Source: Dictyostelium discoideum (lineage: Eukaryota). From it: 64,000 nt of DNA. The number at the start of each line of letters is the position of its first letter. Position 1 is the stretch's first letter. The translations under genes and the position numbers were made by a program. This document shows, piece by piece, positions 1 to 64,000 of this stretch. The DNA lies in contig CM000155.2 in NCBI GenBank assembly GCA_000004695.1, positions 3,488,001 through 3,552,000 of the forward strand. The letters are read 5' to 3'. The notes beneath the pieces are model-generated. The model saw nothing but the letters and a program-made list of their open reading frames with translations, was not told the origin of the DNA and searched no databases.

Positions 1-753
1 TTATTGATTTATTTATTTGTATATTTTTATATTAATATTTTTATTGTTGTTATTATTATTATTAATATAATTATTATAATATTCATCATTTTAATCAATT
101 AACATCTCTAAAAAAAAAAAAGAAAAAAATAAAAAATTTAAAAAAAAAAAAAAAAAAAAATCATATCCCCAATACCAAATTTTTTAATTATTTATCGAAT
201 TTTGGCCAATGAAGTTCAAAAATACAAAATATATATTATATAATAATTTAACACATATATAGAACAAATCAATTCGGATAGGAAAAAAAAAAAAAAAAAA
301 AAAAAAGGTAAAAAAATAAAAAAATAAAAAATATCACCCACACATTGTCTCTCTCAATAAACACGCAAACTATTCTTCAATATTTGTTTCCTTTTTTGTT
401 TATAATAATTATCTATATCTCTTTTATAAAAAAATAAAAAAAATAAAAAATAAAAAAAAGAAAAAAAAGAAAGAAAAAAAAAAAAAAAAAAATTCAAATA
501 GTTATGATATTAAAGCAATACTATTGTTGTTATATTGTTTTTTTATACCACCCCAACCACATAACAAAACAAAAAAATAAAAAAAAAAAAAAAATAAATA
601 AACCCAAAATAATTGAGAAATTTGGAATAATAAAATAAATATGCCATATGTGTACAGTTATAGCATAATTTAAAAAATTATAGCACAATAATAGCATAAT
701 ATAATATATTCAAATATTAAATATTAAATTTAATAATTTTAAAAAAAAAAAAT

Positions 754-795
<42 letters not shown>

Positions 796-819
796 GTTGA
801 GAAAATCCAATATTACATG

Positions 820-856
820 TGGGATAGTGGTGTGTGTGTGTGTGTTTGTTAATTGT
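820..856. promoter_or_regulatory. GT/CA-rich G-box/CAE-like element (candidate G-box-binding-factor site).
   Basis: gggatagtggtgtgtgtgtgtgtgtttgttaattgtg lies in an otherwise pure A/T desert. Similar islands occur at 940..960 (cacacccacacac), 10528..10556, 12040..12066, 24148..24180 and 38686..38720. Confidence 0.3.
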
Positions 857-1311
857 GATATATAAAAATAATTTCGACCACACCCTTTCAATATTATCAA
901 TTTTATTTATTTTTTATTTTTTATTTTTTATTTTTTTTTCCAAATATCACACCCACACACTTTAAAAAATTCTTTCTCTCATATTATATGATTTTTTTAT
1001 TTTTTTTTTATTTTATTTTTATTTGTTTTTATTTTAATTTTTTTTTTTTTGTTTTTTTATTTTTTTTATAATAATGTTATTATTTTTCTCATTTTTCAAT
1101 TAATATAGAGCCAAATAAAATTTTTAAAGATATTTTTTTTTTTTTTTTTTTTAAAAAAAAAGGGGAATTGTAAGGGGAAAAGGGGGGGGTTAAAAAAATA
1201 TTATTATTATAATAATTATTATTATTATTATTATTATTATAATAATTATAATAATTATTATACCCCAAATTTATAAATTTTAATTTCCCCTTTTTTTTTT
1301 AAAATTAATTT

Positions 1312-1362
<51 letters not shown>

Positions 1363-1890
1363 TATTTGTTTGTAATTTAAATTAAAATTTTTTTTTTTTA
1401 TTTTTTTTTTTTTTTCAATTTGTTTGTTATAAAGACAAATAAAATTTTTTTTTAAATTTTTTTTTTTTGTTGCATATTGTTTTAGTGCTAAAACAACATA
1501 AAAAAATAATTTATATATAAAAAAAAAATATTAACAAAATTATTTTAACCAAAAAAAAAAAAAAAAAAAAACCAATTCGCTCTATTTTTAAAATTTTTTT
1601 TATTTTTAAAATAAAAAATTTAGTATTTAATCAACAATCAATAAATTTATAATTTAAACCTATATATATTCATTAATGAAACATCAAAATCAAAAATAGT
1701 AAGTTTTTTTATTTTTTTTTATTTTTTTATTTTTTTTTTTTTTAACCTCCCAAAAATAACCCAATATAAATTAAAAATATTTTTTTAAACCATCTTTTAT
1801 TTATTTATTTTTTTTTTTTAATCAGTAAAATTAATTTATTTTAATATTTTTATTTTATTTTATTTTTTTATAGGGATTAAAAAATTAAAT

Positions 1891-1923
<33 letters not shown>

Positions 1924-2174
1924 ATTCACCCAATAACTTTTGTTAGTTAAATCAAATCAATCCTAGGGTTTTTATTTAAAAAAAAAAAAAAAAAATTTAT
2001 TTTATATTTTAAAAAAAACCCTATCAATTTATATTTATTGTTTTTTTTTCTTCATTTATTTCTTTTTTTTTGTTTTTTTTTGTTTTGTATATATTATTAT
2101 TTTTTTTTTTTTTTTTTTTATTGTCTTTGTTTCACTTCAAATCCAAATTTTTTGATTGTAAATTTTGTATTTAT

Positions 2175-2274
<100 letters not shown>

Positions 2275-2465
2275 TAATATTATAAACTTTTTCAAGCAAT
2301 AACAATAGTAATAGAAATAAATAGCCTTTAATTTTTTTTTTTTTTTATAAATTAAAAAAAAAAAAAAAAAAATACATAATATAAAAATCTTTTTTTTAAT
2401 AATTAAACAACTACAATAATAAAATAAAAAAAAATAAAAAATTATAATAATAATAAATTGTAAAT

Positions 2466-3012
2466 ATGAACGACACACCATTATCATCGAATCTCATCGA
2501 TAGAACATCGAGTACTATCTATGTTAGTAATATTAGACACTCGACTCCAATAAATTCAATTTTTAATATTTTCTCAAAGTAAGTTAAAATAAAATAAAAT
2601 AAAATAAAATAAAAAGCAATTTTACTAATTTTTTTTAATTAATAAAAAAAAAAAAAATATATAAATATAGGTTTGGACCACTAGAAAGATGTGAAATTCC
2701 AGAGAATAAATTTGGAAAAACTCGTGGATTTGCATTCATTGAGTTTGAAAATAAAGCAAATGCTTACACGGCATTTGAAGAATTAGCCAAACAAGAGATT
2801 CTTTTGGATGGAAGAGTGTTAAAATTAGAATGGGCTAGGGCCACCAAATTGTACAAAGAAGATATTCAAAATCTTAGTTCCGAATCTAAAGAGAAAATTA
2901 TGGGTGCCTTTTCTAGAAATCATAATTTCGACTCTAGATACTCTAAAAAGGGTGCTCCAACTAATTCCTCAAATAATACTAGAAAAACTAATGGTGGCGG
3001 AATCTCAAAATC

Positions 3013-3066
<54 letters not shown>

Positions 3067-3067
3067 A

Positions 3068-3144
<77 letters not shown>

Positions 3145-3375
3145 TAATAATAATAATAATAACAATAATAATATCATCAATAATACTCCAATTAATGGTG
3201 GAATTCACTCTTCATCTTCATCTTCAACTATTATTCAATCAACTAATAATAGTATTGCTTCAAATAACAACACATTAGCATCAGTATTATCCAATTCAAA
3301 TTCTAACCCACTACCATCATCTTCTTCACAAGCATCTTCATCATCAACACCTTTAACAATACAATCCTCAACTTC

Positions 3376-3452
<77 letters not shown>

Positions 3453-3538
3453 TTTCATCAAATGTTTTAACAAATAATGTAATAAATGGTGTTGGTAGAA
3501 TTACATCATCACCATCATTCACTAGTTCATCAAACATT

Positions 3539-3577
<39 letters not shown>

Positions 3578-3846
3578 AATAATAATAATAATAATAATGT
3601 AAATCATTCACCAGCATCATTGGGTTTGAATAATAATAATAATAACAACAATAACAATATCAATTGCAATGGTTTTTTAAATATAATGGGTACAAATAAC
3701 AATTGTAATAGTTTCGATCTAAATTTAACAAGTTTAGGAAATTCTATGGTAAATATACCATTGTCACCTTCACGATCACCCTTATGTAATTTATCAAATT
3801 CACCATCTTCAAGTTCTTCTTCCTCTTCTTCACCTCCATCACTTTC

Positions 3847-3898
<52 letters not shown>

Positions 3899-5218
3899 AT
3901 TCTTACTCCTAAAAAGAAAATGATTTCCACTTCAAACGGTGGTACATTTATAAAGAAAGAAGATACTTCGCCATTGTTGAGTAATAGTAATATTTCATAT
4001 TATCAATATACTCAACAACAACAACAACAACAACAATTACAGCAACAACAGCAATTGAATGGTGTAACTCAGTCACCAACTCAATCGCCAATTAAAAAGT
4101 ATAATTCAATTGCTTCAAATGGTAATGGAGTTCATCATAACTCTTTAAATGGTTCAATGAATCATTACCATCAGCAACAACAACACCAACACCATCATCA
4201 CCATCATCACCATCATAATAATAATAATATGATTAGTAGTAGTGTCAATGGTACTACTTCAACCAACCCTTTATTACCACTACCATTGTCATCGACTACA
4301 CATTCTTTATCAAAAAGTTTAAATGGTACTACATCAAGTGGTATTAACGATCTTCACCATCAACAACAACATATCTCGAATTATGGTCAATATTTTGGAA
4401 TCCCGAACTTTAATCAATCAGTTGATTTCAATCTTTCCTTTAATCATACCATCACCAATCTATCGAATCTTGATCTTCGTGGAATTAACATCTCTGATAA
4501 TATTAATTCATCATCGAATAGTGGTTCAACTTCATCGAGTTCAATCACAACATCAAGTTTAAGTATAAATAATAATAATAATACAAACAATAACAACAAT
4601 AATAATAATAATATTATTATTAATAATTCAAATGGAAGTTCACCAAATTCTTCTTCCCCAGCGATTAACAATGGAACAAGTACCATTGGTGGAAGTAGTT
4701 CTACACTTTCCTCATCAACAAATGGCAATTCATTAAAACAAATTGCCGGAGGTGGTTCATCGTCATCGTCATCATCCTCCTCTTCTTCAACCACATCTTC
4801 TCCAACAACCCCTTTAACTAATAATATCAACACCAACTTTACGAATCATTTACAAAATGGACTTTTCAACGACGAATTAAGATATCTTTCCGAATTTAAT
4901 GCTTCTTTGTTTGTTGTAAATAACAATAACATTAACAACAACAATAACAATAGCAATACCAATGGTTTTTCGAATTTTTCAACAACTACAAATGGCAATC
5001 ATGATTTATTATCGCAGCCAGCTTTAAGCCATAATCACAATCAACAACAACATCACAACCTTCACCATCTTCATCATCAACATCATTATTTTGCAAGTAA
5101 TCAAGATCCAGTTTATGTATCATCACCACCTGGTATCAATTCTTTTACACATTTTTCAAATTCTCCAATTTCAAATTTTAATAACAATTCTCCATTTTTC
5201 AAATCAAATTTTAATTAA
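2466..5218 (+). CDS. RRM (RNA-recognition-motif) protein with very long N/Q/S-rich low-complexity tail. Two exons: 2466..2578 and 2671..5218, joined across a phase-2 intron 2579..2670 (GTAAGT...ATAG).
   Basis: ATG at 2466 gives MNDTPLSSNLIDRTSSTIYVSNIRHSTPINSIFNIFSK. After the intron the frame continues GFGPLERCEIPENKFGKTRGFAFIEFENKANAYTAFEELAKQEILLDGRVLKLEWA, containing RNP-2 (IYVSNI) and RNP-1 (RGFAFIEF) motifs. The track ORF 2804..5218 starts at a TTG inside exon 2. The tail carries (AAT)n poly-N, (CAA)n poly-Q and a His run. Confidence 0.75.
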
Positions 5219-5276
5219 TTAATCAATTAATAATTATCGAGCGGATGTATATAAAATGTAAACAATAACTAATAAC

Positions 5277-5315
<39 letters not shown>

Positions 5316-5396
5316 TAATTTATAATAATTAATAATAACAATTCTTTTTTGGTTTGTTTGGGATTTTTTATCCCTTAATTTACTTTCCCAGAAAAA

Positions 5397-5447
<51 letters not shown>

Positions 5448-5718
5448 TATTAAAAAAAAAAAAAAAGATAAATAAATAAAATTAAATAAATATATTTAAA
5501 CTATTATAATTTTTTGATCTATCTTTTTGTAAAACTTATTATTTTTTAAAAAAAAAAAAAAAAGAGAAAAATAATAAAATATAAATAAGTAAAAAAATAA
5601 GAAAAGATTATTTTAATTACAATCAATAAATAAAAAAAAATATATTTAAATATTTTTTTCTTTTATCTTTTTTTTTTTATTTAATTATAAAAAGTTATTT
5701 TTATAATTTTTTTTTTTT

Positions 5719-9607
<3,889 letters not shown>

Positions 9608-10215
9608 CTTTGTATATAGTTTTTTTTTTTTTGAAAAAAAAAAAAAAAAAAATTTATTGTTTTATTATTATTATTATTTTTATTATTACTGGTTTCTATT
9701 AATCACTTTAAATTAAATAATATCTCTTTTTTTTATTTTTTCTTTTTTGGTTGTTTTTTTCTTTTTTTTAATGATTTTGATTTTTAAAATTTTTAAAAAC
9801 TTTCTACTACAAATTAGTGTGTAGATAGTTTTTATATGTATTCTATATGTATATTTAAATTTGTGTCTGTCTGTATAAAATTTTTAATTTATTAGTATTT
9901 TTATTATTAAAAAAAATAAAAATAAAAATAATAAAAAAATAAAAAAATTAAATAAAAATAAAAAAATAAAATAATTATAGTAGTGGTTTAATTTGTAGTT
10001 AGTGAGTGTGAGAAACAAAGAGTGAGATATTGAGATAGTACTACATGTAGGAAAAAAATAAAACAAATAAAACAAATAAGTATATATTTAATATAAACTT
10101 CTTCTCTCTCTCTCTCTAAATAATTTTTTTTTTTTTGTTATTTTTTATTTTTTTTTAAATGTTACTATTAATTATATAAAAAAAAAAAAAAAATGACACA
10201 TATAATAAATTATTA

Positions 10216-10216
10216 C

Positions 10217-10297
<81 letters not shown>
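10216..10297. repeat. (TTA)n microsatellite of about 27 units, intergenic.
   Basis: Uninterrupted ttattatta... run. The track ORF 10172..10399 is an artefact. Confidence 0.9.
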
Positions 10298-10298
<1 letters not shown>

Positions 10299-11138
10299 TT
10301 TAATATCTGTTTTGTTTGTTGGTATTTTAAATTTTTACATGTAAATATACAATTAAAAAAAAAGTTGAAAATGAAAAAATTATCTAAATGTGTGGGCACA
10401 ATTAGTAGGGTGTGTATGGTGTTGGGTTTTTTTTTTTTTATTATATTTTATTTTTTATTTTTATTAAAAAGTATTTGAAATAGTAATGATATTGATATAA
10501 TGAAAAGTATTTATGTCTGTATTTATATGTGAATGTGTGTGTGTGTGTGTGTGTATATGTATAAATGGTTTTTTTTTAGTTTATTTTAGTTTATTTTATT
10601 TTTTTTGTATAAATATGAAATTTGAGGATGATTGTAAAAAAAATAATAATTTTAAAAACAAAAACAAAATGAAACTCTAATAATTATGATCTAGATTGAA
10701 TTATGAATGATATAAAGAATGGGCAACTTTGCATTACATTGATATTACAATTGTGGTGTTTCAAATGAATTTTTAAAAAAAAAAAAATAAAAAAAAAAAA
10801 AAAATCAGAAAAAAAAAAATTTTAACGGCGCAATTACCATTATTATTATTATTATTTTTATTATTATTATTATAATAAAAACGTCGTTGAAAGTTTTTTG
10901 AACCACATAAATGAAAAAATTAAAAAAAAAAATTAAATAAAAAAAGTGATAATTATTCTACTCTTATTACTTTTTTTTTTTTTTTTAAAATTTTATTTAT
11001 TTATTTAAAAATATTATTTATTATAGTTATTATTTTTTAACAAAAAAGAATAAAGATGGTGAAGTTATTAAATAATTTTTTTTAAAACCCAAGAAAAAAA
11101 AAAAAAAAAACCTTTTTTTTAAAAAATCGTTTTGTTTG

Positions 11139-11170
<32 letters not shown>

Positions 11171-11769
11171 AATGGGGGAAATTTTTTTAGGTAAAAAGGA
11201 GTTTATTTTTTGTTTAAATAATTCTTGATTTCGGATTTAAATGAGGGTGAATTAAGGGAATGAGAAGATTACCTTTAAACCTTTTTTTTTTTTTTTTTTT
11301 TTTTCCCCCTTTAAATTGGTTGGTTTTTTAAAAAGGTTTTTTTTTTTTTCTCCCTTTAATCTTCCCTTTTATTATTATTATTATTATTACTTAAATTATT
11401 ATATTAAATCTTGAAACATGATAGTTTTGGTGTTGTTGGATTTAGTGTATTAAATAGAAAATGAAAAAAATTGAAAAAAAAATTATTTTTGTGAAAAAAA
11501 AAAAAAAAAAAAAATGAAAATAAAAAAATAAAAATAAAAAAAAAAAAATTATAACCAATTGCTGTATAAAATAAGATAATTAAAAAAGGAAATTATAAAA
11601 AAAATTTTAAAAAAAAAAAAATTTTTTGAAAAAAAAAAAAAAAATTTAATTTTTGGGAAAAAAAAAAATCCCACGGTTTAATTTTTAAACAAAAAATTTT
11701 TTTATTTAAATTTTGAAAAAGGGGCCCAACCCATTATTTTTTTCAAATTTTTTTTTTAAAAATTTTTTC

Positions 11770-11814
<45 letters not shown>

Positions 11815-12222
11815 CTTATTTTTTGGGTTTTTTGGAAATGTTTTTTTTTAAAACCAAAAATAATTTCTTACTAAATGATGAATGCCAACAATCGTCACGC
11901 ATATTCATTTATTATTAAAAGAAAATCGAGTTTTGCAATGGTCGATAAAAAGAATTTTATTATAAAAGTTCACTAAAAATAATTTAAAATAAAAGAATAA
12001 AAATTAAAATAATAAAAAAAAAAAAAAAAATCACACACACACATCACACCACAACCACTAAGTTATTTTTAATTTTTTTAATTTTTTTTATTTTTTTTAT
12101 TTTTTTTTATTTTAATTTTTTTTAAAATTTTTTTTTTTTTTTTTTATTATAATGGAAATATATTTTTTGATATACACCCAAAAAAAAAAAAAAAAAAAAA
12201 AAACCCCAAAAAAAAAAAACCC

Positions 12223-12253
<31 letters not shown>

Positions 12254-12794
12254 ATAATAAAATAAAATAAAATAAAATAAAATAAAATATAACAATTGTT
12301 ATAATTATATAATATATAATCATAATGTAAGTTAAATAAATAAATATATAAATTATTTGTTGGGGTGATTTTATTTATATATAGAAATGATTTCTTTTTA
12401 ATATTATTATTTTTTTTTTAAAAAATTATTATTTTTATTTTTATTTTATTTTTATTTTTACTTTAAAAATATTATTAATGATTGATATTAAATAACAAAA
12501 AAAAAAAAAATAATTAATACTAATAATTTAACATATATATATATATTTTTTTTAAAATTTTTTATTTTTATTTAAAATAAAAACATAAACCTTATTTTTT
12601 TTATTTTTTATTTTTATTATTTTGCCATTAAAATAAATAAATAAATAAAAAATAAATAAAAATAAATAAAAATAAATAAATAAATAAAAATAAATAAATA
12701 TAAATAAATAAAATAAAATATAAAAATAAAAAATAAACAAATTTAAAAAAATTAAATAATTATCTATATTTATTAATTATTTTTTTAAAAAAAA

Positions 12795-13152
12795 ATGTTA
12801 ATTCATCCATTTATACAATCATTTACTGAAATAATTGATAATAGGATGAAGTTAGGGAATAATATGGAGGGAGTTATAGAATGTAAAAATTGTCAAACTG
12901 ATACACCCAAATGTAATAAAGTTTGTCTTACTTGTAATTCTGACATTGGTGAACGATGTTGGAGATGTAATTATTTGGGAAAAATAAACTCAAAATTTTG
13001 TTTTAGATGTAATGTTAAATTACATCCAACTTCAATTCCACCAAAGGATTCAATACAACCAATACCAATATTTACAAAACATCCAATAGCCTCTACACTT
13101 TTAATTAATAAATCAATAATTCCAACTCAATCAGAAAATAATAGTATTAATG

Positions 13153-13237
<85 letters not shown>

Positions 13238-13353
13238 CAACACAAACAATAATGATAGCAAAATTATTGATGCTACTATAACTAATACTAAAAACAATAA
13301 CACAACTAATAATAATAATATTAGTAATAATAATAGTAGTAATATTATTAGTA

Positions 13354-13427
<74 letters not shown>

Positions 13428-13637
13428 TTGAATTTCCTTAAAAAAAGTACAAGCTGTGATAATGGTAGTTTTGAAAGTATCAGTGATTCTATCTCACCAA
13501 TAAAGGATATAATTAACAATATAAACAATAGAACCAAAGATATTGAAAAATTAAATAGTGCGTTGCCGTTAAACAAAAAATCAAATTCTTCTACTTCTTG
13601 GTCAAATTTTAATACTTTTAAAAATAATAGTAAAACC

Positions 13638-13703
<66 letters not shown>

Positions 13704-14281
13704 TATAAACCAACAATAACAAGTAGTCAAACCCAACCCTCGCTTATGGAAAATAGTAAAGATATCGACAAAAAAGAAAAAATACCTTCAAATATTAATA
13801 ATAATAGAAGCACCACTATTATTTATAAATATCAAGAAGATAATAGTGAAGATTATACGGATGATGGTGATTTTGAAGAGTTTCAAATAAACTCTAATCT
13901 AACCTCAGAATCATCATCAATTGATTCTTTAATAATAAAGGATGGAGTAATAGCAACAACTGTGACATCATCAACAATAAATTGTATTAATGACAATAAC
14001 TTTGATCCTGATCAATTATCATCATCGACATCATCAATAAAGAAACCAAAATTATTCTATTCCATAACTAAAAAGAAATTAGTAAGTCAATCACCACCGC
14101 CACCACAACCACCATTTTTAGCTTCAGCTTCATCATCATCAACAACAACAATAACAACAACAGATTCTCTTGAAAAATCAATTAAAGATTCAACACCAAT
14201 AGCTACGACATTGGTTAATGATTATCAAAATCAAAATCAAAATTTAAATAATGAATCGGCAGCTTCATCATCATCATTATC

Positions 14282-14321
<40 letters not shown>

Positions 14322-15334
14322 TTATTACCAGATTCTCAAACCAATTTAAATAATTTAATATTTATTGAAAAGTTAAATAATGATTTATCTGGTAGTATTG
14401 AAACTTTGAATAATAGTTTAAATAATAGTTTAAATAGCTTAAATTCCAGTTTTAATTTTAGATTAAATTTAAATTCAATTACAAATAATGAAGATAAAAG
14501 ACTTTCAAACTCATCATTATTGGATGAAATAATTGATGCATTTCCATCTCCACCTTCAAAGAATCCTTACATTTCAGTTTTAAATACTAGTGGTGGTATA
14601 GGTAGTAATAGTAACAGTAGTAATAATAATAATAGTAACAGTAATAATATAACAAATAGTAATAGTTCAAGTTTCAGTAAAAAGAATAGTAATAATAATA
14701 ATAATTATCAACCAGTTATTTCACTACCAATTCCTATTGTTAATCATCAACAACAGCAACAACAACAACAATTACAAACAGCTGCAATTTTAGGTAATAA
14801 TAATATTAATTTTATTCAAAATCCATCATCGACATCGACAACGACAACGACTACGACTGCTTCTACTACAACTATTTTAATTAAATCTGATCATAGAACC
14901 AATTTAATAAAAGAGATTTTAACAACTGAATTAGATTATGTTAACGATTTAGAGACCATTATTAATGTTTTTTGTAAACCACTTAGAGATTTTATATCAA
15001 ATGAAGATAGTGCAAGTATTTTTTCAAATATTGAGCAAATTTGGCAAATTAATAAACAACTCTATGAGAATTTAATTTCAAATACTTTAACTATTGGTCA
15101 AGTTTTTTCAAATATGTCTGATTCATTAAAAGTTTATTCTGTATATTGTAATTATCATCAAAAATCTTTGGATAGTTTAAATCAATTATTAAAAACTCCT
15201 CAAAATGAATCTTTTTTTGATCAATTATTAAGTAAACCTGAATTAAGAGGAATGGGTCCTCATTCATTTTTAATTAAACCTGTTCAAAGAATTTGGTAAT
15301 TATCTTAAATATATATATATTTTTAAAAATTTTA

Positions 15335-15371
<37 letters not shown>

Positions 15372-16488
15372 GATATTATTATTATTATTATTAACACTTT
15401 GATATATTTATTTAAAATTTTTTACTATAGTAAATATCCATTATTATTAAAAGAATTATTAAAAGCTACAGCAGAGGATCATTTTGATTATCCACAATTA
15501 ATACTTGCTGTTGAAAAAATTGAAAAAATTGTTGGTACAATAAATAGTCAAAAGAAAGAAATGGAAACTTGGCAAAGAACAATGCAATTAATTCAAAATT
15601 TAAAAGGTGCTGATGTAAGTATAATTATAATTTTAAATTTTTTATTTAACTTTTTTTATTTATTAATCATCTTTTTTTTTTTTTTTCTTTTTTCTTTTTT
15701 CTTAGAATTTACAATTATTAGCAGCAAATAGGCATTTAATTTTAGAAGGATCATTACATTTAGTGATTGGATTCACAGAGAATGCAGAGAAAAAGAATTC
15801 AAGTTTAAAATTTAAAAAAGGTGTTTACTTTTTATTTAATGATTTATTTTTGTTTACAAAACAAAAAGGTACAACTTATAAACTATTATTTTATACTCAA
15901 TTGGATAATGTTTTAATTCATGCAAATGTTTCAAATTGTTTCCCTGCTGATAAGAGTGTATTCTCTTTAGTTGAAATTGGTGTTGGTGGTAGAAAATGGA
16001 CATTTTGTAATACAAATTCAAATAGTAGTAATATTAGTAATAGTGGTAATAGTAGTGGCATTATTAATAGTAGTAGTAGTAGTAGTGGTAGTTGTAGTAA
16101 TGGCGGTAATAGTAGTGGATATAATAATTTAAATAATACATGCGGTATATATAGCGGTAATAGTAATAATAATAACAATAATAATAATAACAATAATAAT
16201 ATATTTTCTACTATTCAAAAATTAATTGAAAAAACATGGGAGGATAAATTCATGGGACAAAGTAGCGTTTCACATAGATTAAGTATCCCATCGACAAGTT
16301 CTCCAAATAATGGTGCTTCTTTGAATGGTAATAGTAGTAGTAATAGCAGTAGTACTTCAATATCAACAGTTGGTTCTCCAAATGTTACTTCAGCTGCAAA
16401 ACAACAACAGCAACTACAACAGCAACAACAATCTTCAAAGAAAAGAAATAGACGTCTAGTAAAAAGTTTAGTTAATATTAAAACATAA
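12795..16488 (+). CDS. Rho/Rac guanine-nucleotide exchange factor with a Cys-rich N-terminus, long poly-N linkers, a DH domain and a PH domain. Three exons: 12795..15295, 15431..15614 and 15706..16488, about 1155 aa.
   Basis: The DH domain reads HRTNLIKEILTTELDYVNDLETIINVF...LIKPVQRI. Splicing the GTAATT donor at 15296 to the acceptor at 15430 recreates the canonical QRIC|KYPLLLKELLKAT (TG + T gives Cys). Exon 2 ends at the GTAAGT donor at 15615, and exon 3 (LQLLAANRHLILEGSLHLVIGFTENAEKKNSSLKFKKGVYFLFNDLFLFTK...) is a PH domain. The track ORFs 15399.. and 15763.. are exon fragments. The N-terminus carries CxxC pairs (CKNCQTDTPKCNKVCLTCNSD...WRCNYLGKINSKFCFRCN). Confidence 0.8.
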
Positions 16489-16657
16489 TTAAATTTTTCT
16501 TTTAAAAAAAAAAAAAAAAGTTATTTTGTGTTTTCATTTTAAATATGTATATATCATGGAGAAAAAAAAAAAAAAAAAAAAAAAAAACCAAACTAAATAT
16601 ATTATATAATAAAAAAAAAAAAAAAAAAAAACCAATTTAAAAATTAATTATTTTATT

Positions 16658-18154
16658 TTAAAATGTTATTGATTGAGGTAGTAAAGTTTCATTTAAAGAT
16701 TGATCAAAAGAATTACCAATTATAAGTTTTTCTATTGTTTTTGGTAATTGAAAATTTATTGGTTTATCAAAATCACCAATTAATTTTAAAACTTTTAATT
16801 TTTCAGGAATAAATCCTTTAGATATTGATTGATTTGATTTTATTACTAATATTTCAACACTTTCTGGTATAAAATAATTGGAATTAAATTGAAAACCATA
16901 ATATTTTCCAAATTTTAAATATTTAATTGAATTTGGGAAAACATAATTCTCAACGATTTTATTACAATTAATTGTTAATTTTTTAATACTTGTTGGTATT
17001 GTTATTGATTGAATTGTAATTGACTTATTAAAACGAATACCAAGTTTTAAATTTTCAATTGTATTTGGAAGATTAATATGTTGAATTGATCTGTGGATTT
17101 TACAATTTAAAATTAATTTATTTAAAGAGGATGGAAAAAAATTTAAATCTTGAAATTTATAAATATTTTCAAAATTCCAATCGTAATCTACAAGTTTAAG
17201 ATATGTTATTGAATTTGGTAAAACGTTTGGTTGAACTATTATTTTAGAAACAATTAGAATTAGAGTACTCAAGTTTGGTGGGAACATATCCCTTGTTAGA
17301 GAAGTTTGTTTTTTATTTGAATAATTTAAACTTAACCAAGTTAAATTCTCAAATGAATTAATTGGTAATATGAATTTTGGAATTAAATGACTAATATCTA
17401 GTTTTTTTAATGTCAAAGGTAATGAATTTAATTGAAAAACGATTTCATTTTCGTCATTAAAATATTTCTCTGAAGTTGTTAGAGTTAAACTTTCCAATTG
17501 ATTAGGTAAACAATCGCTTTTAAATATTAATAATAGTTTCATTAAATGAAGTGATAAATGCTTTATATGATTTGGTAAATCGTTTGCTTTCAATTCTGTA
17601 TTACCATTATACCAATATGGTCCCAAATCAAGTGATGTTAAACTAGTTGGAATTGATAACCATTTTGATAAATTATGATTTGGACATCTGAAAATTGATA
17701 ATGATTTTATATTATTTGGAATTATAACTTTTCTTTCAGGTGGCAAATCATCAGACTCGTTTTGTTCATATCTATCACCTCTTATAAAAGTTGCATTTAT
17801 AACAGTTTCAACTGAAGTTGGAAATAGTAATAATCTGGTTATCTTATTATTATATCTTGGATATGTAAATTTCTTTAATCCATTTGATAATTGTGATTCT
17901 ATTGGTTGTTCACACTTATATTTATCATATAAAATCGAAATTGAATGTAGACTTTTTGGAAAATCTTCACCTGAAATAAATTCACCTGTACCATCATAAA
18001 TAACTGTTTTATAATATTCTATATATGGGAAATCTCTAATATCCTCAACTCTATCTATCGCAACAGTATCGTAATTTTTAAAAAATCTAATAAACCTAAA
18101 TATTATTCTATTAATAAAAATATTCCTCCAAACTTTAAAAAATAATTTATCCAT
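16658..18154 (-). CDS. FNIP-repeat protein (Dictyostelium FNIP repeat family, LRR-like), 498 aa, single exon.
   Basis: ATG at 18154. The N-terminus MDKLFFKVWRNIFINRIIFRF is typical of the family. Repeated units such as LPNSITYLKL, FPSSLNKLIL, LPNTIENLKLG, IPTSIKKLTI, FPNSIKYLKFGKYYGFQFNSN, IPESVEILVI, IPEKLKVLKLIGDFDKPINFQLPKTIEKLIIGNSFDQSL match the FNIP consensus. Confidence 0.8.
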   Translation of the reverse strand: MDKLFFKVWRNIFINRIIFRFIRFFKNYDTVAIDRVEDIRDFPYIEYYKTVIYDGTGEFISGEDFPKSLHSISILYDKYKCEQPIESQLSNGLKKFTYPRYNNKITRLLLFPTSVETVINATFIRGDRYEQNESDDLPPERKVIIPNNIKSLSIFRCPNHNLSKWLSIPTSLTSLDLGPYWYNGNTELKANDLPNHIKHLSLHLMKLLLIFKSDCLPNQLESLTLTTSEKYFNDENEIVFQLNSLPLTLKKLDISHLIPKFILPINSFENLTWLSLNYSNKKQTSLTRDMFPPNLSTLILIVSKIIVQPNVLPNSITYLKLVDYDWNFENIYKFQDLNFFPSSLNKLILNCKIHRSIQHINLPNTIENLKLGIRFNKSITIQSITIPTSIKKLTINCNKIVENYVFPNSIKYLKFGKYYGFQFNSNYFIPESVEILVIKSNQSISKGFIPEKLKVLKLIGDFDKPINFQLPKTIEKLIIGNSFDQSLNETLLPQSITF

Positions 18155-18581
18155 AATAATTTAAAATTAAATTTAAATAATGAAAAAAAAAAAAAATTTG
18201 TTTTTATTATTATGATGGCTAGTTAAATGTTTTTGCTTGGATATTGGTGACTTGATTAAAACAAATTAAAAAAAAAAAATTAAAAAAAATTGAGAAAACA
18301 AGAAAAAAAACAATAAAATTTTACATTTTTTTTTTTTATTAATAAAAAATGATAGCAAAACAGTAGGATTTGGAATGTTCTCCCTAAACAATAAAAAGAT
18401 AATAGATTTAAAAAAGTATTGAAAAATAAAAATTAATTAAAATTGTTTTATTTTTTATGATTTTTTTTATTTATTTATTTTTTTTTTTTTTTTTTTTTTT
18501 TTTTGGTTATTTTTTATTTTTAAAAAAATAAGGATCTATATTACAATTGTATTGATTTTGTTTAAATTATTATTTTATTAT

Positions 18582-21110
18582 TTAATATAATTTTAAAATG
18601 AACTTCTTTTGATTTTGACGCCATTTTGGTAATTTATAAAATTCAGATCTATTTTGACCAAATAATCTCTTAAAATCTTGGTTGTTAAGGTAAGACTCTA
18701 ATTTAAATACATCATAAGCTCCAGATTTTTTATTTGCAACAATGGTTTCATATGGGATGTAGGTGAAATTTGGATCGTCAATATTCATTTCATCATTATC
18801 ATCACCAGTTTTTAAATCACTATGTGAATTTAAATCTGAAAAATGATTATCATCACCATCACTATCAATGGTTACAGAGGTTATTGAATTTGAAGAACTT
18901 GTTCTTTGTGAAACTGATAATGGTGATGATTCATATGTTCCTTCACTACCATTTGGATGTTGATTAACAATTGCTGGTGATGATGATAATTGTGATGTTT
19001 GTGATTGTTTTTGTGAATTTGATTTTGTTGTTGTTGGTGGTGTTGTTGTTGGTGGTGTTGTTGTTGGTGGTGGTGTTGTTGTTGGTGGTGGTGTTGTTGT
19101 TGTTGGTGGTGGTGGTGTTGGTGTTGCTGTTGTTGTTGTTGTTGTTGGTGTTGGTGTTGGTGTTGTTGTTGTTGTTGTAGTTGAAGATGGTTGTTGTGAT
19201 AATGTTTGTTCATTATTTTCATCTAATGATACTTTACCTTTTCTTTTTAAAGTAAAATGACCAGTAATCTTTGAAATTGTTGAAACTGATTTTGATCTCG
19301 TTCTTTGTTCTTCAAATGTTGGTGGTGGAGTTATTGAACCATCATCGTTATTATTTCCAGTTTGTAAAGAAGAGCCACCATCATCAGGACCTAATAAATT
19401 ATCAAATTTCTTTTTACGAGTTAATCTTGGTCTACCATTTATAACATTATCAGCTTCATCACAACTTGTATTTGAAGGTGATTCAATTGGTGGTGTTGAT
19501 GAAGTAGAATTTGGTTGTTGTAATGAAGCTGATAATTCACTTGGGTGAATAGTTTTTCTTTTTTGAAATAATGTATTAAAAATTGAAGGTGATGAAGGTG
19601 GAGAAGAAGAAACATTACCATTTCTTGGTGAACTATTATTTGAATTATTATTTGAACCATTACCATTTGCTGCTGATGCTGTAGTTGGAATATTTGTTGC
19701 TAAACTTTGTTGTTGATTACCATTATTATTATTATTATTATTTTGAGCAATCATTGATTTAGATAAAGTTTTTCTACTTGAAGTTGAAATACCACCACCT
19801 ATATTAGTACTACCACCAATACTAGTATTTAACATTATTTTAACAGATTCATCAACATCAGAATTTATAGTTTTTCTATTCTCTCTTAATTGATTAATTA
19901 ATTTATTGATTTCACTTTTTAAATTTGATTTTTCTAATTCATTTTTACAATAAATAGTATAAACCTCTAATTGATCTTGTTGATTAAAATATTGAATTAT
20001 TATAATTGGTTTTTCAGGTTCACTATCATTATGATTTATAGAATTTTGAAGTTGTAATTGTTCCTGTTGTTGTTGTTCTTTATCATGATGATCATCATCT
20101 AAAACTATTGAATTTGAAAGATCAATTATACCATTAAATCTAACTTTTTTATTATTTGAAGATCTTGGTGTACCCATAATTATAATATCATTAAATAGAT
20201 AAATGATTGAATCTTGTTTCTTTTTTGGATTTACAAATAGAAATTCTTTAATAAAGAAACGACTTGGTTGAAATAAATTATTTGGTATTGATTTACCAAC
20301 TAAATTTGAAAGGATTTCAGTAAACTTTTGAAAATTTTCAACTTTTCTTTTACGTTCATTTAAAAAGGTAGCAATACTTTTAATTTTTTCGACAGCTTCT
20401 TTCAATGGTTGATAATCTGGATGATCAGTCCATGTATTTTTAACCAATTCTGTCAATAATAGGAAATATCTTGGTACACGTTGAATTGGTAAAATTAAGA
20501 ATGAATCAATCTCTGATCCACCAATCTCTGGTCTATTATTAACTTCATTCATCATTGAATTGAATTTATCGGAATTCTTTTTAAGATCTTTAATTGCTGC
20601 GATTGAATTATCATAATTTTCAACATAACTACTATAAACCTTTAAAAATGATGAAATCGATAAAAACATATCACTTAATTTCGTATAAATCTTCCAATTG
20701 TTACCACATCTTTTCTCTAATTCCTCTAAAAATGTTTTACCAAAATTATATATAATTATTATATCACTAAATATCATTCTACTTTGTTCTTTACTTATAA
20801 TCTCTTTTTGTAATAATGGTTCCATATAAAATTTTATACATATATTTAAATTTTTAACATAATCTGTTTCTGTTTTTAATATTTCATCTGTAATTTTTTT
20901 TCTATGTATTATATTTCTTTCTAAAATTTAAAATAAATAATTATTATTTTTTATAAAAAAATTGAATAGAAAAAAAAAAAAAAAAAAAACTTACTTAATT
21001 TTAAATAAACTTGTCTAACTTTATAACCTTTCCATAATGCTTGAAAATATAAAAATCCTTTTTCACATTTTTTATCTATTATTTTAAATTGTAAAAAAAA
21101 AAAAATTAAT

Positions 21111-21144
<34 letters not shown>

Positions 21145-21664
21145 AATTAAATTTATATTTACAATCAACTTTATTACCAGATATTATTTCAATTTTCTTT
21201 TTAATTACTAATGTACCACCAGGTTTTTGTTTTTGATTAAAATTAAATTTAACATTACTTGAATAATCTTTAATTTGTGATAATAATAATTTTAAATTTA
21301 CTAATTCATCTTCAGCTGGCATTCTAATTTGAACATTTGATGATTTTGGAAATTCAATTGTAAAATCTTTCTTTTCACATGCAAATCTTCCTAAACATGA
21401 TAAACATTCAACAACTTTAACAATATTTTCACCTTTAAATAAATCATCTGTAAAAAATAATTTTTGTGGTGGAAATCCAAAATCTTTTAAACCTAATAAA
21501 AAGAATTCAATATTACCTCTAAATTCGAATCCCTAAATTTTAATTTATTTTTTTAATATATTTAAAAAATAAAATTAAAATTAATAATAATTCAAATTTT
21601 ATTAAAAAAAAAATAAAAAAAATATTATTGAAAAAAAATCACACTTGTCTTATTCCAAAAAAAA

Positions 21665-21705
<41 letters not shown>

Positions 21706-22001
21706 CCAAATTTTGATTTATAAACGATTGATGGGACAGTATTTTCTTGAATTACATTAATTAAATCCCATAAAATTACACCATTTTTTAAAGCATCAAA
21801 AAGATTTGTTTGAATTTTAACACCTAAAACTTTTTCTAACCATTCTTTTACTAAAATTTCTGTTTTTAAATAACTTTTAACTTTTTCATCAGATACAAAT
21901 CCGATATTATTTATTAATTTAAAATTTGAAACACCTCTTAAAAATGTTGGTCTTTTTAATCCTTCACCATTAGATATAGCGTTATCTTCGCCTCTATGCA
22001 T
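18582..22001 (-). CDS. Rho/Rac GEF with CH (calponin-homology) domain, IQ motif, DH domain and PH-like region plus a Pro/Thr-rich linker. Four exons on the minus strand: 22001..~21704, 21532..21163, 21075..20995 and 20920..18582. About 1029 aa.
   Basis: Exon 1 (EILVKEWLEKVLGVKIQTNLFDALKNGVILWDLINVIQENTVPSIVYKSKFGG) and exon 2 (FEFRGNIEFFLLGLKDFGFPPQKLFFTDDLFKGENIVKVVECLSCLGRF) form a CH domain. Exon 3 (KKCEKGFLYFQALWKGYKVRQVYLKL) is an IQ motif. Exon 4 begins with the DH domain (RNIIHRKKITDEILKTETDYVKNLNICIKFYMEPLLQK...LILPIQRVPRYFLLLTELVKNTWTDHPDY). Introns 2 and 3 are phase-consistent, with donors GTAAAT at 21162 and GTAAGT at 20994. Intron 1 (GTAAAA donor in the G5 run at 21703, acceptor TTTAG at 21533) is off by 1 nt. 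That is either a homopolymer length error or an alternative site. Confidence 0.72.
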
Positions 22002-23093
22002 TTTTTATTATTTTTTTTTTTTTCCTGTATCTTTTTTTTTTTTTTAATTTTTTTTTTTTTTTTTTTTTTTTTTTAATCAAAGATAAAAAATAAAAAAAAA
22101 AAAAGAAAAAAGAAAAAAAAATTAAAAAAAAAAAAAAAAAAAAAAATTGAATGATTTTTTGGTTTTTGATTCTGTTTTTTCAAATAAAAAAAATAAAAAA
22201 AATTTTTGAATCTTGGCAACCACAAGGTTTAACTTTGTTTTTTTTTTAAAAAAAAAAAAAAGAATTTTGAAAAATAAAATAAAATAATTTATTTTAATAA
22301 AAATAAAATAAAATAAAAAAACCCCCAAATTTGGAAGGGGGTTTTTTTTTTTTTTTTTTTTCCACCCTCCATAATTTGGGGGTTAAAAACAATAGAAAAA
22401 AACCCCCCCGGGGAACCCAATTTTTTTTTTTTTTTTTTTTTTTAAAAAAAAAATTTTTTTTTTTTTTTTTTTTAAAAAAAATTTTTTTTTTTTACACTTA
22501 AATTATTATAAAAAATAAACTCCTAGATTTTAAGGAATTTGTCATTGCCAAAAAAAAAAAAAAAAAAAATTGGGTTAAAACAAAATTTAAATTTAAAAAA
22601 TATATTTTCAAAACACTATTTTGTGATCATTAGAAATAAAAACCACAGCTTTCATCGCTACTAATACCAAAATTTGTTTTTTTTTTTTTTTTAATCATTT
22701 TATTTTGTTTTATTTTATTTTATTATTTTATTATTTTTTTCTTCTTCCAATTAATGACATCCAATCTTTTCTGATTTTTTTTTCCATTTTACTCCAAATA
22801 TTAGCAAAAATATTAAGGATTGGAATAACATAAAAATTAAATTGAGATCTTGATTTCTTTTGATTATTTTATTTAAAAAAAAAAGATTGAAAAAAAAAAA
22901 AAAAAAAAGATTTTTTTTAAAAAAAAAAAACAGATTAAACAATTTCCAATAAAGGTTCAATTTTCTTATTTTGTTTTCCAGGATGTTGTAATGTTGGTAA
23001 TGCAAATGTAAACCAATTACTATAATTTATATATTAAAATTTGAAATTTATTTGTGTTAATAATAAAAATAATAATAAAATCATTTAAAAAAA

Positions 23094-23114
23094 TTAAAAT
23101 AGTGATACATACAA

Positions 23115-23145
<31 letters not shown>

Positions 23146-24082
23146 GCTTTAAAGAATTGTTTAAAATTTTGTAAGACACCAAAATCATAAGGATTTTTAT
23201 AAATTTCACCTCTTGCTTTTGCTTTTTTAGATTGAGTTCTATTATGAAGGAATTCGATTGTAGTTTGATTTGAAAGTATTAAATAAATTTGCCAACCTAA
23301 TAAACCACCCAATGCAAATGCTATCGTTAGTGTGATAACGAATGACATTAACATTGAAAACGGTATATAACCACTCTCACTATTGAATACATGTGGATAG
23401 GATAATATACAAACATAAACACATGATATCCAAAGATAAACTAAAAATAACATAAAGTATCGATGATTATTTGCTCCAACACAATTATTAACCCATGGAC
23501 AATGATGATCCATTTTTAAAACACATGTACCACATAATTGACAATGATGAGTTCTCTCTTCTTTTGGTAATCTACAATGTATACAAAATCTATATGTCTC
23601 TGATCTCTTTATAGTTTTAATACTTTTAAATTCTATTATTTTCTCTTCTGAATAATCTGATTCCTAATTAAATTATAAATATTATTATTATTATTATTAT
23701 TAGTTTTAAAGTTGAATATTTTAATAATAATTATAGTAATAATAATAATAATAATTACCCTTGGTGGATGACCTGGTGAAGTTATAATTGTTAAAGCATA
23801 ATTGAATGCAACATTAAATAATAAGAAAAATGATAATGAATAATGAAATAAACTATATAAAAATAAATATGTATGGCTAGTTGTGCTTGTATCATCTATT
23901 TTATCAGTTGTTCCATCATCATTTCTATGTGTAGGTGAAATTAATGTGGGTAATATTATTACAAAATGAACTACTGCTATTGAACCAATTAATAATGTTG
24001 CAAATATTACAAATAATGGTCCTACTAATTTTAATAAAAATTGTAATACATGTTCAACTCTTTCTAAAAAGGTTGTTGTCAT
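23094..24082 (-). CDS. DHHC-type protein S-palmitoyltransferase (zf-DHHC), about 298 aa. Two exons: 24082..23759 and 23663..23094. Phase-0 intron 23758..23664.
   Basis: Exon 2 carries the complete DHHC cysteine-rich domain: [49 protein letters not shown], i.e. Cx2Cx9HCx2Cx4DHHCx5C. Hydrophobic TM segments flank it ([77 protein letters not shown]). The exon 1 ATG at 24082 is a true ATG. The donor is GTAATT after PGHPPR. Confidence 0.85.
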
Positions 24083-24489
24083 GATTTATTTATTTATTTA
24101 TTTATTTTATTTATTTATTTATTGTTTAAATTCTAGTGTTATGGTGTGCGTATGCGTTTGCGTGTGTTTTTTTGTTTTTTTTTTTTAATTTTTTTTTTTT
24201 TTTTAAATTTTTTTTTTTTTTTTTTCTTTGGTGATGTTTTAGGTAAGATAATTATTTTATTATTTACTTGAAAATGAAAAAAAGTAAATAAACAACTAAA
24301 ACTAAACAAAACAAAATAAAATAAAAAACGAATTTTTTTTTTTTTTTTTTTTTATTAAATGAATTTAATATGTATTTTAATTTCTTTAAATTTCAGACTA
24401 ATGGCTTTTAAATTAAAAAATAAAAAAAAAATTAAAAAAATAAAAAAAAAAAATAAAAATCTTTTTTTTTTTTTAGAAAAAACCACCCT

Positions 24490-24529
<40 letters not shown>

Positions 24530-24664
24530 AACTCTCTTTTGTTTTGGAAAAAAAAAGAAAAAAGAAAAACAGAAAAATAAAAAAAAAAGAAAAAAAAAAC
24601 CAAAAAAAAAAAGAAAAACAAAAAAAAAAAAAACAAAAAACAAAAAAAAAAGTTGTACAAAGGG

Positions 24665-27735
<3,071 letters not shown>

Positions 27736-28138
27736 TTTTTATAAACCTATTCCATTTAACTTTTTTTGTACAGGAAAAAAAAAAAAAAAGTATTTTGTAT
27801 ATATCATTTTATTTATCTCTCTTTTGAAAAAAAAAAAAAAAAAAAAAAAATCAATTGTTACTGTATTTTAAATTTACTTATTGTCAGACAGTTTTTATTT
27901 CTTATTTCAAAAAAATCTTTTAAGAAAAAATAAAGTTTTGATTTCTTAATATACTATTTTTAATTTTTTTTTTTTTATTTTTTATTTTTGTTTAGGTTTC
28001 TAAGCTTATCTGTATTACTCTTTTTATTTTTAATTTTTTTTTTTTTTTTTAATTTTGAATTTTACTTGTAAATTATAATCTATAAAGGTTATTAAATATA
28101 ATAGATCACTATAATAAATCTTCAAATAAACACATAAT

Positions 28139-28171
<33 letters not shown>

Positions 28172-29267
28172 TTTTTTAACAACAGGGGAGATTTTTATTT
28201 TTGGTTTTTCCAACAAGAGAAAATATTAATTGTCTATATACTTTTTTTATATCTTCATTTGTACTCCACTAAATATGAACCACTTTTGATTAAAGTTTGT
28301 TTTTTAAAAACTAGTTTTCCAAACAAGTATCCCTTACTATTTGCAATCATTTGTAGAACCATTTCCAATTAATTAGTTGAGTTTCTAAAACTACTATTAT
28401 CGAACATAATCAAAGTAACTAATTAATTTCACATTTTAAAAAAAAAAAAAGAAAAAAAATTAAAAAAATAAAGATTTATTTTTTTAGAATAGTAAAAAAA
28501 AAAAAAAATAAAAAATAAAAAATTATTTTTTGAACAATATTTATATAATATAATTCTTTCTGAAAATCATTATTAAAAAAAAAAAAAAAAATAATTAATA
28601 AAAATAATATATATAAAGATAATCTATATTTATTTATTATTAAAATTATTTAATCATAGATTATTATGATAATTAGATAACAAATCTTCAAATATATAAA
28701 CACATAATATAACCACCGTGGTGAGTTAAATATTATCATAAATAATTTACCACAGTGGGTTAAATTTGGAAACCAAAGGCTAAAAAAAAAAAAAAAAAAA
28801 AAAAAAAATAATATAATTAAAAAAAAAAAAAAATACCTTAATAAATAAGTGAAAAAAATAAAAAAAAATCAAAATTAATAATTTAAACAGTTCCCAAAAT
28901 ATCTCCTAAAAAATGGAAAAAAAAAAAAAAGGAAAAAAAAAAATAAAAAAAAAAAAAAAGTGAAAAAAATAAATGGAAAAACTGCCTTTATCTATTTTTA
29001 TTTATAAAAAATTAAATAATAAATAAATTTTATCAAAATTTTGTATTTTGTGATGTTAGTGTGTGTCATAATTGGAATATTGAAAAAAAAAAAATAAAAA
29101 ATAAAAAAAAAAAAAAAAAGAATTAATTAATGATTAATCATATGACTAACATTATATTTTCAATTTTTTTTTTTTTTTTTTTTTTTTTCCAACCCCCCAA
29201 AAGGGACCCATTTTTTTTTTTTTTTTTAAATAAAATTTGGGGCCCCCCACAGTGGAATAATTTTAAA

Positions 29268-29298
<31 letters not shown>

Positions 29299-29421
29299 TT
29301 TTTTTTTTTTTCAAAATTTTTTTTTCTTCATATAAAAATAAATTTTCCAATTCATTTTTTTTTTTTTTATTCAACTGTATATTATTATAACTCTTTATTT
29401 GTATTTTAAACTAATTTCACA

Positions 29422-29964
29422 ATGGCCGATGTTTCCTCCACAGAATTAAAAGCTGCTTACGACGAAGTCTTAGCTGATTCAAATGATACCAACTGGTAAA
29501 TATTAATAATAATTATAATTATAATAATAATAATAATAAAAATATTTTTAAATAAATAAATATATTAATTTTATATTTATTTTATTTTAAAAAATAGGTG
29601 TTTATTCAAATACGAAGGTAAAAACAAAATCGTCTTATCCGGTAAAGGTAGCGGTGGTTTTGCTGAATTAGCCCAAGAAATCAACCAACCATCTGAACGT
29701 TTATATGCATACTTAAGAGTTGTATCTGGTGATGATGAATCAAAACGTTCAAAATTCGTTTTCATCTCATGGTGTGGTGAAGAAGTTGGTCCCCTTGCCA
29801 AAGCTAATGTCTCTGTCCACAAAGCTTCAGTCAAACAAGTCATCAAAAACATTGGTGTTGAAGTCCATTACACCGTCGCTGATGATCTCAATGAAGAAGA
29901 ATTAATGACCAAAGTTCGTAAATCAAGTGGTGCTGATTACTCTGGTAACAAATCAACCAACTAA
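29422..29964 (+). CDS. coaA: Coactosin (ADF-homology actin-binding protein), 146 aa. Two exons: 29422..29495 and 29598..29964, phase-2 intron.
   Basis: MADVSSTELKAAYDEVLADSNDTN|W-CLFKYEGKNKIVLSGKGSGGFAELAQEINQPSERLYAYLRVVSGDDESKRSKFVFISWCGEEVGPLAKANVSVHKASVKQVIKNIGVEVHYTVADDLNEEELMTKVRKSSGADY. The ADF-H fold signature is present and the 146-aa length matches Dictyostelium coactosin. The Trp codon is split by the GTAAAT donor at 29496. Confidence 0.85.
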
Positions 29965-30792
29965 ACGTTACACGCATCTAAAAATGTATACATATTTTAA
30001 AAAAAAAAAAATTAAAAACAAAACAAAAAAAAAAAAAAAAAAGTGTATCAATTATAATAGTAATAATAAATAATAATAATAGATAATATAAAAATATACA
30101 CAAATTATATATTATACATATTTATAAACAAAAAAAAAAAAAAGTTGGTTAATATGGGCCTTCTTTATATATATTTATCTATTTATTTTTCTATTTAATA
30201 AAAAAAAAAATCTAAGTCAATTTTTTTTTTTTTTTTTTTTATCCACTTTTTTATGTGTGGAAATTTTTTTTTTTTTTTTAAAAAAAAGTAAAGATATTTT
30301 TTTAAAAAAAAAATATCTTTACCTTTCCTACCATTTTTTTGTTTTTTTATTTTTTTTAATAATAAAGGTAAAAAATAAAATAAAAAATAAAAAATGAAAT
30401 AAAAAATGAAATAAAAAATAAAATAAATGAAATAAAAAATGAAATAAAAAAATATAATAAAAAAATTAAATGTATAAAATAATTTATTATATATCCCAAA
30501 TAAATAATGTTAATTTTTATAATGAATATTGTTGGTGGTTTTTGGTATTGTTATTATAAAAAGTTGTTAAAAATATCAGATTTCTTTTTCAATCAGGTTA
30601 TTTTTTTCAAATAAAAATTTCATTCTTACACAAAAACTTCCAACCGATCAAAAAAATTTTCATGAAATAAAAAAATATTTTTAGTTTTTTTTTTTTTTCA
30701 TTTTTTTATTTTTTTTTTTTTATTTCATATACAATTTTCAGACCCCTTATTTTATTTTTTAAATAATAATAAAGCAAACGATCATCCATAAA

Positions 30793-31562
30793 ATGTCAAG
30801 AAAAAATGGAATGTTTAATTGTCAACACATTTCAGATGAAGGAAAAGCTGGCCAATGGTAAAATCTATTTTTTATTTTTAGAAAAATAATTAGAGTTCTA
30901 ATTTTTTTTTTTTTTTTTTTTTTTAATAAGGGAGATGAAATATTTACAATTAACAGAATCAAATTTAATTGTTAAAGAAAATGCTGATGATCATATTGTC
31001 AGAAGTACAATTCATCTTTGTGATATAGTTTATGTAGAAAGAGAGAGTAAATCAAAAACCTTATCATTGGATAAACAATCAAACACAATTGAAAATTTAG
31101 ACGATTCAACAAATACTGGTCATGTTTCAGTTGAATTATCAGATTCACAGGAATCAATTTTAATACACATTAAAACTCGTTATAAATCTGAATGGAAAAT
31201 TGAAATGGAATCAGAGGAAACTTATGAGGAATGGTATAATATTTTTAAAAGACACCAAGGTGTAATGAGAGAGATAGACATTAATCCTCCACCACCAAGA
31301 AGAAATCGTAAACCTAAATATACATTTAAAACTTTTTATGAAAATAGAGAATTATTAGGTGAAAGATGGATGCTTTTTGCATTCATAGCCTATACAATCA
31401 TTTTAGTAATTTTATTTTCAGTACTTTGGACTAAATATGTTTTACCAGAAAAAAATATTGTTGAAATTGAATCTCAATGCTTTATTCATTCAGCAGAGTA
31501 ATTATTCCAAAGTTTTTTTTTTCCAAGTTTACTAAAAGAAAAAAAAAAAAAAAATATTAACC

Positions 31563-31600
<38 letters not shown>

Positions 31601-32083
31601 TGTTACAAAATTAAAATTTTAGTGCTGTATATGTTTATAAAAGAAATTATGATTTAGAAATTTTAGTAACTTATCAATTAGAAAATGGTCAATTTTTAAC
31701 AAATTTAATGTATCAATATTGTAGTGGTAATGGATGTCCAGATTTTATGGATGATAATTATAAAGTTGGCACAACTGTAACTTGTCATTATGATGAAGCT
31801 GATCCAAATTATGTATTTTTTGATCTTAGTCAAATGGTTAGAAAGAGATACACAATTACATTTGGTATTTGTGGTGGTCTACTTGGTCCTTGGTTAATAG
31901 TAGTTTTGGTTATAGGGTAAGTTTTACAATGATAATTTTAAAAAAAAAAAGAAAAAAAAAAAAAAAAAACAACTTTTTTAACTCTTTTTTTTTTTAATTT
32001 TTTATTTTTCTATTAGATTTTTATCAAGAAAGAAAATTGCTCAAATGTTTAAAGATTCTTGTTGTCCAGATGATGATGATTAG
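30793..32083 (+). CDS. Two-pass membrane protein of about 330 aa. It has a cytosolic N-terminal domain, TM1, a roughly 95-aa Cys-containing loop, TM2 and a short acidic CCPDDDD tail. Four exons: 30793..30857, 30931..31497, 31623..31916 and 32017..32083.
   Basis: ATG at 30793 (MSRKNGMFNCQHISDEGKAGQ|W). All introns are phase 2 with good signals (GTAAAA/TAAG, GTAATT/TTTTAG, GTAAGT/TATTAG). The frame stays open across each junction: ...IESQCFIHSA-D-AVYVYKRNYDLEILVTYQLENGQF..., ...GPWLIVVLVIG-FLSRKKIAQMFKDSCCPDDDD*. TM1 is WMLFAFIAYTIILVILFSVLW and TM2 is ITFGICGGLLGPWLIVVLVIGFL. The track ends the ORF at 31501 (TAA within the GTAATT donor) and lists 31708..31920 as a separate ORF. Confidence 0.6.
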
Positions 32084-32310
32084 GAATTATGTAAAATAAA
32101 AAAAATAATAATAAAAAAAATATATTTAATAAATTTAAGTGGAAAAAAATAAATTTTTCAATTTTTTTTTTTTTTTTATTTATATATATAAAAAATACCA
32201 AAAAAAGATGGGAAATGAATTTTTTTTTAAAAAAAAAAAAAAAAGACAAACTAATAATTTTTATGTATAAATATATTTTTTTTTTATTTTTTTCATTTTC
32301 TTTCAATCAT

Positions 32311-35300
32311 TTAAACTTCAATTGAATTAAATACAACATTAGTTGGAGTTGGAGTTGAATTAAATAAAGGACTATTTGAATTATGAGATTTTAATAAGAT
32401 TGATGTATTATTTGAGTTTGTGCTATTTACTAAATTTGAATTTACAGAGTTAACCAAGTTTGATGAAGAGAGTGATCTTGTTTTGGCAGATGATGATGAT
32501 TGTTTTTTACCCTTAATACCAATACTTTGAATGATCTCTTGAAGTGGAATTTCATGGAAATCCTTATGATTATTACTTGATGATTTTTTAAAGTCATCAA
32601 TAAATGAGGATTTACTTGAGTCACTTAATCTTTCTTGATTATTATTATTAATATTATTATTACTATTATTTAATATATTATTAATTTGATTATTTTGAAT
32701 ATTATTTGGATTATTTATACCAATATTATTAATATTTGAATTATTTATTTTATCAGTTGTGTTAATACCACCATAATTTCTTTGTGAATTTAATTTTTCC
32801 ATTTGAATTCTCTTTTTCTTTTTCTTTAACATATTATTATTTGCTTTTGCTTGATGTTGGTTGTAATCAACTCTAAAGCTACTAACATGGTCAGCCAAAT
32901 TTTTATAACCATCAGCTTGCATTAACTTAATTCTTTCACGGAGATAACGTTTCTTTTCTCTATTTCTTTGTCTAAAGAAACCGACTAGAATACAAACTAC
33001 AAAACCCATAACAATTAAAGCAGGAGCAATGATAAGGGCAGCCAATTCTGGAACGTAAAAAGTCATCAAAGAGAGAGCTAAAATAAAGATGATGGTAGCA
33101 ACGAAATTCATTAGACCACTTACCCATTTGACACGAGTTGGAGAGAATAGATAGAAACTACCAATGATCCAACAAATTGGAATAAAGAAACCGAAAACAA
33201 ACATTGTCCAAGCTGGACCAAAACCCATTAAACTACAATAGACACAAGATTCTTCGTTGTTATTGTTTGAACGTTCACTCTCTTCAGAGTGCATAAAATT
33301 GACCATATCTTGCATTCTTGTGAGAATAACATGTTTTTCACGAGAACCTTCAATTTTAACACGATCAAGATCACGATCAATCTTTACAATGTGATCTTTC
33401 TCTTTCTTTAAGGATCTACCAATTTGTTGAGTGGCACCAATATTTTCCAATAATAGTACACGATCATTTACAACCAAAAGATTTGGAACAGTGGTACCAT
33501 CTTGTAGTTTTACTTCACCAGCGACTTTAACAGCATTTGGTAGTACTTCTTTAACCTCTTGAGCCAAGAAACCTTTTTCCTTTACAGTTGTACTCTCTTG
33601 AGTGGTACCATTATTATTTGGATCATCATAACCCATCATTTTCTTACGATCATAATCATAGATTTTCAAACGATTGATTTTATCCCAATGATCAGTATTA
33701 TCAAGACGAATATTTGATTTAATTCTTTGATCTGATGGTTTAAATAATTCACCAGTTACTAAAATATTACCATTTACAGCGAGTGCTTGAGTTGGTGTAG
33801 TTGTATTAATACCAACTTTATTATTGGTATAAATAACTTCTTCCATAAATGGATTGGTATTCCATTTTGCAAATTTATTTTTTCTACTAATTGAACTATT
33901 AGTACTACTACTACCACCACTATTTGTCATAGATTGTTGAGATGGTTGTGGAGTTGATGGTATTGTTGTAGTGGTTGTAGTGGTTGTAGTTATTGGTTGT
34001 TGTTGTTGTTGTTGATGATGATGATGATTATTATTAATTTCTAAAATTGTATGGTGAGATTGTGGAGTTGTTGTATTTTGTAATAATCCATTAGCAAGGT
34101 TTAAACTATTAATCATTTGATTAGTTGATACACCGGGTATATTTTGATTAAGAAATAAACTTTGTTGAATATTTGTATTTGTTAAAGGATTATTTAAAAA
34201 GTTGAATGGATTTTGAATATCTGTTGAAGTGGTATTTGGTGTTGAAGTGGTATTTGCTATTGAAGCAGCGATTGCAGCAGCTGCTTGAGCTGCTTTTAAA
34301 TTTGATAATTGTTGTTGTTGGTGTAGTTGTTGTTGTTGAATTAAATTTGCTAAATCAAGTGTTGTTTGTGGATCATAAACCATTAAATCATCAGAATTAG
34401 TATTATTATTGTTGTTATTATTGTTGATTGTTGAGTTGGTATTAATATTATTTAAGATATTATTGGAATCAATATCAACCATCATAGTTTGACCTAATAT
34501 TAATGGATCTTGCAATAAATTTGAAAAAGTTAATGGATCAATGGTTGTAAGATCACATGGACCATTAAAAATTGAAGTATTATTTCCATCAAGTGTTGTT
34601 GTTATTGAAGGAGCAGTTAAAGTTGGTGATGGTGTTTTTGGTAATGGTGTTGTAGTTGGTATAGTTGAAGTAGTAGTTTCATTAGTTGTTGTTGTTGTTG
34701 TAGTTGGTGTTGGTGTTGGTGTAGTAGTAGTTGTTGTAGTAGTTGTTGTAGTAGTTGGAGATTGATCATCATCAGAATTATCAGAATTTGAAGTATTTAG
34801 AAATGTTTTCATATGTTTATTTGCACTTCCATTTCCATAACCACCATTTGAAGAACTACCACTGCTTCCATTATTACCCATACCACCACCCATACCTCCA
34901 CCCATACCTCCACTACCACTACCACCACCACCTTTACCACCATTTGGAGATGAGTTTGGATCTTTTTTTAAAGATTTATCATGATTTAAGAAACGACCAG
35001 GATTTTGACCACGAACAATCATTGGTGGTGAAATTTTAGATTGAATTGGATAAAATTGTGGGGTGGTGAAATTTTGATTTTCAAAGTTTTTATCAATGAC
35101 AGCATTTAAAGTGATAACGACTCTAAAGAATTGTTGATTTGGATTTGGTTGATCGGGATGAACTCTGGCATTGTTTGAAGTTGCTGAACCAAATTGTAAC
35201 TTATTCCAACAACCTCTACCCTTTACAACTGGTGAAGGCTCAACGGTTAAACGATCTTTTTTACCGGTGGCACCACCCAATTGATGAATTGGTACACGAT

Positions 35301-35398
35301 CATTTTGATCATTACTTGATTGGATATTATTAGCATCGGTAAACTTTAAAACATACAAAGTAAAGAATAAACCATTAACCTCGGATAAATCACCATTA

Positions 35399-35447
<49 letters not shown>

Positions 35448-35661
35448 TTACAAAGATTGTGTTATTTCTATCGAGATTACTCCATGATTCTAAACTACCA
35501 ATTAAATCACAATCAACTTGAAATCTATTTTGTCTATAAAGAATCCATGCACTATCTAATTCTGAATATTGTATATTTTTATCCGTTCTTTTAACTTTAA
35601 ATGAAAATGATCCTGACCTAAAAATTTTAAAATAAAATGAAAAATCTTAATAAAATGAAAA

Positions 35662-35692
<31 letters not shown>

Positions 35693-35977
35693 ACTTACAT
35701 TTCAGATTTTGAATAACTAAATAATTGGAAATATTTTGATGGTGGTGTATAATCTTCCCATTCATCTTTTGAAAATGTTTGTTCGTAATCTCTTTTCAAT
35801 TTCTTTGGGATAGATGTAGATGTAGTCGATGTTAATTGTGTTACCTTATTAAATGCATCAATATGTGACATTGGATGATTATTATTATTATTACTATTAT
35901 TGCCATTGTTACCATTATTGTTAGTATTGCTATTATTATTACTATTATTACTATTATTATTATTATTGTTGTTGTTG

Positions 35978-36015
<38 letters not shown>

Positions 36016-36411
36016 GTTATGAGTATTATGGTGAGCATGATTATTATGATGACTATGATGAGCATGGTTGTAATTATTATGATTGCCACCAAAGTTGTTT
36101 GATGGTGACATTGGTGACAAATGTGAGGCAGGTGATTGTAATGGTGACACTTGAACAGGTGGTGATGATACTATTGATGCCATTGATGTCGAAGATGGTG
36201 GTGATGGTGATGATATATCACTTGATGGTGTGACATATGATGAACCATGATTATTATTATTATTATTATTACTATTACCGTGGATGTTGTTATTGTTACT
36301 ATTGTTGTTGTTGTTATTATTGTTGTTGTTGTGGTTGTTGTTATTATTATGGTTGCTGTTGCTATTGTTGGTATTGTTGCTGTTACTGTTGTTACTATTA
36401 TTATTATTATT

Positions 36412-36447
<36 letters not shown>

Positions 36448-36502
36448 ATTATTGTTGTTACTATTATTATTATTATTATTATTACTATTATTATTATTAT
36501 TA

Positions 36503-36534
<32 letters not shown>

Positions 36535-37386
36535 GTTATTGTTATTGTTATTGTTATTACTTTGAGAAGTATTATTTATATTGTTACCACTATGATTTGA
36601 TAGATATTGATGTGGATGTTGAATATCAGCATATAAATTATTGAATAAATTATCGTAACTGTATGATAAGGGTTGTCCATTACTACCACCATTTTGATGA
36701 TTTCCACTATTATGATGACTATGATTATGATGATGATGACTATTATTACCACCACTACTACCTATATTATTATTATTGTTATTGTTGTTGAGATTATTTC
36801 CAACATGAAATGTATTATTACCATTTTCATTATTTCCATTATGATAATTATTATTACCACTTACAACTTGAACATTTGTTGAGTTTAATATATTATTAAA
36901 AGAACTGGTTAATAGATTTGAACAGCCATTAGAGTTGGATAACTTTGAATTTGAACCAGCATTTGAACTAGAGTTTGAATTATCATTTGTTATATCACTC
37001 ATATTTTTATTAAATTTTAAACTATTACCACTGTTACTTAAATTCGTAAAATTAATATTATTATTATTGTTGTTGTTGTTGTTGTGGTGGTTGTTGTTGT
37101 TGTTGTTGTTGTTGTTGTTAATATTATTATTGTTGTTTAAATAATTTCCACTATTATTTAAAGATTTTGGTTTTGGTGGTAAAAATTTTGAATTGTAAAA
37201 ATCTATATTATTGTTATTATTGTTGTTATTATTTCTACTTGAAGTAGGAGTTGATGGTGTTGATGTATTTGGAGTTGTTGGTGGTGTATTTAATTGTTGA
37301 AAGTCTAAATTATGTACATGTTTTTATTATTTATTTTTTTTATTATTATTTTTTTTTTTTTATTTTATTAGTAATTTTTTCAAAGA

Positions 37387-37422
<36 letters not shown>

Positions 37423-37547
37423 CCCATAAAACCCAATAAAAAAAAAAAAAAAAAATTAAAGAGGAAAAAAATATATACTATTAAATAATTGTTGTTGTCT
37501 TATAACCAAAGGTGGAGATTCTACAATATTAATATTATTATTATTGT

Positions 37548-37580
<33 letters not shown>

Positions 37581-37707
37581 GTGAATTATTATTATTTTCA
37601 GTTCCAAAATTAATATTTGTAATGTTATTATTTGTATTATTATTATTATTATTGTTTGTGCCTTGTTGGTTAATTAAAGAGTTTGTCGAAAATTCATTTT
37701 CATTCAT
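32311..37707 (-). CDS. mrfA: Membrane-tethered transcription factor of the MYRF/MrfA type: N/Q-rich N-terminus, NDT80/PhoG DNA-binding domain, peptidase S74 (intramolecular chaperone auto-processing) domain, TM helices and a C-terminal region. Three exons on the minus strand: 37707..37479, 37304..35699 and 35617..32311. About 1713 aa.
   Basis: NDT80 domain spans the exon 2/3 junction: KSEM-SGSFSFKVKRTDKNIQYSELDSAWILYRQNRFQVDCDLIG...GRGCWNKLQFGSATSNNARVHPDQPNPNQQFFRVVITLNAVIDKNF...FYPIQSKISPPMIVRGQNPGRF. The S74 domain reads NKVGINTTTPTQALAVNGNILVTGELFKPSDQRIKSNIRLDNTDHWDKINRLKIYDYDRKK...GFLAQEVKEVLPNAVKVAGEVKLQDGTTVPNLLVVNDRVLLLENIG. TM segments are GFGPAWTMFVFGFFIPICWIIGSFYLF and LIIAPALIVMGFVVCILVGFF. 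Donors are GTATAT at 37478 and GTAAGT at 35698, with acceptors TTTAG at 37305 and TTTTTAG at 35618. The symbol is assigned by architecture only. Confidence 0.78.
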
Positions 37708-38603
37708 CCTCGTTTGGTACGTTGCAAAAAATTAAAAAAAAAAAAAATATAATTAAAAAAAAAAAAAAAAAAAAAAAAAATTAAATAATTTAATGAGTTA
37801 TTATTTTTATTATTGCTAAATTCTCAGTGAATCCCCTATATAACCCAACAATTTTAAAAAGTAAAAAAAAAACGTTAGTAAAGGACTAAAATTGTGAGGT
37901 TTTTTTTAGTGCGGGTTACAACTGTAACCTATTGAAAAGAAAATAATTTTAATAGTTTTGCCTTTTTTTTTTGAATTTATTTTTTTTTAATTTAAATTTA
38001 ATTTTTTTTTTTAAAATTTTTTTTTTTTTTAAAAAAAACCAGAAAAAATATCTTTGTTATGGTGTTTAATTTCGATTAAAAGACAAAATATGATGTTTAT
38101 CTTAAAAAAAAAAGAAAAAAAAAAAATGAAATTAAAAATAAAAATAAAAAAAAATTAAAAAAAAAATAAATTAAATTAAAAAAGGGTGAAAACAAAGGGT
38201 TAAACATGATGGTACCTTTTATGTAATGGTTATTTTTATTTTTATTTTTATTTTTTTTTTATTTTTATTTATACTTTTTTGTTTTTTTTTCAATTGTTTT
38301 TTATTATTTTTTGATTGGTGTTTATTTTTGGATTTTTTATGAAAATTAAAAAAAAAAAAAAAAAAAAAAAGGGCAAAATAATTTAGTAATGTCCTAAAAA
38401 AAAAAAAAAAAAAAAAAAAACCAAAAAACTTGGAAAGTTTGAAATACCTTTATTTATTATTTTTAAATTAATAATTAAACAAATAAAATAAAAAAAAAAA
38501 AAATTTAAAAAGAATTATTTTTTTTTCTTTTATTTTTTAAAAAAAATTAATAATAAACGATAACAGGATGATTATATGTATTTAATTAATATTTGTTAAT
38601 TTC

Positions 38604-38645
<42 letters not shown>

Positions 38646-38921
38646 AAGAAAATTGGATAGGACACTGGAGTTTTTACACTTGTGGGGTGTTTAAGTGTGA
38701 GTGTGTGTGTGAGATATTGGTGTTGTTCGAAACCTTATCACCACTTGATAAATAATAATAAACATGTTGGGTGGGTTTTTTTTTTTTTTTTTAATTATTT
38801 TTATTTTTATTATTATTATTATTTAATTTTGACACTTTAGGATTCTCTTGGAGAGAAGCTCTTTAACTTGTTTTTGTTGTCTAAATTATTTCAATGTGGG
38901 TGAGAATTTTGGGTGTTGTTG

Positions 38922-38972
<51 letters not shown>

Positions 38973-40379
38973 TGACATATGTGTGGATTTATTATCTTAT
39001 GATCTTTATTAAGCCCAAAATTTTTTTTTTAACTGAAAGCATTATATATGTGTATATTTATATATAATATGTATGTAAATATTTAAAATTATTTACAAGT
39101 AAATAAAGCAAAATTAAAAACACCAAAATAAATTATTTATTATGTGTATAAAATAAAAAAATATTGTTTATTATTACAATTTTGTCTTAGAAAGCTAGGT
39201 TGTGAGACCTTTTTTGGGATTTTGTTTGTGTGCAAGTGGGGAAGGTGGTTATAATGGTGTTTTTTTATTTTATTTTAATTTTTTTGTATTTGGGGTGGTA
39301 TTATTTGAATTTTGTTTTATTTATTTTTGTAGTTTAATTAAATTTTATATATCAAAAATATTTTTATTGTTTTTATGGTTTTTTTTATATTTTTTATATT
39401 TATTATTATTATTTTTATTATTATTATTATTATTATTATTGTTTTTTTTTTTTTTTTAATTTTGGAAATTAATTAAATGATATTAAAATTAAATAAAAAA
39501 ATAATATATATATAATTTTTTATTTTTTTTTTATTTTTTTATTTTATTTTATTTTTTTATTCCTAAATAAACAAAAAGGCTATCGAATTAATCTCCAATC
39601 TATCCATTAATTTTGGAATACATAAATATTTTAAATAATTTAAAAAATAATAAAAAAACAAGGGAAATTAATCTAGATTAACAATAATTAAAAATGACAA
39701 TTGTTGATGTAATGATGACCTGATGATTTGAGTTCTATATTTTTATTTCCATATCAATCAAAGAAAATTAAATTTAATGTAAATTGAATGTTACCTTTTA
39801 TTTAAATTATTCTTTTTTTTATTTTTTTTTATTTTTTTTTAATTTTTTATTTTATTTTTTTCTTTTTCTTTTAATATTATAAAACACCAGGTGTTTGTTG
39901 GTTTTTTTAGTATTGCAAGTGAAATGATTTTATGATTTTTACTATTTTTATTTTTTTTTTTGATTATTTTTGAATTTATTTGTATTTTAAATAATAATAA
40001 AAACTAAAAAAAAAAAAAAAATAAAAAAAATAAATACCAAAAAGAAAAAACAAAAAAACTATGATTGTTTATTTTTATCTTCTTTTAATTTTTGGTGAAA
40101 AATGAGAAAAAAAAAAAAAAAAAAAAAAATTTAAATTTTACCCAAAAAATGGGGAAAAAAAAAAAAAAAAAAAAAAGAATTTTAAAATCTATTGAGAAAA
40201 TGAATACAGAATATGTTTGTTGGATCATTAAACTTTAATAAAATTTTTTTTTTTTTCTTTGTTTTAAATCTTTAAAAAAAAAAAAAAAATGTTTGGAATA
40301 TAATCCATCTTTTACACTTACCTTTTTTTATTTTATTATTTAGTATTTTTTTTGATTAATTGCAAGGTTGGAAAATTTG

Positions 40380-40412
<33 letters not shown>

Positions 40413-40491
40413 AAGTGTCAAAAAAAAAATTATTATAAAAATAAAAATAAAAATTTATTAAAAGAGTCTGGGTAATAATTTAATCGGGGGG

Positions 40492-40529
<38 letters not shown>

Positions 40530-40673
40530 GGGGGGTTTTTTGGAAAAAAAATTAAAAAACCCCAAAAAAAAAAAAAAAATTAAAAAAACCCAAAAAAAAA
40601 TTTTAAAATTAAAAATTAAAATTAAAAATGGAATTTAAAATAAAAAAAAAACCCCTAAAGTAATTATTTTTTT

Positions 40674-40718
<45 letters not shown>

Positions 40719-40887
40719 ATAAAAAGAATTGATTGAAAATTTGTGGATTATAAAAATAGTTTTCCAAAAAAAAAAAATAAAAAAAAAAGAAAAAGAAAAA
40801 AACATAAAATTTATTTAATAAATATTTATTTTTATTTTTAATTTTTAAATTTTTTTTTTTTTTTATTTTTTTTATTTTTTTATTTAT

Positions 40888-43800
40888 TTATAAAGAATCT
40901 TTAATTTTTTTAATTGCGTCAGCAATTTTTTTATTTCTATCTTTAATTTCTTTTGAAGTTGTGAAACCTTTAGATTCTTCTTTATATTTATTTAAAATAT
41001 TTAATAGTTGAGGAATATTTGTAATTAGATTGTAATGTTTTGCTTTTATTTTTGGATCAACGAAATCCTCAGGATTATCAGAGAGTAAAAAGTTTGTAAG
41101 TTGACGTAATTCTACAAAGTAACCAACCATATTTCTACTGGTGGTAGTTGTTCTTTCCTTTTCATTTGCTTTCTCTTTGACGTAAGTTTCAATATATTTC
41201 AAATCAGCATCAAAAGATTTCACACCTTGAAGATTTAATTTCTTTAATTGATCATCATATATCAAAGAGAATAAAGACTCTGAAATATTTTTAAAAGCTT
41301 TGGTAATGAATTCCTCTTTTAAATTTTGAGAGAGTGGAGAAATGAAAGGAAGTGTTACCTCTAAGAAAGTACAAACATCAATTATATAATCTCTTGGACG
41401 ATCATCTATTGCATTTTGAGGGAACCATTCAATATTTGCAGCTGATGACATTAGATCTTCAATCTTTTGTTCACAAAGTTTAATAATTAATTTTTCACCA
41501 TGACTCTTTGTAGTGTAAAGTAAGTTTTGAGAATTTAAAATAACTTTATTAGTTTCATTGACAATCGATTGATTCTTTTGATAATCTTCACCTAAAATTA
41601 AACTATTTAAATAATCTTTAAAGAATGAACAACCTGATATTAAATGTTGTAAATTAATAACTAATTGAATTACTTGTGGTACAGCTTGACTTTGAGTTAA
41701 ATAACTATATAAAACTTCATTGATTTTTTTAATCAATGTATCTGTTGATCTAATTATAAAATTTTCATTCTCTGTTAATTGATCTGAAAATTCATAAAAT
41801 TCTGATATAAATTTTTTAATTAATGTATAAAATTGTGGTACCATTTTTGAAAATAAAAATGATTTTGGTAATCTTTTTAAAAAAATAAAAAAAAAAATTA
41901 ATTATTAGTATTAATATATTAAAAGTTTTTTTTTTAAATTGTTTTTTTTTTTTTTTTTTTACCTTTTTGAAATTTTATCATCTTCATTTTCATCTTCATC
42001 AAAATAATCATCATCATCATCATTATTATTATTATTATTTAAATTTTTATCACCAAATTGAAATTGATTATTATTTAAAGAATTTTGTAATTGTCTTAAT
42101 TGTTGTCTTTCTAAAATATCTAATTTATTTGCTAAAATGAGTGATTTATATTCTTCTAAAGACTCAATGATTAAAGAACAATGTGAATCACGTTCTAAAA
42201 TGATTGTAAATCTTTCAACAGCTTCTTTAATTGAGAATTGACAATATTTCTCTTTCATTGTATCCAAGAAATAATAGAGTGGTTGTACATGATAGGAATA
42301 GAATGACATTGTATTGGTAAAGATTAAAACAAACTTTTTAAATGCAATTAAAGGTTGAGTATCAACACAATGAGTGAATAATTCTTGAAGTACAGAGGTA
42401 ACCTTAACCAAAGCGGAATTCCAACTATCGTTAATGGTTGTTTTTGATAGAAAAGGCTCAGTACTATCGATAACTTTACTTTCTACCATGAAATAACCAA
42501 GAATTTGTTGAAGGAATAATTCCCAAACTTGACCACTCTCTTTTGGTTGAATTACCAATTGGAATTGTAAAAGTCTATTCAATGTATAATAAGCTTGAAA
42601 TTCCTCAAGTTGACCTATACTTGCATGAATGAAAAGACATTGATAAAGTGGATGAAATTGAATATCCGATTCATCAAATGGTGAGAATTGATTGATATCC
42701 TCCTTTAGATCCTTTTCATTGATTTGTTTATTGAAACCAAATGAAGATGGTGTTTTTCCAGAATTTGGTGAATAAATTGGTGCAGTGACAGGTGAATTTA
42801 ATGTTGGATAAAGAGCCAATGAACCAATACTACTAGAGTTTATAATTGGTGGTATATCCAATATTTTATCCCAAATTTGTTCATTCTCACCAAAGGTGGT
42901 CTTGATTTTCAATGGATTGATTTCACGTTCTTTCAAAAGTTTCTTTGAAGTTTGAATCATACCCAATTTACCAATGACAGCGGATTTCTCTTTAATTTCA
43001 ACCATCCATTGATTGAATTCATCTTTTACCAATTTTTTAATCTTTTCCTTCAATACTGGTATATTATAATCCATATTTCTTGCAAATTGAAAATCCGATA
43101 ATTTCTTTAAATAAACGTTATGTAATTGATCCATGTTTTTAATGGCTTGATAGTATTTCTTTTGTTGTACATATTCATCGACTTTCATACCTAAAAGTAT
43201 GGCATATTGACAATTGTTTAAAACTTCTTTTGTTCTCTTTATATTATCTTTGATTTGTTTATAAGCAAATAATTCCTCTGCTTTTGTAACATATTTTCTA
43301 CCAATCTCTTGAAGTTCATAATTTAAATTGATTACATCTTGTTTTAAATCTAAATTCTCACCTTTTAAACCAAGGAATGCAGTTACTGAATTAATGAAAC
43401 CTTCATGATTTTCACCACAAATCTTTTCAATATCTAAATCTTTTTGAGCGATATATGCATTCAATATCTTTATGACTTCTTTTTCTTTATTATTTTCAAA
43501 TACTGATTTAATTGCTGGTCCTAAATGATCGGTATCTGATACTGCAATTAAAAAACTCTCTGAACTAAAGATTTCACTCTCTGTTATCAATGGTTTCGCT
43601 TGATCATCTTGTGAGGAATGAGGTAATGATGATGATCTATCTTGAGAACTTAAACTATAGATACCTTGTTTTTCACCAACTTCTTTCTCCAAATGTCTAG
43701 TTTGCATTGGTTGTCCACTACTTGATAATCCATTTGAATCTATTGATGCTGATAAACCGCCACCACCACCATTACTATCATTACCATAGGAATCAAATTC

Positions 43801-44055
43801 TTGAGCACCACTATGTGTACTTGAATCACTTGTAATTGATCCTGATCTACCTGCTTTTCCAATCTTTTTCAACTCTTTTTTCTCTTTTTTTTTCTCTTTT
43901 TTAACATTTTCTGCTTCTTTTTTCTCTAATCTCTTTTTCTCTTTTTTCTCTCTCTTTTCTTCTTTTTGTTCTTTATCTTTATCTCTAACCATTGTTTTTA
44001 AAATAACACTACCACCAGCAGTGTTAATTTCTTCTTTTTGTTTTTTGTTACTCAT
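40888..44055 (-). CDS. exoc6: Exocyst complex component Sec15 (EXOC6) with a K/E-rich N-terminal extension. Two exons: 44055..41963 and 41872..40888. Phase-2 intron 41962..41873. About 1025 aa.
   Basis: Sec15 N-terminal signature TDHLGPAIKSVFENNKEKEVIKILNAYIAQKDLDIEKICGENHEGFINSVTAFLGLK, then helical bundle domains through ...VDTQPLIAFKKFVLIFTNTMSFYSYHVQPLYYFLDTMKEKYCQFSIKEAVERFTIILERDSHCSL. Exon 2 continues LPKSFLFSKMVPQFYTLIKK...LPFISPLSQNLKEEFITKAFKNISESLFSLIYDD. The donor is AG|GTAAAAA at 41962; the acceptor at 41873 keeps the codon AGA. The symbol follows the metazoan/dictyBase naming convention and is tentative. Confidence 0.78.
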
Positions 44056-44349
44056 TTTTTATTGATTTTTTTTTTTTTTTTTAAAAAAGATAAAAAAAAA
44101 AAAAAAAAGAGAATTAGTTATACATATATAAAAAAGAAAAAAAGAAAAAAAAAAAAAAAAAATCAAAAAAATTAAAAAAAAAGAAAAAAAAAAAAAAGAA
44201 ATGGATTTAAATTAAAAAAAATAAAATTTGCATTTTTTTTTTTTTATTTTTTTTTTTTATTTTTCACTTTTTTTTTATTTTTTCAATTTTTATTTCCATT
44301 TTCATGTTCACACTTTTTTTTTTTTTAAAATTATATAAATAGAAAAACA

Positions 44350-46137
44350 ATGTTAAAATCTATTAGCATTCTTTCAAACTATTATAAAATAAATTCAATT
44401 TCAACAACACTAACAACAACAACCAAATTTATACCAACATTAATTGTAAATAATTATAATATCAATGAAACAATAATTTCATCACCATTACCATCGCCAT
44501 TATCATTGTCATATCAAATTGCAAATTATTCAAATAAAAAGAGAGGTCCAAATTTAAGAAGAAATTCATATACACATGGACAAGATGTTCGTAAAATTAA
44601 GAGAAGAGAATCAAGAGCAACACAAAATGAAATTTTATTTGAAGATAATATAAAACCAATTGATAGTACAGAGCCAATTCCAAAAAATAAGCCAAGTCAT
44701 TTACATTCAAAACCAATTACTCATAAAGAGAAATTAGAAACTTTAGAACATCATCATCAAAAGAAATTATTACGTGATCAAAAATTTAAAGATCAACAAA
44801 GAAAATTATTAATTAATACATTAGAAGAAGAAAAACAACAACAACAACAACAACAACAACAAGAACAACAAGAACTAGAACAAGAACAACAACAAGATGA
44901 ACAAGATGAAGATCATAATGTTAATAAAAAAAGAAAACAAAAAAAACAACTTGAAAGATTAAAACAATTTGGTTTTGATACTATTGAACCTGAATTATCT
45001 CAATCAGAAGGTAAAACTGAATATAGTAGTTTTACAAATAAGATAGAAGAATTTGAAGATCAATCAACTTTTGAAGCTGATTTATCAACTTTTGGTGGTA
45101 ATAAAAATATTAAATTTGATTTATCAAAGATTCAAGAATTTAATCCAGCTGATGAACTTGAGAATTTATCAAGTTTTGATGATGATGATGATGTCTCCAT
45201 TAGTGAAGAAGCTCATGAGATGACATTGGAAGATGCTCATAAAAGATTCAATTTCTCTGATGATGAATTAGAAATGTTAAATAGAGGTGTAAAGGAAAAA
45301 TTTAAAAAACAACAACAACAACAACAACAAAAACAAAAAGGTATTGAAGAAGATGAAGAGGAAGAAGAAGATGAAGAATTAATTGATGAAATTGAAAAAT
45401 ATGAAACAATTTTAAATGAAAAGAAAAATAAACTATTAATGAAAAAACAAAATAGAAAACAATTAAATCTTGACTTAAAAAAAGAAAAAACTCAACAAAA
45501 TAATTTAGATAAACAATTAAAATCACAAAAATCAAAACAAGAGATAATTGAAAAACAAGGCGAAGAGGACCAAGAAAAAAGAGAGGTTGAAAATTCAAAA
45601 TCAAATAAAAAAGTTTCATCAACTCAAATTAATTATCTTAATAGTCAAAAAGTAATTGAACATATTCAAGAATTACATAATAAAAAGATGAGAGAATCAA
45701 AAACCTACAAAGAGAAAGATTTATCACCAGTTACCATTGATGAAGTTATGAACTTTTTAGCAACCACCCATTTGGATGATTTCTGTGTCATTGATATCTC
45801 AAAGAAATGTACATGGGCTGAATATTTAGTAATTGCAAGTTCAGATTCAACTCGTTTACTTTCAAATACAGAGAAAGATATAATGCAAGCTTTTAAACAT
45901 CGTTTTGAACAATTGCATCCAGCCACTAATAACTCTGATCAATGGAGAGTCGTTGATCTTAATCCTATCGTAATTCATCTCTTTGAAACTCAAACTAGAG
46001 AATACTATGATTTGGAAAATCTTTGGGTAACTAGAAGAGAAACTGATTGGGAATTCGAAGAAAGTTGGGATGATGAAATGACTAGTAGAATTGAAGAGGA
46101 CAAAGAGAATGATGATGATGGTGATGATGAAGAATAA
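44350..46137 (+). CDS. RsfS/Iojap/MALSU1-family ribosomal silencing factor homologue (DUF143), with a roughly 450-aa highly charged coiled-coil-like N-terminal extension and a probable mitochondrial presequence. Single exon, 595 aa.
   Basis: C-terminal domain: SPVTIDEVMNFLATTHLDDFCVIDISKKCTWAEYLVIASSDSTRLLSNTEKDIMQAFKH...WRVVDLNPIVIHLFETQTREYYDLENLW matches the RsfS consensus (..DYFVIASG.S.RH..A..-GDWVL.D.G.VVVHVF....RE.Y.LE.LW). The N-terminus MLKSISILSNYYKINSISTTLTTTTKFIPTL lacks acidic residues and so looks like a presequence. It is transcribed divergently from exoc6 with about 290 bp between the start codons. Confidence 0.75.
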   Translation: MLKSISILSNYYKINSISTTLTTTTKFIPTLIVNNYNINETIISSPLPSPLSLSYQIANYSNKKRGPNLRRNSYTHGQDVRKIKRRESRATQNEILFEDNIKPIDSTEPIPKNKPSHLHSKPITHKEKLETLEHHHQKKLLRDQKFKDQQRKLLINTLEEEKQQQQQQQQQEQQELEQEQQQDEQDEDHNVNKKRKQKKQLERLKQFGFDTIEPELSQSEGKTEYSSFTNKIEEFEDQSTFEADLSTFGGNKNIKFDLSKIQEFNPADELENLSSFDDDDDVSISEEAHEMTLEDAHKRFNFSDDELEMLNRGVKEKFKKQQQQQQQKQKGIEEDEEEEEDEELIDEIEKYETILNEKKNKLLMKKQNRKQLNLDLKKEKTQQNNLDKQLKSQKSKQEIIEKQGEEDQEKREVENSKSNKKVSSTQINYLNSQKVIEHIQELHNKKMRESKTYKEKDLSPVTIDEVMNFLATTHLDDFCVIDISKKCTWAEYLVIASSDSTRLLSNTEKDIMQAFKHRFEQLHPATNNSDQWRVVDLNPIVIHLFETQTREYYDLENLWVTRRETDWEFEESWDDEMTSRIEEDKENDDDGDDEE

Positions 46138-46942
46138 ATTTTCAATTTTTTTTAATTATTAAAAAAAAATTAATAATAATAATAATAGTAATAATAATAA
46201 TAATAAACATAATAAAAATAATAAGATTTTAAAAAACTTTTTTTTCTTGTTGTTATTGATAATTTTTAAATTATATGTTTTGTATTAGTATTACCATTAT
46301 ATGGAATGCAAGTTGTAATCACTTGTTCATATGAGATTCTATAATGCAACAAGCCAATAGTTGAATTAATGTAACCTTTCATTATTCCTCAAACAGTCCA
46401 TATTTTTGTGTTTTGTTGTGGAATTCCCATTAAAATAAATTTGGGCTTTTCTTTTTTTTTTTTTTTTTCCTTAGATGGATAATGGGATTATAATTTGTTT
46501 CTCCATGAAAAACTTGTTCTTATTTTATTTTTATTATTTTTTTTATTTTTTTGTTTAACTATACTAGGATATTTGTTGTATTTTTTAAAATATAAATGTA
46601 TGGGCAGTTGAAAACTGGAGTGGGCCTTTTATTTATTTCATTTAATTTAAATTTTTTTTATATATTCATTATAATAATTAAATTCTGTTCATTTATTATT
46701 AAACTCAAATATAGAAATGGATCTGTGACCGAAAAGACGTTAAGAACATAACGCACTATTCAGTGAATGCCCAGGAATTATCGAAGGTTTCTTTATTAGA
46801 TTAATTTTAGTATTTTATTTAAACTATTTATACTAAAATTATTATTAATTATTTCTGTGTTCAAGTATATAAGGAAAATACTAATTAAGTTAAGTATTTC
46901 ATAGGAATACCAATACGACGTTTATTACAAAAAGATATTAAA

Positions 46943-47015
46943 GCTCGATTAGCTCAGTCGGCAGAGCGTGGTGCTAATAACGCCACGGTCGCAGGTTCGA
47001 TCCCTGCATCGAGCA
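46943..47015 (+). tRNA. tRNA-Ile (anticodon AAT), 73 nt, no intron, CCA not encoded.
   Basis: Cloverleaf by eye: acceptor GCTCGAT/ATCGAGC; D-arm GCTC-AGTCGGCA-GAGC; anticodon stem TGGTG/CGCCA (one G-U pair) with loop CTAATAA (U33, anticodon AAU); variable loop CGGTC; T-arm GCAGG-TTCGATC-CCTGC with the conserved GTTCGATCC B box. The discriminator is A, followed directly by a TTTTT run. Confidence 0.9.
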
Positions 47016-47018
47016 TGA

Positions 47019-47023
47019 CTTTT
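47019..47023 (+). terminator. RNA polymerase III terminator (T5 run) immediately 3' of tRNA-Ile.
   Basis: gagcaTGACTTTTTaag: an oligo-T tract 3 nt after the discriminator base, the standard Pol III termination signal. Confidence 0.7.
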
Positions 47024-47035
47024 TAAGAAAGTTCT

Positions 47036-47066
47036 TCCATCCGAACTTCGGATTCTCCGGAATTTA
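47036..47066 (+). promoter_or_regulatory. Extragenic B-box-like element (ex-B box) / hairpin downstream of the tRNA gene.
   Basis: ttccatCCGAAcTTCGGattctCCGGA forms a near-perfect hairpin (CCGAA/TTCGG). It resembles the intragenic B box (GTTCGAnTCC) and sits about 25-50 bp 3' of the tRNA, where Dictyostelium tRNA genes commonly carry an extra B box. The motif ATTCTCCGGAA recurs at 47089..47099. Confidence 0.45.
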
Positions 47067-48698
47067 TTTATATCAAAAAAAAAAAAAATTCTCCGGAAAA
47101 TTTTACCTATTTTTATACCTAGGTCAGTTTTAGATTTCATGAAAAACGTCTACAATTAAACTATCTTCCTCATAAATCATGCACCCTTTCAAAAGATCAT
47201 AGCAATTTTAAAGACCCAATGATTTCCTAATAAGGAAAACTAACTTGCAAAGGATATTGTATTCCCGAATCAGTTCTTCTAAATCTTATCTCCTTCAACC
47301 CATTCATCTTATCAACTAATATTTTATTATTTGAATTATTAATTTAACTTTAAATACACTACAGACAAGAAATTTCTATTAAAATCAAAAAAATAAAATC
47401 AATAAATGAATTTAATTTAAAATACAAAAAAAGATAATAAAATTCCAATTGCCAAAGGTTACTGCATTCAAAATAATTAAGATAAAGAAAAAAAGATAAA
47501 AAAAAAAACATGCTTTGTGTTTCTTAACCTTTTTTATAAAAAAACCACCCAAAATAAAATATATTCTTACAAGAAATCAAACATCCTAATAAATATTATC
47601 GCTTAAATAATTATTATATTCTATTTTAATTTCTATTTTTTTTTTTTTTTTTTTTTGGATTTTATGTTTTAGAAAACTTTTAACCGGTAAATCCATAAGG
47701 TAAAATCAAAAAAAAATAATAAAAAAAAAAAAAAAGGGAAATTTCTTATTCTTTTTCTTTTTTTTCTTTTTTTTTTTTAATAATAAATTAATGGTATCCA
47801 AAATAAATTTATTCAAATGTTTAAGTGAAAATAAAAAAAAAATAAATATAACCTCGTAAACTATTAATATTCTCATTTACCACCCTTCACAAACGGCGAT
47901 AAAAAAAAAAAAAAAAAAAAAAAAAACGCATGATACGAATTAATGAAACGGTTCAATTTCACTGCAAATTTAATATTTTTAAAACAACTCTACCTATTCT
48001 TTTAGGAGTTTAGAATTGTTTTACAATTCTATTGAAAACTTATTCGATTTTTATTTTTATTTTTTTTATTTTTTTTTTTTTTAAGATTAATTTGTGTTAA
48101 CAAAAAAAAAAAAAATTTAATAACCATATTTTGCACATCATCATTAAAAAAAAAAAAAAAAATCTTTTAAAAGATTTAAAAAGATTTTTTTGATATTAAA
48201 AATAAAAAAATAAAAGAAAATAAATTTTTATTTTTTTTATTAAAAATTATAAATTTTTATTTTTTATAAAAAATATTAACTTGTTTTTAAAAAGAAATTG
48301 ATAATAAATTTCTGATTTTTTTTTGATATTTTTTGATTTTTTTAAAAAGTGATGTCAGTTGGGCAAACAAAAAAAAAAAAAAGAAAATATCCTAAAAAAA
48401 TAAGTTTTTTTTTTTTTGCGTTTTCCAAAAAAAAAACTTTTTTGAACTGACCAACGAAAAATCGGAAATTAATTTATTTCTTATTTTCAAATGGAAAATT
48501 ATAATTAATATTCCAATCATATTTTCAAGTCTACACGAAATTAAAGTTATACTTTTTCATTTGAAAAAGATAAAATACTATTTTTTTTTATTGTTTAAAA
48601 TTTTTCCTATAAAATGGTTTATATTTTTTATTTTTTTTATTCCAGTATAGTTTATTAAAAAAAAAAAAACAATCGAATAAAAAAGAAAAATAAAAAAA

Positions 48699-49715
48699 AT
48701 GAATAAATTAATTTTACAAATCATAACATTTGCATTATTGATTAGTTGCTGTTTATCAATTCAACAAAACAGACAATCTTATAATAGAAATAATATTTAT
48801 AATAATATAAAAGAAATAATTGTCGATGATTATTCAGTTCCAAAATTATTAAATTCAACAATTTACTTTAATTCAACTATTCCATTTAATAGCACTTTAT
48901 CATCAGTTAATTCAACATTATCATTTATCAACAGTACACTTGGTCATTTGAATAATACAATTTCATTTAATGGAACAGTATTCTTTAATGGAAGTACACC
49001 ATTGAATGTAACTTCATTAAATTCAACTATGCTTAACATCCAAGAAACTCTCCACTCAATTCGTATTGTTTTAGAATCATTAAACACTACTCTTGTCCAT
49101 ATGAATAGAAGCTTATCTTTGTTCCAATTCAATGAAACCAGTTTAAATTCATCTATTCCTTATTATACATTCCAACCATATTATGATTCAAAATGTAAAT
49201 TCCCAGGTGGAGGTTTAGGTGTTGCCATTAGTCAAAATCAACAAAACATTACCATTTTCAACCAAACCAACATTTGTGCCAACTTTAATTTAACAAGCTC
49301 TGATAACTTTACCGTTCAATACTTTAATAATAACTGTACCTTTGCAAATGAATCAATTCATAACGAAACCTTCTCCGTTAATGATTGTAATTACAGTCCA
49401 TTCTTAAAATCATACTATAGTATTGATTTATCAACTGTTAAATTACCACAATCAACACTTGTTGTAAACTATTACAATAAAAGTTCTTGTAATGAAATTA
49501 ATCAAGAAGGTTTCAACTATATGAGTAATCACACAGTAATTGCTCATACACCAAAAAGAAATCAATCAGGTACAACTTTATTATTCTGTAATGAACAAAA
49601 TATTCCAACAAATACAACTTGTATTTCTACTCATTTTGGAAAACAAAAATGTACAACTGAAACAATTATTGAAAATTGTGATGTTACTAGAAACTTTAGA
49701 ATTACTTGTTTATAA
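48699..49715 (+). CDS. Secreted or cell-surface protein, 338 aa, with signal peptide, about 30 N-glycosylation sequons and a Cys-rich C-terminal half. Single exon.
   Basis: ATG at 48699. The signal peptide MNKLILQIITFALLISCCLS has a predicted cleavage before IQQN. Repeated NxT/S sequons appear (NSTIYFNSTIPFNSTLSSVNSTLSFINSTLGHLNNTISFNGT...). The C-terminal part has 16 Cys (CKFPGGG...CANFN...CTFANE...CNYSP...CNEINQ...CNEQNIPTNTTCISTHFGKQKCTTETIIENCDVTRNFRITCL). It ends at a TAA stop. Confidence 0.7.
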   Translation: MNKLILQIITFALLISCCLSIQQNRQSYNRNNIYNNIKEIIVDDYSVPKLLNSTIYFNSTIPFNSTLSSVNSTLSFINSTLGHLNNTISFNGTVFFNGSTPLNVTSLNSTMLNIQETLHSIRIVLESLNTTLVHMNRSLSLFQFNETSLNSSIPYYTFQPYYDSKCKFPGGGLGVAISQNQQNITIFNQTNICANFNLTSSDNFTVQYFNNNCTFANESIHNETFSVNDCNYSPFLKSYYSIDLSTVKLPQSTLVVNYYNKSSCNEINQEGFNYMSNHTVIAHTPKRNQSGTTLLFCNEQNIPTNTTCISTHFGKQKCTTETIIENCDVTRNFRITCL

Positions 49716-49864
49716 GTTTTCTTTAAAAAAAAAAATTAATTTTATAAAAATAAATAAATAAAATTTATATATATTTTATATCATTCAAAATTAAATAATA
49801 ATTTTTATTTTTTATTTTTTATTTTTTTATTTTTTATTTTTTATTTGTTTATTTGTTTATTTAA

Positions 49865-49895
<31 letters not shown>

Positions 49896-49922
49896 TTTTA
49901 TATTTTTATTTTTATTTTTTTA

Positions 49923-52900
49923 TTATTGGAATAAAGATTGTGAAGGTGGACCAGGATAATCAATTTTTCTAATATTAATAAAATTCTTTTGATTTAACCA
50001 AGTTATTACAGAATTTAATTTTTTAATTGTTGTATGAACACAAACTGTACCACCTAAACCTGCAGCACTAATTCTTAAGGCAGCTTTTTCTTTGAAAGTT
50101 TTAGTCATTTCATCAGCCATTTCATCAAAATCTGGTAATGATCTTTGGAAACCACCACATTTTAGAGAGAGTTCAACATGATGAGTATTTGGATTATTTA
50201 AATAGTAGAAAAGATTAAATTTATCCTTTTGAATAACAAACTCTTGACTAATTCCTAATGGTGAAGATTTTATAACATTACTACTACTATTGTTTTTGAA
50301 AGAATCAAATGAACCACTAGAATTTAAACTACCCATACAACCTGTACTTGCTAATAATGGATTTGTAATTAAGAGGATTTTATCAATTTCACCAATCCAA
50401 CTTGATATAGTATCATCATCAAAACAATTCAATGGATTTGTTGACCAAGATGTTTCTTTAAAACCATTACGATAATCTTGAATTTGTTTATCACCATCAT
50501 GAGCAGTCTTTATAATTTTCATTAAATCTTTAATTAATTGTTTTTCTTGTTTTTTATCAATACTACCATCATGATGATTATGATTATTATTTGTATTATA
50601 TTCAGCTGAATTGGAATTTGATAAAAGTGTAATAATTTGTTGATAAACTATACCTCTTTCTAATTCAGATAATGCAAATAGTACTGATTTTCTATTCCAA
50701 TATTCTATTACACCAAATCTATCAACTTTTGTTTCTGGTAATAATAATAAAAGCTTATAGATGATTTGATAACGTTTTAAACGATGATTTTTTAATTCTG
50801 GGAAATGTTTTTCAATTTCACCATCTAAAGAAAGGTCACGAAGTAAATTATTCTTTGATAATGATAGATAAAGTTTTTTCATTTCAATATCAGTGAAACC
50901 TGTAATCTTTGAGGTATTTTCAATTTCTAAAGGATTTGAAAGTTTATCTTTTAAAATGTTAACAGAATCAATTAAAACTTGAGAACCAAATGATTTCATA
51001 ATTTGATGGGCCCAATGATAGATAACATCTACGGAATTATTGTGAATTGTTTTATTAGTGCCTTCAATTTGATCAACAATCCATTCTCTACCTTGTGGAG
51101 TTGTCAAACGTGGTATATGGGATTGTGCAACTACAATAACTATTTTTTCATTTGGAAACTTTAAAGATTTTATAAATCTTTCTGGTATTGAACCAATGAT
51201 TGAAATTTTACCTTTCTTTGAGAATAGCTGAGTGGTTTTATCAGAGGCACCACCTAATTTACCCAAGAAATATTCAGCGAAATCAGTGTTTGCCATTTGT
51301 TCTTTTGTTAGATTCCAATGGAATAAACTATTTAAACAAAGTATACAAGCACCAGTTAATGCACTACTTGAACTAACACCACCAGATATTGGTAACTTTA
51401 ATAATCCATCACTTGAGAAATGAAGTAGAATTGATTGATCTTTTGATTTTAACTTTGTTAAATCATTTAAAACCGATTGTGGGTAACTTTCACATTTATG
51501 AATTAAATAAGCCAATAAACATTTGATATAACTATCCCAATGAATTTGAGACCAAAGTGGTTCTTTTGATTTTAAATCATAAGATTGTTTCAATAGTTTA
51601 ATGATATCATTATCTATTGAGATTTCAACAGTTGGGAATTGTTTACTATCTTGATTACTAATGATTACTTTTCCACCATTACCACCATTGGATTTAATTA
51701 ATTGACCAATACATAATATTTCATTCATTGAATTTGAATTTATAGTGAAACCACCTAATCCTAATAAATCACTATGTCCCATAAATACACGATCTCTACC
51801 ATTTGAACAAACTACAACAACTCTTGAGAATGGATTAAATGAATGAGATTTAATTGATACATCTAATTGATTAATTAAATTTTGTTTTCTTTCTTTTAAT
51901 AATTTAAAATTATCAAAACTATTATTATCACCACTAAAACTTTGTTGATATTGTAATTGTGGTTGTAGTGGTGGTTGTTGATTATATCTATCCTTTAATA
52001 AATCAATTGAAATTAAATTTTTAATATCATTAATTGTTAAATGAGAATTTCTTTGAACTTGATACCACCAATTAATAGAGATTGGAGTTGTTGGAGTTGA
52101 ATGATTAAATTGATTAGTTTCTTGATCAAAATGTAGTTTTTCAGCCATAATTAAACTACCTGGTCTAGCATTTGCTTCTAAGATAAAAGGTTGATATTGC
52201 TGATTAACTTGATCATATGTTAAAATCATATCAATACCAATCAATGGTAAATCAATTTCTTCAAGAATAGTTTGAGCGATTTCACACCAAAGTAACCAAT
52301 CTCTTTTTTTAATTGGTATTGGTAAATCATTTAAAATTGATTGAACCAATACCCATTTTGAATTTCTAACACCAGGGGAAATGATTAATTCATCAACAGT
52401 ACCAGCTTTTACAATTGAAAGTGTAGTTTCATTGCCAATACATGCATTCAATCTAAAGATTAATCTTTTTTGATCAGATTTTGTTCTAACAGAATCAATA
52501 ACTTGTGAAATTAAATATTCATCACCATTTAAATGATCTTGAGTATCGATTTCATCAATTAATTCTAAAACTCTTGTCACCAATTTCTTTGATGAATTTG
52601 GAGATTTAAAATATTCAACACCATTCGATTCGGTTGTATTTGATCTTGGTTGTAAAATTAAACCTCTTTCAATTTGATTTGAATTTGAATTTGTATTTAA
52701 ATCTAATAATAACAATTGTGGTGACTGTTTTTCAATTGATAATAGTATATCTCTTTCATTTAATAAATTCAAAGTTAAATTTAATATAGCAGTTGGTGGT
52801 GTTGATTTTAATTCACCATTTAAAAACCATTTTGATAATTGTGATTTTAACCAATACTTATCATCACAACGTTCTTTACTCTTTTCAAATTCATTCATAA

Positions 52901-53752
52901 CCAATACATCATGTGATTGTAATTGTTTTGATAATTGTCTATGTTGTGATAATTCTTGATCTTGATAATCACCATTTAATAATTCTAAAATAAAACAACT
53001 TGAAAGTTTTAATTTTAATCCAAATAATAATGGTAAATTAAATTCATAAATTATTTCGTTATCATTATCATTATCATTATCGTTATCGTTATCATCATCA
53101 TCATTTGGAATAATTAATAATTGACATCTTTTAATAAATGCTGATGATGATTCATTATCAAATTCAATCCAATCTTTATGACAACCAATTACATTTAATT
53201 TAAATTTCTCTTGATATTTATAAATTGTTGTTATATTTTGTTGAAAAGATTGAGTGAATGGATAATAATGATGATTCATTAATGTAGTTTTACCAACAAC
53301 CACTGAAAATGTATTATTACCACCTAATAATGAATCTGTTAATTTCTTTATAAGTTTACTTTGTTCTGAACCTGGTGGTACCATCATAACTGGTGGTGTT
53401 AATTCAACACTTATCAATGAATCATAATATCTTTCACTAATTCTTGTTAAATATTCATTCATTTCTTTTTCTTTATCAATGAATTCTCCAAATGAATATG
53501 GATTTAAAGATAAATATTCTTTACATTTTTCAATACATTTTTCAATAAATTCTTTTGGGTCATCTAAATAATAAATAATTTTTTTTTTCAATATTAATAT
53601 TTTATTATTTATTTATATTATTATTTTTTAAAAAAAATTAATTACCATTAAAAACAACTTTAAGATCTAAATTTGAATTTTTTAAATTATCTGTTAAATT
53701 CTTTGAAATATTATTATTATTATTATTTATAGATTTAAATTGTTTTAATTTA

Positions 53753-53787
<35 letters not shown>

Positions 53788-54872
53788 ATTATTATTATTA
53801 TTAAAATTATTTATATTTTTAATATAATCAAATAATTGTTGTGGTATAGTTGTTAAGAATTGTTTACCAATAGTTAAAAAGTTTGATAATACAATACGAT
53901 CATTTTGACCAATTTTAGACCAATCAATTGATTTACTACCATTAATTGGATTAATGATTGTATGTAATTCGATTTCTCTCTTCCAAGAGTTTGTCCATAA
54001 ACCGACGCCAACATTAGGTTCAAGATGCCAAAATTTAATTGATTTAACTTCACCTTGAAATTCTTTACCTGTCTTTAAATCTTTTAAAAGATAAATTGAA
54101 CCACCATTATTATTATCAATTGATTTTTCATTTTCATCATTAATATCTAAAGTTGTTGGAGGTATAGTTATATCAATTAATCTACAAGATTCAACAATTT
54201 CACCAGTTTCTTTATTTTTCCAAACTGGTTCAGGTATGAAATCTAACATTAAATAACGTGGCCACCAAATTGGAGTACCTAAAGCATCAAATTCTTTAAT
54301 GGAAGGGAATCTTTCATGATAAGATTTGAATGAATGTTTATAGAGTTCAATTTGTTGATTCCAATAGATAGGACCAAATTTAGAGATATCAGACATAACA
54401 TTTCTACCAGCTTCTTCTAAACCATTTAAAAATTGTTGTCTTAATGATGATTTAATTAATTGAGGATTTAAAATTTCTAATGAACCCTGTCTACCAACAT
54501 TTGTTGCAATTTGTAAACTATTTAATGAAATTGGATGTGAAGTTTGCCAATTTAATGGATCATCTAAACAAAGTTGTTGATTATCATTATCACTATCCTT
54601 GTTGTTTTGATGATTTGGTTTTGCACATTTTGAACTTGAAAGAATTAAACGAACTGAACCATAAATTGAATCCTTTGGGAATCTATTCAATTCAACTGCT
54701 ATACCATAATCATTAATTTGTCTTTCAATCATTCTTTTAATTGATCTATGTGACATCCAAAATAATGGTGATGCAATGATTGCACGTTGAATTACAACAT
54801 TTTGAGATTTTGAAATATGTAATATAAATTCACATGCATTATTAATTGATTTACTACATAATTTTATACCAA

Positions 54873-54911
<39 letters not shown>

Positions 54912-57900
54912 CACTATTAATATTATTATAATCATCTTGATCGTCATTATCTTGTTGTAATAAACAATCAAATCTTGATAAATTTCTAGCACCAGATTCT
55001 GCAGCACCTTTAACTATTATAATTGGATATTGTTTAATGAATGGTAATAATCTTGTTTCAATCTTTTTCATTAATTCTTGGTGAGTACCTTGATTTTGAG
55101 TAGTTTCAATTTGTAACCAATCAATTTCTTGTGGTAAATTAACTTTATGTGGATTTGAATTTGAATTAAATATTAATGGATATAATGATTTATTATAGGT
55201 CATTTCATAAAGAAAAGGTGATTTATCAGTGGTTGGATAACCAGCATTTGAAATTTGTGATTCTAATCTATGATGATGTAATGTTACAATACTACCAATT
55301 ACAATTGGATGAATGAATCTTGATGCTACCAATACACCTTTACCAACAATGATAACCTTTTCATTAATTTCTTTTTCAATTCTTTCATTAATTTGTTGAG
55401 TTGATAATTTTGAATAATTTGATAGATAATATTTATATTGATTTAAATTAATCCAATAAAATGCATCATTAATTGTTAAAACTGATTTATCTGTATCACC
55501 ACCACCATTTCCACCACCACCATCAGGTAATGAAATAAAATTACCATCTCTTGTAATAAACAAATTATCAGATAAAGTTGGACCTTCAGTCATTGAACTT
55601 GCATAATGTGTCCTTCCAATTGGTGATAAGAAACAATGATTAACTTTTTTTGAACAATTTAAAGTTTCCTCTAAATATGGATCGATGAAATCTTTGAATA
55701 CTCTTGGTAATTGGAAACCATCATTCTTTATGAAAACAATCTCTCTAAGTTGATTATAAGATCTCCAAAGTAATTCATATTTTGGTGGATTATTTTCATA
55801 ATCATCTTTACCAACTGATGAACCAATTGCTTGAGTAATAATTGTATCTGATTCAATATTTGTATCACCTAATAATAAATCAATTACTTTTTGATCATCA
55901 TTACCCCCACTACCACCACCACCACCACCACCACCACCACTAGTATTATTTTCACCAACAACAATATCATTATATTTTAAAGAATTAATAATTGATGATT
56001 TATTAATTATTAAAGATCTAATGAATGGATAAAGATATTTATGTGATTTCCAATAGAGTTGATATTGTTGTTCACGATGTGATGATAACATAATACCGAC
56101 TTGATCGAAATGACGATTGAATAATGGATAACGTTTGGGATCCATACTCCATGGAGTGAATTCTGAATAATGATCATCTATTGTTTTTGCAAAGAATTCA
56201 GCCAATGATCTAATTAATGGTTGATCAGATTCTAGATCACCACTTTCTAATGATAAATAAATTGAACATTTCTCTAATAATAATAAAGTACTAATCAATT
56301 CTGTAATGATTGAAACTATTATTTGATGATCATTTTGATTCATTGATTTATTTGAAATTTCATATAATGGTGTAATTAAACCAAATGTTTCATAAGTACC
56401 AATTAATTGATCCCAAATCTTTAAATCAATTTCATTACCATTAATACATAATCTATCAAATAATGATAATAAATTCTCTTTTTCTTTTTTATCAATTTCT
56501 TGTTGATTTATATCTTGACTCTTTGAATTTGAATAAATTATATTTACAATTGATTCTAATGATAAAATTGATAATTTAAATATTTTACCAATAATAATAT
56601 TAATATCTTGAATACTTATTGTTGTTGTTGTTGTAGTGGTGGTTGTTGTTGTTGAAATATTACTTAATTTTAAAATATTTTGATGAATTTCATTTAAATG
56701 AATTTTCTTTACATTATCAATAGTTAAATCAATTGATGATTTTAAAGGTGAAATGATTGAATTGAAACCAATTGATCTTGATTTCATAATTTGATTTTTC
56801 TTTGATTGAATTAAAAGTTCTTTTCTTCTAGTTACACCAGATTCAACATGATCTTCACTTGCTTTAACACTAAACATTTTACCCTTTCTATCTTTAAATT
56901 GAGCTTTACTTGGTGCTAATTGTTGTGATAAATCTTTAAATATTAAATCATTCAATTGTTGATCACCAATGAAATTGGTTGTTTTCATTTCATTTTGATT
57001 TTCATTTTCATTTGTTGATAAAAGATTATTAATTTTCTCATAAGATGATTGAATTAATTTTAATATTCTATTTTGATATTGAATGGTTGTACCATTTAAT
57101 AATAAATAACCACCAATTGATAACCAATGTAATGGTGATAACATTTCAATTGAAGGATTATCTAATAACTCTTGTAAATGTTCTCTAATTATAAAATCTC
57201 TTTTCTTTGATCTATTTGCTAATAATACACGTTGTTCATATTGAATTAATAAATCAATTTCAGTTTCTAAACTTGATATAATTAAACCTTCATTTGAATA
57301 TTGTAGTTGTTGTTGTTGTTTTTGAGTATGATCATTATTAAATTGATTTAATTTTTTACATTGTTTACCAAATAATTTAAAATTAAAATCATTAAGTAAT
57401 GATAATAATTTTTGATTATCATTTTCATTATAAATTGATTGGAAATAATTGAAAGCTATTATTGAACGATTTTCTAATCTTAAAACTTCTTGACGTAAAT
57501 CTGTACCTAGAATTGGTTGATATTGATCTTTACCAAAACCAAATGCTTTATAGATTGATCTTCTACCATTGGTATGACGTTGTTCCCAATCGGTAATTCT
57601 ATTACCATTTTGATCTATTGCTAAACAAGCAGCATACCAAAGCATGATATCACGTTCAAACCAACATCTATGACGACCTTGACTAACTTGATCATGAATT
57701 GCCAATGAACTATTAGGTCTACCAATCAACATTAGATCACGAATTGTTGAAGGATTTAAAGAAAGTAATTGTGGATGAGTGATAGAGAATACAACTATAT
57801 CTTGACCTTGTAAATCCTTTAAGAATTGATTACCTGGACCTCTTAATTTTAACATTAATGGATGAATTTTACCACCAATTTCTTTCTTTATCGCATTACA

Positions 57901-60900
57901 TTTCTCTTTTGAATAGGTTGTTGATAATGGTACCCATTCATCAATGAATTGACGATGTAGTTGTGCATTGGCTCTCATTTGATCCATTGAAATTCCATAA
58001 CGTTTTAAGATTTCAGCAGCTTCATTTGCATCATCCTCTAATAGGGATAAACTTTCAGATGAGAAATTTAAAAGATCTGAACTATCGACACCTGGTACAC
58101 TTGTGATAGTAATATCACCAACGGTTGAATGTGGAGGAAATCTTTCAATTAATTTATTTACAATCTCTTGATGTTCACGATTATTAGTTTCATCAAAATC
58201 CAATACACCATTACCAATGAATTGTTGTGCTAAATATTTTCTAATTGCTATATCTTGATGATGTTTTGAATTTGGTTTGAAACCATTCCATGTTAATCTT
58301 GCAACCAATTGACCCTCTTCATCCAATGACATTGAAACCTCCTCCATATGACCTGATAAAATTAAGAAAGCTCTCATTACCCAAGCAAAACGTACATCTG
58401 GTGGTGGTTTTTCATTATCATCACCTTTATAAACTCCAAACATATGTATACGTAATTCAGTTTCTTTTGGTAAATTCTTTACTAATGGATTTAATTTAAT
58501 TGCTTCTTTTGCACTCTCTGGTATTTCAATTGTCATTGGAAAAACTACTGATCTATTAACTTGTTCACCACCTAATGTTACTTTTTTCTCTGCCCAATTA
58601 CTCCAAACTGTACTATGACATGATGAAGTTAATGTTGATAAATTTGATGACGATGATAATGATGATGGAATATTATTAATATTAATACCACTACTACCAC
58701 CACCACCTCTTCTCCAACCATTAATTAATGGTGAAGGTATACCAATTGTACCAAGAATTTGACACATTTTTGAAACATGTAAACAAACAATACCACCAGT
58801 AACTTGAATATATTGTTTCATATATTTTGAAAAATTATTTGAATGAGTTGAACCACAAAATTTATTTAATAAACTATTTGAATCATTTGGATCAGGATTT
58901 GTAAATTGATTTGCAGCCCAATTTTCCCATTCACCAATTGAAGGGAATTGCCATTGTTTATTTGAGATTTCAATCATCATTTGAATGATTTGTTGATGAA
59001 GATGTGATGGTATACCAATCATTGAAAGTTTTCTTGAATCTTGATGAGTTACAACAAACAATTTGAATAACAAATCTTTTGGAATACAATAGCCAGCTGT
59101 TGGTCCAGCGGAAAAGGATTCGTTTTCTTTACCCAATGCAATTGAAAGACCACCACGTTGATTGAATTGATATGATAAATCTTCTATATCCCCAACTGAT
59201 AAACGTTCGACAAACAATGCTTGTACATTTCTAACTGATCTAATCAATGCAGTATTTTGATTTTCACTAACTTTTAAATTCTCTGCAGTAGTGATAGTAC
59301 GAATTATTGGATTATAATTAATTAAAGAATAGAAACGATAAGCATGTTTTGCACAAAGTGGATCAGTTACACCAAGAAATTGAGGCCAAGTTTCAACTGA
59401 TTTTCTTTCATCTTTACCAAGGTTAACTCTTGATGGACCATAAATGAAATGATAACGTTTTCTCATACCAGTTGGTCTAATTTCACCACCATTTTCACCG
59501 TCACTACCTCCACCACCACCACCACCAATTACAGCACCACAACTAAAGGCAAACAATGGATTATTCAATTGATTTAATAAACCATTCTCAGATATTACTG
59601 ATCTTCTTGCTGTTGTTAATGATAATACTGAATGATTTCTATAATATTTCTCTAAACGTTTTAATATAAATAACTCTGGTTTCTTTTTATCAATAATCTC
59701 TAATGCTCTATATCTTGCTTCCCATTGAATAAAATATTTTAATTCATTCCTATATGGTTGTTTTGATTTAATAATAATTGAAATTTCTTCTTTTGATAAA
59801 TTTATAATATTACCACTACTACCACTACTACCACTACCAACACCATTTGGTGATAGAAAATCTTTTTCATTTTTATTTTGTTGATAAATTGTTTCAATAC
59901 CTAAATCTTGAAATTCTTTATAATATTTTGAATTATTTAAAATTTCTAAAACAGTTTTTGGTTCAGATTTAAGTCTTTCTTCTAAATTAAAGTTTATAGA
60001 ATTTTCAGATGATGATGATAATGAATCATCAATTTTTTCTAATTCAAATAAAATTAATAATAATGAAACTTGTTTTTGAATTATTAAATGATCAGAAACA
60101 ATTGAAGAGATTGCACGTTGATGAGATATTTTCAAATGATTTTGACGTTGTTCAACTATTGGTTGATAATTAAATTCATTGATAACTTTACAACCAACTA
60201 AATAGAGATCATTTTGATATTGATTTAATTTCTTTTCAACCAATTGTGGTAGACCATTATAATGTTCAATGATATTATTTAAACACATTTCTTCCTCTAG
60301 TACAGCTTGAATAAAACTTTCAACCAAACCTGGTGCCTCGGTAGTTAATAAATGAAAACCTGGTAAATTTCTTTGCTTCTTTAATGAATAATATTGCAAT
60401 TGTGATAATTTGATTGGATTGTTATCTTTTAATGATGATAAATTGAATTTCTTTGATTTTTCAATTATTTCCAATTCTTTTGATTGAATTAATTGTTTTA
60501 ATGATTCAATACGTGTTATGAATTTAGATTGTTTCCAATTTTCAAAGATGTTTGATTCAACTTGTTCATAAAGATTGTTCTCTTGATATTCTTGTTCTAA
60601 TTGGCATGCCAATTTAATGATATCATCTTTTTGATTGATTAATAGCTTTCTGTAGATTTGTTCAAATTCAAAGATTCCCAAATTGTCTTGATAGAGTTTA
60701 AATGATTGTTCCAATAGAGTTGTTGAATGTTTAACTAATAACTCCCTTGCCAATGATAAATGTTCAGTTAACATTGTGATTTTAATATTCTTTGACCAAG
60801 GATCAGCCAAAGATCTTATAGTTTGTTCAAGACCTTCTTGATCGACTTCAAAAACCGTTTCACTTTTACCATCGTCAGTGATATGAGTTCTTTCATAGAT

Positions 60901-62274
60901 GAATAAAGGTACTGCTTCAATTAGGTCTGTAGAATGTTCAACCCAACAATTTGAAGGAGACATATGAATATTTTCACCACCAATTCTAATTAACTTTTGA
61001 AGTGATTCCTCTTGTTCTGGTTTTGGTTCAAGATCATTTGTTCTAAATCTTTCAGAACCTGATAAACTTGGACGTTGTAATAGTACTGAATAACCAGTTG
61101 ATTCCTTTCTAGCAGATAGTATCTCTTGTTCCAATAATTGAACATCTTTCCAAACTTTACCATAACCTCTAGCGAATAAATCATCAACAATTCTATAAAC
61201 CATTTGGTAATAGTAATAATAATGTTGTTGTTGTTGATTTGATTGTTGATTACTATGTGATGAAATTAATAATGATCTAGTTGAACCTTCACCATGAAAA
61301 TTTATAAATTTTGAATAATGATCATCAATAATTTGATAACATTTACCATAAACAATAGTAATTGTTTCTTTTAATTGAATGATTGCACCTTGAATTTGTG
61401 TGATTGAAATTACTTTTTTTGAAGAAATACTTTGAAATCTACCACTTGTTGCTAATAAATGTTTTAATGTTTCTGATAATTTTAATTTTAATTCATTCAT
61501 ACTACTATTATTACTATTATTATTATTATTAATTTGTTGTTGTTGATCAAATTGTTTTAAAAAGTAATTTAAAGATATTAAATTTTTAATTTGAAAAATT
61601 AAAGTTTTAATTGATTGAGAAACTTTTATCATTGAAGAAGCCGCGAATAGAGTAGCTTGATTCGAGAATGCTCTTGATTCTCTACCACAAACTATTATCT
61701 TATCCCAATTATTTGGAAAACCTGGTGAATTTATTGAATCACGAATTTCATTTGCTAATTGAATTGAATTCCTTTCTTCAACTGATGAATTAAATCTTTT
61801 AATAACTTGATAAGTTGATTCTCTTCTTTCTGCAATATCTTCAATTAATAATGATCTCTTTAATGATTGTCTATCATAACAATAATCAATCTTTAATGAT
61901 TTTAAATACCAAGATACTCTTGAATCACGTTTATTTATAACATTTTCAATTAATTGATTAATTAATTTTTCATTATCATCATTATTATTATTATCACTGT
62001 TATTATTATTTAAAAGTAACCATTCTTCTAATTCAATTGTATTTAATGTTTGAGAAATTTTTAATTTTTCAAATAATTCAATTGATTCTTGATTAATTGT
62101 TTTAATTGATTCAATATAATCGATGAATAAATTATTTGAATCTAATAATCCATTTGAAATTTGTAATGCTTTTATTAAACAAAGGTAATCTTGTTGAGTC
62201 ATTGATAAAACATAACTTGTTAATTTATGTAAAACAATTCTATGAATTATATTCTTTGGTTTAATTTCAACATC

Positions 62275-62349
<75 letters not shown>

Positions 62350-62826
62350 TGAAATTTCATTTGTAATTATTAACCAATATAAAATTGAAACACTAAATAA
62401 TATTGAAATTTGATATTCAATCACTTGTGAACTACTACCATCTTCTTTACATTTATTTATAAATAATTTTAATAAATCATAATTTGTTATTAAATTATTT
62501 TCATTATTAATTTCATCAAAACTATTATTATTATTATTATTGGTAAAAGTAAATGATGATAAATAACCATGATTTTCATTAAAATTAATTGTTAAATTAT
62601 TTAAATGATTATATTTATTAAAAATTGTTGGATAATTATAATTTAAAAAGTTTATTGATTTTAATAATGCTTTGGTTAATTGATGATTTTTATTTGATTC
62701 TTCCAAGATGTAATCAAAACTATTACTATTATGAATTGAATTAAAATCAATATCAGTTAAACATGTTGAATCTGATGATTTTGTTAATTTAAATGGCGTT
62801 GAATTGGTATCAATGCTTAATTTCAA
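49923..62826 (-). CDS. Giant multidomain protein of at least 4,270 codons in this window, with the 5' end unresolved. At least two exons: ...62826..53646 and 53563..49923, joined across an 82-nt phase-1 intron 53645..53564. It contains two ATP-grasp-like modules and a C-terminal GHMP-kinase domain.
   Basis: The track shows two ORFs 45 bp apart on the same strand: 53638..62826 ending ...VVFNGN* and 49923..53591 starting at a TTG. The first ORF's stop lies inside a GTAATT donor (AAT G|GTAATT at 53645). The second ORF is preceded by TATTATTTAG| (acceptor at 53564), which restores the frame as ...VVFNG-D-DPKEFIEKCIEKC.... ATP-grasp motifs in the upstream part: PIIIVKGAAESGARNL (Lys loop), NVVIQRAIIASP, YGSVRLIL. 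In the downstream part: SIVKAGTVDE and PFILEANARPGSL (E-x-N motif). GHMP motif II is LPISGGVSSSSALTGACILCLN and motif III is LRISAAGLGGTVCVHT near the C-terminus. There is no in-frame ATG near 62826, so the first exon probably lies upstream, somewhere in 62900..63400. Confidence 0.68.
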
Positions 62827-63660
62827 TTTAGTTTCACCATACGTTCTTTTGGTTATCTCAATACAATTTGATTTTTTATTATCTTCATTTTGAACTATTA
62901 AATTATTTGAATAATCAACTATTCCAATAATACCAATTGATTGATTATAATAATATAAATCTTTTTCCTTATTATTTTATTTTATTATATTAGTAAATAA
63001 TTTTAAAAATGAATAATAATAAATTTTTACATATAAAAAACATTAAAGCTGACACCAGTGGTGTGACTGTGTCAGAAAAAAAAAAAATTTTAAAAAGTTC
63101 GCAACTCGCACAAAAAAAAAATAAAAAGAAATAACATTCACACACAAAAAAAAAGATCGGAGGAAACCATCTGCGAAACTGTTTTTTATATGTACTTCTT
63201 TTTTAAGTAATCCTTGAAAAAATAGTAAAAAAAAAAATTTAAAAATGAAATAACACCTGTTTTTGAAATTTAAAAAAAAAAAACAAAAAACCATATAAAA
63301 ACAGACCCAATTACTGCATTTTTCGAACAAATTTTTTTTTTGGTGAATTATAATTAAATCAACTATTCACAGAAAGGTCCAATAATAATAACTATTATTT
63401 AGTGAATCTTACATTCAAATCTAGGGATTTATAAATATTATTTGAATTTTCATTCTTGATCATCTTGGTTATTTATTTTTGTTTTTTTTAATTTTTTTTT
63501 ATTTTTTTTTTTTATTTTTATTTTTTTTTTTATTTATTTTTTTTTTATTATCTAGAAGATAAAAAATTTAATATAATTAATTTTATTTTTTTTAAAAATT
63601 TTATTTTTTTTTTTTAAATAAGATAGATAGAGAGAGAGAAAAAAAAAATATTTGTGAGAA

Positions 63661-63691
<31 letters not shown>

Positions 63692-64000
63692 ATTTTATTA
63701 AATTTTTTTTTTTATTAAAAATTTTTTTATTTTATTTTTTATTTTTTATTTTTTTTTTATTAAATTCATTCACACCACACACTCTCACTCACATCTTTTA
63801 AAACATTTCATATGGTGTTTTATTTTTTTAATTTTTTTTTTTTTTTTTTTTTTTTTCGAAAGATATTTACAAAACAATTAAACAATCATTTTATAATTTT
63901 TTTATTTATTAATAGTAATAATTGGTCAAAATAAAAAAAAATTAATTTATTACAGAAGATAAAATTTTTTAGTTGTGCAATCAAGAATTAAAATTTAAAA

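Follow-up and report, generated by a model that had tools for sequence, protein, structure and literature searches.

Three genes between positions 12795 and 22001

The window, a stretch of 64,000 nucleotides of Dictyostelium discoideum DNA, contains three genes between positions 12795 and 22001: G1 on the plus strand, and G2 and G3 on the minus strand, separated by intergenic spacers of 169 bp (G1-G2) and 427 bp (G2-G3) and surrounded by functionally miscellaneous genes. An earlier note had described a GEF-FNIP-GEF arrangement here; we found every one of its elements in place, and Pfam, structure and homology bear out the three gene identities (a DH-PH GEF, an FNIP-repeat gene and a CH-IQ-DH-PH GEF). 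Domain scans of the spliced models recovered CH, RhoGEF and FNIP as described there, and added a villin headpiece (VHP) in G3 that the note lacked.

G1 has three exons, all GT-AG, and its splice model encodes 1155 aa, matching the product length annotated independently in a 99%-identical assembly:

12795..15295, plus strand: G1 exon 1, with the start codon, double zinc ribbon, linker and start of the DH domain; donor TG/GTAATT
12882..13013, plus strand: G1 double zinc ribbon, aa 30-73 (Pfam DZR, E 8e-7)
from ~14907, in exon 1, plus strand: first part of the G1 DH domain (Pfam RhoGEF 705-872, E 4e-48)
15431..15614, plus strand: G1 exon 2, with the end of the DH domain, including the QRICKYPLLLKELLK motif that spans the exon 1/2 junction
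15706..16488, plus strand: G1 exon 3, with the PH domain, a tail with the basic RRLVKSLV motif, and the stop codon
15706..~16290, plus strand: G1 PH domain (AF2 and Foldseek)

The exon 1/2 junction restores the KP.QR..KYPLL motif, defined by the invariant columns of the alignment. Four CxxC pairs can be read in the N terminus, arranged as C-x2-C-x10-C-x2-C, twice; what had been called simply cysteine-rich is a double zinc ribbon. A long Asn/Ser/Thr/Gln-rich linker lies between it and the DH domain. The PH domain falls below the Pfam threshold; AF2 models exon 3 as seven strands and a helix, with strand pLDDT >85, and Foldseek ranks PH domains from the DH-PH GEFs Ephexin4, PDZ-RhoGEF, FARP2 and AKAP-Lbc highest (E down to 2.5e-6). 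A disordered Asn/Ser insert of ~60 aa precedes the C-terminal helix of this domain.

G2 is a single exon:

16658..18154, minus strand: G2, 498 aa (Pfam FNIP, E 4e-29)

It contains nine FNIP repeat stretches (Pfam PF05725) and is identical, without any difference, to the FNIP-repeat family member DDB_G0293926 of D. discoideum AX4 (XP_628880.1, Q54B36). Its dN/dS is 0.53-0.57 against divergent lineages, and the family to which it belongs is large and evolves fast.

G3 consists of three small upstream exons and one large exon, together encoding ~1027 aa on the minus strand:

21708..22001, minus strand: G3 exon 1, with the start codon and first half of a type-3 CH domain
21851..21383, across intron 1, minus strand: G3 CH domain (Pfam CH, E 1e-9)
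21163..21532, minus strand: G3 exon 2, with the second half of the CH domain and a helical spacer; 21532 is the acceptor used in relatives
20995..21075, minus strand: G3 exon 3, which carries the IQ motif
21046..21005, minus strand: G3 IQ motif FQALWKGYKVRQVY, full IQ consensus at a conserved position
18582..20920, minus strand: G3 exon 4, with DH-PH, disordered linker, villin headpiece and stop codon
20918..19818, minus strand: G3 DH-PH (Pfam RhoGEF, E 8e-53; AF2 and Foldseek)
19817..18798, minus strand: G3 disordered linker, containing a Thr/Pro tract
18692..18585, minus strand: G3 villin headpiece (Pfam VHP, E 3e-12; PDB villin-4 headpiece, E 3e-10)

A 1027-aa model over all four exons is annotated in the 99%-identical assembly. 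At the exon 1/2 junction the relative P0001 reads KSKF/GFEFRGNIEFF, and the second donor (GAT T/GTAAAT, exon end 21163) is backed both by P0001 (...NKVDYKKCEKG) and by the annotated length. The solved structures nearest to the CH domain are calponin 1/2 and the IQGAP-like Rng2, and we therefore assign it to type 3. The FQALWKGYKVRQVY consensus lies 29 residues before the DH start in all 15 of the 15 family members, and composition shuffles reproduced a full consensus 51 times in 20000; Pfam ranks IQ first for this segment, at a sub-threshold 17.4 bits (cutoff 20.3). The fold of the AF2 model backs the DH-PH tandem (Foldseek E 3e-19, TM ~0.73).

The earlier note had joined the CH and IQ exons to the DH-PH exon, and the comparison with relatives supports a single gene: CH, IQ, RhoGEF and VHP occur in one polypeptide in two other D. 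discoideum-complex assemblies and in D. citrinum, D. dimigraforme, D. purpureum and Polysphondylium. Proteins with CH, RhoGEF and VHP are found in the last four (as two paralogs in D. purpureum) and in others. The dN/dS is 0-0.3 for folded domains overall (0.10-0.14 for the G3 DH-PH and 0.10 for its VHP) and ~0.55 for the FNIP gene. All domains of G3 are present, conserved and under purifying selection.

The intron-1 donor and CH domain of G3

What is new at this locus is a pair of changes in the G3 copy of this window, a GG splice donor and a Cys-to-Trp change:

21702..21707, minus strand: defective G3 intron-1 donor, GGGGGT in the window vs GTGCGT in L001 and GTACGT in L002
21770..21768, minus strand: window-specific Trp codon in the G3 CH domain, where relatives have Cys

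L001 is the 99%-identical assembly, compared over 9.65 kb, and L002 and L003 are further comparison assemblies. The donor in the window begins with GG, not GT, the poly(A) tract after it is 9 nt longer than in L001, and the Cys that is Trp in the window is invariant in 13 of 13 relatives. Both changes lie inside a 65-bp patch beside a 32-nt homopolymer, where four window-only substitutions make up the only coding differences from L001 across the 9.65 kb (P = 3.5e-5 under uniform placement). The window is derived at all four sites relative to L001, L002 and L003.

If these changes were real, G3 would be a strain-specific null or hypomorph: use of a GT 4 nt downstream would lead to a stop after 5 codons, and use of the cryptic acceptor 16 nt into exon 2, at 21516, which an in-frame product from the window as written needs, would give a CH domain minus four conserved residues (FEFR). 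The given sequence indeed lacks a canonical donor where the ancestral one lies, its sole in-frame GT-AG solution drops residues found in every relative, and with ~45 RhoGEFs (PMC3971484, PMC5499878) the loss of one is probably tolerable. Protein searches returned no AX4 protein for G3, which would fit annotation as a pseudogene, but this absence is uninformative because the expected G1 proteins were likewise not returned. The coding sequence of exons 2-4, however, is identical to that of L001, so the gene gives no sign of decay, and the crowding of the substitutions beside a homopolymer also speaks against genuine mutation. Moreover, seven of the eight runs of at least five G or C in the L001-covered part of the window fall in patches of window-only substitutions, most of which have stuttered block patterns such as TTGGGTTCCCCGGGGGGGTTTTTTT. 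Because similar stuttered G/C runs occur in nearby window-only intergenic patches, we regard the GG donor and the Cys-to-Trp change as likely base-calling or assembly errors in the source sequence of the window, and a real lesion as improbable. If they are errors, the real G3 is intact and encodes ~1027 aa.

The Thr/Pro tract and the gene order

Two interpretations in the earlier note, an unusual mucin-like linker and a meaningful cluster of two Rho-GEFs, do not hold. The tract itself, which the note had placed at ~18990..19190, is present in the G3 linker:

19026..19187, minus strand: low-complexity Thr/Pro tract, aa 823-876, whose 54 residues are nearly all Thr or Pro

Such a local composition resembles mucin PTS repeats, and a functional O-glycosylated domain would imply an unusual extracellular or luminal role for a GEF. 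The N terminus (MHRGEDNAISNGEGLKRPTF...), however, reads as having no signal peptide, hydrophobic signal sequence or transmembrane segment, and all the flanking domains are cytoplasmic cytoskeletal modules. At the DNA level the tract is a tandem repeat (19025..19183; TRF, period 3 in 53 copies or period 18 in 8.5), differing in both sequence and length in the strain relatives P0001 and P0036. It is missing from the D. purpureum ortholog P0040, in which no 30-residue stretch has more than 11 Thr/Pro, whereas comparable tracts occur in 3 of the 17 long coding stretches of the window. The dN/dS of the linker is 0.7-0.9 (more exactly 0.72-0.86), indicating that the tract evolves nearly neutrally. 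A mucin-like role is thus extremely improbable, and we have good confidence that the tract is a slippage-prone trinucleotide-repeat spacer.

The gene order admits a comparable choice. One could argue for a functional, co-regulated module, with the FNIP protein for example as an adaptor for both GEFs, from the short spacers and from three D. discoideum-complex assemblies in which G1, the FNIP gene and G3 keep this order despite nucleotide differences from the window of up to ~6-8%. Short intergenic spacers are normal in the gene-dense Dictyostelium genome, however, and collinearity of the three assemblies extends across the full 20+ kb and takes in the unrelated cofilin and DHHC neighbours, so the shared order is plain synteny. 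Elsewhere the arrangement is absent from the loci compared: the ±10 kb around both D. purpureum CH-GEF paralogs, around the D. discoideum CH-GEF paralog and, in the second of the two distant species covered, around the Acytostelium G1 ortholog contain neither an FNIP gene nor a further GEF. The GEFs belong to different subfamilies and share 33% identity in DH-PH, too little for tandem duplicates, and the FNIP gene is under relaxed constraint, unlike the GEF domains. In a simulation with ~12,500 genes, 45 of them RhoGEFs, at least one pair of RhoGEF genes falls no more than two gene positions apart with P = 0.27; dictyostelids have ~44 stable RhoGEF ortholog groups, each with a conserved domain set (PMC5499878). 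A module is accordingly very unlikely. The side-by-side placement is probably due to chance and not a conserved unit, and G1, G2 and G3 are in all likelihood independent, ordinary D. discoideum genes that are adjacent but form no functional unit. The biology of the locus is ordinary overall, and already known.

Relation to known exchange factors

G1 is best explained, with high confidence, as a RacGEF of another, older subfamily, in which DH-PH is preceded by an N-terminal double zinc ribbon and followed by a conserved basic motif at the C terminus. SAMD00019534_084710 of Acytostelium subglobosum (P0048; DZR and RhoGEF) is an ortholog-level match, with 61% identity over DH-PH, 60% identity over aa 24-93, which include the double zinc ribbon, and the same RRLVKSLV motif. 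It differs from G1 in its neighbour genes and in lacking the huge poly-Asn/Ser/Thr linker (462 aa, partial, vs 1155 aa).

G3 belongs, with similar assurance, to the dictyostelid CH-IQ-DH-PH-linker-VHP family of Dbl-type Rac exchange factors, with a GxcD-type architecture. From domain homology we infer that the two GEF genes encode Rac-specific exchange factors, that the headpiece binds F-actin and that the IQ motif binds calmodulin. The DH-PH tandem of G3 would catalyse GDP release on Rac-type GTPases, the only class of Rho-family GTPase known in Dictyostelium. The C-terminal headpiece may tether the protein to cortical F-actin, the type-3 CH domain and IQ motif could provide membrane or regulatory contacts and bind calmodulin or a light chain, and the ~370-aa disordered Ser/Thr/Pro/Asn linker would serve as a flexible leash. 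We propose that, with its headpiece on F-actin and a flexible leash, G3 would therefore activate Rac where actin is already polymerising.

The combination of CH, RacGEF and headpiece has already been described for GxcD, which has the same domain set as G3 (CH, DH-PH and C-terminal villin headpiece), in the Friedberg and Rivero CH-domain inventory as cited in PMC3971484; when cAMP induces actin polymerisation, GxcD associates with the cytoskeleton during the first phase (PMC3971484). D. discoideum has two such paralogs, G3 in clade A and P0007 in clade B, which are ~44-50% identical, and GxcD may be either. A CH domain is present in seven other Dictyostelium RacGEFs (PMC1914345). GxcDD, with CH, two IQ motifs, DH, three PH domains and ArfGAP (PMC1914345), resembles G3 in its order of N-terminal type-3 CH, IQ and DH-PH, whereas G3 has one IQ, one PH and no ArfGAP, and a long disordered linker leads to a villin headpiece at its end. 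The type-3 CH domain of GxcDD binds membrane, not actin (PMC1914345), which offers the best clue at present to what the CH domain of G3 does.

The metazoan CH Dbl GEFs Vav and alpha-PIX/ARHGEF6 likewise carry one type-3 CH domain ahead of DH-PH. The DH-PH of G3 matches structures of Vav, PIX, Asef, collybistin and intersectin by sequence, and of Ephexin4, p115-RhoGEF, Vav and others by fold. G3 has no SH2, SH3 or C1 domain, however, and its IQ motif and headpiece do not occur in the metazoan proteins; in the view of Fort and Blangy, the RhoGEF expansions of Amoebozoa were independent (PMC5499878). The last 36-46 residues of G3 align end to end with the headpieces of villin-4 (E 3e-10), villin-1, dematin and supervillin, and keep their LPxWK/RQ and basic KK motifs; the C-terminal cap is LKLY in place of GLF, and the headpiece is carried by a GEF and not by gelsolin repeats.

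Gene models and domain content

Domain scans of the spliced models confirmed the three genes described in the earlier note: a cysteine-rich GEF with tandem Dbl-homology and pleckstrin-homology domains (DH-PH), an FNIP-repeat gene, and a CH-IQ-DH-PH GEF. We refer to them as G1, G2 and G3, and they are laid out as follows:

12795..15295, 15431..15614 and 15706..16488, plus strand: the three exons of G1, with GT-AG introns and a product of 1155 aa
18154..16658, minus strand: G2, a single-exon ORF of 498 aa
up to 21163 (exon 2), 21075..20995 (exon 3) and 20920..18582 (exon 4), minus strand: exons 2-4 of G3, which has four exons in all
18585..18692, minus strand: villin headpiece (VHP) of G3
19187..19026, minus strand: Thr/Pro tract of G3 (aa 823-876), a period-3 (or period-18) tandem DNA repeat

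In the relatives, exon 1 of G3 stops directly after AAATTT (window position 21708). The donor that follows is GTGCGT in L001, the nearest matching locus from another D. discoideum-complex assembly, and GTACGT in L002, a second such locus. Exon 2 of the relatives begins at 21532, joining KSKF to GFEFRGNIEFF in the protein; L001, spliced likewise, yields 1027 aa, exactly its annotated length. Canonical splicing of the window's intron 1 to the obvious acceptor (AG 21534/21533) was rejected, since it produces a frameshift and a stop, and three alternative models of this intron were superseded when comparison with L001, L002 and P0001, a G3 counterpart from another strain, showed the ancestral donor to be mutated in the window. 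The CH/IQ exons do appear as unrelated fragments in an ORF track, as had been claimed: 21639..22001 is exon 1 running on into its intron, and 20951..21322 is exons 2-3 with intron 2 read through. A single transcript of all four exons is predicted, with support from homologous full-length gene models in at least eight species or strains; in the window, intron 1 has a non-canonical donor.

The DH domain of G3 matches the Pfam RhoGEF profile over its whole length (2-180, E 8e-53) and contains the motifs CR1 (E..TE..Y, here EILKTETDYV) and CR3 (P.QR..RY.LLL, here LPIQRVPRYFLLL), whose columns are invariant in alignment A1; by sequence, G3 belongs to the Dbl-family RhoGEFs. The PH domain falls below the Pfam threshold in both G1 and G3, and for this reason we examined both by structure. 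In the AF2 model of G3 aa 246-612 (pLDDT 79.7), seven strands and a helix come after the DH helical bundle, and Foldseek aligns the model's whole length (∼350-370 columns) with DH/PH structures of Ephexin4, p115-RhoGEF and intersectin (E 1e-17 to 3e-19, TM 0.71-0.74); a PH domain thus lies directly C-terminal to the DH domain. The CH domain (Pfam E 1e-9) has calponin 1/2 and the IQGAP-like Rng2 as its nearest solved structures and is thus a single N-terminal CH domain of type 3. Between CH and DH lies an IQ motif, FQALWKGYKVRQVY, that fits the consensus [FILV]Qxxx[RK]Gxxx[RK]xx[FILVWY] in full. This consensus stands 29 residues ahead of the DH start in 15/15 family members and is found in 0.26% of composition shuffles; Pfam IQ is the top match of the peptide but reaches 17.4 bits against a cutoff of 20.3, and calmodulin binding is a prediction.

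The VHP, which went unmentioned in the earlier note, matches the whole Pfam profile (1-36, E 3e-12) and reaches the last residue of G3. It can be aligned over its full length with the headpiece of Arabidopsis villin-4 (PDB, E 3e-10) and with those of villin-1, dematin and supervillin; G3 thus has a C-terminal villin headpiece. The domain is kept in all dictyostelid family members and is missing in three distant amoebozoan CH-IQ-DH-PH homologs (P0010, P0011, P0013).

The G1 product has the length annotated in L001. Its RhoGEF domain is found by Pfam at E 4e-48, and its DH motif QRICKYPLLLKELLK, which is invariant, is reconstituted over the exon 1/2 junction. Modelled by AF2 from exon 3 alone, the PH region shows PH topology, with a ∼60-residue disordered Asn/Ser insertion ahead of the C-terminal helix, and its best structural matches are the PH domains of DH-PH GEFs. 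With DH followed by this modelled PH, G1 has the domain pair of a Dbl-family RhoGEF, and exchange activity on a Rho/Rac GTPase is predicted. A double zinc ribbon (DZR) is recognized at aa 30-73 (Pfam E 8e-7, 29.5 bits, cutoff 27.3): the cysteines, read from the sequence, are Cys30/33/44/47 and Cys55/58/69/72, each set spaced C-x2-C-x10-C-x2-C, and the two units are predicted to bind metal. G1 would be a separate RacGEF whose zinc ribbons probably serve a protein or ligand interaction of some kind. After the PH domain, a basic segment (K/R-rich, then RRLVKSLV) is present in G1 at 16440..16488 (plus strand) and in L007, the locus of the Acytostelium ortholog, at ∼13500..13692; common to both proteins, it is a candidate conserved motif for targeting or binding.

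The G2 product is identical to AX4 DDB_G0293926 (XP_628880.1, Q54B36), annotated as 'FNIP repeat-containing protein', and carries tandem FNIP repeats (PF05725) in nine stretches (E 3.8e-29; 101 bits, where the cutoff is 21). We compared constraint across the three genes by their dN/dS ratios.

dN/dS in G1, G2 and G3, window against L002 and L003 (L003 being a third matching D. discoideum-complex locus); all values rest on small counts
G1 zinc ribbon, DH and PH: 0-0.24
G2: 0.53-0.57
G3 CH: 0.23-0.47
G3 DH-PH: 0.10-0.14
G3 VHP: 0.10
G3 linker: 0.72-0.86

By these ratios, the folded GEF domains are constrained and the G3 linker is nearly neutral. G2, with 57 nonsynonymous differences from L002, is by the same measure under relaxed constraint. 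Its protein changes much faster than the folded domains of the adjoining GEF genes.

The first exon and splice donor of G3

L001 (GCA_054883475.1) covers a 21.5-kb stretch with 99.1% identity to the window. Between 12600 and 22250, the coding sequences of the two are identical save for four substitutions, at 21768, 21735, 21706 and 21704, all in exon 1 of G3 or its donor, and the poly(A) tract that follows is 9 nt longer in the window. The substitution at 21768 turns a CH-domain Cys, invariant in 13/13 relatives, into Trp, while those at 21706 and 21704 turn the intron-1 donor from GTGCGT into GGGGGT. This raises a simple question: does the strain carry a damaged gene, or does the source sequence carry an error?

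If the GT-to-GG change in the donor and the Cys-to-Trp change are real, one of the strain's two CH/VHP RacGEFs, which would be tethered to F-actin, is naturally a null or hypomorph. With the donor as written, splicing from the next GT meets a stop five codons on, and the sole in-frame rescue drops four conserved residues. Were this strain a widely used laboratory reference, 'wild type' phenotypes would be those of cells without the G3 GEF, and strains with an intact allele, set against the window's strain, would provide a ready-made test of the role of a headpiece-anchored RacGEF. We consider this account unlikely. Four of seven substitutions fall inside 65 bp (chance 3.5e-5), and the 98 substitutions between window and L001 in the 21.5-kb overlap are grouped in a few patches (22320-22480, 21704-21768 and 11100-12190). 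Polarisation by L002 and L003, through BLAST-based projection of the 21-kb loci, makes the window the derived state at 54 of the 98 sites and L001 at 17, with 27 ambiguous. The window-derived patches contain stuttered G/C blocks (e.g., TTGGGTTCCCCGGGGGGGTTTTTTT, CCAAATTTGGGGGTTTTTTT) at positions that are A or T in three assemblies. Runs of at least five G or C number only 14 in the 64 kb; L001 covers eight of them, of which seven, including the run at the donor, are in window-only patches. The window's read-through exon-1 ORF is on record in none of the independent assemblies.

The clustering of window-only substitutions, together with the G/C-run signature, leads us to read the broken donor as an artefact. 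The stuttered patches have the look of poor base calling in the source assembly, and a base-calling or assembly artefact of the source sequence is, in our judgement, the likely origin of the donor change. We have accordingly flagged the patch at 21704..21768, which breaks both a splice donor and an invariant CH residue, as a probable assembly error with similar patches in nearby intergenic DNA. Over the whole window, 12 of the 14 G/C runs lie in or beside window-only patches or look-alikes of them (1182..1189, 29177..29248, 40363..40570).

Gene order, the Thr/Pro tract and the surrounding sequence

The earlier note called the three genes a cluster. As a meaningful unit, the GEF-FNIP-GEF arrangement did not survive comparison. 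The order cofilin - X - DHHC - G3 - FNIP - G1 is kept in L001, L002 and L003, but this is ordinary synteny, because the loci are collinear throughout. Beyond these D. discoideum-complex assemblies, conservation of the arrangement was not found: tblastn and tblastx detected no FNIP gene, second GEF or other common neighbour within ±10 kb of either D. purpureum CH-GEF gene (L005, L006), of the D. discoideum clade-B paralog of G3 (L004) or of the Acytostelium G1 ortholog (L007). The DH-PH regions of G1 and G3 are 33% identical, no closer to each other than either is to generic amoebozoan GEFs, and at this identity an origin by tandem duplication was rejected. Nor is the adjacency statistically unexpected: in 27% of random placements of 45 RhoGEF genes among ∼12,500 genes, at least one pair comes to lie within two gene positions. 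The other genes of the window are of miscellaneous functions (Myb factor, protein kinase, NDT80-type factor, Sec15, RsfS, GHMP kinase, DHHC). Taken together, the low identity, ordinary synteny, empty distant loci, chance expectation and mixed neighbours lead us to conclude that the adjacency of the three genes is incidental.

A Thr/Pro-rich linker is indeed present in G3, but its description as mucin-like and unusual for a cytoplasmic GEF was not borne out. Repeats of the same class form the AAT and CAA arrays of G1; the tract differs in sequence and length in P0001 and in P0036, another strain's counterpart, and is missing from the D. purpureum ortholog. Comparable Thr/Pro tracts occur in 3 of the window's 17 long coding stretches, and some two-residue tract in 12. 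We found neither a conserved PTS repeat nor secretory routing by a signal peptide or TM segment in G3, whose N-terminus, as read from the sequence, has no signal peptide and is not hydrophobic. These features, with the high linker dN/dS, mark the tract as a disordered spacer typical for the D. discoideum genome, not a mucin domain.

GC content runs at 10-30% over the window, which also carries tracts of poly-Asn and poly-Gln; its introns and spacers are short and rich in AT. L002 and L003, both labelled D. discoideum, are ∼92-94% identical to the window in nucleotide sequence, with dS of ∼0.03-0.09 in the G1-G3 genes; this divergence, far above that of L001, suggests deep lineages or cryptic species sharing one name. 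Several other features were recorded. A large minus-strand ORF (32311..35358) combines NDT80/PhoG DNA-binding and Peptidase_S74 (endosialidase chaperone) domains, an architecture of the myelin-regulatory-factor type, and also bears a Thr/Pro tract. The Sec15 exocyst gene (40888..44055, minus strand) has its N- and C-terminal domains on two ORFs, presumably with an intron between. The sole tRNA gene is a tRNA-Ile (AAT) at 46943..47015 (plus strand), an ORF of the counting-factor-associated CfaA/B/C family lies at 48699..49715 (plus strand), and a 3062-aa ORF at 53638..62826 (minus strand) has no Pfam match, even up to E 10.

Relation to known dictyostelid RacGEFs

On the whole, what the earlier note observed is confirmed, and its interpretation is partly supported. 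G1-G3 are known kinds of feature in annotated genes and bring no new biology: Dictyostelium RacGEF domain architectures have been described, and the FNIP gene is annotated. The value of the analysis lies mainly in annotation quality, in that it provides a checked four-exon model of a CH-IQ-DH-PH-VHP RacGEF whose 5' exons an ORF track fragments, with the villin headpiece now part of its description.

D. citrinum, D. dimigraforme and Polysphondylium violaceum, as well as further dictyostelid data sets, contain proteins that combine CH, RhoGEF and VHP domains; D. purpureum has two such genes. A neighbour-joining tree divides them into two clades: clade A contains the G3 locus and D. purpureum DICPUDRAFT_96538, and clade B contains a second D. 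discoideum gene, the D. citrinum and D. dimigraforme genes and D. purpureum DICPUDRAFT_4855. The clade-B paralog has a public model (P0007, ACTFIR_005419; L004 10001..13505, GCA_054859385.1) that, compared with its D. citrinum counterpart P0002, is without ∼38 CH residues and holds an apparent retained-intron insertion, SKFLYFIFYSSGSSSSSGGE; this gene model is probably mis-annotated. A 39-aa member of the P0001 cluster, P0037, was rejected as unrelated sequence. Homology searches with G3 and G1 in the public protein collection returned no AX4 entry, exact-sequence look-up of the two models gave no AX4 match, and a literature search on neighbouring DDB_G and UniProt IDs found nothing. GxcC was rejected as a relative because it is ARM-CC-DH-PH; gxcII and gxcJJ are other loci.

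For the GEF mechanism, domain content, conservation and purifying selection are directly observed. The G3 DH-PH would exchange nucleotide on Rac-type GTPases, and the headpiece could hold the protein on cortical F-actin; the type-3 CH and IQ may regulate G3 or target it to the membrane, and the long linker might act as a leash. Such an arrangement would suit local actin-to-Rac positive feedback, for which a headpiece-tethered GEF is an attractive, already recognised candidate.

These features have close parallels. GxcDD, a CH-IQ-DH-PH-ArfGAP protein, has a type-3 CH that binds membranes, not actin (PMC1914345), and dictyostelids have in common ∼44 RhoGEF ortholog groups that are stable and whose domain sets are conserved (PMC5499878). 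For G1, Acytostelium subglobosum offers an ortholog-level match (61% DH-PH identity) that shares both its double zinc ribbon and its C-terminal RRLVKSLV motif. Together with the GxcD-type relatives of G3, these parallels indicate that both architectures are old and already catalogued. The domain set of G3 is that of the GxcD type, the CH-IQ-DH-PH-VHP dictyostelid RacGEFs. GxcD is described as a RacGEF that has both a calponin-homology and a villin-headpiece domain and joins the cytoskeletal fraction while cAMP-induced actin polymerisation is in its first phase (PMC3971484).

Follow-up and report, generated by a model that had tools for sequence, protein, structure and literature searches.

DDB_G0293980, a four-exon Dictyostelium discoideum gene for a PH-domain protein with a predicted membrane hairpin and a Cys-containing, weakly DUF3592-like loop

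The bacterial DUF3592 family (PF12158) comprises proteins in which a beta-rich domain of about 90–110 residues lies between two transmembrane (TM) segments, with a '(Y)xxGxxVxVxYDxxxP' motif before the second. One paper describes DUF3592 as a transmembrane protein of unclear function found beside LXG toxins, and according to a 2026 preprint the membrane mannosyltransferase MptB is predicted to have a mycobacterial DUF3592 protein as a cofactor. The beta subunits of the vertebrate BK (Slo1) channel (KCNMB1-4; Pfam CaKB, PF03185) have a short N-terminus or inactivation ball and two TM helices, between which lies an exoplasmic loop containing four conserved Cys residues. Nearer at hand is DDB_G0293980 of D. 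discoideum AX4 (EAL60489.1, XP_628886.1, UniProt Q54B30), annotated as a 'PH domain-containing protein' in an entry that carries no functional characterization.

Within a 64,000-nucleotide window of the D. discoideum nuclear genome we analysed a gene of four exons on the forward strand, and an exact-sequence look-up shows that its 330-aa product is residue-for-residue identical to that of DDB_G0293980. A sequence-only reading of this DNA had called the gene cryptic; the reference annotation holds exactly this product, and the gene is therefore already known and nothing is added here as a gene model. A literature search found no paper mentioning either DDB_G0293980 or its paralogue DDB_G0290189. 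We consider it very probable that this is an ordinary, expressed, annotated D. discoideum gene whose product consists of a PH domain, TM1, an exoplasmic barrel most like DUF3592, TM2 and a tail. The DUF3592 layout recurs in it with the motif likewise placed ahead of TM2, but this family is set apart by its four invariant Cys residues, its CxGxxCP insert and its fusion to a cytosolic PH domain, and also by being eukaryotic and restricted to Dictyostelia. Compared with KCNMB1-4, it has a PH domain where those proteins have the short N-terminus or inactivation ball, and its taxonomic range also differs.

Gene structure and transcripts

The coding region begins with the ATG at 30793. Exon 1 (30793–30857, 65 nt) encodes residues 1–21 and two nucleotides of the W22 codon, and is followed by intron 1 (30858–30930, 73 nt, GTAAAA...AATAAG, 9.6% GC), whose ends read GTAAAATC...TTAATAAG. 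Exon 2 (30931–31497, 567 nt) contains the remainder of the PH domain, then a PPPP linker, TM1 and the loop's initial 20 residues, C205 among them; intron 2 (31498–31622, 125 nt, GTAATT...TTTTAG) has the ends GTAATTAT...AATTTTAG. The bulk of the exoplasmic beta-barrel, with C244, C249 and C265, and the bulk of TM2 are encoded by exon 3 (31623–31916, 294 nt), after which intron 3 (31917–32016, 100 nt, GTAAGT...CTATTAG), with ends GTAAGTTT...TCTATTAG, separates it from exon 4 (32017–32083, 67 nt), which supplies the end of TM2, a basic juxtamembrane stretch, the CCPDDDD tail and the stop codon at 32081–32083. Joined together, the four exons give a 993-nt coding sequence that is in frame throughout, with 330 codons and a product ending ...SCCPDDDD. 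All three introns are of the GTAA...AG type and in phase 2, with boundaries canonical for Dictyostelium, and their GC content is 10–12%, against 27–34% for the exons; the window as a whole has a GC content of about 13–30% throughout, with short and very AT-rich intervening stretches. The locus thus has the GT-AG introns, the open spliced frame and the transcript junctions of a Dictyostelium-type spliceosomal protein-coding gene.

Each G|GTAA donor presents an immediate in-frame TAA, as TGG TAA at 30855–30860, GAG TAA at 31496–31501 and GGG TAA at 31915–31920, and because these donors interrupt the frame in phase 2 the list of open reading frames (ORFs) splits the gene into segments at 30935–31501 and 31708–31920. 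The apparent stop at 31499–31501 is part of the intron 2 donor, as had been proposed from the sequence. The point is of some methodological value, since it means that ORF-style tracks will systematically truncate genes at phase-2 G|GTAA introns in Dictyostelium.

Four independent intronless Logan contigs (L001-L004; SRR24091722/25/26/28) match the window in blocks at 30729–30858, 30930–31497, 31623–31916 and 32016–32142, and in all four the blocks abut exactly at the splice junctions. The intron ends named in the sequence-only reading (30858/30930, 31498/31622 and 31917/32016), which are the first and last bases of the three introns, are therefore carried by transcript-like sequence, and its four-exon structure holds, with frame, splice sites and spliced contigs all in agreement. 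Three of the blocks are 100% identical to the window and one contains three single nucleotide polymorphisms, which cause S97P and I137R and a silent change at H130. A protein search recovers a 330-aa protein (P0001) that is 99% identical to the product and occurs only on these contigs, which are approximately 1.1 kb long and come from four sequencing runs. The contigs begin at 30729–30734 and stop at 32142–32144, just past the AATAAA at 32128, defining minimum extents for a 5' UTR (30729–30792) that contains no upstream ATG and for a 3' UTR (32084–32144); their lack of introns and their UTRs suggest that they derive from RNA, and we take them to be mRNA assemblies of another strain. One further transcript-derived protein from Logan (P0010, 323 aa) matches across the junction of exons 3 and 4 (…FLSRKKIA), after which its sequence changes to an unrelated DRKSVV where the 1011-nt contig ends, probably an assembly-end artefact and not an isoform.

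Full-length orthologues of 321–331 aa, covering 98–100% of the product, are present in D. firmibasis, D. dimigraforme, D. citrinum and D. purpureum. At the D. purpureum locus (positions 6001–7139 of L005, from GL870956.1) introns 1 and 2 interrupt the gene at the identical codon and phase, and intron 3 is absent. The neighbours of the D. purpureum orthologue are genes for an FNIP-repeat protein and cofilin, unlike those in the window, and there is no local synteny.

The two ORFs flanking intron 2 exist as uninterrupted frames, and on that basis the locus could be read as two separate genes, one running to 31501 and encoding a 211-aa protein with a PH domain and a single TM segment, the other beginning at 31708 and encoding a 70-aa peptide. 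Transcripts ending or starting at these positions are what such an arrangement calls for, but all four contigs are spliced through instead, from 31497 to 31623 and from 31916 to 32017, showing that exon 3 runs on in phase into the 31708–31920 ORF and that the terminal mini-exon encoding CCPDDDD belongs to the same message. Neither short product occurs among approximately 15 billion catalogued proteins, in which the 330-aa product is present, and every orthologue is full length, with the best-conserved block crossing the junctions. The spliced contigs and the catalogue look-up refute the two-gene arrangement, to which we give next to no credence. The contigs and orthologues together confirm that the four-exon gene model is real and far beyond chance, and the gene is expressed, being transcribed and spliced as modelled.

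PH domain, membrane hairpin and tail

The sequence-only reading could not place the product in a known family, but structure prediction, Foldseek and the Pfam matches of its family members identify its N-terminal domain as a PH domain. Structure prediction of the product, which had been suggested as a check, was run with AlphaFold2 on a 15-sequence family alignment (mean pLDDT 75, pTM 0.40) and modelled both a PH fold and a beta-barrel loop. The PH-like domain is encoded between 30805 and 31255 (residues ~5–130), interrupted by intron 1, and has pLDDT values of about 77–88 outside a disordered 33-residue insert at residues 63–95. In the model it displays the seven-stranded beta-sandwich and C-terminal helix with a conserved Trp that characterize the fold, the invariant Trp being W123, and a Foldseek search against the PDB returned PH domains only (GRK2, ArhGAP9, TAPP1, DAPP1 and BTK among them), with probability 1.0. 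In the protein itself the Pfam PH match is below threshold (residues 17–129, E 0.008, 17.2 bits against a gathering cut-off of 25.1), and the same model matches 11 of the 15 family members, with a best E value of 2.5e-12. The predicted N-terminal fold is therefore that of a PH domain.

Phosphoinositide-binding PH domains carry a basic KXn(K/R)XR motif, as with K14, R23 and R25 of Akt1. The motif is absent from the beta1-beta2 region here, which reads H12-I13-S14-D15-E16-G17...W22-E23-M24-K25-Y26 and has K25 as its sole basic residue; in comparison with the PH domains of Akt1, DAPP1, TAPP1 and ArhGAP9, S14, D15 and E23 stand in place of the basic residues, and the orthologues retain D15 and E23. 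Because the canonical pocket is not kept, high-affinity phosphoinositide binding appears unlikely. The insert at residues 63–95 and the tether to a membrane hairpin further distinguish this domain from those four.

A proline-rich and basic linker connects the PH domain to TM1 (31367–31435, residues 168–190), which was located by a hydropathy scan and corresponds to a helix at residues 164–196 in model 2. The loop domain of 97 residues (31436–31851, residues 191–287, interrupted by intron 2) is predicted to be an OB-like barrel, and in AlphaFold2 model 2 it forms a small beta-barrel with one helix (barrel 200–270) at pLDDT values of about 88–94. TM2 (31852–32026, residues 288–312, interrupted by intron 3) was placed by hydropathy and the model. 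Basic residues border the cytosolic sides of both TM1 and TM2, and from the positive-inside rule the predicted topology is N-in/C-in with an exoplasmic loop; no N-glycosylation sequon is found in the loop. The arrangement proposed earlier, with a cytosolic N-terminal domain, TM1, a Cys-containing loop of roughly 95 residues, TM2 and an acidic tail, agrees with this prediction except in the number of loop cysteines, of which there are four (C205, C244, C249 and C265) and not five. The fifth, C294, lies inside TM2, and the tail contains C324 and C325. Wherever a family member covers the loop it has all four loop cysteines, which presumably form two disulfides. The tail consists of a basic stretch, the Cys-Cys pair and an acidic end, and the pair is a candidate palmitoylation site.

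Relationships of the loop and a possible role

Pfam DUF3592 matches the protein itself over 21 residues (255–275) with an E value of 0.004, a sub-threshold score of 18.3 bits against a gathering cut-off of 25.3. At E values of 0.0019–0.0038 it matches all eight Dictyostelium orthologues, and six of 15 family members, the more divergent ones not being included. For profile comparison, a DUF3592 profile was assembled from only six real annotated domains, located on plasmids by means of a synthetic probe resembling the consensus, which was itself excluded; a DUF3592 tblastn search of phages gave no match. The six real domains show the same layout as the family, a TM segment, a beta-rich domain of about 90–110 residues and a second TM segment. 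Aligning the family to them with hhalign gave P 0.0094 and a score of 22.1 over 51 columns, with the central strands and the 'YxxGxxVxVxYDxxxP' motif lining up. Two of 150 block-shuffled controls scored as high and the reversed control scored 10.7, and a control comparison of BK beta with DUF3592 gave P 0.16. Taken with the Pfam matches at the same place, the hhalign result is modest evidence for the loop being a divergent barrel of the DUF3592 type, although not at a level that would grant membership of the family.

The sequence-only reading had been reminded of channel beta subunits, and the protein does share with them two TM helices on either side of an exoplasmic loop that has four conserved Cys residues, such that the TM-loop-TM half might be a true homologue of the vertebrate BK beta subunits (KCNMB, Pfam CaKB) and regulate an ion channel. 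However, Pfam CaKB is unmatched at E ≤ 1, and hhalign against an alignment of KCNMB1 orthologues and beta4 returned a probability of only 1.2% (P 0.043, score 19.3, anchored on 'FxCYxxp...vlxRxY'), with 26 of 150 block-shuffled controls scoring as high. Greedy extension of this alignment is collinear. With no CaKB match, that P value and that number of shuffles, BK beta homology is rejected at the level of sequence, and we regard a common origin as quite improbable.

The main rival to a DUF3592 relationship is that the loop has no relation to that family and is an OB-like barrel, stabilised by Cys residues and specific to this lineage, its architecture having arisen by convergence, in a protein that acts as an extracellular ligand or adhesion receptor and signals via its PH domain. 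HMMER finds no relatives beyond Dictyostelia, all of the DUF3592 signals are sub-threshold, and neither the four cysteines nor the CxGxxCP insert has a counterpart in the DUF3592 sequences examined. Against this, two partly independent tests (Pfam with E 0.002–0.004, and hhalign with P 0.009 and two of 150 shuffles as high) share the position of the motif before TM2, and the overall architecture is identical to that of DUF3592. We give this alternative something under one chance in three.

By analogy with the cofactor predicted for MptB, we tentatively propose, as the likeliest role, that the protein could assist a membrane partner as auxiliary subunit or adaptor. The TM hairpin and the disulfide-stabilised barrel would bind either a polytopic partner in the membrane or a ligand outside the cell, the PH domain would offer a cytosolic surface for protein interaction or weak lipid interaction, and the possibly palmitoylated tail would act at the cytosolic face. 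A fuller and more speculative version, which we think rather unlikely as a whole, is that the family is a Dictyostelia-specific offshoot of a bacterial DUF3592 module that gained two disulfides and a cytosolic PH domain, and assists some polytopic membrane protein as its auxiliary subunit, in a manner functionally analogous to BK beta and the predicted MptB cofactor. If that were true, DUF3592 function would for the first time be open to experiment in a eukaryote. A PH domain joined to a DUF3592-like hairpin is in any case an uncharacterised and lineage-restricted combination, and as a candidate auxiliary subunit or receptor it would be easy to test by D. discoideum genetics.

Family range and neighbouring genes

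The range of the family was determined by an exhaustive HMM search with a profile of the C-terminal 181 residues against 1.84 billion representative proteins. There were 13 matches, eight of which are real and all from Dictyostelia (Acytostelium subglobosum, Heterostelium album, Cavenderia fasciculata, Polysphondylium violaceum, D. purpureum and D. discoideum). All of the complete real matches have both the PH domain and the TM-loop-TM segment, and two short fragments span only part of it. The weaker matches P0018-P0022 are long repetitive bacterial proteins (MucBP, for example) aligned over several short stretches, and were rejected as compositional. Within the reach of HMMER, then, the family appears to be restricted to Dictyostelia. 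Among PDB sequences the sole match to the family profile was a spurious one, to AcrIIA4 (E 0.22), and NCBIfam contained nothing meaningful for the family. An alignment of the loop only found no matches in the protein database at E ≤ 10, not even to its own family, and that search is uninformative.

A second paralogue is represented by DDB_G0290189 (Q54GF9) in D. discoideum and DICPUDRAFT_147724 in D. purpureum. These proteins share the layout of PH domain, TM segment, four-Cys loop and TM segment at 31–34% identity, but are without the Cys-containing cytosolic tail and differ in the PH insert and linker. The annotated DDB_G0290189 products of different D. discoideum strains (P0025, P0014, P0023 and P0024) are 309, 318, 323 and 348 aa long, and those of 309, 323 and 348 aa part ways directly after TM2. 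This suggests that the 3' end is inconsistently called, possibly because a terminal intron like intron 3 of DDB_G0293980 has been missed or retained.

Directly downstream of DDB_G0293980 and convergent with it, a 1015-aa ORF on the reverse strand (32311–35358) matches NDT80_PhoG (E 8e-13) and Peptidase_S74 (E 5e-12) and has C-terminal hydrophobic segments. This is the layout of a MYRF-type membrane-tethered transcription factor, probably Dictyostelium MrfA. Beyond it on the same strand, a 435-aa ORF (35695–37002) without any Pfam match consists mostly of runs of Asn, His and Ser, and the opposite-strand and alternative-frame ORFs at 35841–36644 are homopolymer artefacts of its repeats. Upstream, a forward-strand ORF (26426–27619) encodes a complete protein kinase domain (Pfam Pkinase, E 2.6e-60) preceded by a tract of poly-Asn/Thr. 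It ends in a poly-Phe run, and because this resembles read-through into an intron the gene is probably also truncated in an ORF-style track.

Follow-up and report, generated by a model that had tools for sequence, protein, structure and literature searches.

MrfA of Dictyostelium (DDB_G0284183, UniProt Q54PT9) and the metazoan factors MYRF and MYRFL are the described systems closest to the gene analyzed here. In MrfA (Senoo et al. 2012, 2013) a low-complexity N-terminus is followed by an NDT80-type DNA-binding domain (DBD), an ICA/CIMCD domain and an anchor near the C-terminus. The 104-kDa precursor is cut at S767 within the peptide SDLRIKYDLK, leaving a C-terminal fragment of 19 kDa with one transmembrane (TM) segment and a short tail; the S-x4-K dyad, S767 and K772, was shown to be essential (PMC3828593). 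The catalytic Ser and Lys of MYRF and its GVIAQ trimerization motif are described in PMC3742443 and PMC3742440; the trimerization role of the G-V/F-I/L-A-Q motif comes from PMC3742440. Parts of the architecture occur elsewhere. Phage endosialidase and tailspike chaperone domains (endoNF CIMCD 3gw6, GP12 3gud) have PF13884 and the Ser/Lys self-cleavage chemistry in common with the protein studied here, but what they release is a trimeric fibre rather than a transcription factor, and they have no membrane anchor. Yeast Ndt80 and fungal PhoG proteins share the DBD fold (PF05224; Foldseek E 3e-9 to 2e-7), whereas Ndt80 is without an ICA domain or a membrane anchor and is about 11% identical.

Gene structure and genomic identity

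The gene is encoded on the minus strand of the window, i.e. the whole 64,000-nucleotide stretch of D. discoideum DNA that was analyzed. The three-exon model of the original prediction is correct in all its coordinates (Table 1). The reading frame of exon 1 is open from the ATG at 37707, and the spliced coding sequence is in frame with one terminal stop and encodes 1713 aa (189 kDa), a length that is reached by one combination of introns only (37478-37305 plus 35698-35618). Given this ATG, the donor at 37478 is the sole intron-1 donor that keeps the frame open; it had been described as the weaker GTATAT, and this sequence is indeed present and non-consensus. In the frame of exon 2 about 100 open codons precede the first ATG (37002), and a stop occurs 7 codons before the acceptor. 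Exon 3 has its first in-frame ATG at codon 199, already within the DBD. Both exons need splicing because the frame is open upstream of ATG 37002 and exon 3 has no early ATG. Two D. discoideum assemblies differ by 16 nt, wholly within poly-T runs of intron 1 (37386-37439), as is expected of non-coding sequence. The spacing across the intron-2 junction is within 2 residues of that in the homologue P0004 and in human MYRF.

The proteins encoded by neighbouring genes are exact matches to DDB_G0293926, DDB_G0293938 and DDB_G0293940, which identifies the locus as part of chromosome 6 of D. discoideum AX4; the Sec15 gene is located among these neighbours. The MYRF-type gene sits between DDB_G0293926 and DDB_G0293938. 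An independent gene call by NCBI for this locus has a start that maps to 37707 and a product of 1713 residues, and thus agrees with our model in start coordinate and length, the two properties compared, rather than residue by residue. A search of a protein index found no entry for the 1713-aa protein or for dictyostelid orthologues. Forbes et al. (2019; PMC6873476, supplement) list DDB_G0293934 as one of three Dictyostelid genes that combine NDT80, chaperone and TM regions; it is the only one of the three with a 02939xx identifier, and their transcriptome table gives it as prestalk-specific. On the basis of gene order and this list, not of a sequence match, the gene is very probably DDB_G0293934, a paralogue of mrfA that encodes a membrane-tethered transcription factor of the MYRF family with putative self-cleavage and release. 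The gene has already been catalogued: a 2019 publication covers the family to which it belongs, its set of domains and how it is conserved throughout the Dictyostelia. Functional data on DDB_G0293934 were not found in the literature searched. Since it is annotated in the genome of a model organism, the locus has little discovery value. It is a good validation case: the three exons, with a non-consensus donor among their splice sites, were read correctly from the DNA letters alone. Two of the three MYRF-type factors of Dictyostelium are uncharacterised, and the gene bears on whether factors of this self-cleaving, membrane-tethered type have redundant roles in prestalk differentiation.

Table 1. 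Features of the gene and its product; positions refer to the window.
Feature	Positions	Strand	aa	Description
Exon 1	37707-37479	-	1-76 + first base of codon 77	229 nt; N-rich low complexity
Intron 1	37478-37305	-		174 nt; GTATAT...TTTAG; phase 1; 10.9% GC
Exon 2	37304-35699	-	77-612, partial codons at both ends	1606 nt; N/S/H-rich low complexity, then PKKLKRD, then first DBD strands
Intron 2	35698-35618	-		81 nt; GTAAGT...TTTAG; phase 2; 7.4% GC; splits codon Met612
Exon 3	35617-32311	-	612-1713	stop 32313-32311; ORF 32311..35358 extended upstream to acceptor
PKKLKRD basic motif	35788-35808	-	576-582	from sequence
NDT80/MYRF-type DBD	34987..35766	-	~590-822	contains intron 2 and poly-N insertion (aa ~671-685)
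NDT80_PhoG envelope	34984-35547	-	636-823	Pfam profile
Linker	33847..34965	-	~830-1202	low complexity (G/S, poly-T, N, Q rich) by composition; between DBD and ICA stalk
Beta-helical stalk + ICA (Peptidase_S74)	33403..33846	-	1203-1350	Pfam, 7dc3 match, Foldseek
Ser1240	33733-33735	-	1240	dyad residue; predicted scissile bond Pro1239/Ser1240
Lys1245	33718-33720	-	1245	dyad residue
GFLAQE	33556-33573	-		trimerization-motif counterpart
ENIGATQ	33427-33447	-		conserved motif
Membrane anchor	32971..33219	-	1412-1494	three hydrophobic segments; Kyte-Doolittle scan
TM1		-	1412-1437	GPAWTMFVFGFFIPICWIIGSFYLFS; Kyte-Doolittle
TM2		-	1447-1468	Kyte-Doolittle
TM3		-	1471-1494	Kyte-Doolittle
C-terminal tail	32314..32970	-	1495-1713	first 20 aa strongly basic (9 K/R), remainder of low complexity and rich in N/S

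DNA-binding domain, stalk and ICA domain

The product contains the NDT80/PhoG domain that had been named from NRFQ (aa 642-645) and PMIVRGQNPGRF (aa 810-821). The profile NDT80_PhoG (PF05224; Pfam cutoff 27 bits) scored 58.1 bits for the domain by itself, and leaving out the poly-N insertion raised the score to 65.3 bits. With the full-length 1713-aa protein hmmscan did not report the domain because of the low-complexity flanks; the locus shows that NDT80 can be missed in this way. By sequence the closest solved structure is the human MYRF DBD 5yhu (phmmer, E 8e-8). The AF2 model of the DBD (pTM 0.73) had the human MYRF DBD as its best Foldseek match (E about 1e-11, TM 0.72-0.77), followed by yeast Ndt80, and the motifs NRFQ, NNAR and VRGQNPGRF are kept and align to segments of the MYRF DBD. 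Intron 2 had been placed inside the NDT80 domain; this is true of the structural DBD as seen in MYRF crystal structures, but codon 612 is 24 residues upstream of the Pfam envelope.

A phage-tailspike-like S74 module is likewise present. Peptidase_S74 (PF13884; Pfam cutoff 22 bits) scored 45.4-48.3 bits at aa 1240-1309, and MyRF ICA 7dc3 is the closest solved structure by sequence (phmmer, E 2.6e-24 over 148 residues). The predicted fold, a monomer model, matched 7dc3 in Foldseek with E 3e-8 and the phage chaperones 3gw6/3gud weakly (E 0.1-0.4). Metazoan MYRF/MYRFL structures (5yhu, 5zhu, 5h5p, 7dc3) are the best matches in sequence and structure for the DBD as well as for the stalk and ICA domain. 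Identity to them is about 20% for the DBD and 34% for the ICA domain. The metazoan proteins also share the dyad, the GVIAQEVKEILP/GFLAQEVKEVLP motif and an anchor after the ICA domain. S1240-D-Q-R-I-K1245 aligns with S767-D-L-R-I-K772 of MrfA (PMC3828593); in 7dc3 the aligned segment is ADLRAK. The trimerization motif GFLAQEVKEVLP aligns with GVIAQEVKEILP of MYRF, and its G, A, Q and E do not vary among homologues. Alignment of 8-11 homologues showed no variation in the patterns P-S-D-x-R-x-K, G-x-x-A-Q-E and E-N-I-G-A-T-Q.

The two other MYRF domains, for which a check had been suggested, gave a different picture. MYRF_ICA (PF13887, formerly MRF_C1) scored 12.3 bits over profile positions 1-20 of 36, below its cutoff of 24.1, and a Pfam profile search of the product found no match to MRF_C2 at E <= 10; in both respects the product differs from metazoan MYRF, which has MRF_C2 as a lumenal domain. 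The stretch that matches PF13887 below the cutoff also aligns to 7dc3, and the homologues are likewise under the cutoff, with 16-17 bits. MrfA too is without a long region after the TM segment (Senoo et al., PMC3828593), and MRF_C2 is not a requirement across the family.

The N-terminal 600 aa are of low complexity, as described before, but they are not almost entirely N/H/S (N, S and H together 62%, N alone 44%). PKKLKRD is a candidate nuclear localisation signal. A disordered linker of ~370 aa, in which the scan found no Pfam match, separates the DBD from the trimeric stalk; the human MyRF fragments that have been crystallised have a far shorter one.

Proposed mechanism and alternative readings

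Homology to MrfA and MYRF suggests that the protein probably trimerizes, cleaves itself and releases its DNA-binding part. The hydrophobic segments near the C-terminus would hold the 189-kDa precursor in the ER membrane, and most of the polypeptide would lie in the cytosol. The stalk and ICA domain would drive homotrimerization, and the Ser1240/Lys1245 dyad would cut the Pro1239-Ser1240 bond; an N-terminal fragment of ~135 kDa with the NDT80-type DBD and PKKLKRD would thereby be freed, while a fragment of ~54 kDa would be left in the membrane. The freed trimer may then enter the nucleus and regulate putative target genes, probably in prestalk cells. The original assignment to the MYRF/MrfA-type membrane-bound factors is borne out by the two domains above cutoff, the closest structures, the dyad and the downstream anchor.

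The gene shares with mrfA the organism, the order of domains and a type of low-complexity sequence that is encoded by AAC repeats (PMC3828593), so that it could be taken for mrfA itself. The probability of this is negligible: the product is 189 kDa and not 104 kDa, it has SDQRIKSNIR at S1240/K1245 in place of the MrfA peptide at 767/772, its C-terminal fragment would be 54 kDa with three hydrophobic segments and a tail of ~220 aa, and the neighbouring identifiers are DDB_G02939xx, not 02841xx. The cleavage-site peptide and the size led us to reject mrfA. The comparison with MrfA called for in the original prediction thus leads to a paralogue, which resembles MrfA in its dyad (SDLRIK in MrfA, SDQRIK here) and in a prestalk association that was found by experiment for MrfA and is taken from the transcriptome table for DDB_G0293934 (PMC6873476).

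Another reading concerns the 5' end. Exon 1 could belong to another transcript or be non-coding, with a start at ATG 37002 and a two-exon product of 1536 aa; this would fit with the low GC content (17.5%) and nearly pure poly-N coding of exon 1 and with its non-consensus donor. However, the open codons between 37304 and 37002 include no ATG, GTG or TTG, and the frame closes just upstream of the acceptor; non-coding DNA of Dictyostelium is full of TAA codons. The independent gene call has its start at 37707 and a product of 1713 aa instead of 1536, the difference between assemblies is restricted to the proposed intron 1, and the 1536-aa product is also without a match in the protein collection. 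We therefore regard a start at 37002 as very improbable. It is very improbable, too, that this member of the MYRF family no longer has the release mechanism and is an uncleaved, or a cleaved but membrane-retained, multi-pass protein with a non-transcriptional role. Such a role would agree with an anchor unlike that of MrfA and MYRF (three conserved segments, the first of them rich in G and P, and a basic tail), with PF13887 under its cutoff and with the absence of MRF_C2. Against it, the Ser/Lys dyad, GxxAQE and ENIGATQ, which comprise every residue known to matter, are invariant across the subfamily, the three DBD motifs align to MYRF, and the TM domain is dispensable for the cleavage of MrfA (PMC3828593).

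Membrane anchor and related proteins

Transmembrane helices had been predicted after the S74 module, and the hydropathy scan indeed has peaks at aa 1411-1438 and 1441-1496, C-terminal to the ICA domain, giving three hydrophobic segments. MrfA and MYRF have been described with one TM segment. The conserved three-segment anchor with its basic tail and the missing MRF_C2 are the only departures of the mrfA paralogue from the family pattern. In the AF2 model the anchor forms confidently predicted helices (pLDDT 75-91), and TM1 consists of two short helices broken at FFIP. TM1 is conserved and rich in G and P.

Three full spans and a cytosolic N-terminus would make the basic stretch after TM3 face the lumen, against the positive-inside rule. 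We tentatively consider, as a possible but rather doubtful reading, that the paralogue together with the environmental homologues makes up a separate MYRF subfamily with an anchor other than one plain type-II span: TM1 could be re-entrant, TM2 and TM3 would form a hairpin and the basic tail would be cytosolic. If this is true, the protein would have essentially no lumenal domain, and the ~54-kDa fragment left in the membrane after self-cleavage would face the cytosol and have a function or regulation of its own. The gene also bears on whether a multi-segment anchor alters the control of release.

The environmental and EukProt homologues (P0001-P0006 and P0024; 32-41% identity) combine NDT80, S74 and a three-segment anchor, which is conserved in P0001-P0006. 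They share the anchor signature GPAW[TS]M..GFF[IL]P..W..G..Y.FS, followed by a short basic loop, two further helices and a basic tail, and the sub-threshold PF13887. Where complete they are much shorter, about 520-650 aa, because they are without the low-complexity expansions of Dictyostelium.

Gene model and independent annotation

The original prediction had placed a gene of the MYRF/MrfA type in three exons, and the sequence of the minus strand agrees with this model. Removal of the two GT...AG introns joins the three ORF pieces in one frame of 1713 aa, in which the only stop is the terminal one. The window has a GC content of about 22% and its ORFs are rich in N and Q; within the gene the introns have a GC content of 7-11%, compared with 17-30% in the exons. 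The frame of exon 2 is open over about 100 codons 5' of its first ATG, at 37002, and offers no other start there; a stop closes this frame 7 codons upstream of the acceptor. In exon 3 the first ATG is codon 199, already within the NDT80/PhoG-type DNA-binding domain (DBD). Because of this open upstream frame and this late ATG, exons 2 and 3 must be spliced. Given the ATG at 37707, the donor at 37478 is the only one that preserves the frame; 1713 aa are reached by the predicted intron pair only.

Features of the gene and of the surrounding window
Feature	Position	Strand	Remarks
Two-repeat Myb protein	7608-8906	-	
Double-zinc-ribbon + RhoGEF ORF	12795-15299	+	ORF cut; further exons likely
DDB_G0293926	16661-18154		Exact AX4 protein match, single-exon ORF
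RhoGEF with villin headpiece	18582-20825	-	
Ser/Thr kinase ORF	26426-27619	+	Exact translation absent from protein collection; probably more exons
Small two-ORF membrane protein	30935-31920	+	Without Pfam match
Exon 3	35617-32311	-	
Basic stretch after anchor	32911-32970	-	9 K/R in 20 aa
Three hydrophobic segments	32971-33219	-	aa 1412-1494; kept in product and homologues
Intron 2	35698-35618	-	81 nt, GTAAGT...TTTAG
Exon 2	37304-35699	-	
Intron 1	37478-37305	-	174 nt, GTATAT...TTTAG
Exon 1	37707-37479	-	Starts at ATG 37707
Sec15/exoc6 exocyst subunit	40888-44055	-	1025 aa; one 90-nt intron, 41962-41873, GTAAAA...AAAAAG
DDB_G0293938, RsfS-domain gene	44350-46134		Exact AX4 protein match, single-exon ORF
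tRNA-Ile (anticodon AAT)	46943-47015	+	Between DDB_G0293938 and DDB_G0293940
DDB_G0293940, CfaA_B_C-family gene	48699-49712		Exact AX4 protein match, single-exon ORF
Two very large ORFs	49923-62826	-	1222 and 3062 aa; one 4337-residue gene call in public assembly

The exact protein matches in the table are to D. discoideum AX4. In the public locus around DDB_G0293938, Sec15/exoc6 (1025 aa) adjoins this gene and beyond it lies a minus-strand gene call of 1713 residues, which starts at the equivalent of 37707 and extends past the edge of the fetched locus. Since start and length are shared, the predicted model equals the independent annotation in both; the agreement is one of start coordinate and length, not residue by residue. 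Between the public assembly and the window there is a difference of 16 nt, wholly within poly-T runs at 37386-37439 in intron 1. The two agree in all of the 2945 bases compared, from 34306 to 37250, a stretch with intron 2, the larger part of exon 2 and the 5' part of exon 3. An exact look-up in a collection of 15 billion proteins found the proteins of neighbouring genes, but not the 1713-aa product or an alternative of 1536 aa. Homology searches with the DBD, with Sec15 and with the intramolecular chaperone autocleavage (ICA) domain plus anchor gave no match above 41% identity and no Dictyostelium protein. Relatives of D. discoideum seem to be absent from the index searched.

DNA-binding and autocleavage domains

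Peptidase_S74 was the sole match when the full-length protein was scanned with hmmscan (aa 1240-1309; 45.4 bits, cutoff 22); NDT80_PhoG was not reported for the full 1713-aa protein at E ≤ 0.1. Scanned alone, aa 576-835 matched NDT80_PhoG with 58.1 bits (cutoff 27), and with 65.3 bits after omission of a poly-N insert. The NDT80 domain is masked in the full-length scan by its low-complexity flanks and by this insert (aa ~671-685) within the domain. Both predicted domains were thus recovered, NDT80 only once the flanks were removed. Of the two further domains that had been suggested, MRF_C1 (now MYRF_ICA, PF13887) scored 12.3 bits, below the cutoff of 24.1, and MRF_C2 gave no match in the Pfam profile scan of the product.

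Among solved structures the DBD matched that of human MYRF (5yhu, E 8e-8), and the stalk plus ICA domain matched the MyRF ICA structure 7dc3 (E 2.6e-24 across 148 residues). The AF2 model of the spliced DBD has a pTM of 0.73 and a pLDDT of 76-82 over the exon junction. Its best fold match is again the human MYRF DBD (E ~1e-11, TM 0.72-0.77, 234-239 of 260 alignment columns), followed by yeast Ndt80 and then by p53 and velvet domains. For an AF2 monomer of aa 1216-1530 the best match was 7dc3 (E 3e-8); the phage chaperones 3gw6 and 3gud followed weakly.

The S-x4-K spacing in S1240-D-Q-R-I-K1245 is identical to that of the dyad S767/K772 in MrfA, the characterised D. discoideum paralogue, where both residues are essential for cleavage (PMC3828593). 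In the comparison with 7dc3, GFLAQEVKEVLP of the product aligned to GVIAQEVKEILP of MYRF. Among 8-11 homologues the motifs P-S-D-x-R-x-K, G-x-x-A-Q-E and E-N-I-G-A-T-Q do not vary. The DBD segments RQNRFQV, SNNAR and MIVRGQNPGRF align to KKNHFQV, NNMR and IIVRASNPGQF of MYRF. Basic residues of the MYRF DBD are reported to be necessary for DNA binding (PMC3742440, PMC3742443). Immediately N-terminal to the DBD is the motif PKKLKRD (aa 576-582), a putative nuclear localisation signal.

Intron 2 had been predicted to interrupt the NDT80 domain. Its junction is codon 612, 24 residues upstream of the Pfam NDT80 envelope (aa 636-823). A weak N-terminal phmmer segment to 5yhu starts at aa ~590, the fold alignment of the DBD spans nearly the whole query, and the spacing between a conserved aromatic residue that precedes the junction and an A-W/F motif that follows it is 34 residues, compared with 32 both in P0004, an environmental/EukProt homologue, and in MYRF. 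This evidence places the junction inside the structural DBD; the prediction is right if the structural domain is meant and wrong for the envelope given by Pfam. Close DBD homologues with 38-40% identity occur on two environmental contigs (P0024 and P0025). They have the appearance of gene calls made in the prokaryotic style on eukaryotic contigs with introns, and the similarity ends abruptly past 'GNVS' in the stalk in both. P0024 begins ~8 residues past the intron-2 position, which hints that this position is shared with its source.

The domain and motif content was observed directly. The most likely mechanism, every step of it inferred from homology, is as follows. The precursor would insert in the ER membrane via its C-terminal hydrophobic segments, and the stalk and ICA domain would drive trimerisation. 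Ser1240, activated by Lys1245, would then attack the Pro1239-Ser1240 bond and a ~135-kDa trimer with the DBD would be set free. This trimer would enter the nucleus under developmental regulation and control prestalk-cell genes.

Membrane anchor and identity among the dictyostelid paralogues

The layout of the anchor is conserved in the product and in six environmental/EukProt homologues with NDT80 and S74 domains (P0001-P0006). Segment 1 is rich in G and P (GPAW[TS]M..GFF[IL]P..W..G..Y.FS) and is followed by a loop of 9 residues with 2-3 K/R; segments 2 and 3 are helices with a very short turn between them, and the next 20 residues contain 7-12 K/R across the homologues. In contrast, MrfA (PMC3828593) and MYRF have been described with one TM. 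If all three segments were full spans and the N-terminus cytosolic, the basic stretch would be lumenal, contrary to the positive-inside rule. AF2 models segment 1 as two short helices with a break at FFIP (pLDDT 84-91); this model would fit a first segment that is re-entrant and a tail on the cytosolic side, as a detail and not a finding. The three-segment anchor departs from the published picture of MrfA and MYRF.

Three NDT80 genes are listed for Dictyostelia: mrfA (DDB_G0284183), DDB_G0292186 and DDB_G0293934 (Forbes et al. 2019, PMC6873476). Because of the identifiers of its neighbours we infer that the gene at 32311-37707 is DDB_G0293934, a label given by gene position. DDB_G0292186 was rejected as the identity, since the identifiers of the neighbours are of the 02939xx series and DDB_G0292188, a vWA protein of 750 aa, does not lie nearby. 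The number of membrane segments already separates the gene from mrfA, and further differences rule out this identity. The MrfA precursor has 104 kDa and is cleaved at S767 in SDLRIKYDLK, leaving a 19-kDa fragment and a short post-anchor tail (PMC3828593), whereas the product here has 189 kDa, a predicted cleavage site at S1240 in SDQRIKSNIR, a predicted fragment of 54 kDa (474 aa) and a tail of ~220 aa. Table 2 of PMC6873476, as read from flattened text, apparently has 293934 in the prestalk-specific column. A literature search under the name 'mrfB', and by DDB_G identifier within main texts, yielded no paper in which DDB_G0293934 is named or characterised. Both the gene and the family to which it belongs are already known from literature and genome annotation, and the original prediction was essentially right in observation and interpretation.

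Neighbouring genes

For the two large ORFs of 49923-62826 Pfam gave a single, weak signal, a GHMP_kinases_N match (25.9 bits) in the smaller one; the remainder matched no Pfam family. The two-exon model of Sec15 has the annotated length. Between its stop and the start of the 1713-aa gene lies a 3.2-kb spacer (37708-40887) with 13-18% GC, long poly-T/poly-A runs and short poly-F ORFs only. For intergenic DNA in a window so dense in genes, this spacer seems long.

Follow-up and report, generated by a model that had tools for sequence, protein, structure and literature searches.

The intact tRNA-Ile(AAU) gene described here has very probably served as a repeated landing site for tRNA-gene-targeted non-LTR retrotransposons (TREs), which have left dead fragments around it. 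The gene lies in a 64-kb window of Dictyostelium discoideum DNA (the whole stretch that was analysed), with DDB_G0293938, a gene of the RsfS family, and a CfaA_B_C gene as its neighbours. The former was recognised by a protein search, in which a 595-amino-acid open reading frame proved to be DDB_G0293938 of D. discoideum AX4. The original prediction for this region was that truncated TRE fragments might lie beside the tRNA gene. Such fragments were found at 47123-47354, at 46470-46545 together with an adjacent T19 run, and at 46317-46396, but the prediction was not supported for 46600-46940 and 47355-47519, which have no match among the fetched elements. The set used for the comparison of elements consisted of ten fetched Dictyostelium loci, designated here by L numbers, and the names of TRE families were assigned by behaviour, domain content and literature descriptions rather than by named reference sequences.

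The tRNA gene and its flanks

The tRNA-Ile(AAU) gene was found intact on the plus strand at 46943-47015 by ARAGORN and by Rfam (RF00005, 64.1 bits), and showed 100% identity to the tRNA-Ile copies in loci L003 and L006. A motif scan placed its internal B box, GGTTCGATCCC, at 46994-47004. The first run of four or more T residues downstream of the gene begins at +5 and is a T5 run (47020-47024, plus strand), read directly as an RNA polymerase III terminator, in agreement with the prediction of a tRNA gene followed by a terminator. Immediately upstream, the 31 bp adjoining the gene (46912-46942, plus strand) are conserved as part of a 92% identical block that spans 46912-47023.

The flanks had been described as richer in G+C than their surroundings, and this was indeed the case, since values of 0.275 at 46300-46499 and at 46600-46799, and of 0.305-0.315 at 47000-47299, compare with 0.13-0.19 nearby. 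They had also been described as devoid of open reading frames. This was correct for intact frames of at least 60 amino acids, apart from a single one of 63 amino acids that runs antisense to the tRNA, but it overlooked a decayed reading frame at 47129-47308 with homology to the tails of retrotransposon ORF2.

A TRE3-type relic downstream of the tRNA gene

By published definition, TRE3 elements integrate 40-150 bp downstream of a tRNA gene and in the same orientation (PMC5911963). The plus-strand segment 47123-47354 has both this position and this orientation, for its start, at 47123-47129, lies 108-114 bp beyond the 3' end of the tRNA (47015), and it reads in the same direction. Using tblastn, blastn and protein alignment, we identified it as the relic of a TRE3-type non-LTR retrotransposon, composed of the tail of ORF2 and a 3'UTR, truncated at its 5' end and internally deleted. 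The start of the ORF2 zinc-finger region (FRFHEKRLQLNYLPHKSCTL) occupies 47129-47188, and about 480 bp are deleted near 47177-47186. The C-terminal tail of ORF2 (SKDHSNFKDPMIS and, beyond two in-frame stops at 47228-47233, GKLTCKGYCIPESVLLNLISFNPFI) extends to 47308; the natural stop codon is missing, and the 3'UTR reaches approximately 47354.

In tblastn searches the relic was matched by the predicted proteins P0014, P0027 and P0049 (63% over 46 amino acids, E about 1e-12 to 1e-13), by P0037 and P0053 (50% over 64 amino acids), and by P0015 and P0030, which align at 47123/47129-47218. At the nucleotide level, blastn matched it to L007 9011-9136 (82.5% over 126 bp, E 5e-30), to L006 8845-8981 (71.5%, E 2e-15) and to L008 (79-80%). 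The family comprises 52 predicted protein fragments, all from Dictyostelium species. In six of six fetched loci (L002, L003, L004, L006, L007 and L008), the relatives are located on the 3' side of a tRNA gene, about 45-140 bp away, in the orientation of that gene and with a distal poly(A) end of A16-A33; L008 is counted with the qualification that the fragment that drew the locus in lies about 500 bp downstream, the start of the element being apparently about 75 bp downstream of the tRNA. No full-length TRE3-type copy was present among the fetched loci.

The relatives carry a CCHC region, with a weak zf-RVT match (E 0.021, below the curated cut-off); in the relic itself, nothing is left of ORF2 but the beginning of the zinc-finger region and the C-terminal tail. 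The AX4 protein DDB_G0285547 (P0057) aligned with the post-RT region of the TRE5-like ORF2 protein P0006 (34%, E 8e-14), and in L009 an RVT_1 gene model is followed directly, on its 3' side, by a member of this TRE5-like family (P0007); the connection to RT is thus an indirect one. The relic is followed by A-rich sequence only, to 47508, and a clean poly(A) tail and a recognisable target-site duplication are absent. A candidate duplication formed by ACCTATTTTTATAC at 47104 and ACCTTTTTTATAAA at 47526 was dropped because it did not fit the arrangement in the sister species. The tail of the relic is closest to the 'KLTCKVYCIPESVLPNIISFDQFI' group, and its 3'UTR is common only to another old relic, L007 9011-9136, so that one may speculate that it represents a degenerate lineage, for example TRE3-D.

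A target-site duplication around a tail-only insertion

A short direct repeat had been predicted downstream of the tRNA gene, at 47047 and 47089. An exact 11-nt repeat does exist, and its true positions are 47052-47062 and 47088-47098. The two plus-strand copies of ATTCTCCGGAA, found by repeat search and 100% identical, enclose 25 nt (47063-47087, plus strand) that were read directly as TTTATTTATATC (12 nt) followed by A13. The original prediction had proposed a check for target-site duplications, and the pair is one, around a tail-only retro-insertion, which has the orientation of the tRNA and starts 48 bp past its 3' end. We performed 3000 first-order Markov simulations of the intergenic region, and an 11-mer repeat with at least four G/C residues within 60 bp arose in 0.7% of them, while a repeat of this kind with a spacer ending in A8 or more arose in none (0/3000). 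An analogous tail-only insertion, with a repeat of 16 bp, is present at L005 7134-7184, on the 5' side of a tRNA-Lys gene and 48 bp away from it. Tail-only insertions with intact target-site duplications provide integration coordinates that are precise to the base.

TRE5-type relics upstream of the tRNA gene

According to the literature, TRE5 elements integrate upstream of the tRNA coding sequence, at a distance of about 44-54 bp, in the orientation opposite to the tRNA and with the 5' end facing it, and carry at their 3' end a C-module of 134-137 bp followed by oligo(A). In the upstream flank, a T19 run at 46451-46469 represents the oligo(A) tail left by a non-LTR element on the minus strand. 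It abuts a C-module-like, TRE5-type 3' end at 46470-46545 (minus strand), as is also seen in L005 and L007. With the T19 run on the plus strand distal to the tRNA and the module present as its reverse complement, these relics have the orientation of TRE5.

The module aligned with L005 10670-10800, L005 16790-16915 and L007 7205-7375, in a match that is short (66-75 nt at 72-76%) and covers the distal half only. Smith-Waterman scores in a focused test were 33-34 against a shuffle maximum of 17-19, in accord with the suggestion that a C-module might be present; the corresponding whole-block BLAST scores, 74-77 bits against a shuffle maximum of 71, were barely above noise. In L005 the 3' module is about 131 nt long, preceded by a B-module-like stretch and bounded by an internal A-run on one side and the terminal poly(A) on the other, and from its length and position we infer that the 3' module of the L005 and L007 copies corresponds to the published C-module. 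The T19 tail lies 474-492 bp from the tRNA, and the 5' junction can therefore not be placed. Smith-Waterman comparison with L005 and L007 detected no recognisable TRE5 sequence between 46546 and the -48 position (46895), and a TRE5-A B-module in 46546-46895 was rejected as a candidate, there being no similarity to the B-module-like sequence of these two loci.

A relic of a non-coding repeat module was found further upstream, at 46317-46396 on the minus strand. It is 71% identical over 80 bp to three copies in L005 (11436-11515, 13535-13614 and 14449-14528), with 55 bits against a shuffle maximum of 34.7 and a Smith-Waterman score of 34 against a shuffle maximum of 14. In this D. discoideum locus, the module, a 'unit' of about 650 bp, is present in three copies directly 5' of TRE5-like ORF2 halves. 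We considered a decayed TRE5 5' region, in which a single copy of the unit would span 46292-46890, and discarded it, since only 46317-46396 matches.

Comparison with the sister species

In the sister species, D. cf. discoideum, the syntenic locus (L002) carries its tRNA-Ile at 12834-12906. The two species are 84-92% identical in the tRNA and in the outer intergenic DNA, and the blocks conserved in blastn are 46140-46291, 46912-47023 (L002 12804-12912, 92% identity), 47520-47612 (L002 13718-13802) and 47786-48698. By the same search, 46292-46911 and 47024-47519 have no counterpart in L002 and are therefore lineage-specific. Homology ends at 46291, the left edge of the lineage-specific insert block, and returns at 47520. 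The sequence directly 3' of the DDB_G0293938 stop codon (46138-46291, plus strand) is 89.5% identical to L002 11787-11932; it is probably the 3'UTR of this gene and lies outside the mobile-element block.

The insertions in L002 occupy the same two sites as those in D. discoideum, but the elements differ. Downstream of its tRNA, L002 has its own, different element, which is truncated at the 5' end, ends in poly(A) and shows a duplication of about 32 bp; upstream it has TRE5-like ORF2 and 3'-end fragments, as well as a DGLT-A-like LTR that was judged by eye only. Seen across the two species, the orthologous tRNA genes, with different insertions at both positions, offer a clean natural example of how position-specific targeting recurs. 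Polymorphism of the insertions within D. discoideum was also considered and rejected, as a second assembly matches the intergenic region apart from one SNP.

Stretches without a repeat match

The remainder of the upstream block (46546-46911) is absent from the sister locus and includes G+C-richer cores at about 46595-46640 and 46700-46790. Its blastn, tblastx and Smith-Waterman scores against the ten-locus set were within the shuffle range, and Rfam returned no match. LTR-like ends, which had been proposed for the flanks, were not found: a DGLT-A LTR in 46560-46911 was rejected because similarity to the DGLT-A-type LTR pair of L005 (7168-7545 and 10028-10405, 378 bp) did not rise above shuffle noise. 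Solo LTRs of DGLT-A (H3R) are described in the literature at 13-33 bp upstream of tRNA genes, and the boundary about 31-33 bp upstream of the tRNA was probably set by an insertion in the sister species.

The A-rich, lineage-specific stretch at 47355-47519 ends where homology to L002 returns, and gave no significant match to TRE3 3'UTRs or to the other fetched loci. It may be the decayed 3'UTR and tail of the TRE3-type relic, or further insertions. A distal TRE3 3'UTR or second ORF2 fragment ('KGYCIQ', at about 47445) in 47393-47480 was rejected, as comparison with TRE3 3'UTRs did not support it. Together, the unmatched parts of the lineage-specific blocks amount to about 530 bp.

We consider it a possible, although improbable, extension of these results that 46546-46911 and 47355-47519 represent a tRNA-associated repeat outside the described TRE, DGLT-A and Skipper families and, separately, that tail-only insertions with target-site duplications (+48 here, -48 in L005) are common, uncatalogued abortive TRE integrations. 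If true, tail-only insertions would mark the exact nick sites of the TRE3 and TRE5 endonucleases genome-wide.

The ex-B position

An ex-B hairpin had been predicted to follow the tRNA gene, and this was not confirmed. The palindrome TCCGAA-C-TTCGGA (47040-47052, plus strand) lies at the offset of a canonical ex-B box and is a degenerate ex-B-like box at best. Its fold was no better than that of shuffled sequences (z = -1.28; 18 of 200 shuffles folded equally well). Neither GTTCRANNC (9-mer, 0 mismatches) nor the B-box 11-mer (up to 2 mismatches) occurs in 47016-47145. The motif GAACTTCGG, 26-37 bp past the tRNA and kept in L002, differs from the ex-B motif by three positions in both species and may be a decayed or variant ex-B box. 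Among 12 other Dictyostelium tRNA genes from the fetched loci, 5 carry a perfect GTTCRANNC in this position, and the ex-B boxes of such genes lie at +32 to +37. Similar variants, GAAGTTCGGGTTC and CGAAGTTCCG, follow tRNA-Gly in L010 and tRNA-Asp in L004, respectively.

Discussion

We propose an order of events in which integration would occur by target-primed reverse transcription, a mechanism taken from published TRE biology. A TRE3-type element would have integrated in this way about 70-110 bp past the tRNA and in the same orientation, arriving 5'-truncated, with ORF2 retained only from the zinc-finger region to its end. This copy (47123-47354) would then have lost about 480 bp internally and gained stop codons. 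A later, abortive event of the same kind would have placed 12 nt and A13 between the 11-bp target-site duplications (47052-47098). On the other side, 46451-46545 would be what remains of a TRE5-type element reading away from the tRNA, namely its oligo(A) tail and C-module-like 3' end, and 46317-46396 is a second relic, of a TRE5-associated module. The stretches 46546-46911 and 47355-47519 are most likely further decayed insert DNA. The relics cannot be active because they have no intact open reading frame, no 5' end and no promoter module.

Several other readings of the locus were weighed against repeated TRE integration. The flanks could be ordinary unique and fast-evolving intergenic DNA, made up of the DDB_G0293938 3'UTR, upstream control sequence of the tRNA and the promoter of the next gene, with only incidental similarity to repeats. 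This agrees with the conservation of 46138-46291, plausibly a 3'UTR, with the lack of a repeat match for 46546-46911 and 47355-47519, and with the finding that no flank sequence has a second copy in the 64-kb window. We regard it as unlikely, however, since the similarity of three flank segments to tRNA-associated elements present in several copies clearly exceeds the shuffle controls, which already contradicts it for the three assigned relics. Moreover, the sister species shares the surroundings at 84-92% conservation but has nothing homologous to the flanks, a pattern that speaks for insertion or replacement and against rapid drift, and the sister locus bears other TRE-like elements at the same two sites. 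Somewhat less probable still is an origin of the ATTCTCCGGAA repeat by replication slippage or local duplication instead of retrotransposition. Slippage can create short direct repeats, the 12 nt between the copies have no assignable source element, and alignment with the sister species is ambiguous beyond GAACTTCGG. A tandem duplication would, however, have repeated the spacer as well, which is not the case; the second copy follows immediately on the A13 with which the spacer ends, the orientation and +48 position of the spacer fit the TRE3 window, no simulation in 3000 gave a comparable configuration, and L005 offers an analogous insertion 48 bp from a tRNA gene with a 16-bp repeat.

The original prediction had also raised an RNA polymerase III-associated non-coding RNA, and a pol III- or DUSE-linked small RNA gene (Class I RNA, snoRNA or other small RNA) could in principle account for the locally raised G+C in an AT-rich intergenic region, particularly as small RNA genes of Dictyostelium are short and poorly covered by Rfam. 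Class I and other DUSE-driven RNA genes of Dictyostelium are marked by a DUSE about 60 nt upstream and, for Class I, by the 11-nt motif CCTTACAGCAA. In the flanks, motif scans detected neither a DUSE ([AT]CCCA[CT]AA) nor a further B box, nor CCTTACAGCAA even when up to 2 mismatches were allowed. Rfam returned the tRNA only, both at gathering thresholds and in an E-value search of 46100-48200, where other matches fell far below their gathering scores, and the candidate stretches are not conserved in the sister species, all of which makes such a gene very unlikely. Most improbable of all is that 47129-47308 is a pseudogene of a host gene family, even though its database relatives, including AX4 DDB_G0285547 and DDB_G0286497, are all annotated as 'hypothetical protein'. 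Those relatives have poly(A) ends, varying 5' truncation and, in L002, a target-site duplication; in the fetched loci they always follow a tRNA gene; they bear an RT-type zinc knuckle (the weak zf-RVT match), and one of them shows homology to a TRE5-like ORF2, over the post-RT region of the latter. The gene models P0011 and P0014 are plain chimeras that translate the tRNA gene itself.

Repeated integration of TREs remains our preferred explanation, and it is a familiar one: that tRNA genes are landing pads for TRE5 and TRE3 is ordinary, well-described Dictyostelium biology, and 61% of D. discoideum tRNA genes have at least one TRE and 13% have both kinds (PMC5006619). Beyond annotation, the finding matters little. 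For annotation, two AX4 'hypothetical proteins' and several in recent Dictyostelium assemblies are TRE3 ORF2 fragments, some of them in gene models fused to translated tRNA genes, and are due for re-annotation.

Among known systems, the locus resembles DGLT-A in its lineage-specific boundary about 31-33 bp upstream of the tRNA, where the sister species apparently bears a DGLT-A-like LTR, but it has no similarity to the 378-bp LTR of L005. Unlike the ex-B boxes of Dictyostelium tRNA genes, GAACTTCGG does not conform to GTTCRANNC. The upstream relics differ from TRE5 (TRE5-A and TRE5-C; formerly DRE) in that the sequence extending from the module to the canonical -48 position is without similarity to the B-module-like sequence of L005 and L007; they are like TRE5 in the oligo(A) that abuts a 3'-terminal module, in their location upstream of the tRNA and in their opposite orientation. 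Compared with an intact TRE3 (TRE3-A to TRE3-D; formerly Tdd-3; L1 clade), the downstream relic is reduced to about 230 bp: it has lost about 480 bp internally as well as its stop codon, and two stops interrupt its reading frame. It is nevertheless TRE3-like in its position downstream of the tRNA (at 108 bp today and, prior to the 36-bp insertion that came later, at about 72 bp), in sharing the orientation of the tRNA, in its 5' truncation, and in its ORF2 zinc-finger region and C-terminal tail.

Results

The 64-kb window contains a single tRNA gene, tRNA-Ile(AAU) (46943-47015, plus strand; 64.1 bits against the Rfam tRNA model). It is followed by a T5 run (47020-47024) and lies in a 2.56-kb spacer between DDB_G0293938, which encodes an RsfS-family protein in strain AX4 (44350-46137; 595-aa ORF), and the next gene, a member of the CfaA_B_C family (48699-49715). 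The G+C content of the tRNA flanks was 0.275 to 0.315, compared to 0.13-0.19 in the adjoining DNA. A second D. discoideum assembly showed 99.5% identity across 21.8 kb, with a single SNP in the intergenic region, and the same arrangement is therefore present in both D. discoideum assemblies compared.

The corresponding locus of the sister species 'Dictyostelium cf. discoideum' (L002) was syntenic, sharing gene order and the tRNA-Ile gene, and the RsfS proteins were 89% identical. Colinear blocks were found at 46140-46291 (87-90%), 46912-47023 (the tRNA and 31 bp upstream; 92%), 47520-47612 (75%) and 47786-48698 (84%). Alignment of the syntenic locus revealed no L002 counterpart of 46292-46911 and 47024-47519, essentially the stretches flagged in the original prediction, indicating that these are lineage-specific insertions or replacements and not slowly drifting spacer. 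The block at 47786-48698, the 900 bp 5' of the CfaA_B_C gene, is conserved although its G+C is very low and its homopolymer runs are long, and is probably the promoter and 5'UTR of that gene.

The orthologous tRNA-Ile gene bears a different set of elements (L002 11933-13717). Downstream of it is a young, 5'-truncated TRE3-type copy of ~550 bp (12999-13549) with a 3' poly(A), bounded by a direct repeat of ~32 bp (target-site duplication), and the minus strand upstream carries TRE5-like pieces: a 3' end and a fragment of the zinc-knuckle portion of ORF2. We conclude that the same tRNA-Ile gene has been independently targeted in two sister lineages. A DGLT-A-like solo LTR, seen by eye only, lies ~33 bp upstream of the L002 tRNA.

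The tail of the downstream ORF in L002, KEYCIPVSVLPNKVMVEQFI, resembled a reading frame in the window, KGYCIPESVLLNLISFNPFI, and this resemblance prompted protein searches seeded from fragments of this type. These searches recovered a family whose 52 members, all of them predicted protein fragments, come exclusively from Dictyostelium (D. discoideum, D. cf. discoideum, D. citrinum, D. dimigraforme and D. firmibasis). The window frame (47129-47308) matched P0014, P0027 and P0049 at 63% across 46 aa, and P0037 and P0053 at 50% across 64 aa, while P0015 and P0030 aligned to 47123/47129-47218, the start of the zinc-finger region (FRFH.RCLP.NYLH.K.C..C). At the DNA level, 47235-47354 was 82.5% identical to another old relic in D. 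discoideum locus L007 (E 5e-30), 47186-47307 was 71.5% identical to L006, and 47129-47176 and 47237-47307 were 79-80% identical to L008, relative to which ~480 bp is absent near 47177-47186. The frame carries two in-frame stops (47228-47233) and has lost its natural stop codon. The relic now begins 108 bp beyond the tRNA; before a younger 36-bp insertion, the distance would have been ~72 bp. Neither a target-site duplication nor a clean tail was found for 47123-47354.

Six loci were retrieved for the family (tRNA-Ile in three, and tRNA-Asp, tRNA-Leu and tRNA-Thr in the others). In each of them the element lay downstream of the tRNA gene and in its orientation, roughly 45-140 bp away, its truncated 5' end nearer the tRNA and its poly(A) farther from it. 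The L008 locus was retrieved through a protein fragment ~500 bp downstream of the tRNA, but the element there apparently starts ~75 bp downstream. Published TRE3 insertions lie 40-150 bp downstream in tRNA orientation (PMC5911963), or at 14-305 bp in a genome survey (PMC5006619). Family copies have poly(A) ends and variable 5' truncation, with a target-site duplication in the L002 copy; the ORF contains a CCHC knuckle and matches zf-RVT weakly. A member from AX4, DDB_G0285547, aligned with the post-RT region of a TRE5-like ORF2 (E 8e-14) whose family is found directly 3' of an RVT_1 gene model in L009. Judged by these sequence features, the family is non-LTR in character. Since position and orientation relative to the tRNA also fit the published rule, we assign the family to TRE3 and regard 47123-47354 as a TRE3-type relic, a name given by position, orientation and non-LTR character rather than by a named subfamily.

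The original prediction had also placed a short direct repeat at 47047 and 47089. The repeat, ATTCTCCGGAA, does exist, with copies starting at 47052 and 47088. Between them are 25 nt, TTTATTTATATC followed by A13, with the A-run abutting the second copy; this insertion is in tRNA orientation and starts 48 bp past the tRNA. When the spacer was simulated 3000 times with a first-order Markov model, a G/C-containing 11-mer repeat within 60 bp occurred in 0.7%, and a repeat spacer ending in A8 or more in none (0/3000), supporting ATTCTCCGGAA as a target-site duplication. From published TRE biology, we infer that this is the footprint expected of almost immediately aborted target-primed reverse transcription. 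An analogous insertion was seen in L005 (D. discoideum GCA_054859385.1; 7134-7184), where a 16-bp direct repeat, ATATTGAAACTTAGTT, bounds TTC and A14 exactly 48 bp upstream of tRNA-Lys(UUU) (7030-7102, minus strand), in TRE5 orientation. This looks like a TRE5-type insertion consisting of the tail only, and it apparently lies within the start of a DGLT-A-like LTR, of which the pair in L005 (7168-7545 and 10028-10405) is 100% identical.

Two segments upstream of the tRNA were supported, both on the minus strand. Published TRE5 insertions have this orientation: they run counter to the tRNA gene and point their 5' end at it. A T19 run (46451-46469) together with 46470-46545 aligned with the module directly before the terminal poly(A) of two L005 copies and one L007 copy (Smith-Waterman 33-34 for 46470-46545, against shuffle maxima of 17-19). 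The L005 module is ~131 nt long and is preceded by an internal A-run and by a B-module-like stretch with a short ORF start, fitting in length and position the published B-module/C-module 3' end of TRE5-A, where the C-module is 134-137 bp. The shared module is therefore, by length and position, likely to be a C-module. The second segment, 46317-46396 (minus strand), was a relic with 71% identity to a ~650-bp non-coding unit in L005 (55 bits against a shuffle maximum of 35; Smith-Waterman 34 against 14). The unit has three copies of 96-98% identity (11023-11687, 13207-13786 and 14050-14686), each placed immediately 5' of half a TRE5-like ORF2 and fused to the last third of that ORF. They look like tandem copies of an internally deleted, non-autonomous TRE5 derivative.

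Discussion

The reading of the flanks as TRE remnants was largely borne out, except for the repeat coordinates, the external B box (ex-B) hairpin and two stretches that remained without a match, 46546-46911, which contains the 'complex' sequence adjoining the tRNA, and 47355-47519. These two gave nothing beyond shuffle level in the ten fetched loci (blastn, tblastx and Smith-Waterman), had no second copy in the window and no Rfam match. They are most likely decayed insert DNA, because they are absent from the sister locus and lie between recognisable relics. The alternative of a pol III-associated ncRNA found no support.

The ex-B hairpin was the weakest part of the original prediction. The palindrome TCCGAA-C-TTCGGA (47040-47052) does occupy the position of the ex-B box in other Dictyostelium tRNA genes, and in the fetched loci a perfect GTTCRANNC was present at +32 to +37 in 5 of 12 tRNA genes. 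However, a motif scan for GTTCRANNC failed downstream of both the window tRNA-Ile and its sister-species orthologue, and the fold of 47040-47052 was not more stable than those of shuffled sequences (z = -1.28). A variant, GAA(G/C)TTCGG(G/A)TT, which may represent a decayed or alternative ex-B form, recurs ~21-29 bp beyond several tRNA genes without a canonical box: in the window (47040-47055), in L002 (12932-12945), in L010 past a tRNA-Gly (8789-8859, minus strand) and, in the form CGAAGTTCCG, in L004 (9743-9756). A B-box-like GGTTCAATTTC with one mismatch to GGTTCRANNCC lies ~935 bp downstream of the tRNA (47950-47960), within the block that shares 84% identity with the sister species, and is not surrounded by any tRNA-like sequence.

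The locus adds a little to what is known of these elements: independent insertions in two sister species at the same orthologous tRNA gene, exact integration sites pinpointed by tail-only insertions, and the recognition of mis-annotated 'hypothetical proteins' as TRE3 ORF2 fragments. The AX4 proteins P0057 (DDB_G0285547) and P0029 (DDB_G0286497) are such TRE3-type fragments, covering the post-RT region and the C-terminal tail ending ..YYCIPESSLPNIISFDQFI. In recent Dictyostelium assemblies, P0011 (L003 10001-10574), P0014 (L006 8001-8985), P0012, P0055 and P0058 are chimeric models in which translated tRNA-Ile (..AQSAERGANNATVAGSIPASS..) or unrelated host domains (PF14216, PF17900) are joined to TRE3 ORF2 tails, and are annotation artefacts. 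All elements recognised here agree with the tRNA-gene-targeted retrotransposons already described in D. discoideum, and the finding is an ordinary one: TREs are present at 61% of D. discoideum tRNA genes, and both TRE5 and TRE3 at 13% (PMC5006619).

What the first reader, a model, noticed from the sequence alone, without database searches (positions are those of the whole stretch)
49923..62826. Two track ORFs are one giant gene: tandem ATP-grasp modules fused to a GHMP kinase
The 3062-aa and 1222-aa minus-strand ORFs are separated by only 45 bp. The upstream ORF's stop codon sits 5 nt into a textbook Dictyostelium donor (G|GTAATT). The downstream ORF has no ATG (the track start is a TTG) but is preceded by a poly-pyrimidine TTTAG acceptor in the right phase. 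Spliced, they give a continuous reading frame of at least 4,270 codons. The product contains two separate sets of ATP-grasp motifs. One has Lys loop PIIIVKGAAESGARNL, a QEY-like NVVIQRAII and an Arg motif SVRLIL. The other has SIVKAGTVDE and E-x-N PFILEANARPGSL. These are followed by GHMP-kinase motifs II (PISGGVSSSSALTGA) and III (ISAAGLGGTVCV). Peptide ligase (ATP-grasp) and small-molecule kinase (GHMP) modules combined in one polypeptide of this size is not an architecture I recognise. It suggests a single-protein assembly line that ligates and then phosphorylates a metabolite or peptide.
Basis: partly seen in the sequence, partly recalled or inferred. Interest (0 to 1): 0.85.

Follow-up and report, generated by a model that had tools for sequence, protein, structure and literature searches.

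The report
Giant spliced four-enzyme gene in Dictyostelium
The two long minus-strand reading frames are almost certainly one intron-split gene for a roughly 4,300-residue enzyme that joins a sugar-dehydrogenase-like core, two ATP-dependent ligase domains and a sugar-kinase-like domain; the same unstudied protein occurs in other social amoebae and in many uncultured bacteria.

Summary
The ORFs, the G|GTAATT donor, the TTTAG acceptor and the phase are as described, and the spliced frame has 4,273 open codons. There is no transcript evidence. Homology bridges the junction instead: uninterrupted ORFs of 3,900 to over 6,000 aa in Planctomycetia and Omnitrophota MAGs, one ORF in another eukaryotic contig, and a 3,985-aa Polysphondylium violaceum protein are all colinear with both ORFs.

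One cited motif, SIVKAGTVDE, is not conserved.

Many bacteria encode module 2 as a separate gene next to the ORF1-like gene, which supports a functional link. Bacterial relatives carry or neighbour sugar kinases and nucleotidyltransferases.

My best guess, an inference only, is a sugar activation, oxidation and amide-ligation pathway. Every homologue with a source-given name is called hypothetical or uncharacterised.

The parts
63413..63463 (-). Candidate first exon (tentative): ATG...AAT encoding MIKNENSNNIYKSLDLN, followed by a GTAAGA donor.
   Evidence: Sequence reading. It joins exon 2 in phase 0. There is no homology or transcript support. Residues just downstream (LYYYNQSIGIIGIVD) appear by eye to resemble the P. 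violaceum N-terminus LYPIYYGLFNIVD (sequence); the local alignment did not cover these residues.
62968..63412 (-). Candidate first intron (tentative), 445 nt, ending ...AATAATAAG.
   Evidence: At 78.7% A+T it is unusually G+C-rich for a Dictyostelium intron. No Rfam, tRNA or stable-fold signal was found.
53646..62967 (-). Large exon. It covers the track ORF 53638..62826 plus 141 nt of open frame upstream of its TTG. It encodes residues 18-3124 and the first base of codon 3125.
60379..62001 (-). Conserved N-terminal block of unknown fold (residues about 340-880). Invariant motifs include GRxSRAFxNQ, EAxPLFIxER and EVDQE.
   Evidence: Alignment A7 with 14 bacterial loci, 45% mean column identity. 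No PDB sequence-profile hit and no Pfam hit.
57529..60405 (-). NDP-sugar 6-dehydrogenase-like region (residues about 872-1830), very divergent and carrying large insertions.
   Evidence: Profiles A5 and A10 against the PDB hit only UDP-glucose/NDP-sugar 6-dehydrogenases: 22 of 22 and 25 of 25 hits, best 3g79 at E=6.3e-8. The bacterial homologue P0012 passes Pfam UDPG_MGDP_dh at 31.8 bits against a cut-off of 25.4.
59065..59463 (-). Core matched to solved UGDH structures (residues 1186-1318). It contains RKRYHFIYGPSRVNLG, the Lys/Asn motif LKVSEN and the catalytic-Cys motif AGYCIPKDLLF.
   Evidence: Residue-level alignments. Y, C, P, K and D of the motif are invariant in 21 sequences.
55819..57531 (-). 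Conserved middle block of unknown fold (residues about 1830-2400). Motifs include RKGxMFSVKASE and the consensus FFAETIDDHFYEYNPWAFDPKR (FFAKTIDDHYSEFTPWSMDPKR in the Dictyostelium protein).
   Evidence: Alignment A8. No PDB hit.
53839..55881 (-). ATP-grasp module 1 with its N-terminal pre-domain (residues 2380-3060). Motifs: PIIIVKGAAESGARNL (54979-55026), NVVIQRAII (54775-54801), SVRLIL (54640-54657), SLQIATNVGRQGSLE, YLMLD and HLEPN (53995-54033).
53564..53645 (-). Intron, 82 nt, GTAATT...TTTAG, phase 1, 96% A+T. It contains the ORF1 stop codon and lies in the low-complexity linker just after the point where the shorter bacterial homologues end.
   Evidence: Group-B bacterial proteins end at residues about 3055-3060.
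49923..53563 (-). Last exon. It encodes the last two bases of codon 3125 and residues 3126-4337, plus the stop codon.
52056..53462 (-). ATP-grasp module 2 (residues 3159-3627). Motifs: RCDDKYWL, LILQPRSNTTESNGVEYF (Gln where ATP-grasp enzymes usually have Lys), LIFRLNA, LIGIDMIL and PFILEANARPGSL (52152-52190).
   Evidence: Profile A6 against the PDB: cyanophycin synthase ATP-grasp at E=1.9e-4, and 11 of 14 hits are ATP-grasp enzymes. Nine of 11 family members hit Pfam ATPgrasp_ST and 6 of 11 hit ATPgrasp_YheCD, all below threshold. The stand-alone homologue P0076 passes Pfam ATP-grasp_3 at 39.1 bits against a cut-off of 23.2. The AF2 model failed with pLDDT 39.
49926..51869 (-). GHMP-kinase module of the galactokinase-like branch (residues 3690-4337). 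Motif I is SNGRDRVFMGHSDLLGLGG (51750-51806), motif II is PISGGVSSSSALTGA (51348-51392) and motif III is ISAAGLGGTVCV (50037-50072). A long insertion separates motifs II and III.
   Evidence: Pfam GHMP_kinases_N at 25.9 bits against a cut-off of 22.3. NCBIfam galactokinase at E=6e-7. Profile A9 against the PDB: AbGHMP 9ulx at 1.8e-12, GalNAc kinase at 8.8e-8, yeast galactokinase at 9.9e-8, with the mevalonate-branch enzymes weaker.

Best explanation
Shown or strongly supported: the two track ORFs are exons of one Dictyostelium-type gene. Its model has about 4,337 codons if the tentative 5' exon is right, and the ORFs are joined by an 82-nt phase-1 intron.

The product belongs to a conserved, unnamed family of giant multi-domain proteins. 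In order, the domains are:
1. a conserved block of unknown fold;
2. a very divergent NDP-sugar 6-dehydrogenase-like core that keeps the catalytic Cys and the Lys/Asn motif;
3. a second block of unknown fold;
4. an ATP-grasp ligase domain of the RimK/LysX/Ddl structural type;
5. a low-complexity linker that holds the intron;
6. a second, unrelated ATP-grasp domain;
7. a galactokinase-like GHMP kinase.

The same colinear architecture is found in single uninterrupted ORFs in Planctomycetia and Omnitrophota MAGs. A shorter form ends just before the linker in many other bacteria. There, module 2 is often a separate gene next to or near the ORF1-like gene.

Inferred mechanism, about 30% likely in its specifics: the protein is a one-polypeptide pathway acting on a sugar.
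- The GHMP domain phosphorylates a sugar hydroxyl, as galactokinase-type kinases do at C1.
- The activated (nucleotide-)sugar is oxidised to a uronic acid on the Cys of the dehydrogenase-like core.
- The two ATP-grasp domains activate carboxylates as acyl-phosphates and ligate amine partners, which could be amino acids or an amino sugar. The product would be an amide-decorated sugar acid or a small glycopeptide-like compound.

The 36-41% identity to bacterial proteins over about 3,900 residues suggests gene transfer between bacteria and amoebae.
For: One gene:
- The prokaryote-type contig L002 has one ORF (P0002, 1,575 aa) matching residues 2299-3055 and 3142-4012 in one frame.
- In eight bacterial loci the match runs colinearly to about residue 3900 or beyond, and to about 4333 in two of them. 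Seven carry it in a single ORF of 3,917 to over 6,093 aa.
- Eukaryotic contig L003 has one ORF covering residues 1526-3727, with an intron at a different position.
- P. violaceum KAF2076817.1 (3,985 aa) and a Synstelium protein (3,864 aa) are colinear with both ORFs.
- Only one in-frame donor exists, and the sequence after the acceptor has coding-like composition.

Domains.

Functional coupling: at least 12 group-B loci encode a separate 510-550-aa homologue of module 2 (hmmsearch E 1e-27 to 1e-40), in most cases directly downstream of the ORF1-like gene. This was the only widely conserved neighbour.

Sugar context in bacterial relatives:
- NTP_transferase plus an APH kinase upstream in L011.
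- NTP_transf_3 (at threshold) and PIG-L (below threshold) inside the L038 ORF.
- Inositol_P in the L007 ORF, which also has a sub-threshold Hexapep match.
- A ROK-family domain upstream in L045.
- A second GHMP kinase downstream in L006.

The GHMP profile is closest to galactokinase and GalNAc kinase.
Against: - There is no transcript evidence for the splice. The Logan contigs that match are genomic and contain the intron.
- ORF2's first in-frame ATG (53465-53463) sits exactly at the start of the conserved part of module 2. Stand-alone proteins with module 2 plus GHMP exist elsewhere: L010, P0021 and P0025. An independent downstream gene is therefore not formally excluded.
- No NAD-binding GxGxxG motif and no C-terminal UDP-binding domain of the dehydrogenase family was detected. 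The core may not be a working dehydrogenase.
- Module 2 has Gln where ATP-grasp enzymes normally have an ATP-binding Lys.
- Two blocks totalling about 1,100 residues have no assignable fold.
- The sugar-pathway idea rests on domain types and on the context of distant bacterial relatives, partly from sub-threshold Pfam hits. No substrate is known.
- The Dictyostelium protein itself carries no nucleotidyltransferase.
Confidence: 0.8

Rival explanations
1. The ORFs are two separate adjacent genes. ORF1 ends at the TAA at 53638. ORF2 is transcribed from its own promoter and starts at the ATG at 53465 (MNEYLTRISE...).
For: That ATG coincides with the start of the conserved module-2 block. In L010 the two parts are separate ORFs. 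Proteins with only module 2 plus GHMP exist, such as P0021 and P0025. No transcript data were available.
Against: The ORF2 frame stays open for 33 codons between the AG acceptor and that ATG, with coding-like composition and codon periodicity. The 82 nt in between look like an intron. Only 172 nt would be left for a terminator, a promoter and a 5' UTR. DPKEFIEKC..KEY aligns with the continuous P. violaceum protein. Both dictyostelid orthologues and another eukaryote encode the parts as one protein.
Confidence: 0.07
2. It is one gene, but the ligase modules modify a protein or build a peptide or poly-amino-acid, as RimK, tubulin ligases and cyanophycin synthetase do, rather than a sugar acid. 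The kinase would phosphorylate that product or a co-substrate.
For: The top structural neighbours of module 1 include LysX/ArgX, RimK and the tubulin polyglutamylases, all of which act on protein C-termini or side chains. Module 2's best solved relative is cyanophycin synthetase.
Against: Fold similarity within the ATP-grasp superfamily does not predict the substrate. Ddl, glutathione synthetase and DcsG score almost as high. Module 2's nearest Pfam family is the sugar-transfer-associated ATP-grasp. The fused dehydrogenase-like core, the galactokinase-like kinase and the bacterial context all point to carbohydrate chemistry.
Confidence: 0.2
3. It is one gene, but some modules are catalytically dead and the protein works mainly as a scaffold or regulator built from former enzyme domains.
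For: No NAD-binding motif was detectable in the dehydrogenase-like part. Module 2 has Gln in place of the usual Lys in most members. The Dictyostelium ATP-grasp modules are too divergent for Pfam.
Against: Residues at the expected catalytic positions are invariant across eukaryotes and distant bacterial phyla. These are GYCxPKD and K..EN in the dehydrogenase-like core, KGAAESGARN, LD and LEPN in module 1, GID and EANARPG in module 2, and GHMP motifs I-III. That pattern suggests selection on chemistry.
Confidence: 0.12
4. The region is bacterial contamination or a mis-assembly in a eukaryotic window.
For: The closest full-length relatives outside dictyostelids are bacterial, at 36-41% identity.
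Against: The gene is 70-75% A+T and contains poly-Asn, poly-Gln and poly-Thr tracts and a canonical A+T-rich intron. It sits among typical Dictyostelium genes: CfaA/B/C, FNIP repeats, Sec15 and a RhoGEF with a villin headpiece. Independent sequencing runs give contigs that are identical over the 209 aligned bases around the intron and encode a product 99% identical to ORF2.
Confidence: 0.01

Closest known systems
Unannotated orthologues: Polysphondylium violaceum KAF2076817.1 (hypothetical protein CYY_001894, 3,985 aa), the Synstelium polycarpum EukProt protein (3,864 aa), and Candidatus Omnitrophica MBI3615282.1 (5,597 aa) with other MAG proteins
   Same: They are colinear over nearly the whole length: 44-50% identity for the dictyostelids and 36-41% for group-A bacteria. 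The order of the dehydrogenase-like core, ATP-grasp 1, ATP-grasp 2 and GHMP kinase is the same.
   Different: All are called hypothetical or uncharacterised, so they explain nothing about function. Bacterial members lack the first 350 or so residues and the low-complexity tracts. Some add WD40, nucleotidyltransferase, PIG-L or inositol-phosphatase-like domains.
UDP-glucose/NDP-sugar 6-dehydrogenases (Pfam UDPG_MGDP_dh; e.g. PDB 3g79, 4a7p)
   Same: The segment from the end of the N-domain through the central domain aligns, including the catalytic Cys in GG(Y/S)C(I/F)PKD and the upstream Lys/Asn motif.
   Different: No recognisable GxGxxG NAD-binding start and no C-terminal UDP-binding domain was detected. 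About 230 residues are inserted after the TTEAPG motif. The region is embedded in a protein roughly ten times larger.
RimK / LysX-ArgX / D-Ala-D-Ala ligase type ATP-grasp carboxylate-amine ligases
   Different: Sequence identity is 8-13%. No Pfam or PDB sequence-profile hit was found. The hinge residue is Gln (NVVIQ) and there is a low-complexity insertion. The substrate is unknown.
Cyanophycin synthetase and the Pfam families ATPgrasp_ST (sugar-transfer associated), ATPgrasp_YheCD and ATP-grasp_3
   Same: Module 2 shares the C-terminal GID...E-x-N-x-x-P-G Mg/ATP-binding region.
   Different: All matches by family members are below the curated thresholds. Only a stand-alone relative passes one. 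The usual Lys is Gln. The fold was not confirmed because the AF2 model failed.
Galactokinase-type GHMP sugar-1-kinases, including fused kinase/pyrophosphorylase salvage enzymes such as the zebrafish glucuronokinase/pyrophosphorylase (PMC3938481, title and abstract only) and L-fucokinase/GDP-fucose pyrophosphorylase (from my own knowledge)
   Same: GHMP motifs I and II align with galactokinase, GalNAc kinase and Gal3 structures. Some bacterial family members fuse or neighbour a nucleotidyltransferase, as those salvage enzymes do.
   Different: The Dictyostelium protein has no nucleotidyltransferase domain. There is a large insertion between the N and C lobes. Pfam GHMP_kinases_C was not detected.
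Campylobacter jejuni capsule pathway, in which a UDP-glucose dehydrogenase supplies glucuronate and an ATP-grasp amidoligase domain (Cj1438) amidates it (recalled from my own knowledge, not checked here)
   Same: The chemical logic is the same as I propose: oxidise C6 to a carboxylate, then use an ATP-grasp enzyme to form an amide.
   Different: Those are separate, normal-sized enzymes. No sequence relationship was tested. This is an analogy for the mechanism, not a membership claim.

Membership tests
ATP-grasp superfamily (module 1, residues 2380-3060) | Three-subdomain ATP-grasp fold | tested here: met
ATP-grasp superfamily (module 1, residues 2380-3060) | Conserved Lys at the end of a strand, followed by a flexible Gly-rich loop, plus an Asp and an E-x-N metal-binding motif | tested here: inconclusive
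   IIIVKGAAESGARN, YLMLD and HLEPN are in the right order on predicted strands. Those covered by all sequences are invariant in the 12 homologues. No residue-level superposition on a solved enzyme was available.
ATP-grasp superfamily (module 1, residues 2380-3060) | Match to a curated ATP-grasp sequence model | tested here: not met
   No Pfam or NCBIfam hit at E<=1. The family profile finds no ATP-grasp chain in the PDB by sequence.
ATP-grasp superfamily (module 2, residues 3159-3627) | Sequence-profile similarity to ATP-grasp families | tested here: met
   Profile against the PDB: cyanophycin synthase at E=1.9e-4, and 11 of 14 hits are ATP-grasp. Nine of 11 members hit ATPgrasp_ST (best 5e-5), 6 of 11 hit YheCD (best 5e-6) and 2 of 11 hit RimK. 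Homologue P0076 passes ATP-grasp_3. The Dictyostelium sequence alone gives only a rimK-related hit at E=0.049.
ATP-grasp superfamily (module 2, residues 3159-3627) | ATP-grasp fold | tested here: inconclusive
   The AF2 model, built from a 4-sequence alignment, had pLDDT 39 and was unusable.
ATP-grasp superfamily (module 2, residues 3159-3627) | ATP-binding Lys in the strand before the Gly-rich loop | tested here: not met
This position is assigned from motif order, not by alignment to a solved enzyme. The Dictyostelium protein has LILQPRSNTTES. Of the 11 aligned sequences, nine have Gln here and only L006 and L009 have Lys.
ATP-grasp superfamily (module 2, residues 3159-3627) | Asp and E-x-N metal-binding motif | tested here: met
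   GID and E-x-N-x-R-P-G are invariant in 11 sequences. They align with the cyanophycin synthase motif GIDVV...EVNAAPG.
GHMP kinase superfamily | Motif II (P-x-x-x-G-L-x-S-S-A) and a match to the N-terminal domain model | tested here: met
   Pfam GHMP_kinases_N at 25.9 bits against a cut-off of 22.3 on ORF2. Bacterial homologues score 29.6-31.3 bits.
GHMP kinase superfamily | Motif I (G-R-x-x-x-x-G-E/x-H-x-D) as in galactokinases | tested here: met
   SNGRDRVFMGHSDLLGLGG. The G, R, G, H, D and GLG positions are invariant in 15 sequences. The motif aligns with PGRLDVMGGIADYSG of PDB 9ulx.
GHMP kinase superfamily | Motif III and the C-terminal domain | tested here: inconclusive
   AALRISAAGLGGTVCV is conserved in the eukaryotic and bacterial homologues. 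Pfam GHMP_kinases_C was not detected. The PDB alignment of this part is not significant.
UDP-glucose/GDP-mannose dehydrogenase family | Central domain with the catalytic Cys and the Lys/Asn motif | tested here: met
   P0012 scores 31.8 bits against a cut-off of 25.4. The family profile against the PDB gives 25 of 25 hits to NDP-sugar 6-dehydrogenases, best E=6.3e-8. The Tyr, Cys, Pro, Lys and Asp of GYCIPKD are invariant. The Dictyostelium sequence alone has no Pfam hit.
UDP-glucose/GDP-mannose dehydrogenase family | N-terminal Rossmann NAD-binding domain with GxGxxG | tested here: not met
   Alignments to solved enzymes start at chain residue about 174. Upstream there is only a non-significant match of TTEAPG..EEE to STITPGTTEG. 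No GxGxxG motif was seen in the conserved upstream blocks.
UDP-glucose/GDP-mannose dehydrogenase family | C-terminal UDP-sugar-binding domain | tested here: inconclusive
   HMMER found no match. By eye, YK..PPPDVRF resembles the FK..tdD.ReS start of that domain. This was not tested.

The most novel reading that the evidence does not exclude
This gene encodes an undescribed single-polypeptide pathway, shared by social amoebae and several candidate bacterial phyla. It takes a sugar through phosphorylation or activation, Cys-dependent oxidation to a uronic acid, and two successive ATP-grasp amide ligations. The product would be a new amide-linked sugar-acid or amino-acid compound or polymer. The gene would have moved between bacteria and amoebae by horizontal transfer. 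The two large conserved blocks with no detectable relatives may be new catalytic or carrier domains.
Probability: 0.3. Interest if true: 0.7.

Novelty: new variant of a known kind. Interest (0 to 1): 0.55.

Why it matters
If the model is right, a genetically tractable organism carries a conserved megaenzyme of about 4,300 residues whose product is unknown. Its only close relatives outside the dictyostelids are in uncultured Omnitrophota, Planctomycetia, Latescibacterota and similar lineages that cannot be studied directly. A knockout with metabolite or cell-wall analysis in Dictyostelium could therefore assign a function to a whole family of giant hypothetical proteins in MAGs.

The family also offers a clean natural case of gene fusion. 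Module 2 is a separate neighbouring gene in many bacteria and is fused in others and in amoebae, which is strong evidence that the parts work together. About 1,100 conserved residues have no recognisable fold and may be new domains.

For annotation, the case shows that ORF tracks made with the bacterial code split Dictyostelium genes at short A+T-rich introns.

Tried and rejected
Searches that failed or found little:
- A homologue search with the full 4,273-aa product timed out.
- Two word-indexed homologue searches with the C-terminal part were swamped by low-complexity words and returned only the gene itself.
- A megablast search against phages was pointless and found nothing.
- An exact look-up of my 4,337-aa model did not find it in the collection, so I could not recover the public Dictyostelium annotation or confirm the 5' exon.
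- The AlphaFold database fold library was unavailable.

Structure and profile attempts:
- AF2 of the C-terminal 1,200 residues with a 4-sequence alignment failed at pLDDT 39. Module 2's fold and the GHMP C-lobe therefore remain unmodelled.
- PDB profile searches of the N-terminal and middle conserved blocks found nothing. The module-1 profile search also found nothing relevant.
- A profile-profile comparison of the two ATP-grasp modules found no relationship, so the idea of a tandem duplication is rejected.

Transcript and RNA checks:
- The Logan contigs were checked for a spliced transcript, but they are genomic.
- The G+C-richer candidate first intron gave no Rfam hit, no tRNA and no stable fold.

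Context and literature:
- Clustering of neighbour genes across 48 bacterial loci found no widely conserved partner other than the stand-alone module 2.
- Literature searches found no description of this architecture. The Aravind-lab lipocone paper mentions the same words in unrelated contexts. The 2009 amidoligase survey could not be read.

The contamination hypothesis was rejected on composition, the intron and the neighbouring genes.

Full report
**1. What is in the sequence**

The window is about 22% G+C. It carries typical Dictyostelium genes: CfaA/B/C, FNIP repeats, Sec15, and a RhoGEF with a villin headpiece.

The gap between them is 46 bp. The minus strand reads ...GTT TTT AAT G|GTAATTAATTTTTTTT...TTATTATTTAG|AT GAC CCA AAA. 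This gives a GT donor at 53645, the ORF1 stop 5 nt into the intron, an AG acceptor at 53565-53564 behind a T-rich tract, and a phase-1 junction. Joining 53646 to 53563 yields 4,273 open codons.

I enumerated every GT...AG pair that keeps both frames open. Only one donor works. Of the four compatible acceptors, the first gives an 82-nt intron of 96% A+T. The 98 nt between that acceptor and ORF2's first in-frame ATG are 80% A+T, with 66/78/94% A+T at codon positions 1, 2 and 3. That is coding-like. The intron resembles the 97% A+T spacer 3' of the gene.

**2. Is it one gene?**

No transcript data could be reached. The only near-identical public contigs, from Logan, are genomic and contain the intron. 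Homology settles the question to a high standard instead.

A search with a query spanning the junction found proteins covering both sides.
- P0002 is a single 1,575-aa ORF on a prokaryote-type contig, next to a HEPN/nucleotidyltransferase toxin-antitoxin pair. It matches residues 2299-3055 and 3142-4012 of my model in one frame.
- A scan of one genome per bacterial species found 47 loci.
- In eight of them (Planctomycetia and Omnitrophota MAGs, 36-41% identity) the match runs colinearly from about residue 357 to about 3900 or beyond, reaching about 4333 in two. In seven it lies inside one uninterrupted ORF of 3,917 to over 6,093 aa.
- A eukaryotic metagenome contig (L003) is colinear from residue 394 to 4330. 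One exon covers 1526-3727, and an intron sits elsewhere.
- The exhaustive library search returned Polysphondylium violaceum KAF2076817.1 (hypothetical protein, 3,985 aa) and a Synstelium polycarpum protein (3,864 aa). Both are colinear with both ORFs at 38-50% identity.
- The residues just after the acceptor, DPKEFIEKCIEKCKEY, align with NPAQFIERGKLFVKEY of the P. violaceum protein.

A residual doubt remains. ORF2's first ATG coincides with the start of the conserved module. Proteins with only module 2 plus GHMP exist in some organisms, for example L010. I put the two-gene alternative at about 7%.

**3. The 5' end**

ORF1's frame is open up to 62976 without an ATG, so an upstream exon is needed. 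A candidate is ATG 63463...AAT|GTAAGA, joined to AG|GAA at 62967 in phase 0. This gives a 4,337-residue model.

The model is tentative. The implied 445-nt intron is only 78.7% A+T. The exact protein is not in the public collection.

**4. Domains, in the numbering of the 4,337-residue model**

(a) Residues about 340-880 form a block conserved with 14 bacterial loci. It has no Pfam or PDB relative.

(b) Residues about 872-1830 form an NDP-sugar 6-dehydrogenase-like region.
- The bacterial homologue P0012 passes Pfam UDPG_MGDP_dh.
- Family profiles hit only UDP-glucose/NDP-sugar 6-dehydrogenases in the PDB: 22 of 22 and 25 of 25 hits, best E=6.3e-8.
- The match is limited to the end of the N-domain plus the central domain.
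- The catalytic-Cys motif AGYCIPKD and the Lys/Asn motif LKVSEN are invariant across 21 sequences.
- No GxGxxG NAD-binding start and no C-terminal UDP-binding domain was detected.
- I therefore call this region dehydrogenase-like, not a family member.

(c) Residues about 1830-2400 form a second conserved block with no relatives.

(d) Residues 2380-3060 are ATP-grasp module 1.
- Sequence methods fail here.
- I add YLMLD and HLEPN as the likely metal-binding Asp and E-x-N.

(e) Residues 3060-3158 are a low-complexity linker that contains the intron.

(f) Residues 3159-3627 are ATP-grasp module 2.
- The profile against the PDB gives cyanophycin synthase at E=1.9e-4, and 11 of 14 hits are ATP-grasp.
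- Nine of 11 members hit Pfam ATPgrasp_ST, 6 of 11 hit YheCD and 2 of 11 hit RimK, all below threshold.
- Stand-alone homologues reach ATP-grasp_3 above threshold.
- PFILEANARPGSL is the true E-x-N motif.
From motif order, the equivalent Lys position is LILQPRSNTTES, where Gln replaces Lys in nine of 11 aligned sequences.
- The AF2 model of this half failed with pLDDT 39.
- Modules 1 and 2 are unrelated by profile-profile comparison.

(g) Residues 3690-4337 are a GHMP kinase.
- It passes Pfam GHMP_kinases_N.
- All three motifs are present.
- The family profile is closest to a GHMP structure named AbGHMP (1.8e-12), GalNAc kinase (8.8e-8) and galactokinases. The mevalonate-branch enzymes score weaker.

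**5. Family and context**

Two forms exist in bacteria.

Group A has the full architecture.

Group B contains proteins of about 2,620-2,690 aa from Omnitrophota, Latescibacterota, Gemmatimonadota, Myxococcales, Desulfovibrionaceae, Acidobacteria and others. These end at residues about 3055-3060, just before the Dictyostelium linker and intron. In at least 12 group-B loci a separate 510-550-aa gene is a homologue of module 2, with hmmsearch E values of 1e-27 to 1e-40. In most of them it lies directly downstream. It is the only widely conserved neighbour. This fused-versus-adjacent pattern is good evidence that the ORF1-like part and module 2 act together. The GHMP part occurs only in group A and the eukaryotes.

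Group-A relatives add, or sit beside, sugar-activation functions:
- a nucleotidyltransferase plus an APH-type kinase upstream in L011;
- NTP_transf_3 (at threshold) and PIG-L (below threshold) inside the L038 ORF;
- an inositol-monophosphatase-family segment in the L007 ORF, which also has a sub-threshold hexapeptide-repeat match;
- a ROK-family domain upstream in L045;
- a second GHMP kinase downstream in L006.

Some of these hits are at or just below Pfam thresholds.

**6. Mechanism**

The following rests on established enzyme-family chemistry.
- ATP-grasp enzymes form an acyl-phosphate from a carboxylate and pass it to a nucleophile, usually an amine.
- Galactokinase-type GHMP kinases phosphorylate a sugar hydroxyl.
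- UDP-sugar 6-dehydrogenases oxidise C6 to a carboxylate through a Cys-bound intermediate.

Putting these together with the bacterial context gives my best guess: a one-polypeptide route of sugar activation, oxidation to a uronic acid, and one or two amide ligations. The chemical logic resembles the Campylobacter capsule glucuronamide pathway, which I recall from my own knowledge and did not test here.

This is inference, and I give its specifics about 30%. There are two rivals: a protein- or peptide-directed ligase of the RimK, tubulin-ligase or cyanophycin type (about 20%), and partial pseudo-enzyme status (about 12%).

**7. Novelty and verdict**

The splice and the fused architecture are real. 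The architecture is not unique to this locus: it is conserved in dictyostelids and several bacterial phyla. Every homologue with a source-given name is called hypothetical or uncharacterised, apart from one 198-aa fragment that JGI labels galactokinase. Full-text searches found no description of the architecture.

The protein is built from known enzyme superfamilies plus about 1,100 residues of unknown fold. I therefore rate it a new variant of a known kind, with interest 0.55. It is worth a knockout and metabolite study in Dictyostelium, but it is not a new principle.

Noticed in passing
window 40888-41844 (-) and 41959-44055 (-): Two adjacent track ORFs carry Sec15_C and EXOC6/Sec15_N respectively. 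This is one exocyst Sec15 gene, presumably split by a short intron or a few short introns in the 114-nt gap, the same artefact as in the finding.
   Followed up: no
window 32311-35358 (-): An ORF of 1,015 aa combines an NDT80/PhoG DNA-binding domain with a Peptidase_S74 intramolecular-chaperone domain. This is the architecture of myelin-regulatory-factor-type membrane-tethered transcription factors.
   Followed up: no
window 48699-49715 (+): A CfaA/B/C (counting-factor-associated) protein gene converges on the 3' end of the giant gene. The spacer between them is 207 bp and 97% A+T.
   Followed up: partly
window 62968-63412 (-): The candidate first intron is only 78.7% A+T. It has G+C-rich patches (e.g. 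GGTTTCCTCCGATC, GTGCGAGTTGCGAAC) and a hairpin, CTGACACAGTCACACCACTGGTGTCAG, at about 63047-63075. It gave no Rfam hit, no tRNA and no significant fold (z = -0.8). It may hide another exon, a promoter element or a small RNA.
   Followed up: partly
L012, L014, L020, L021, L024, L031, L035, L037, L040, L042, L044, L051 (bacterial MAG loci): A stand-alone 510-550-aa homologue of ATP-grasp module 2 is encoded next to, or within a few kb of, the roughly 2,650-aa ORF1-like gene. This is a fused-versus-separate pair.
   Followed up: yes
L010:3350-11800 and L010:12027-16058: In one Omnitrophica MAG the ORF1-like part (2,817 aa) and the part with module 2 plus GHMP (1,344 aa) are separate adjacent ORFs in different frames. 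This is either a genuine split or an assembly frameshift.
   Followed up: partly
L011:1-3597, L038:13097-21775, L007:12510-15629, L045:3-3647, L009:1-3423, L008:2-4396: Group-A bacterial relatives carry or neighbour extra domains: NTP_transferase plus an APH kinase; NTP_transf_3 with a sub-threshold PIG-L match; the inositol monophosphatase family with a sub-threshold hexapeptide-repeat match; ROK; DUF4954; and an N-terminal WD40 propeller.
   Followed up: partly
window 52608-52661 (-), residues 3426-3443: In module 2 the strand that normally carries the ATP-binding Lys of ATP-grasp enzymes reads LILQPRSNTTES. Gln is the rule in this family, and only two bacterial members have Lys. This may mean altered nucleotide handling.
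   Followed up: partly
L003 (JGI metagenome contig, 330 kb): An unidentified A+T-rich eukaryote carries a multi-exon orthologue at 39% identity, with introns up to about 2 kb. It is about as distant from Dictyostelium as the bacterial group-A proteins are, which bears on the question of horizontal transfer.
   Followed up: partly
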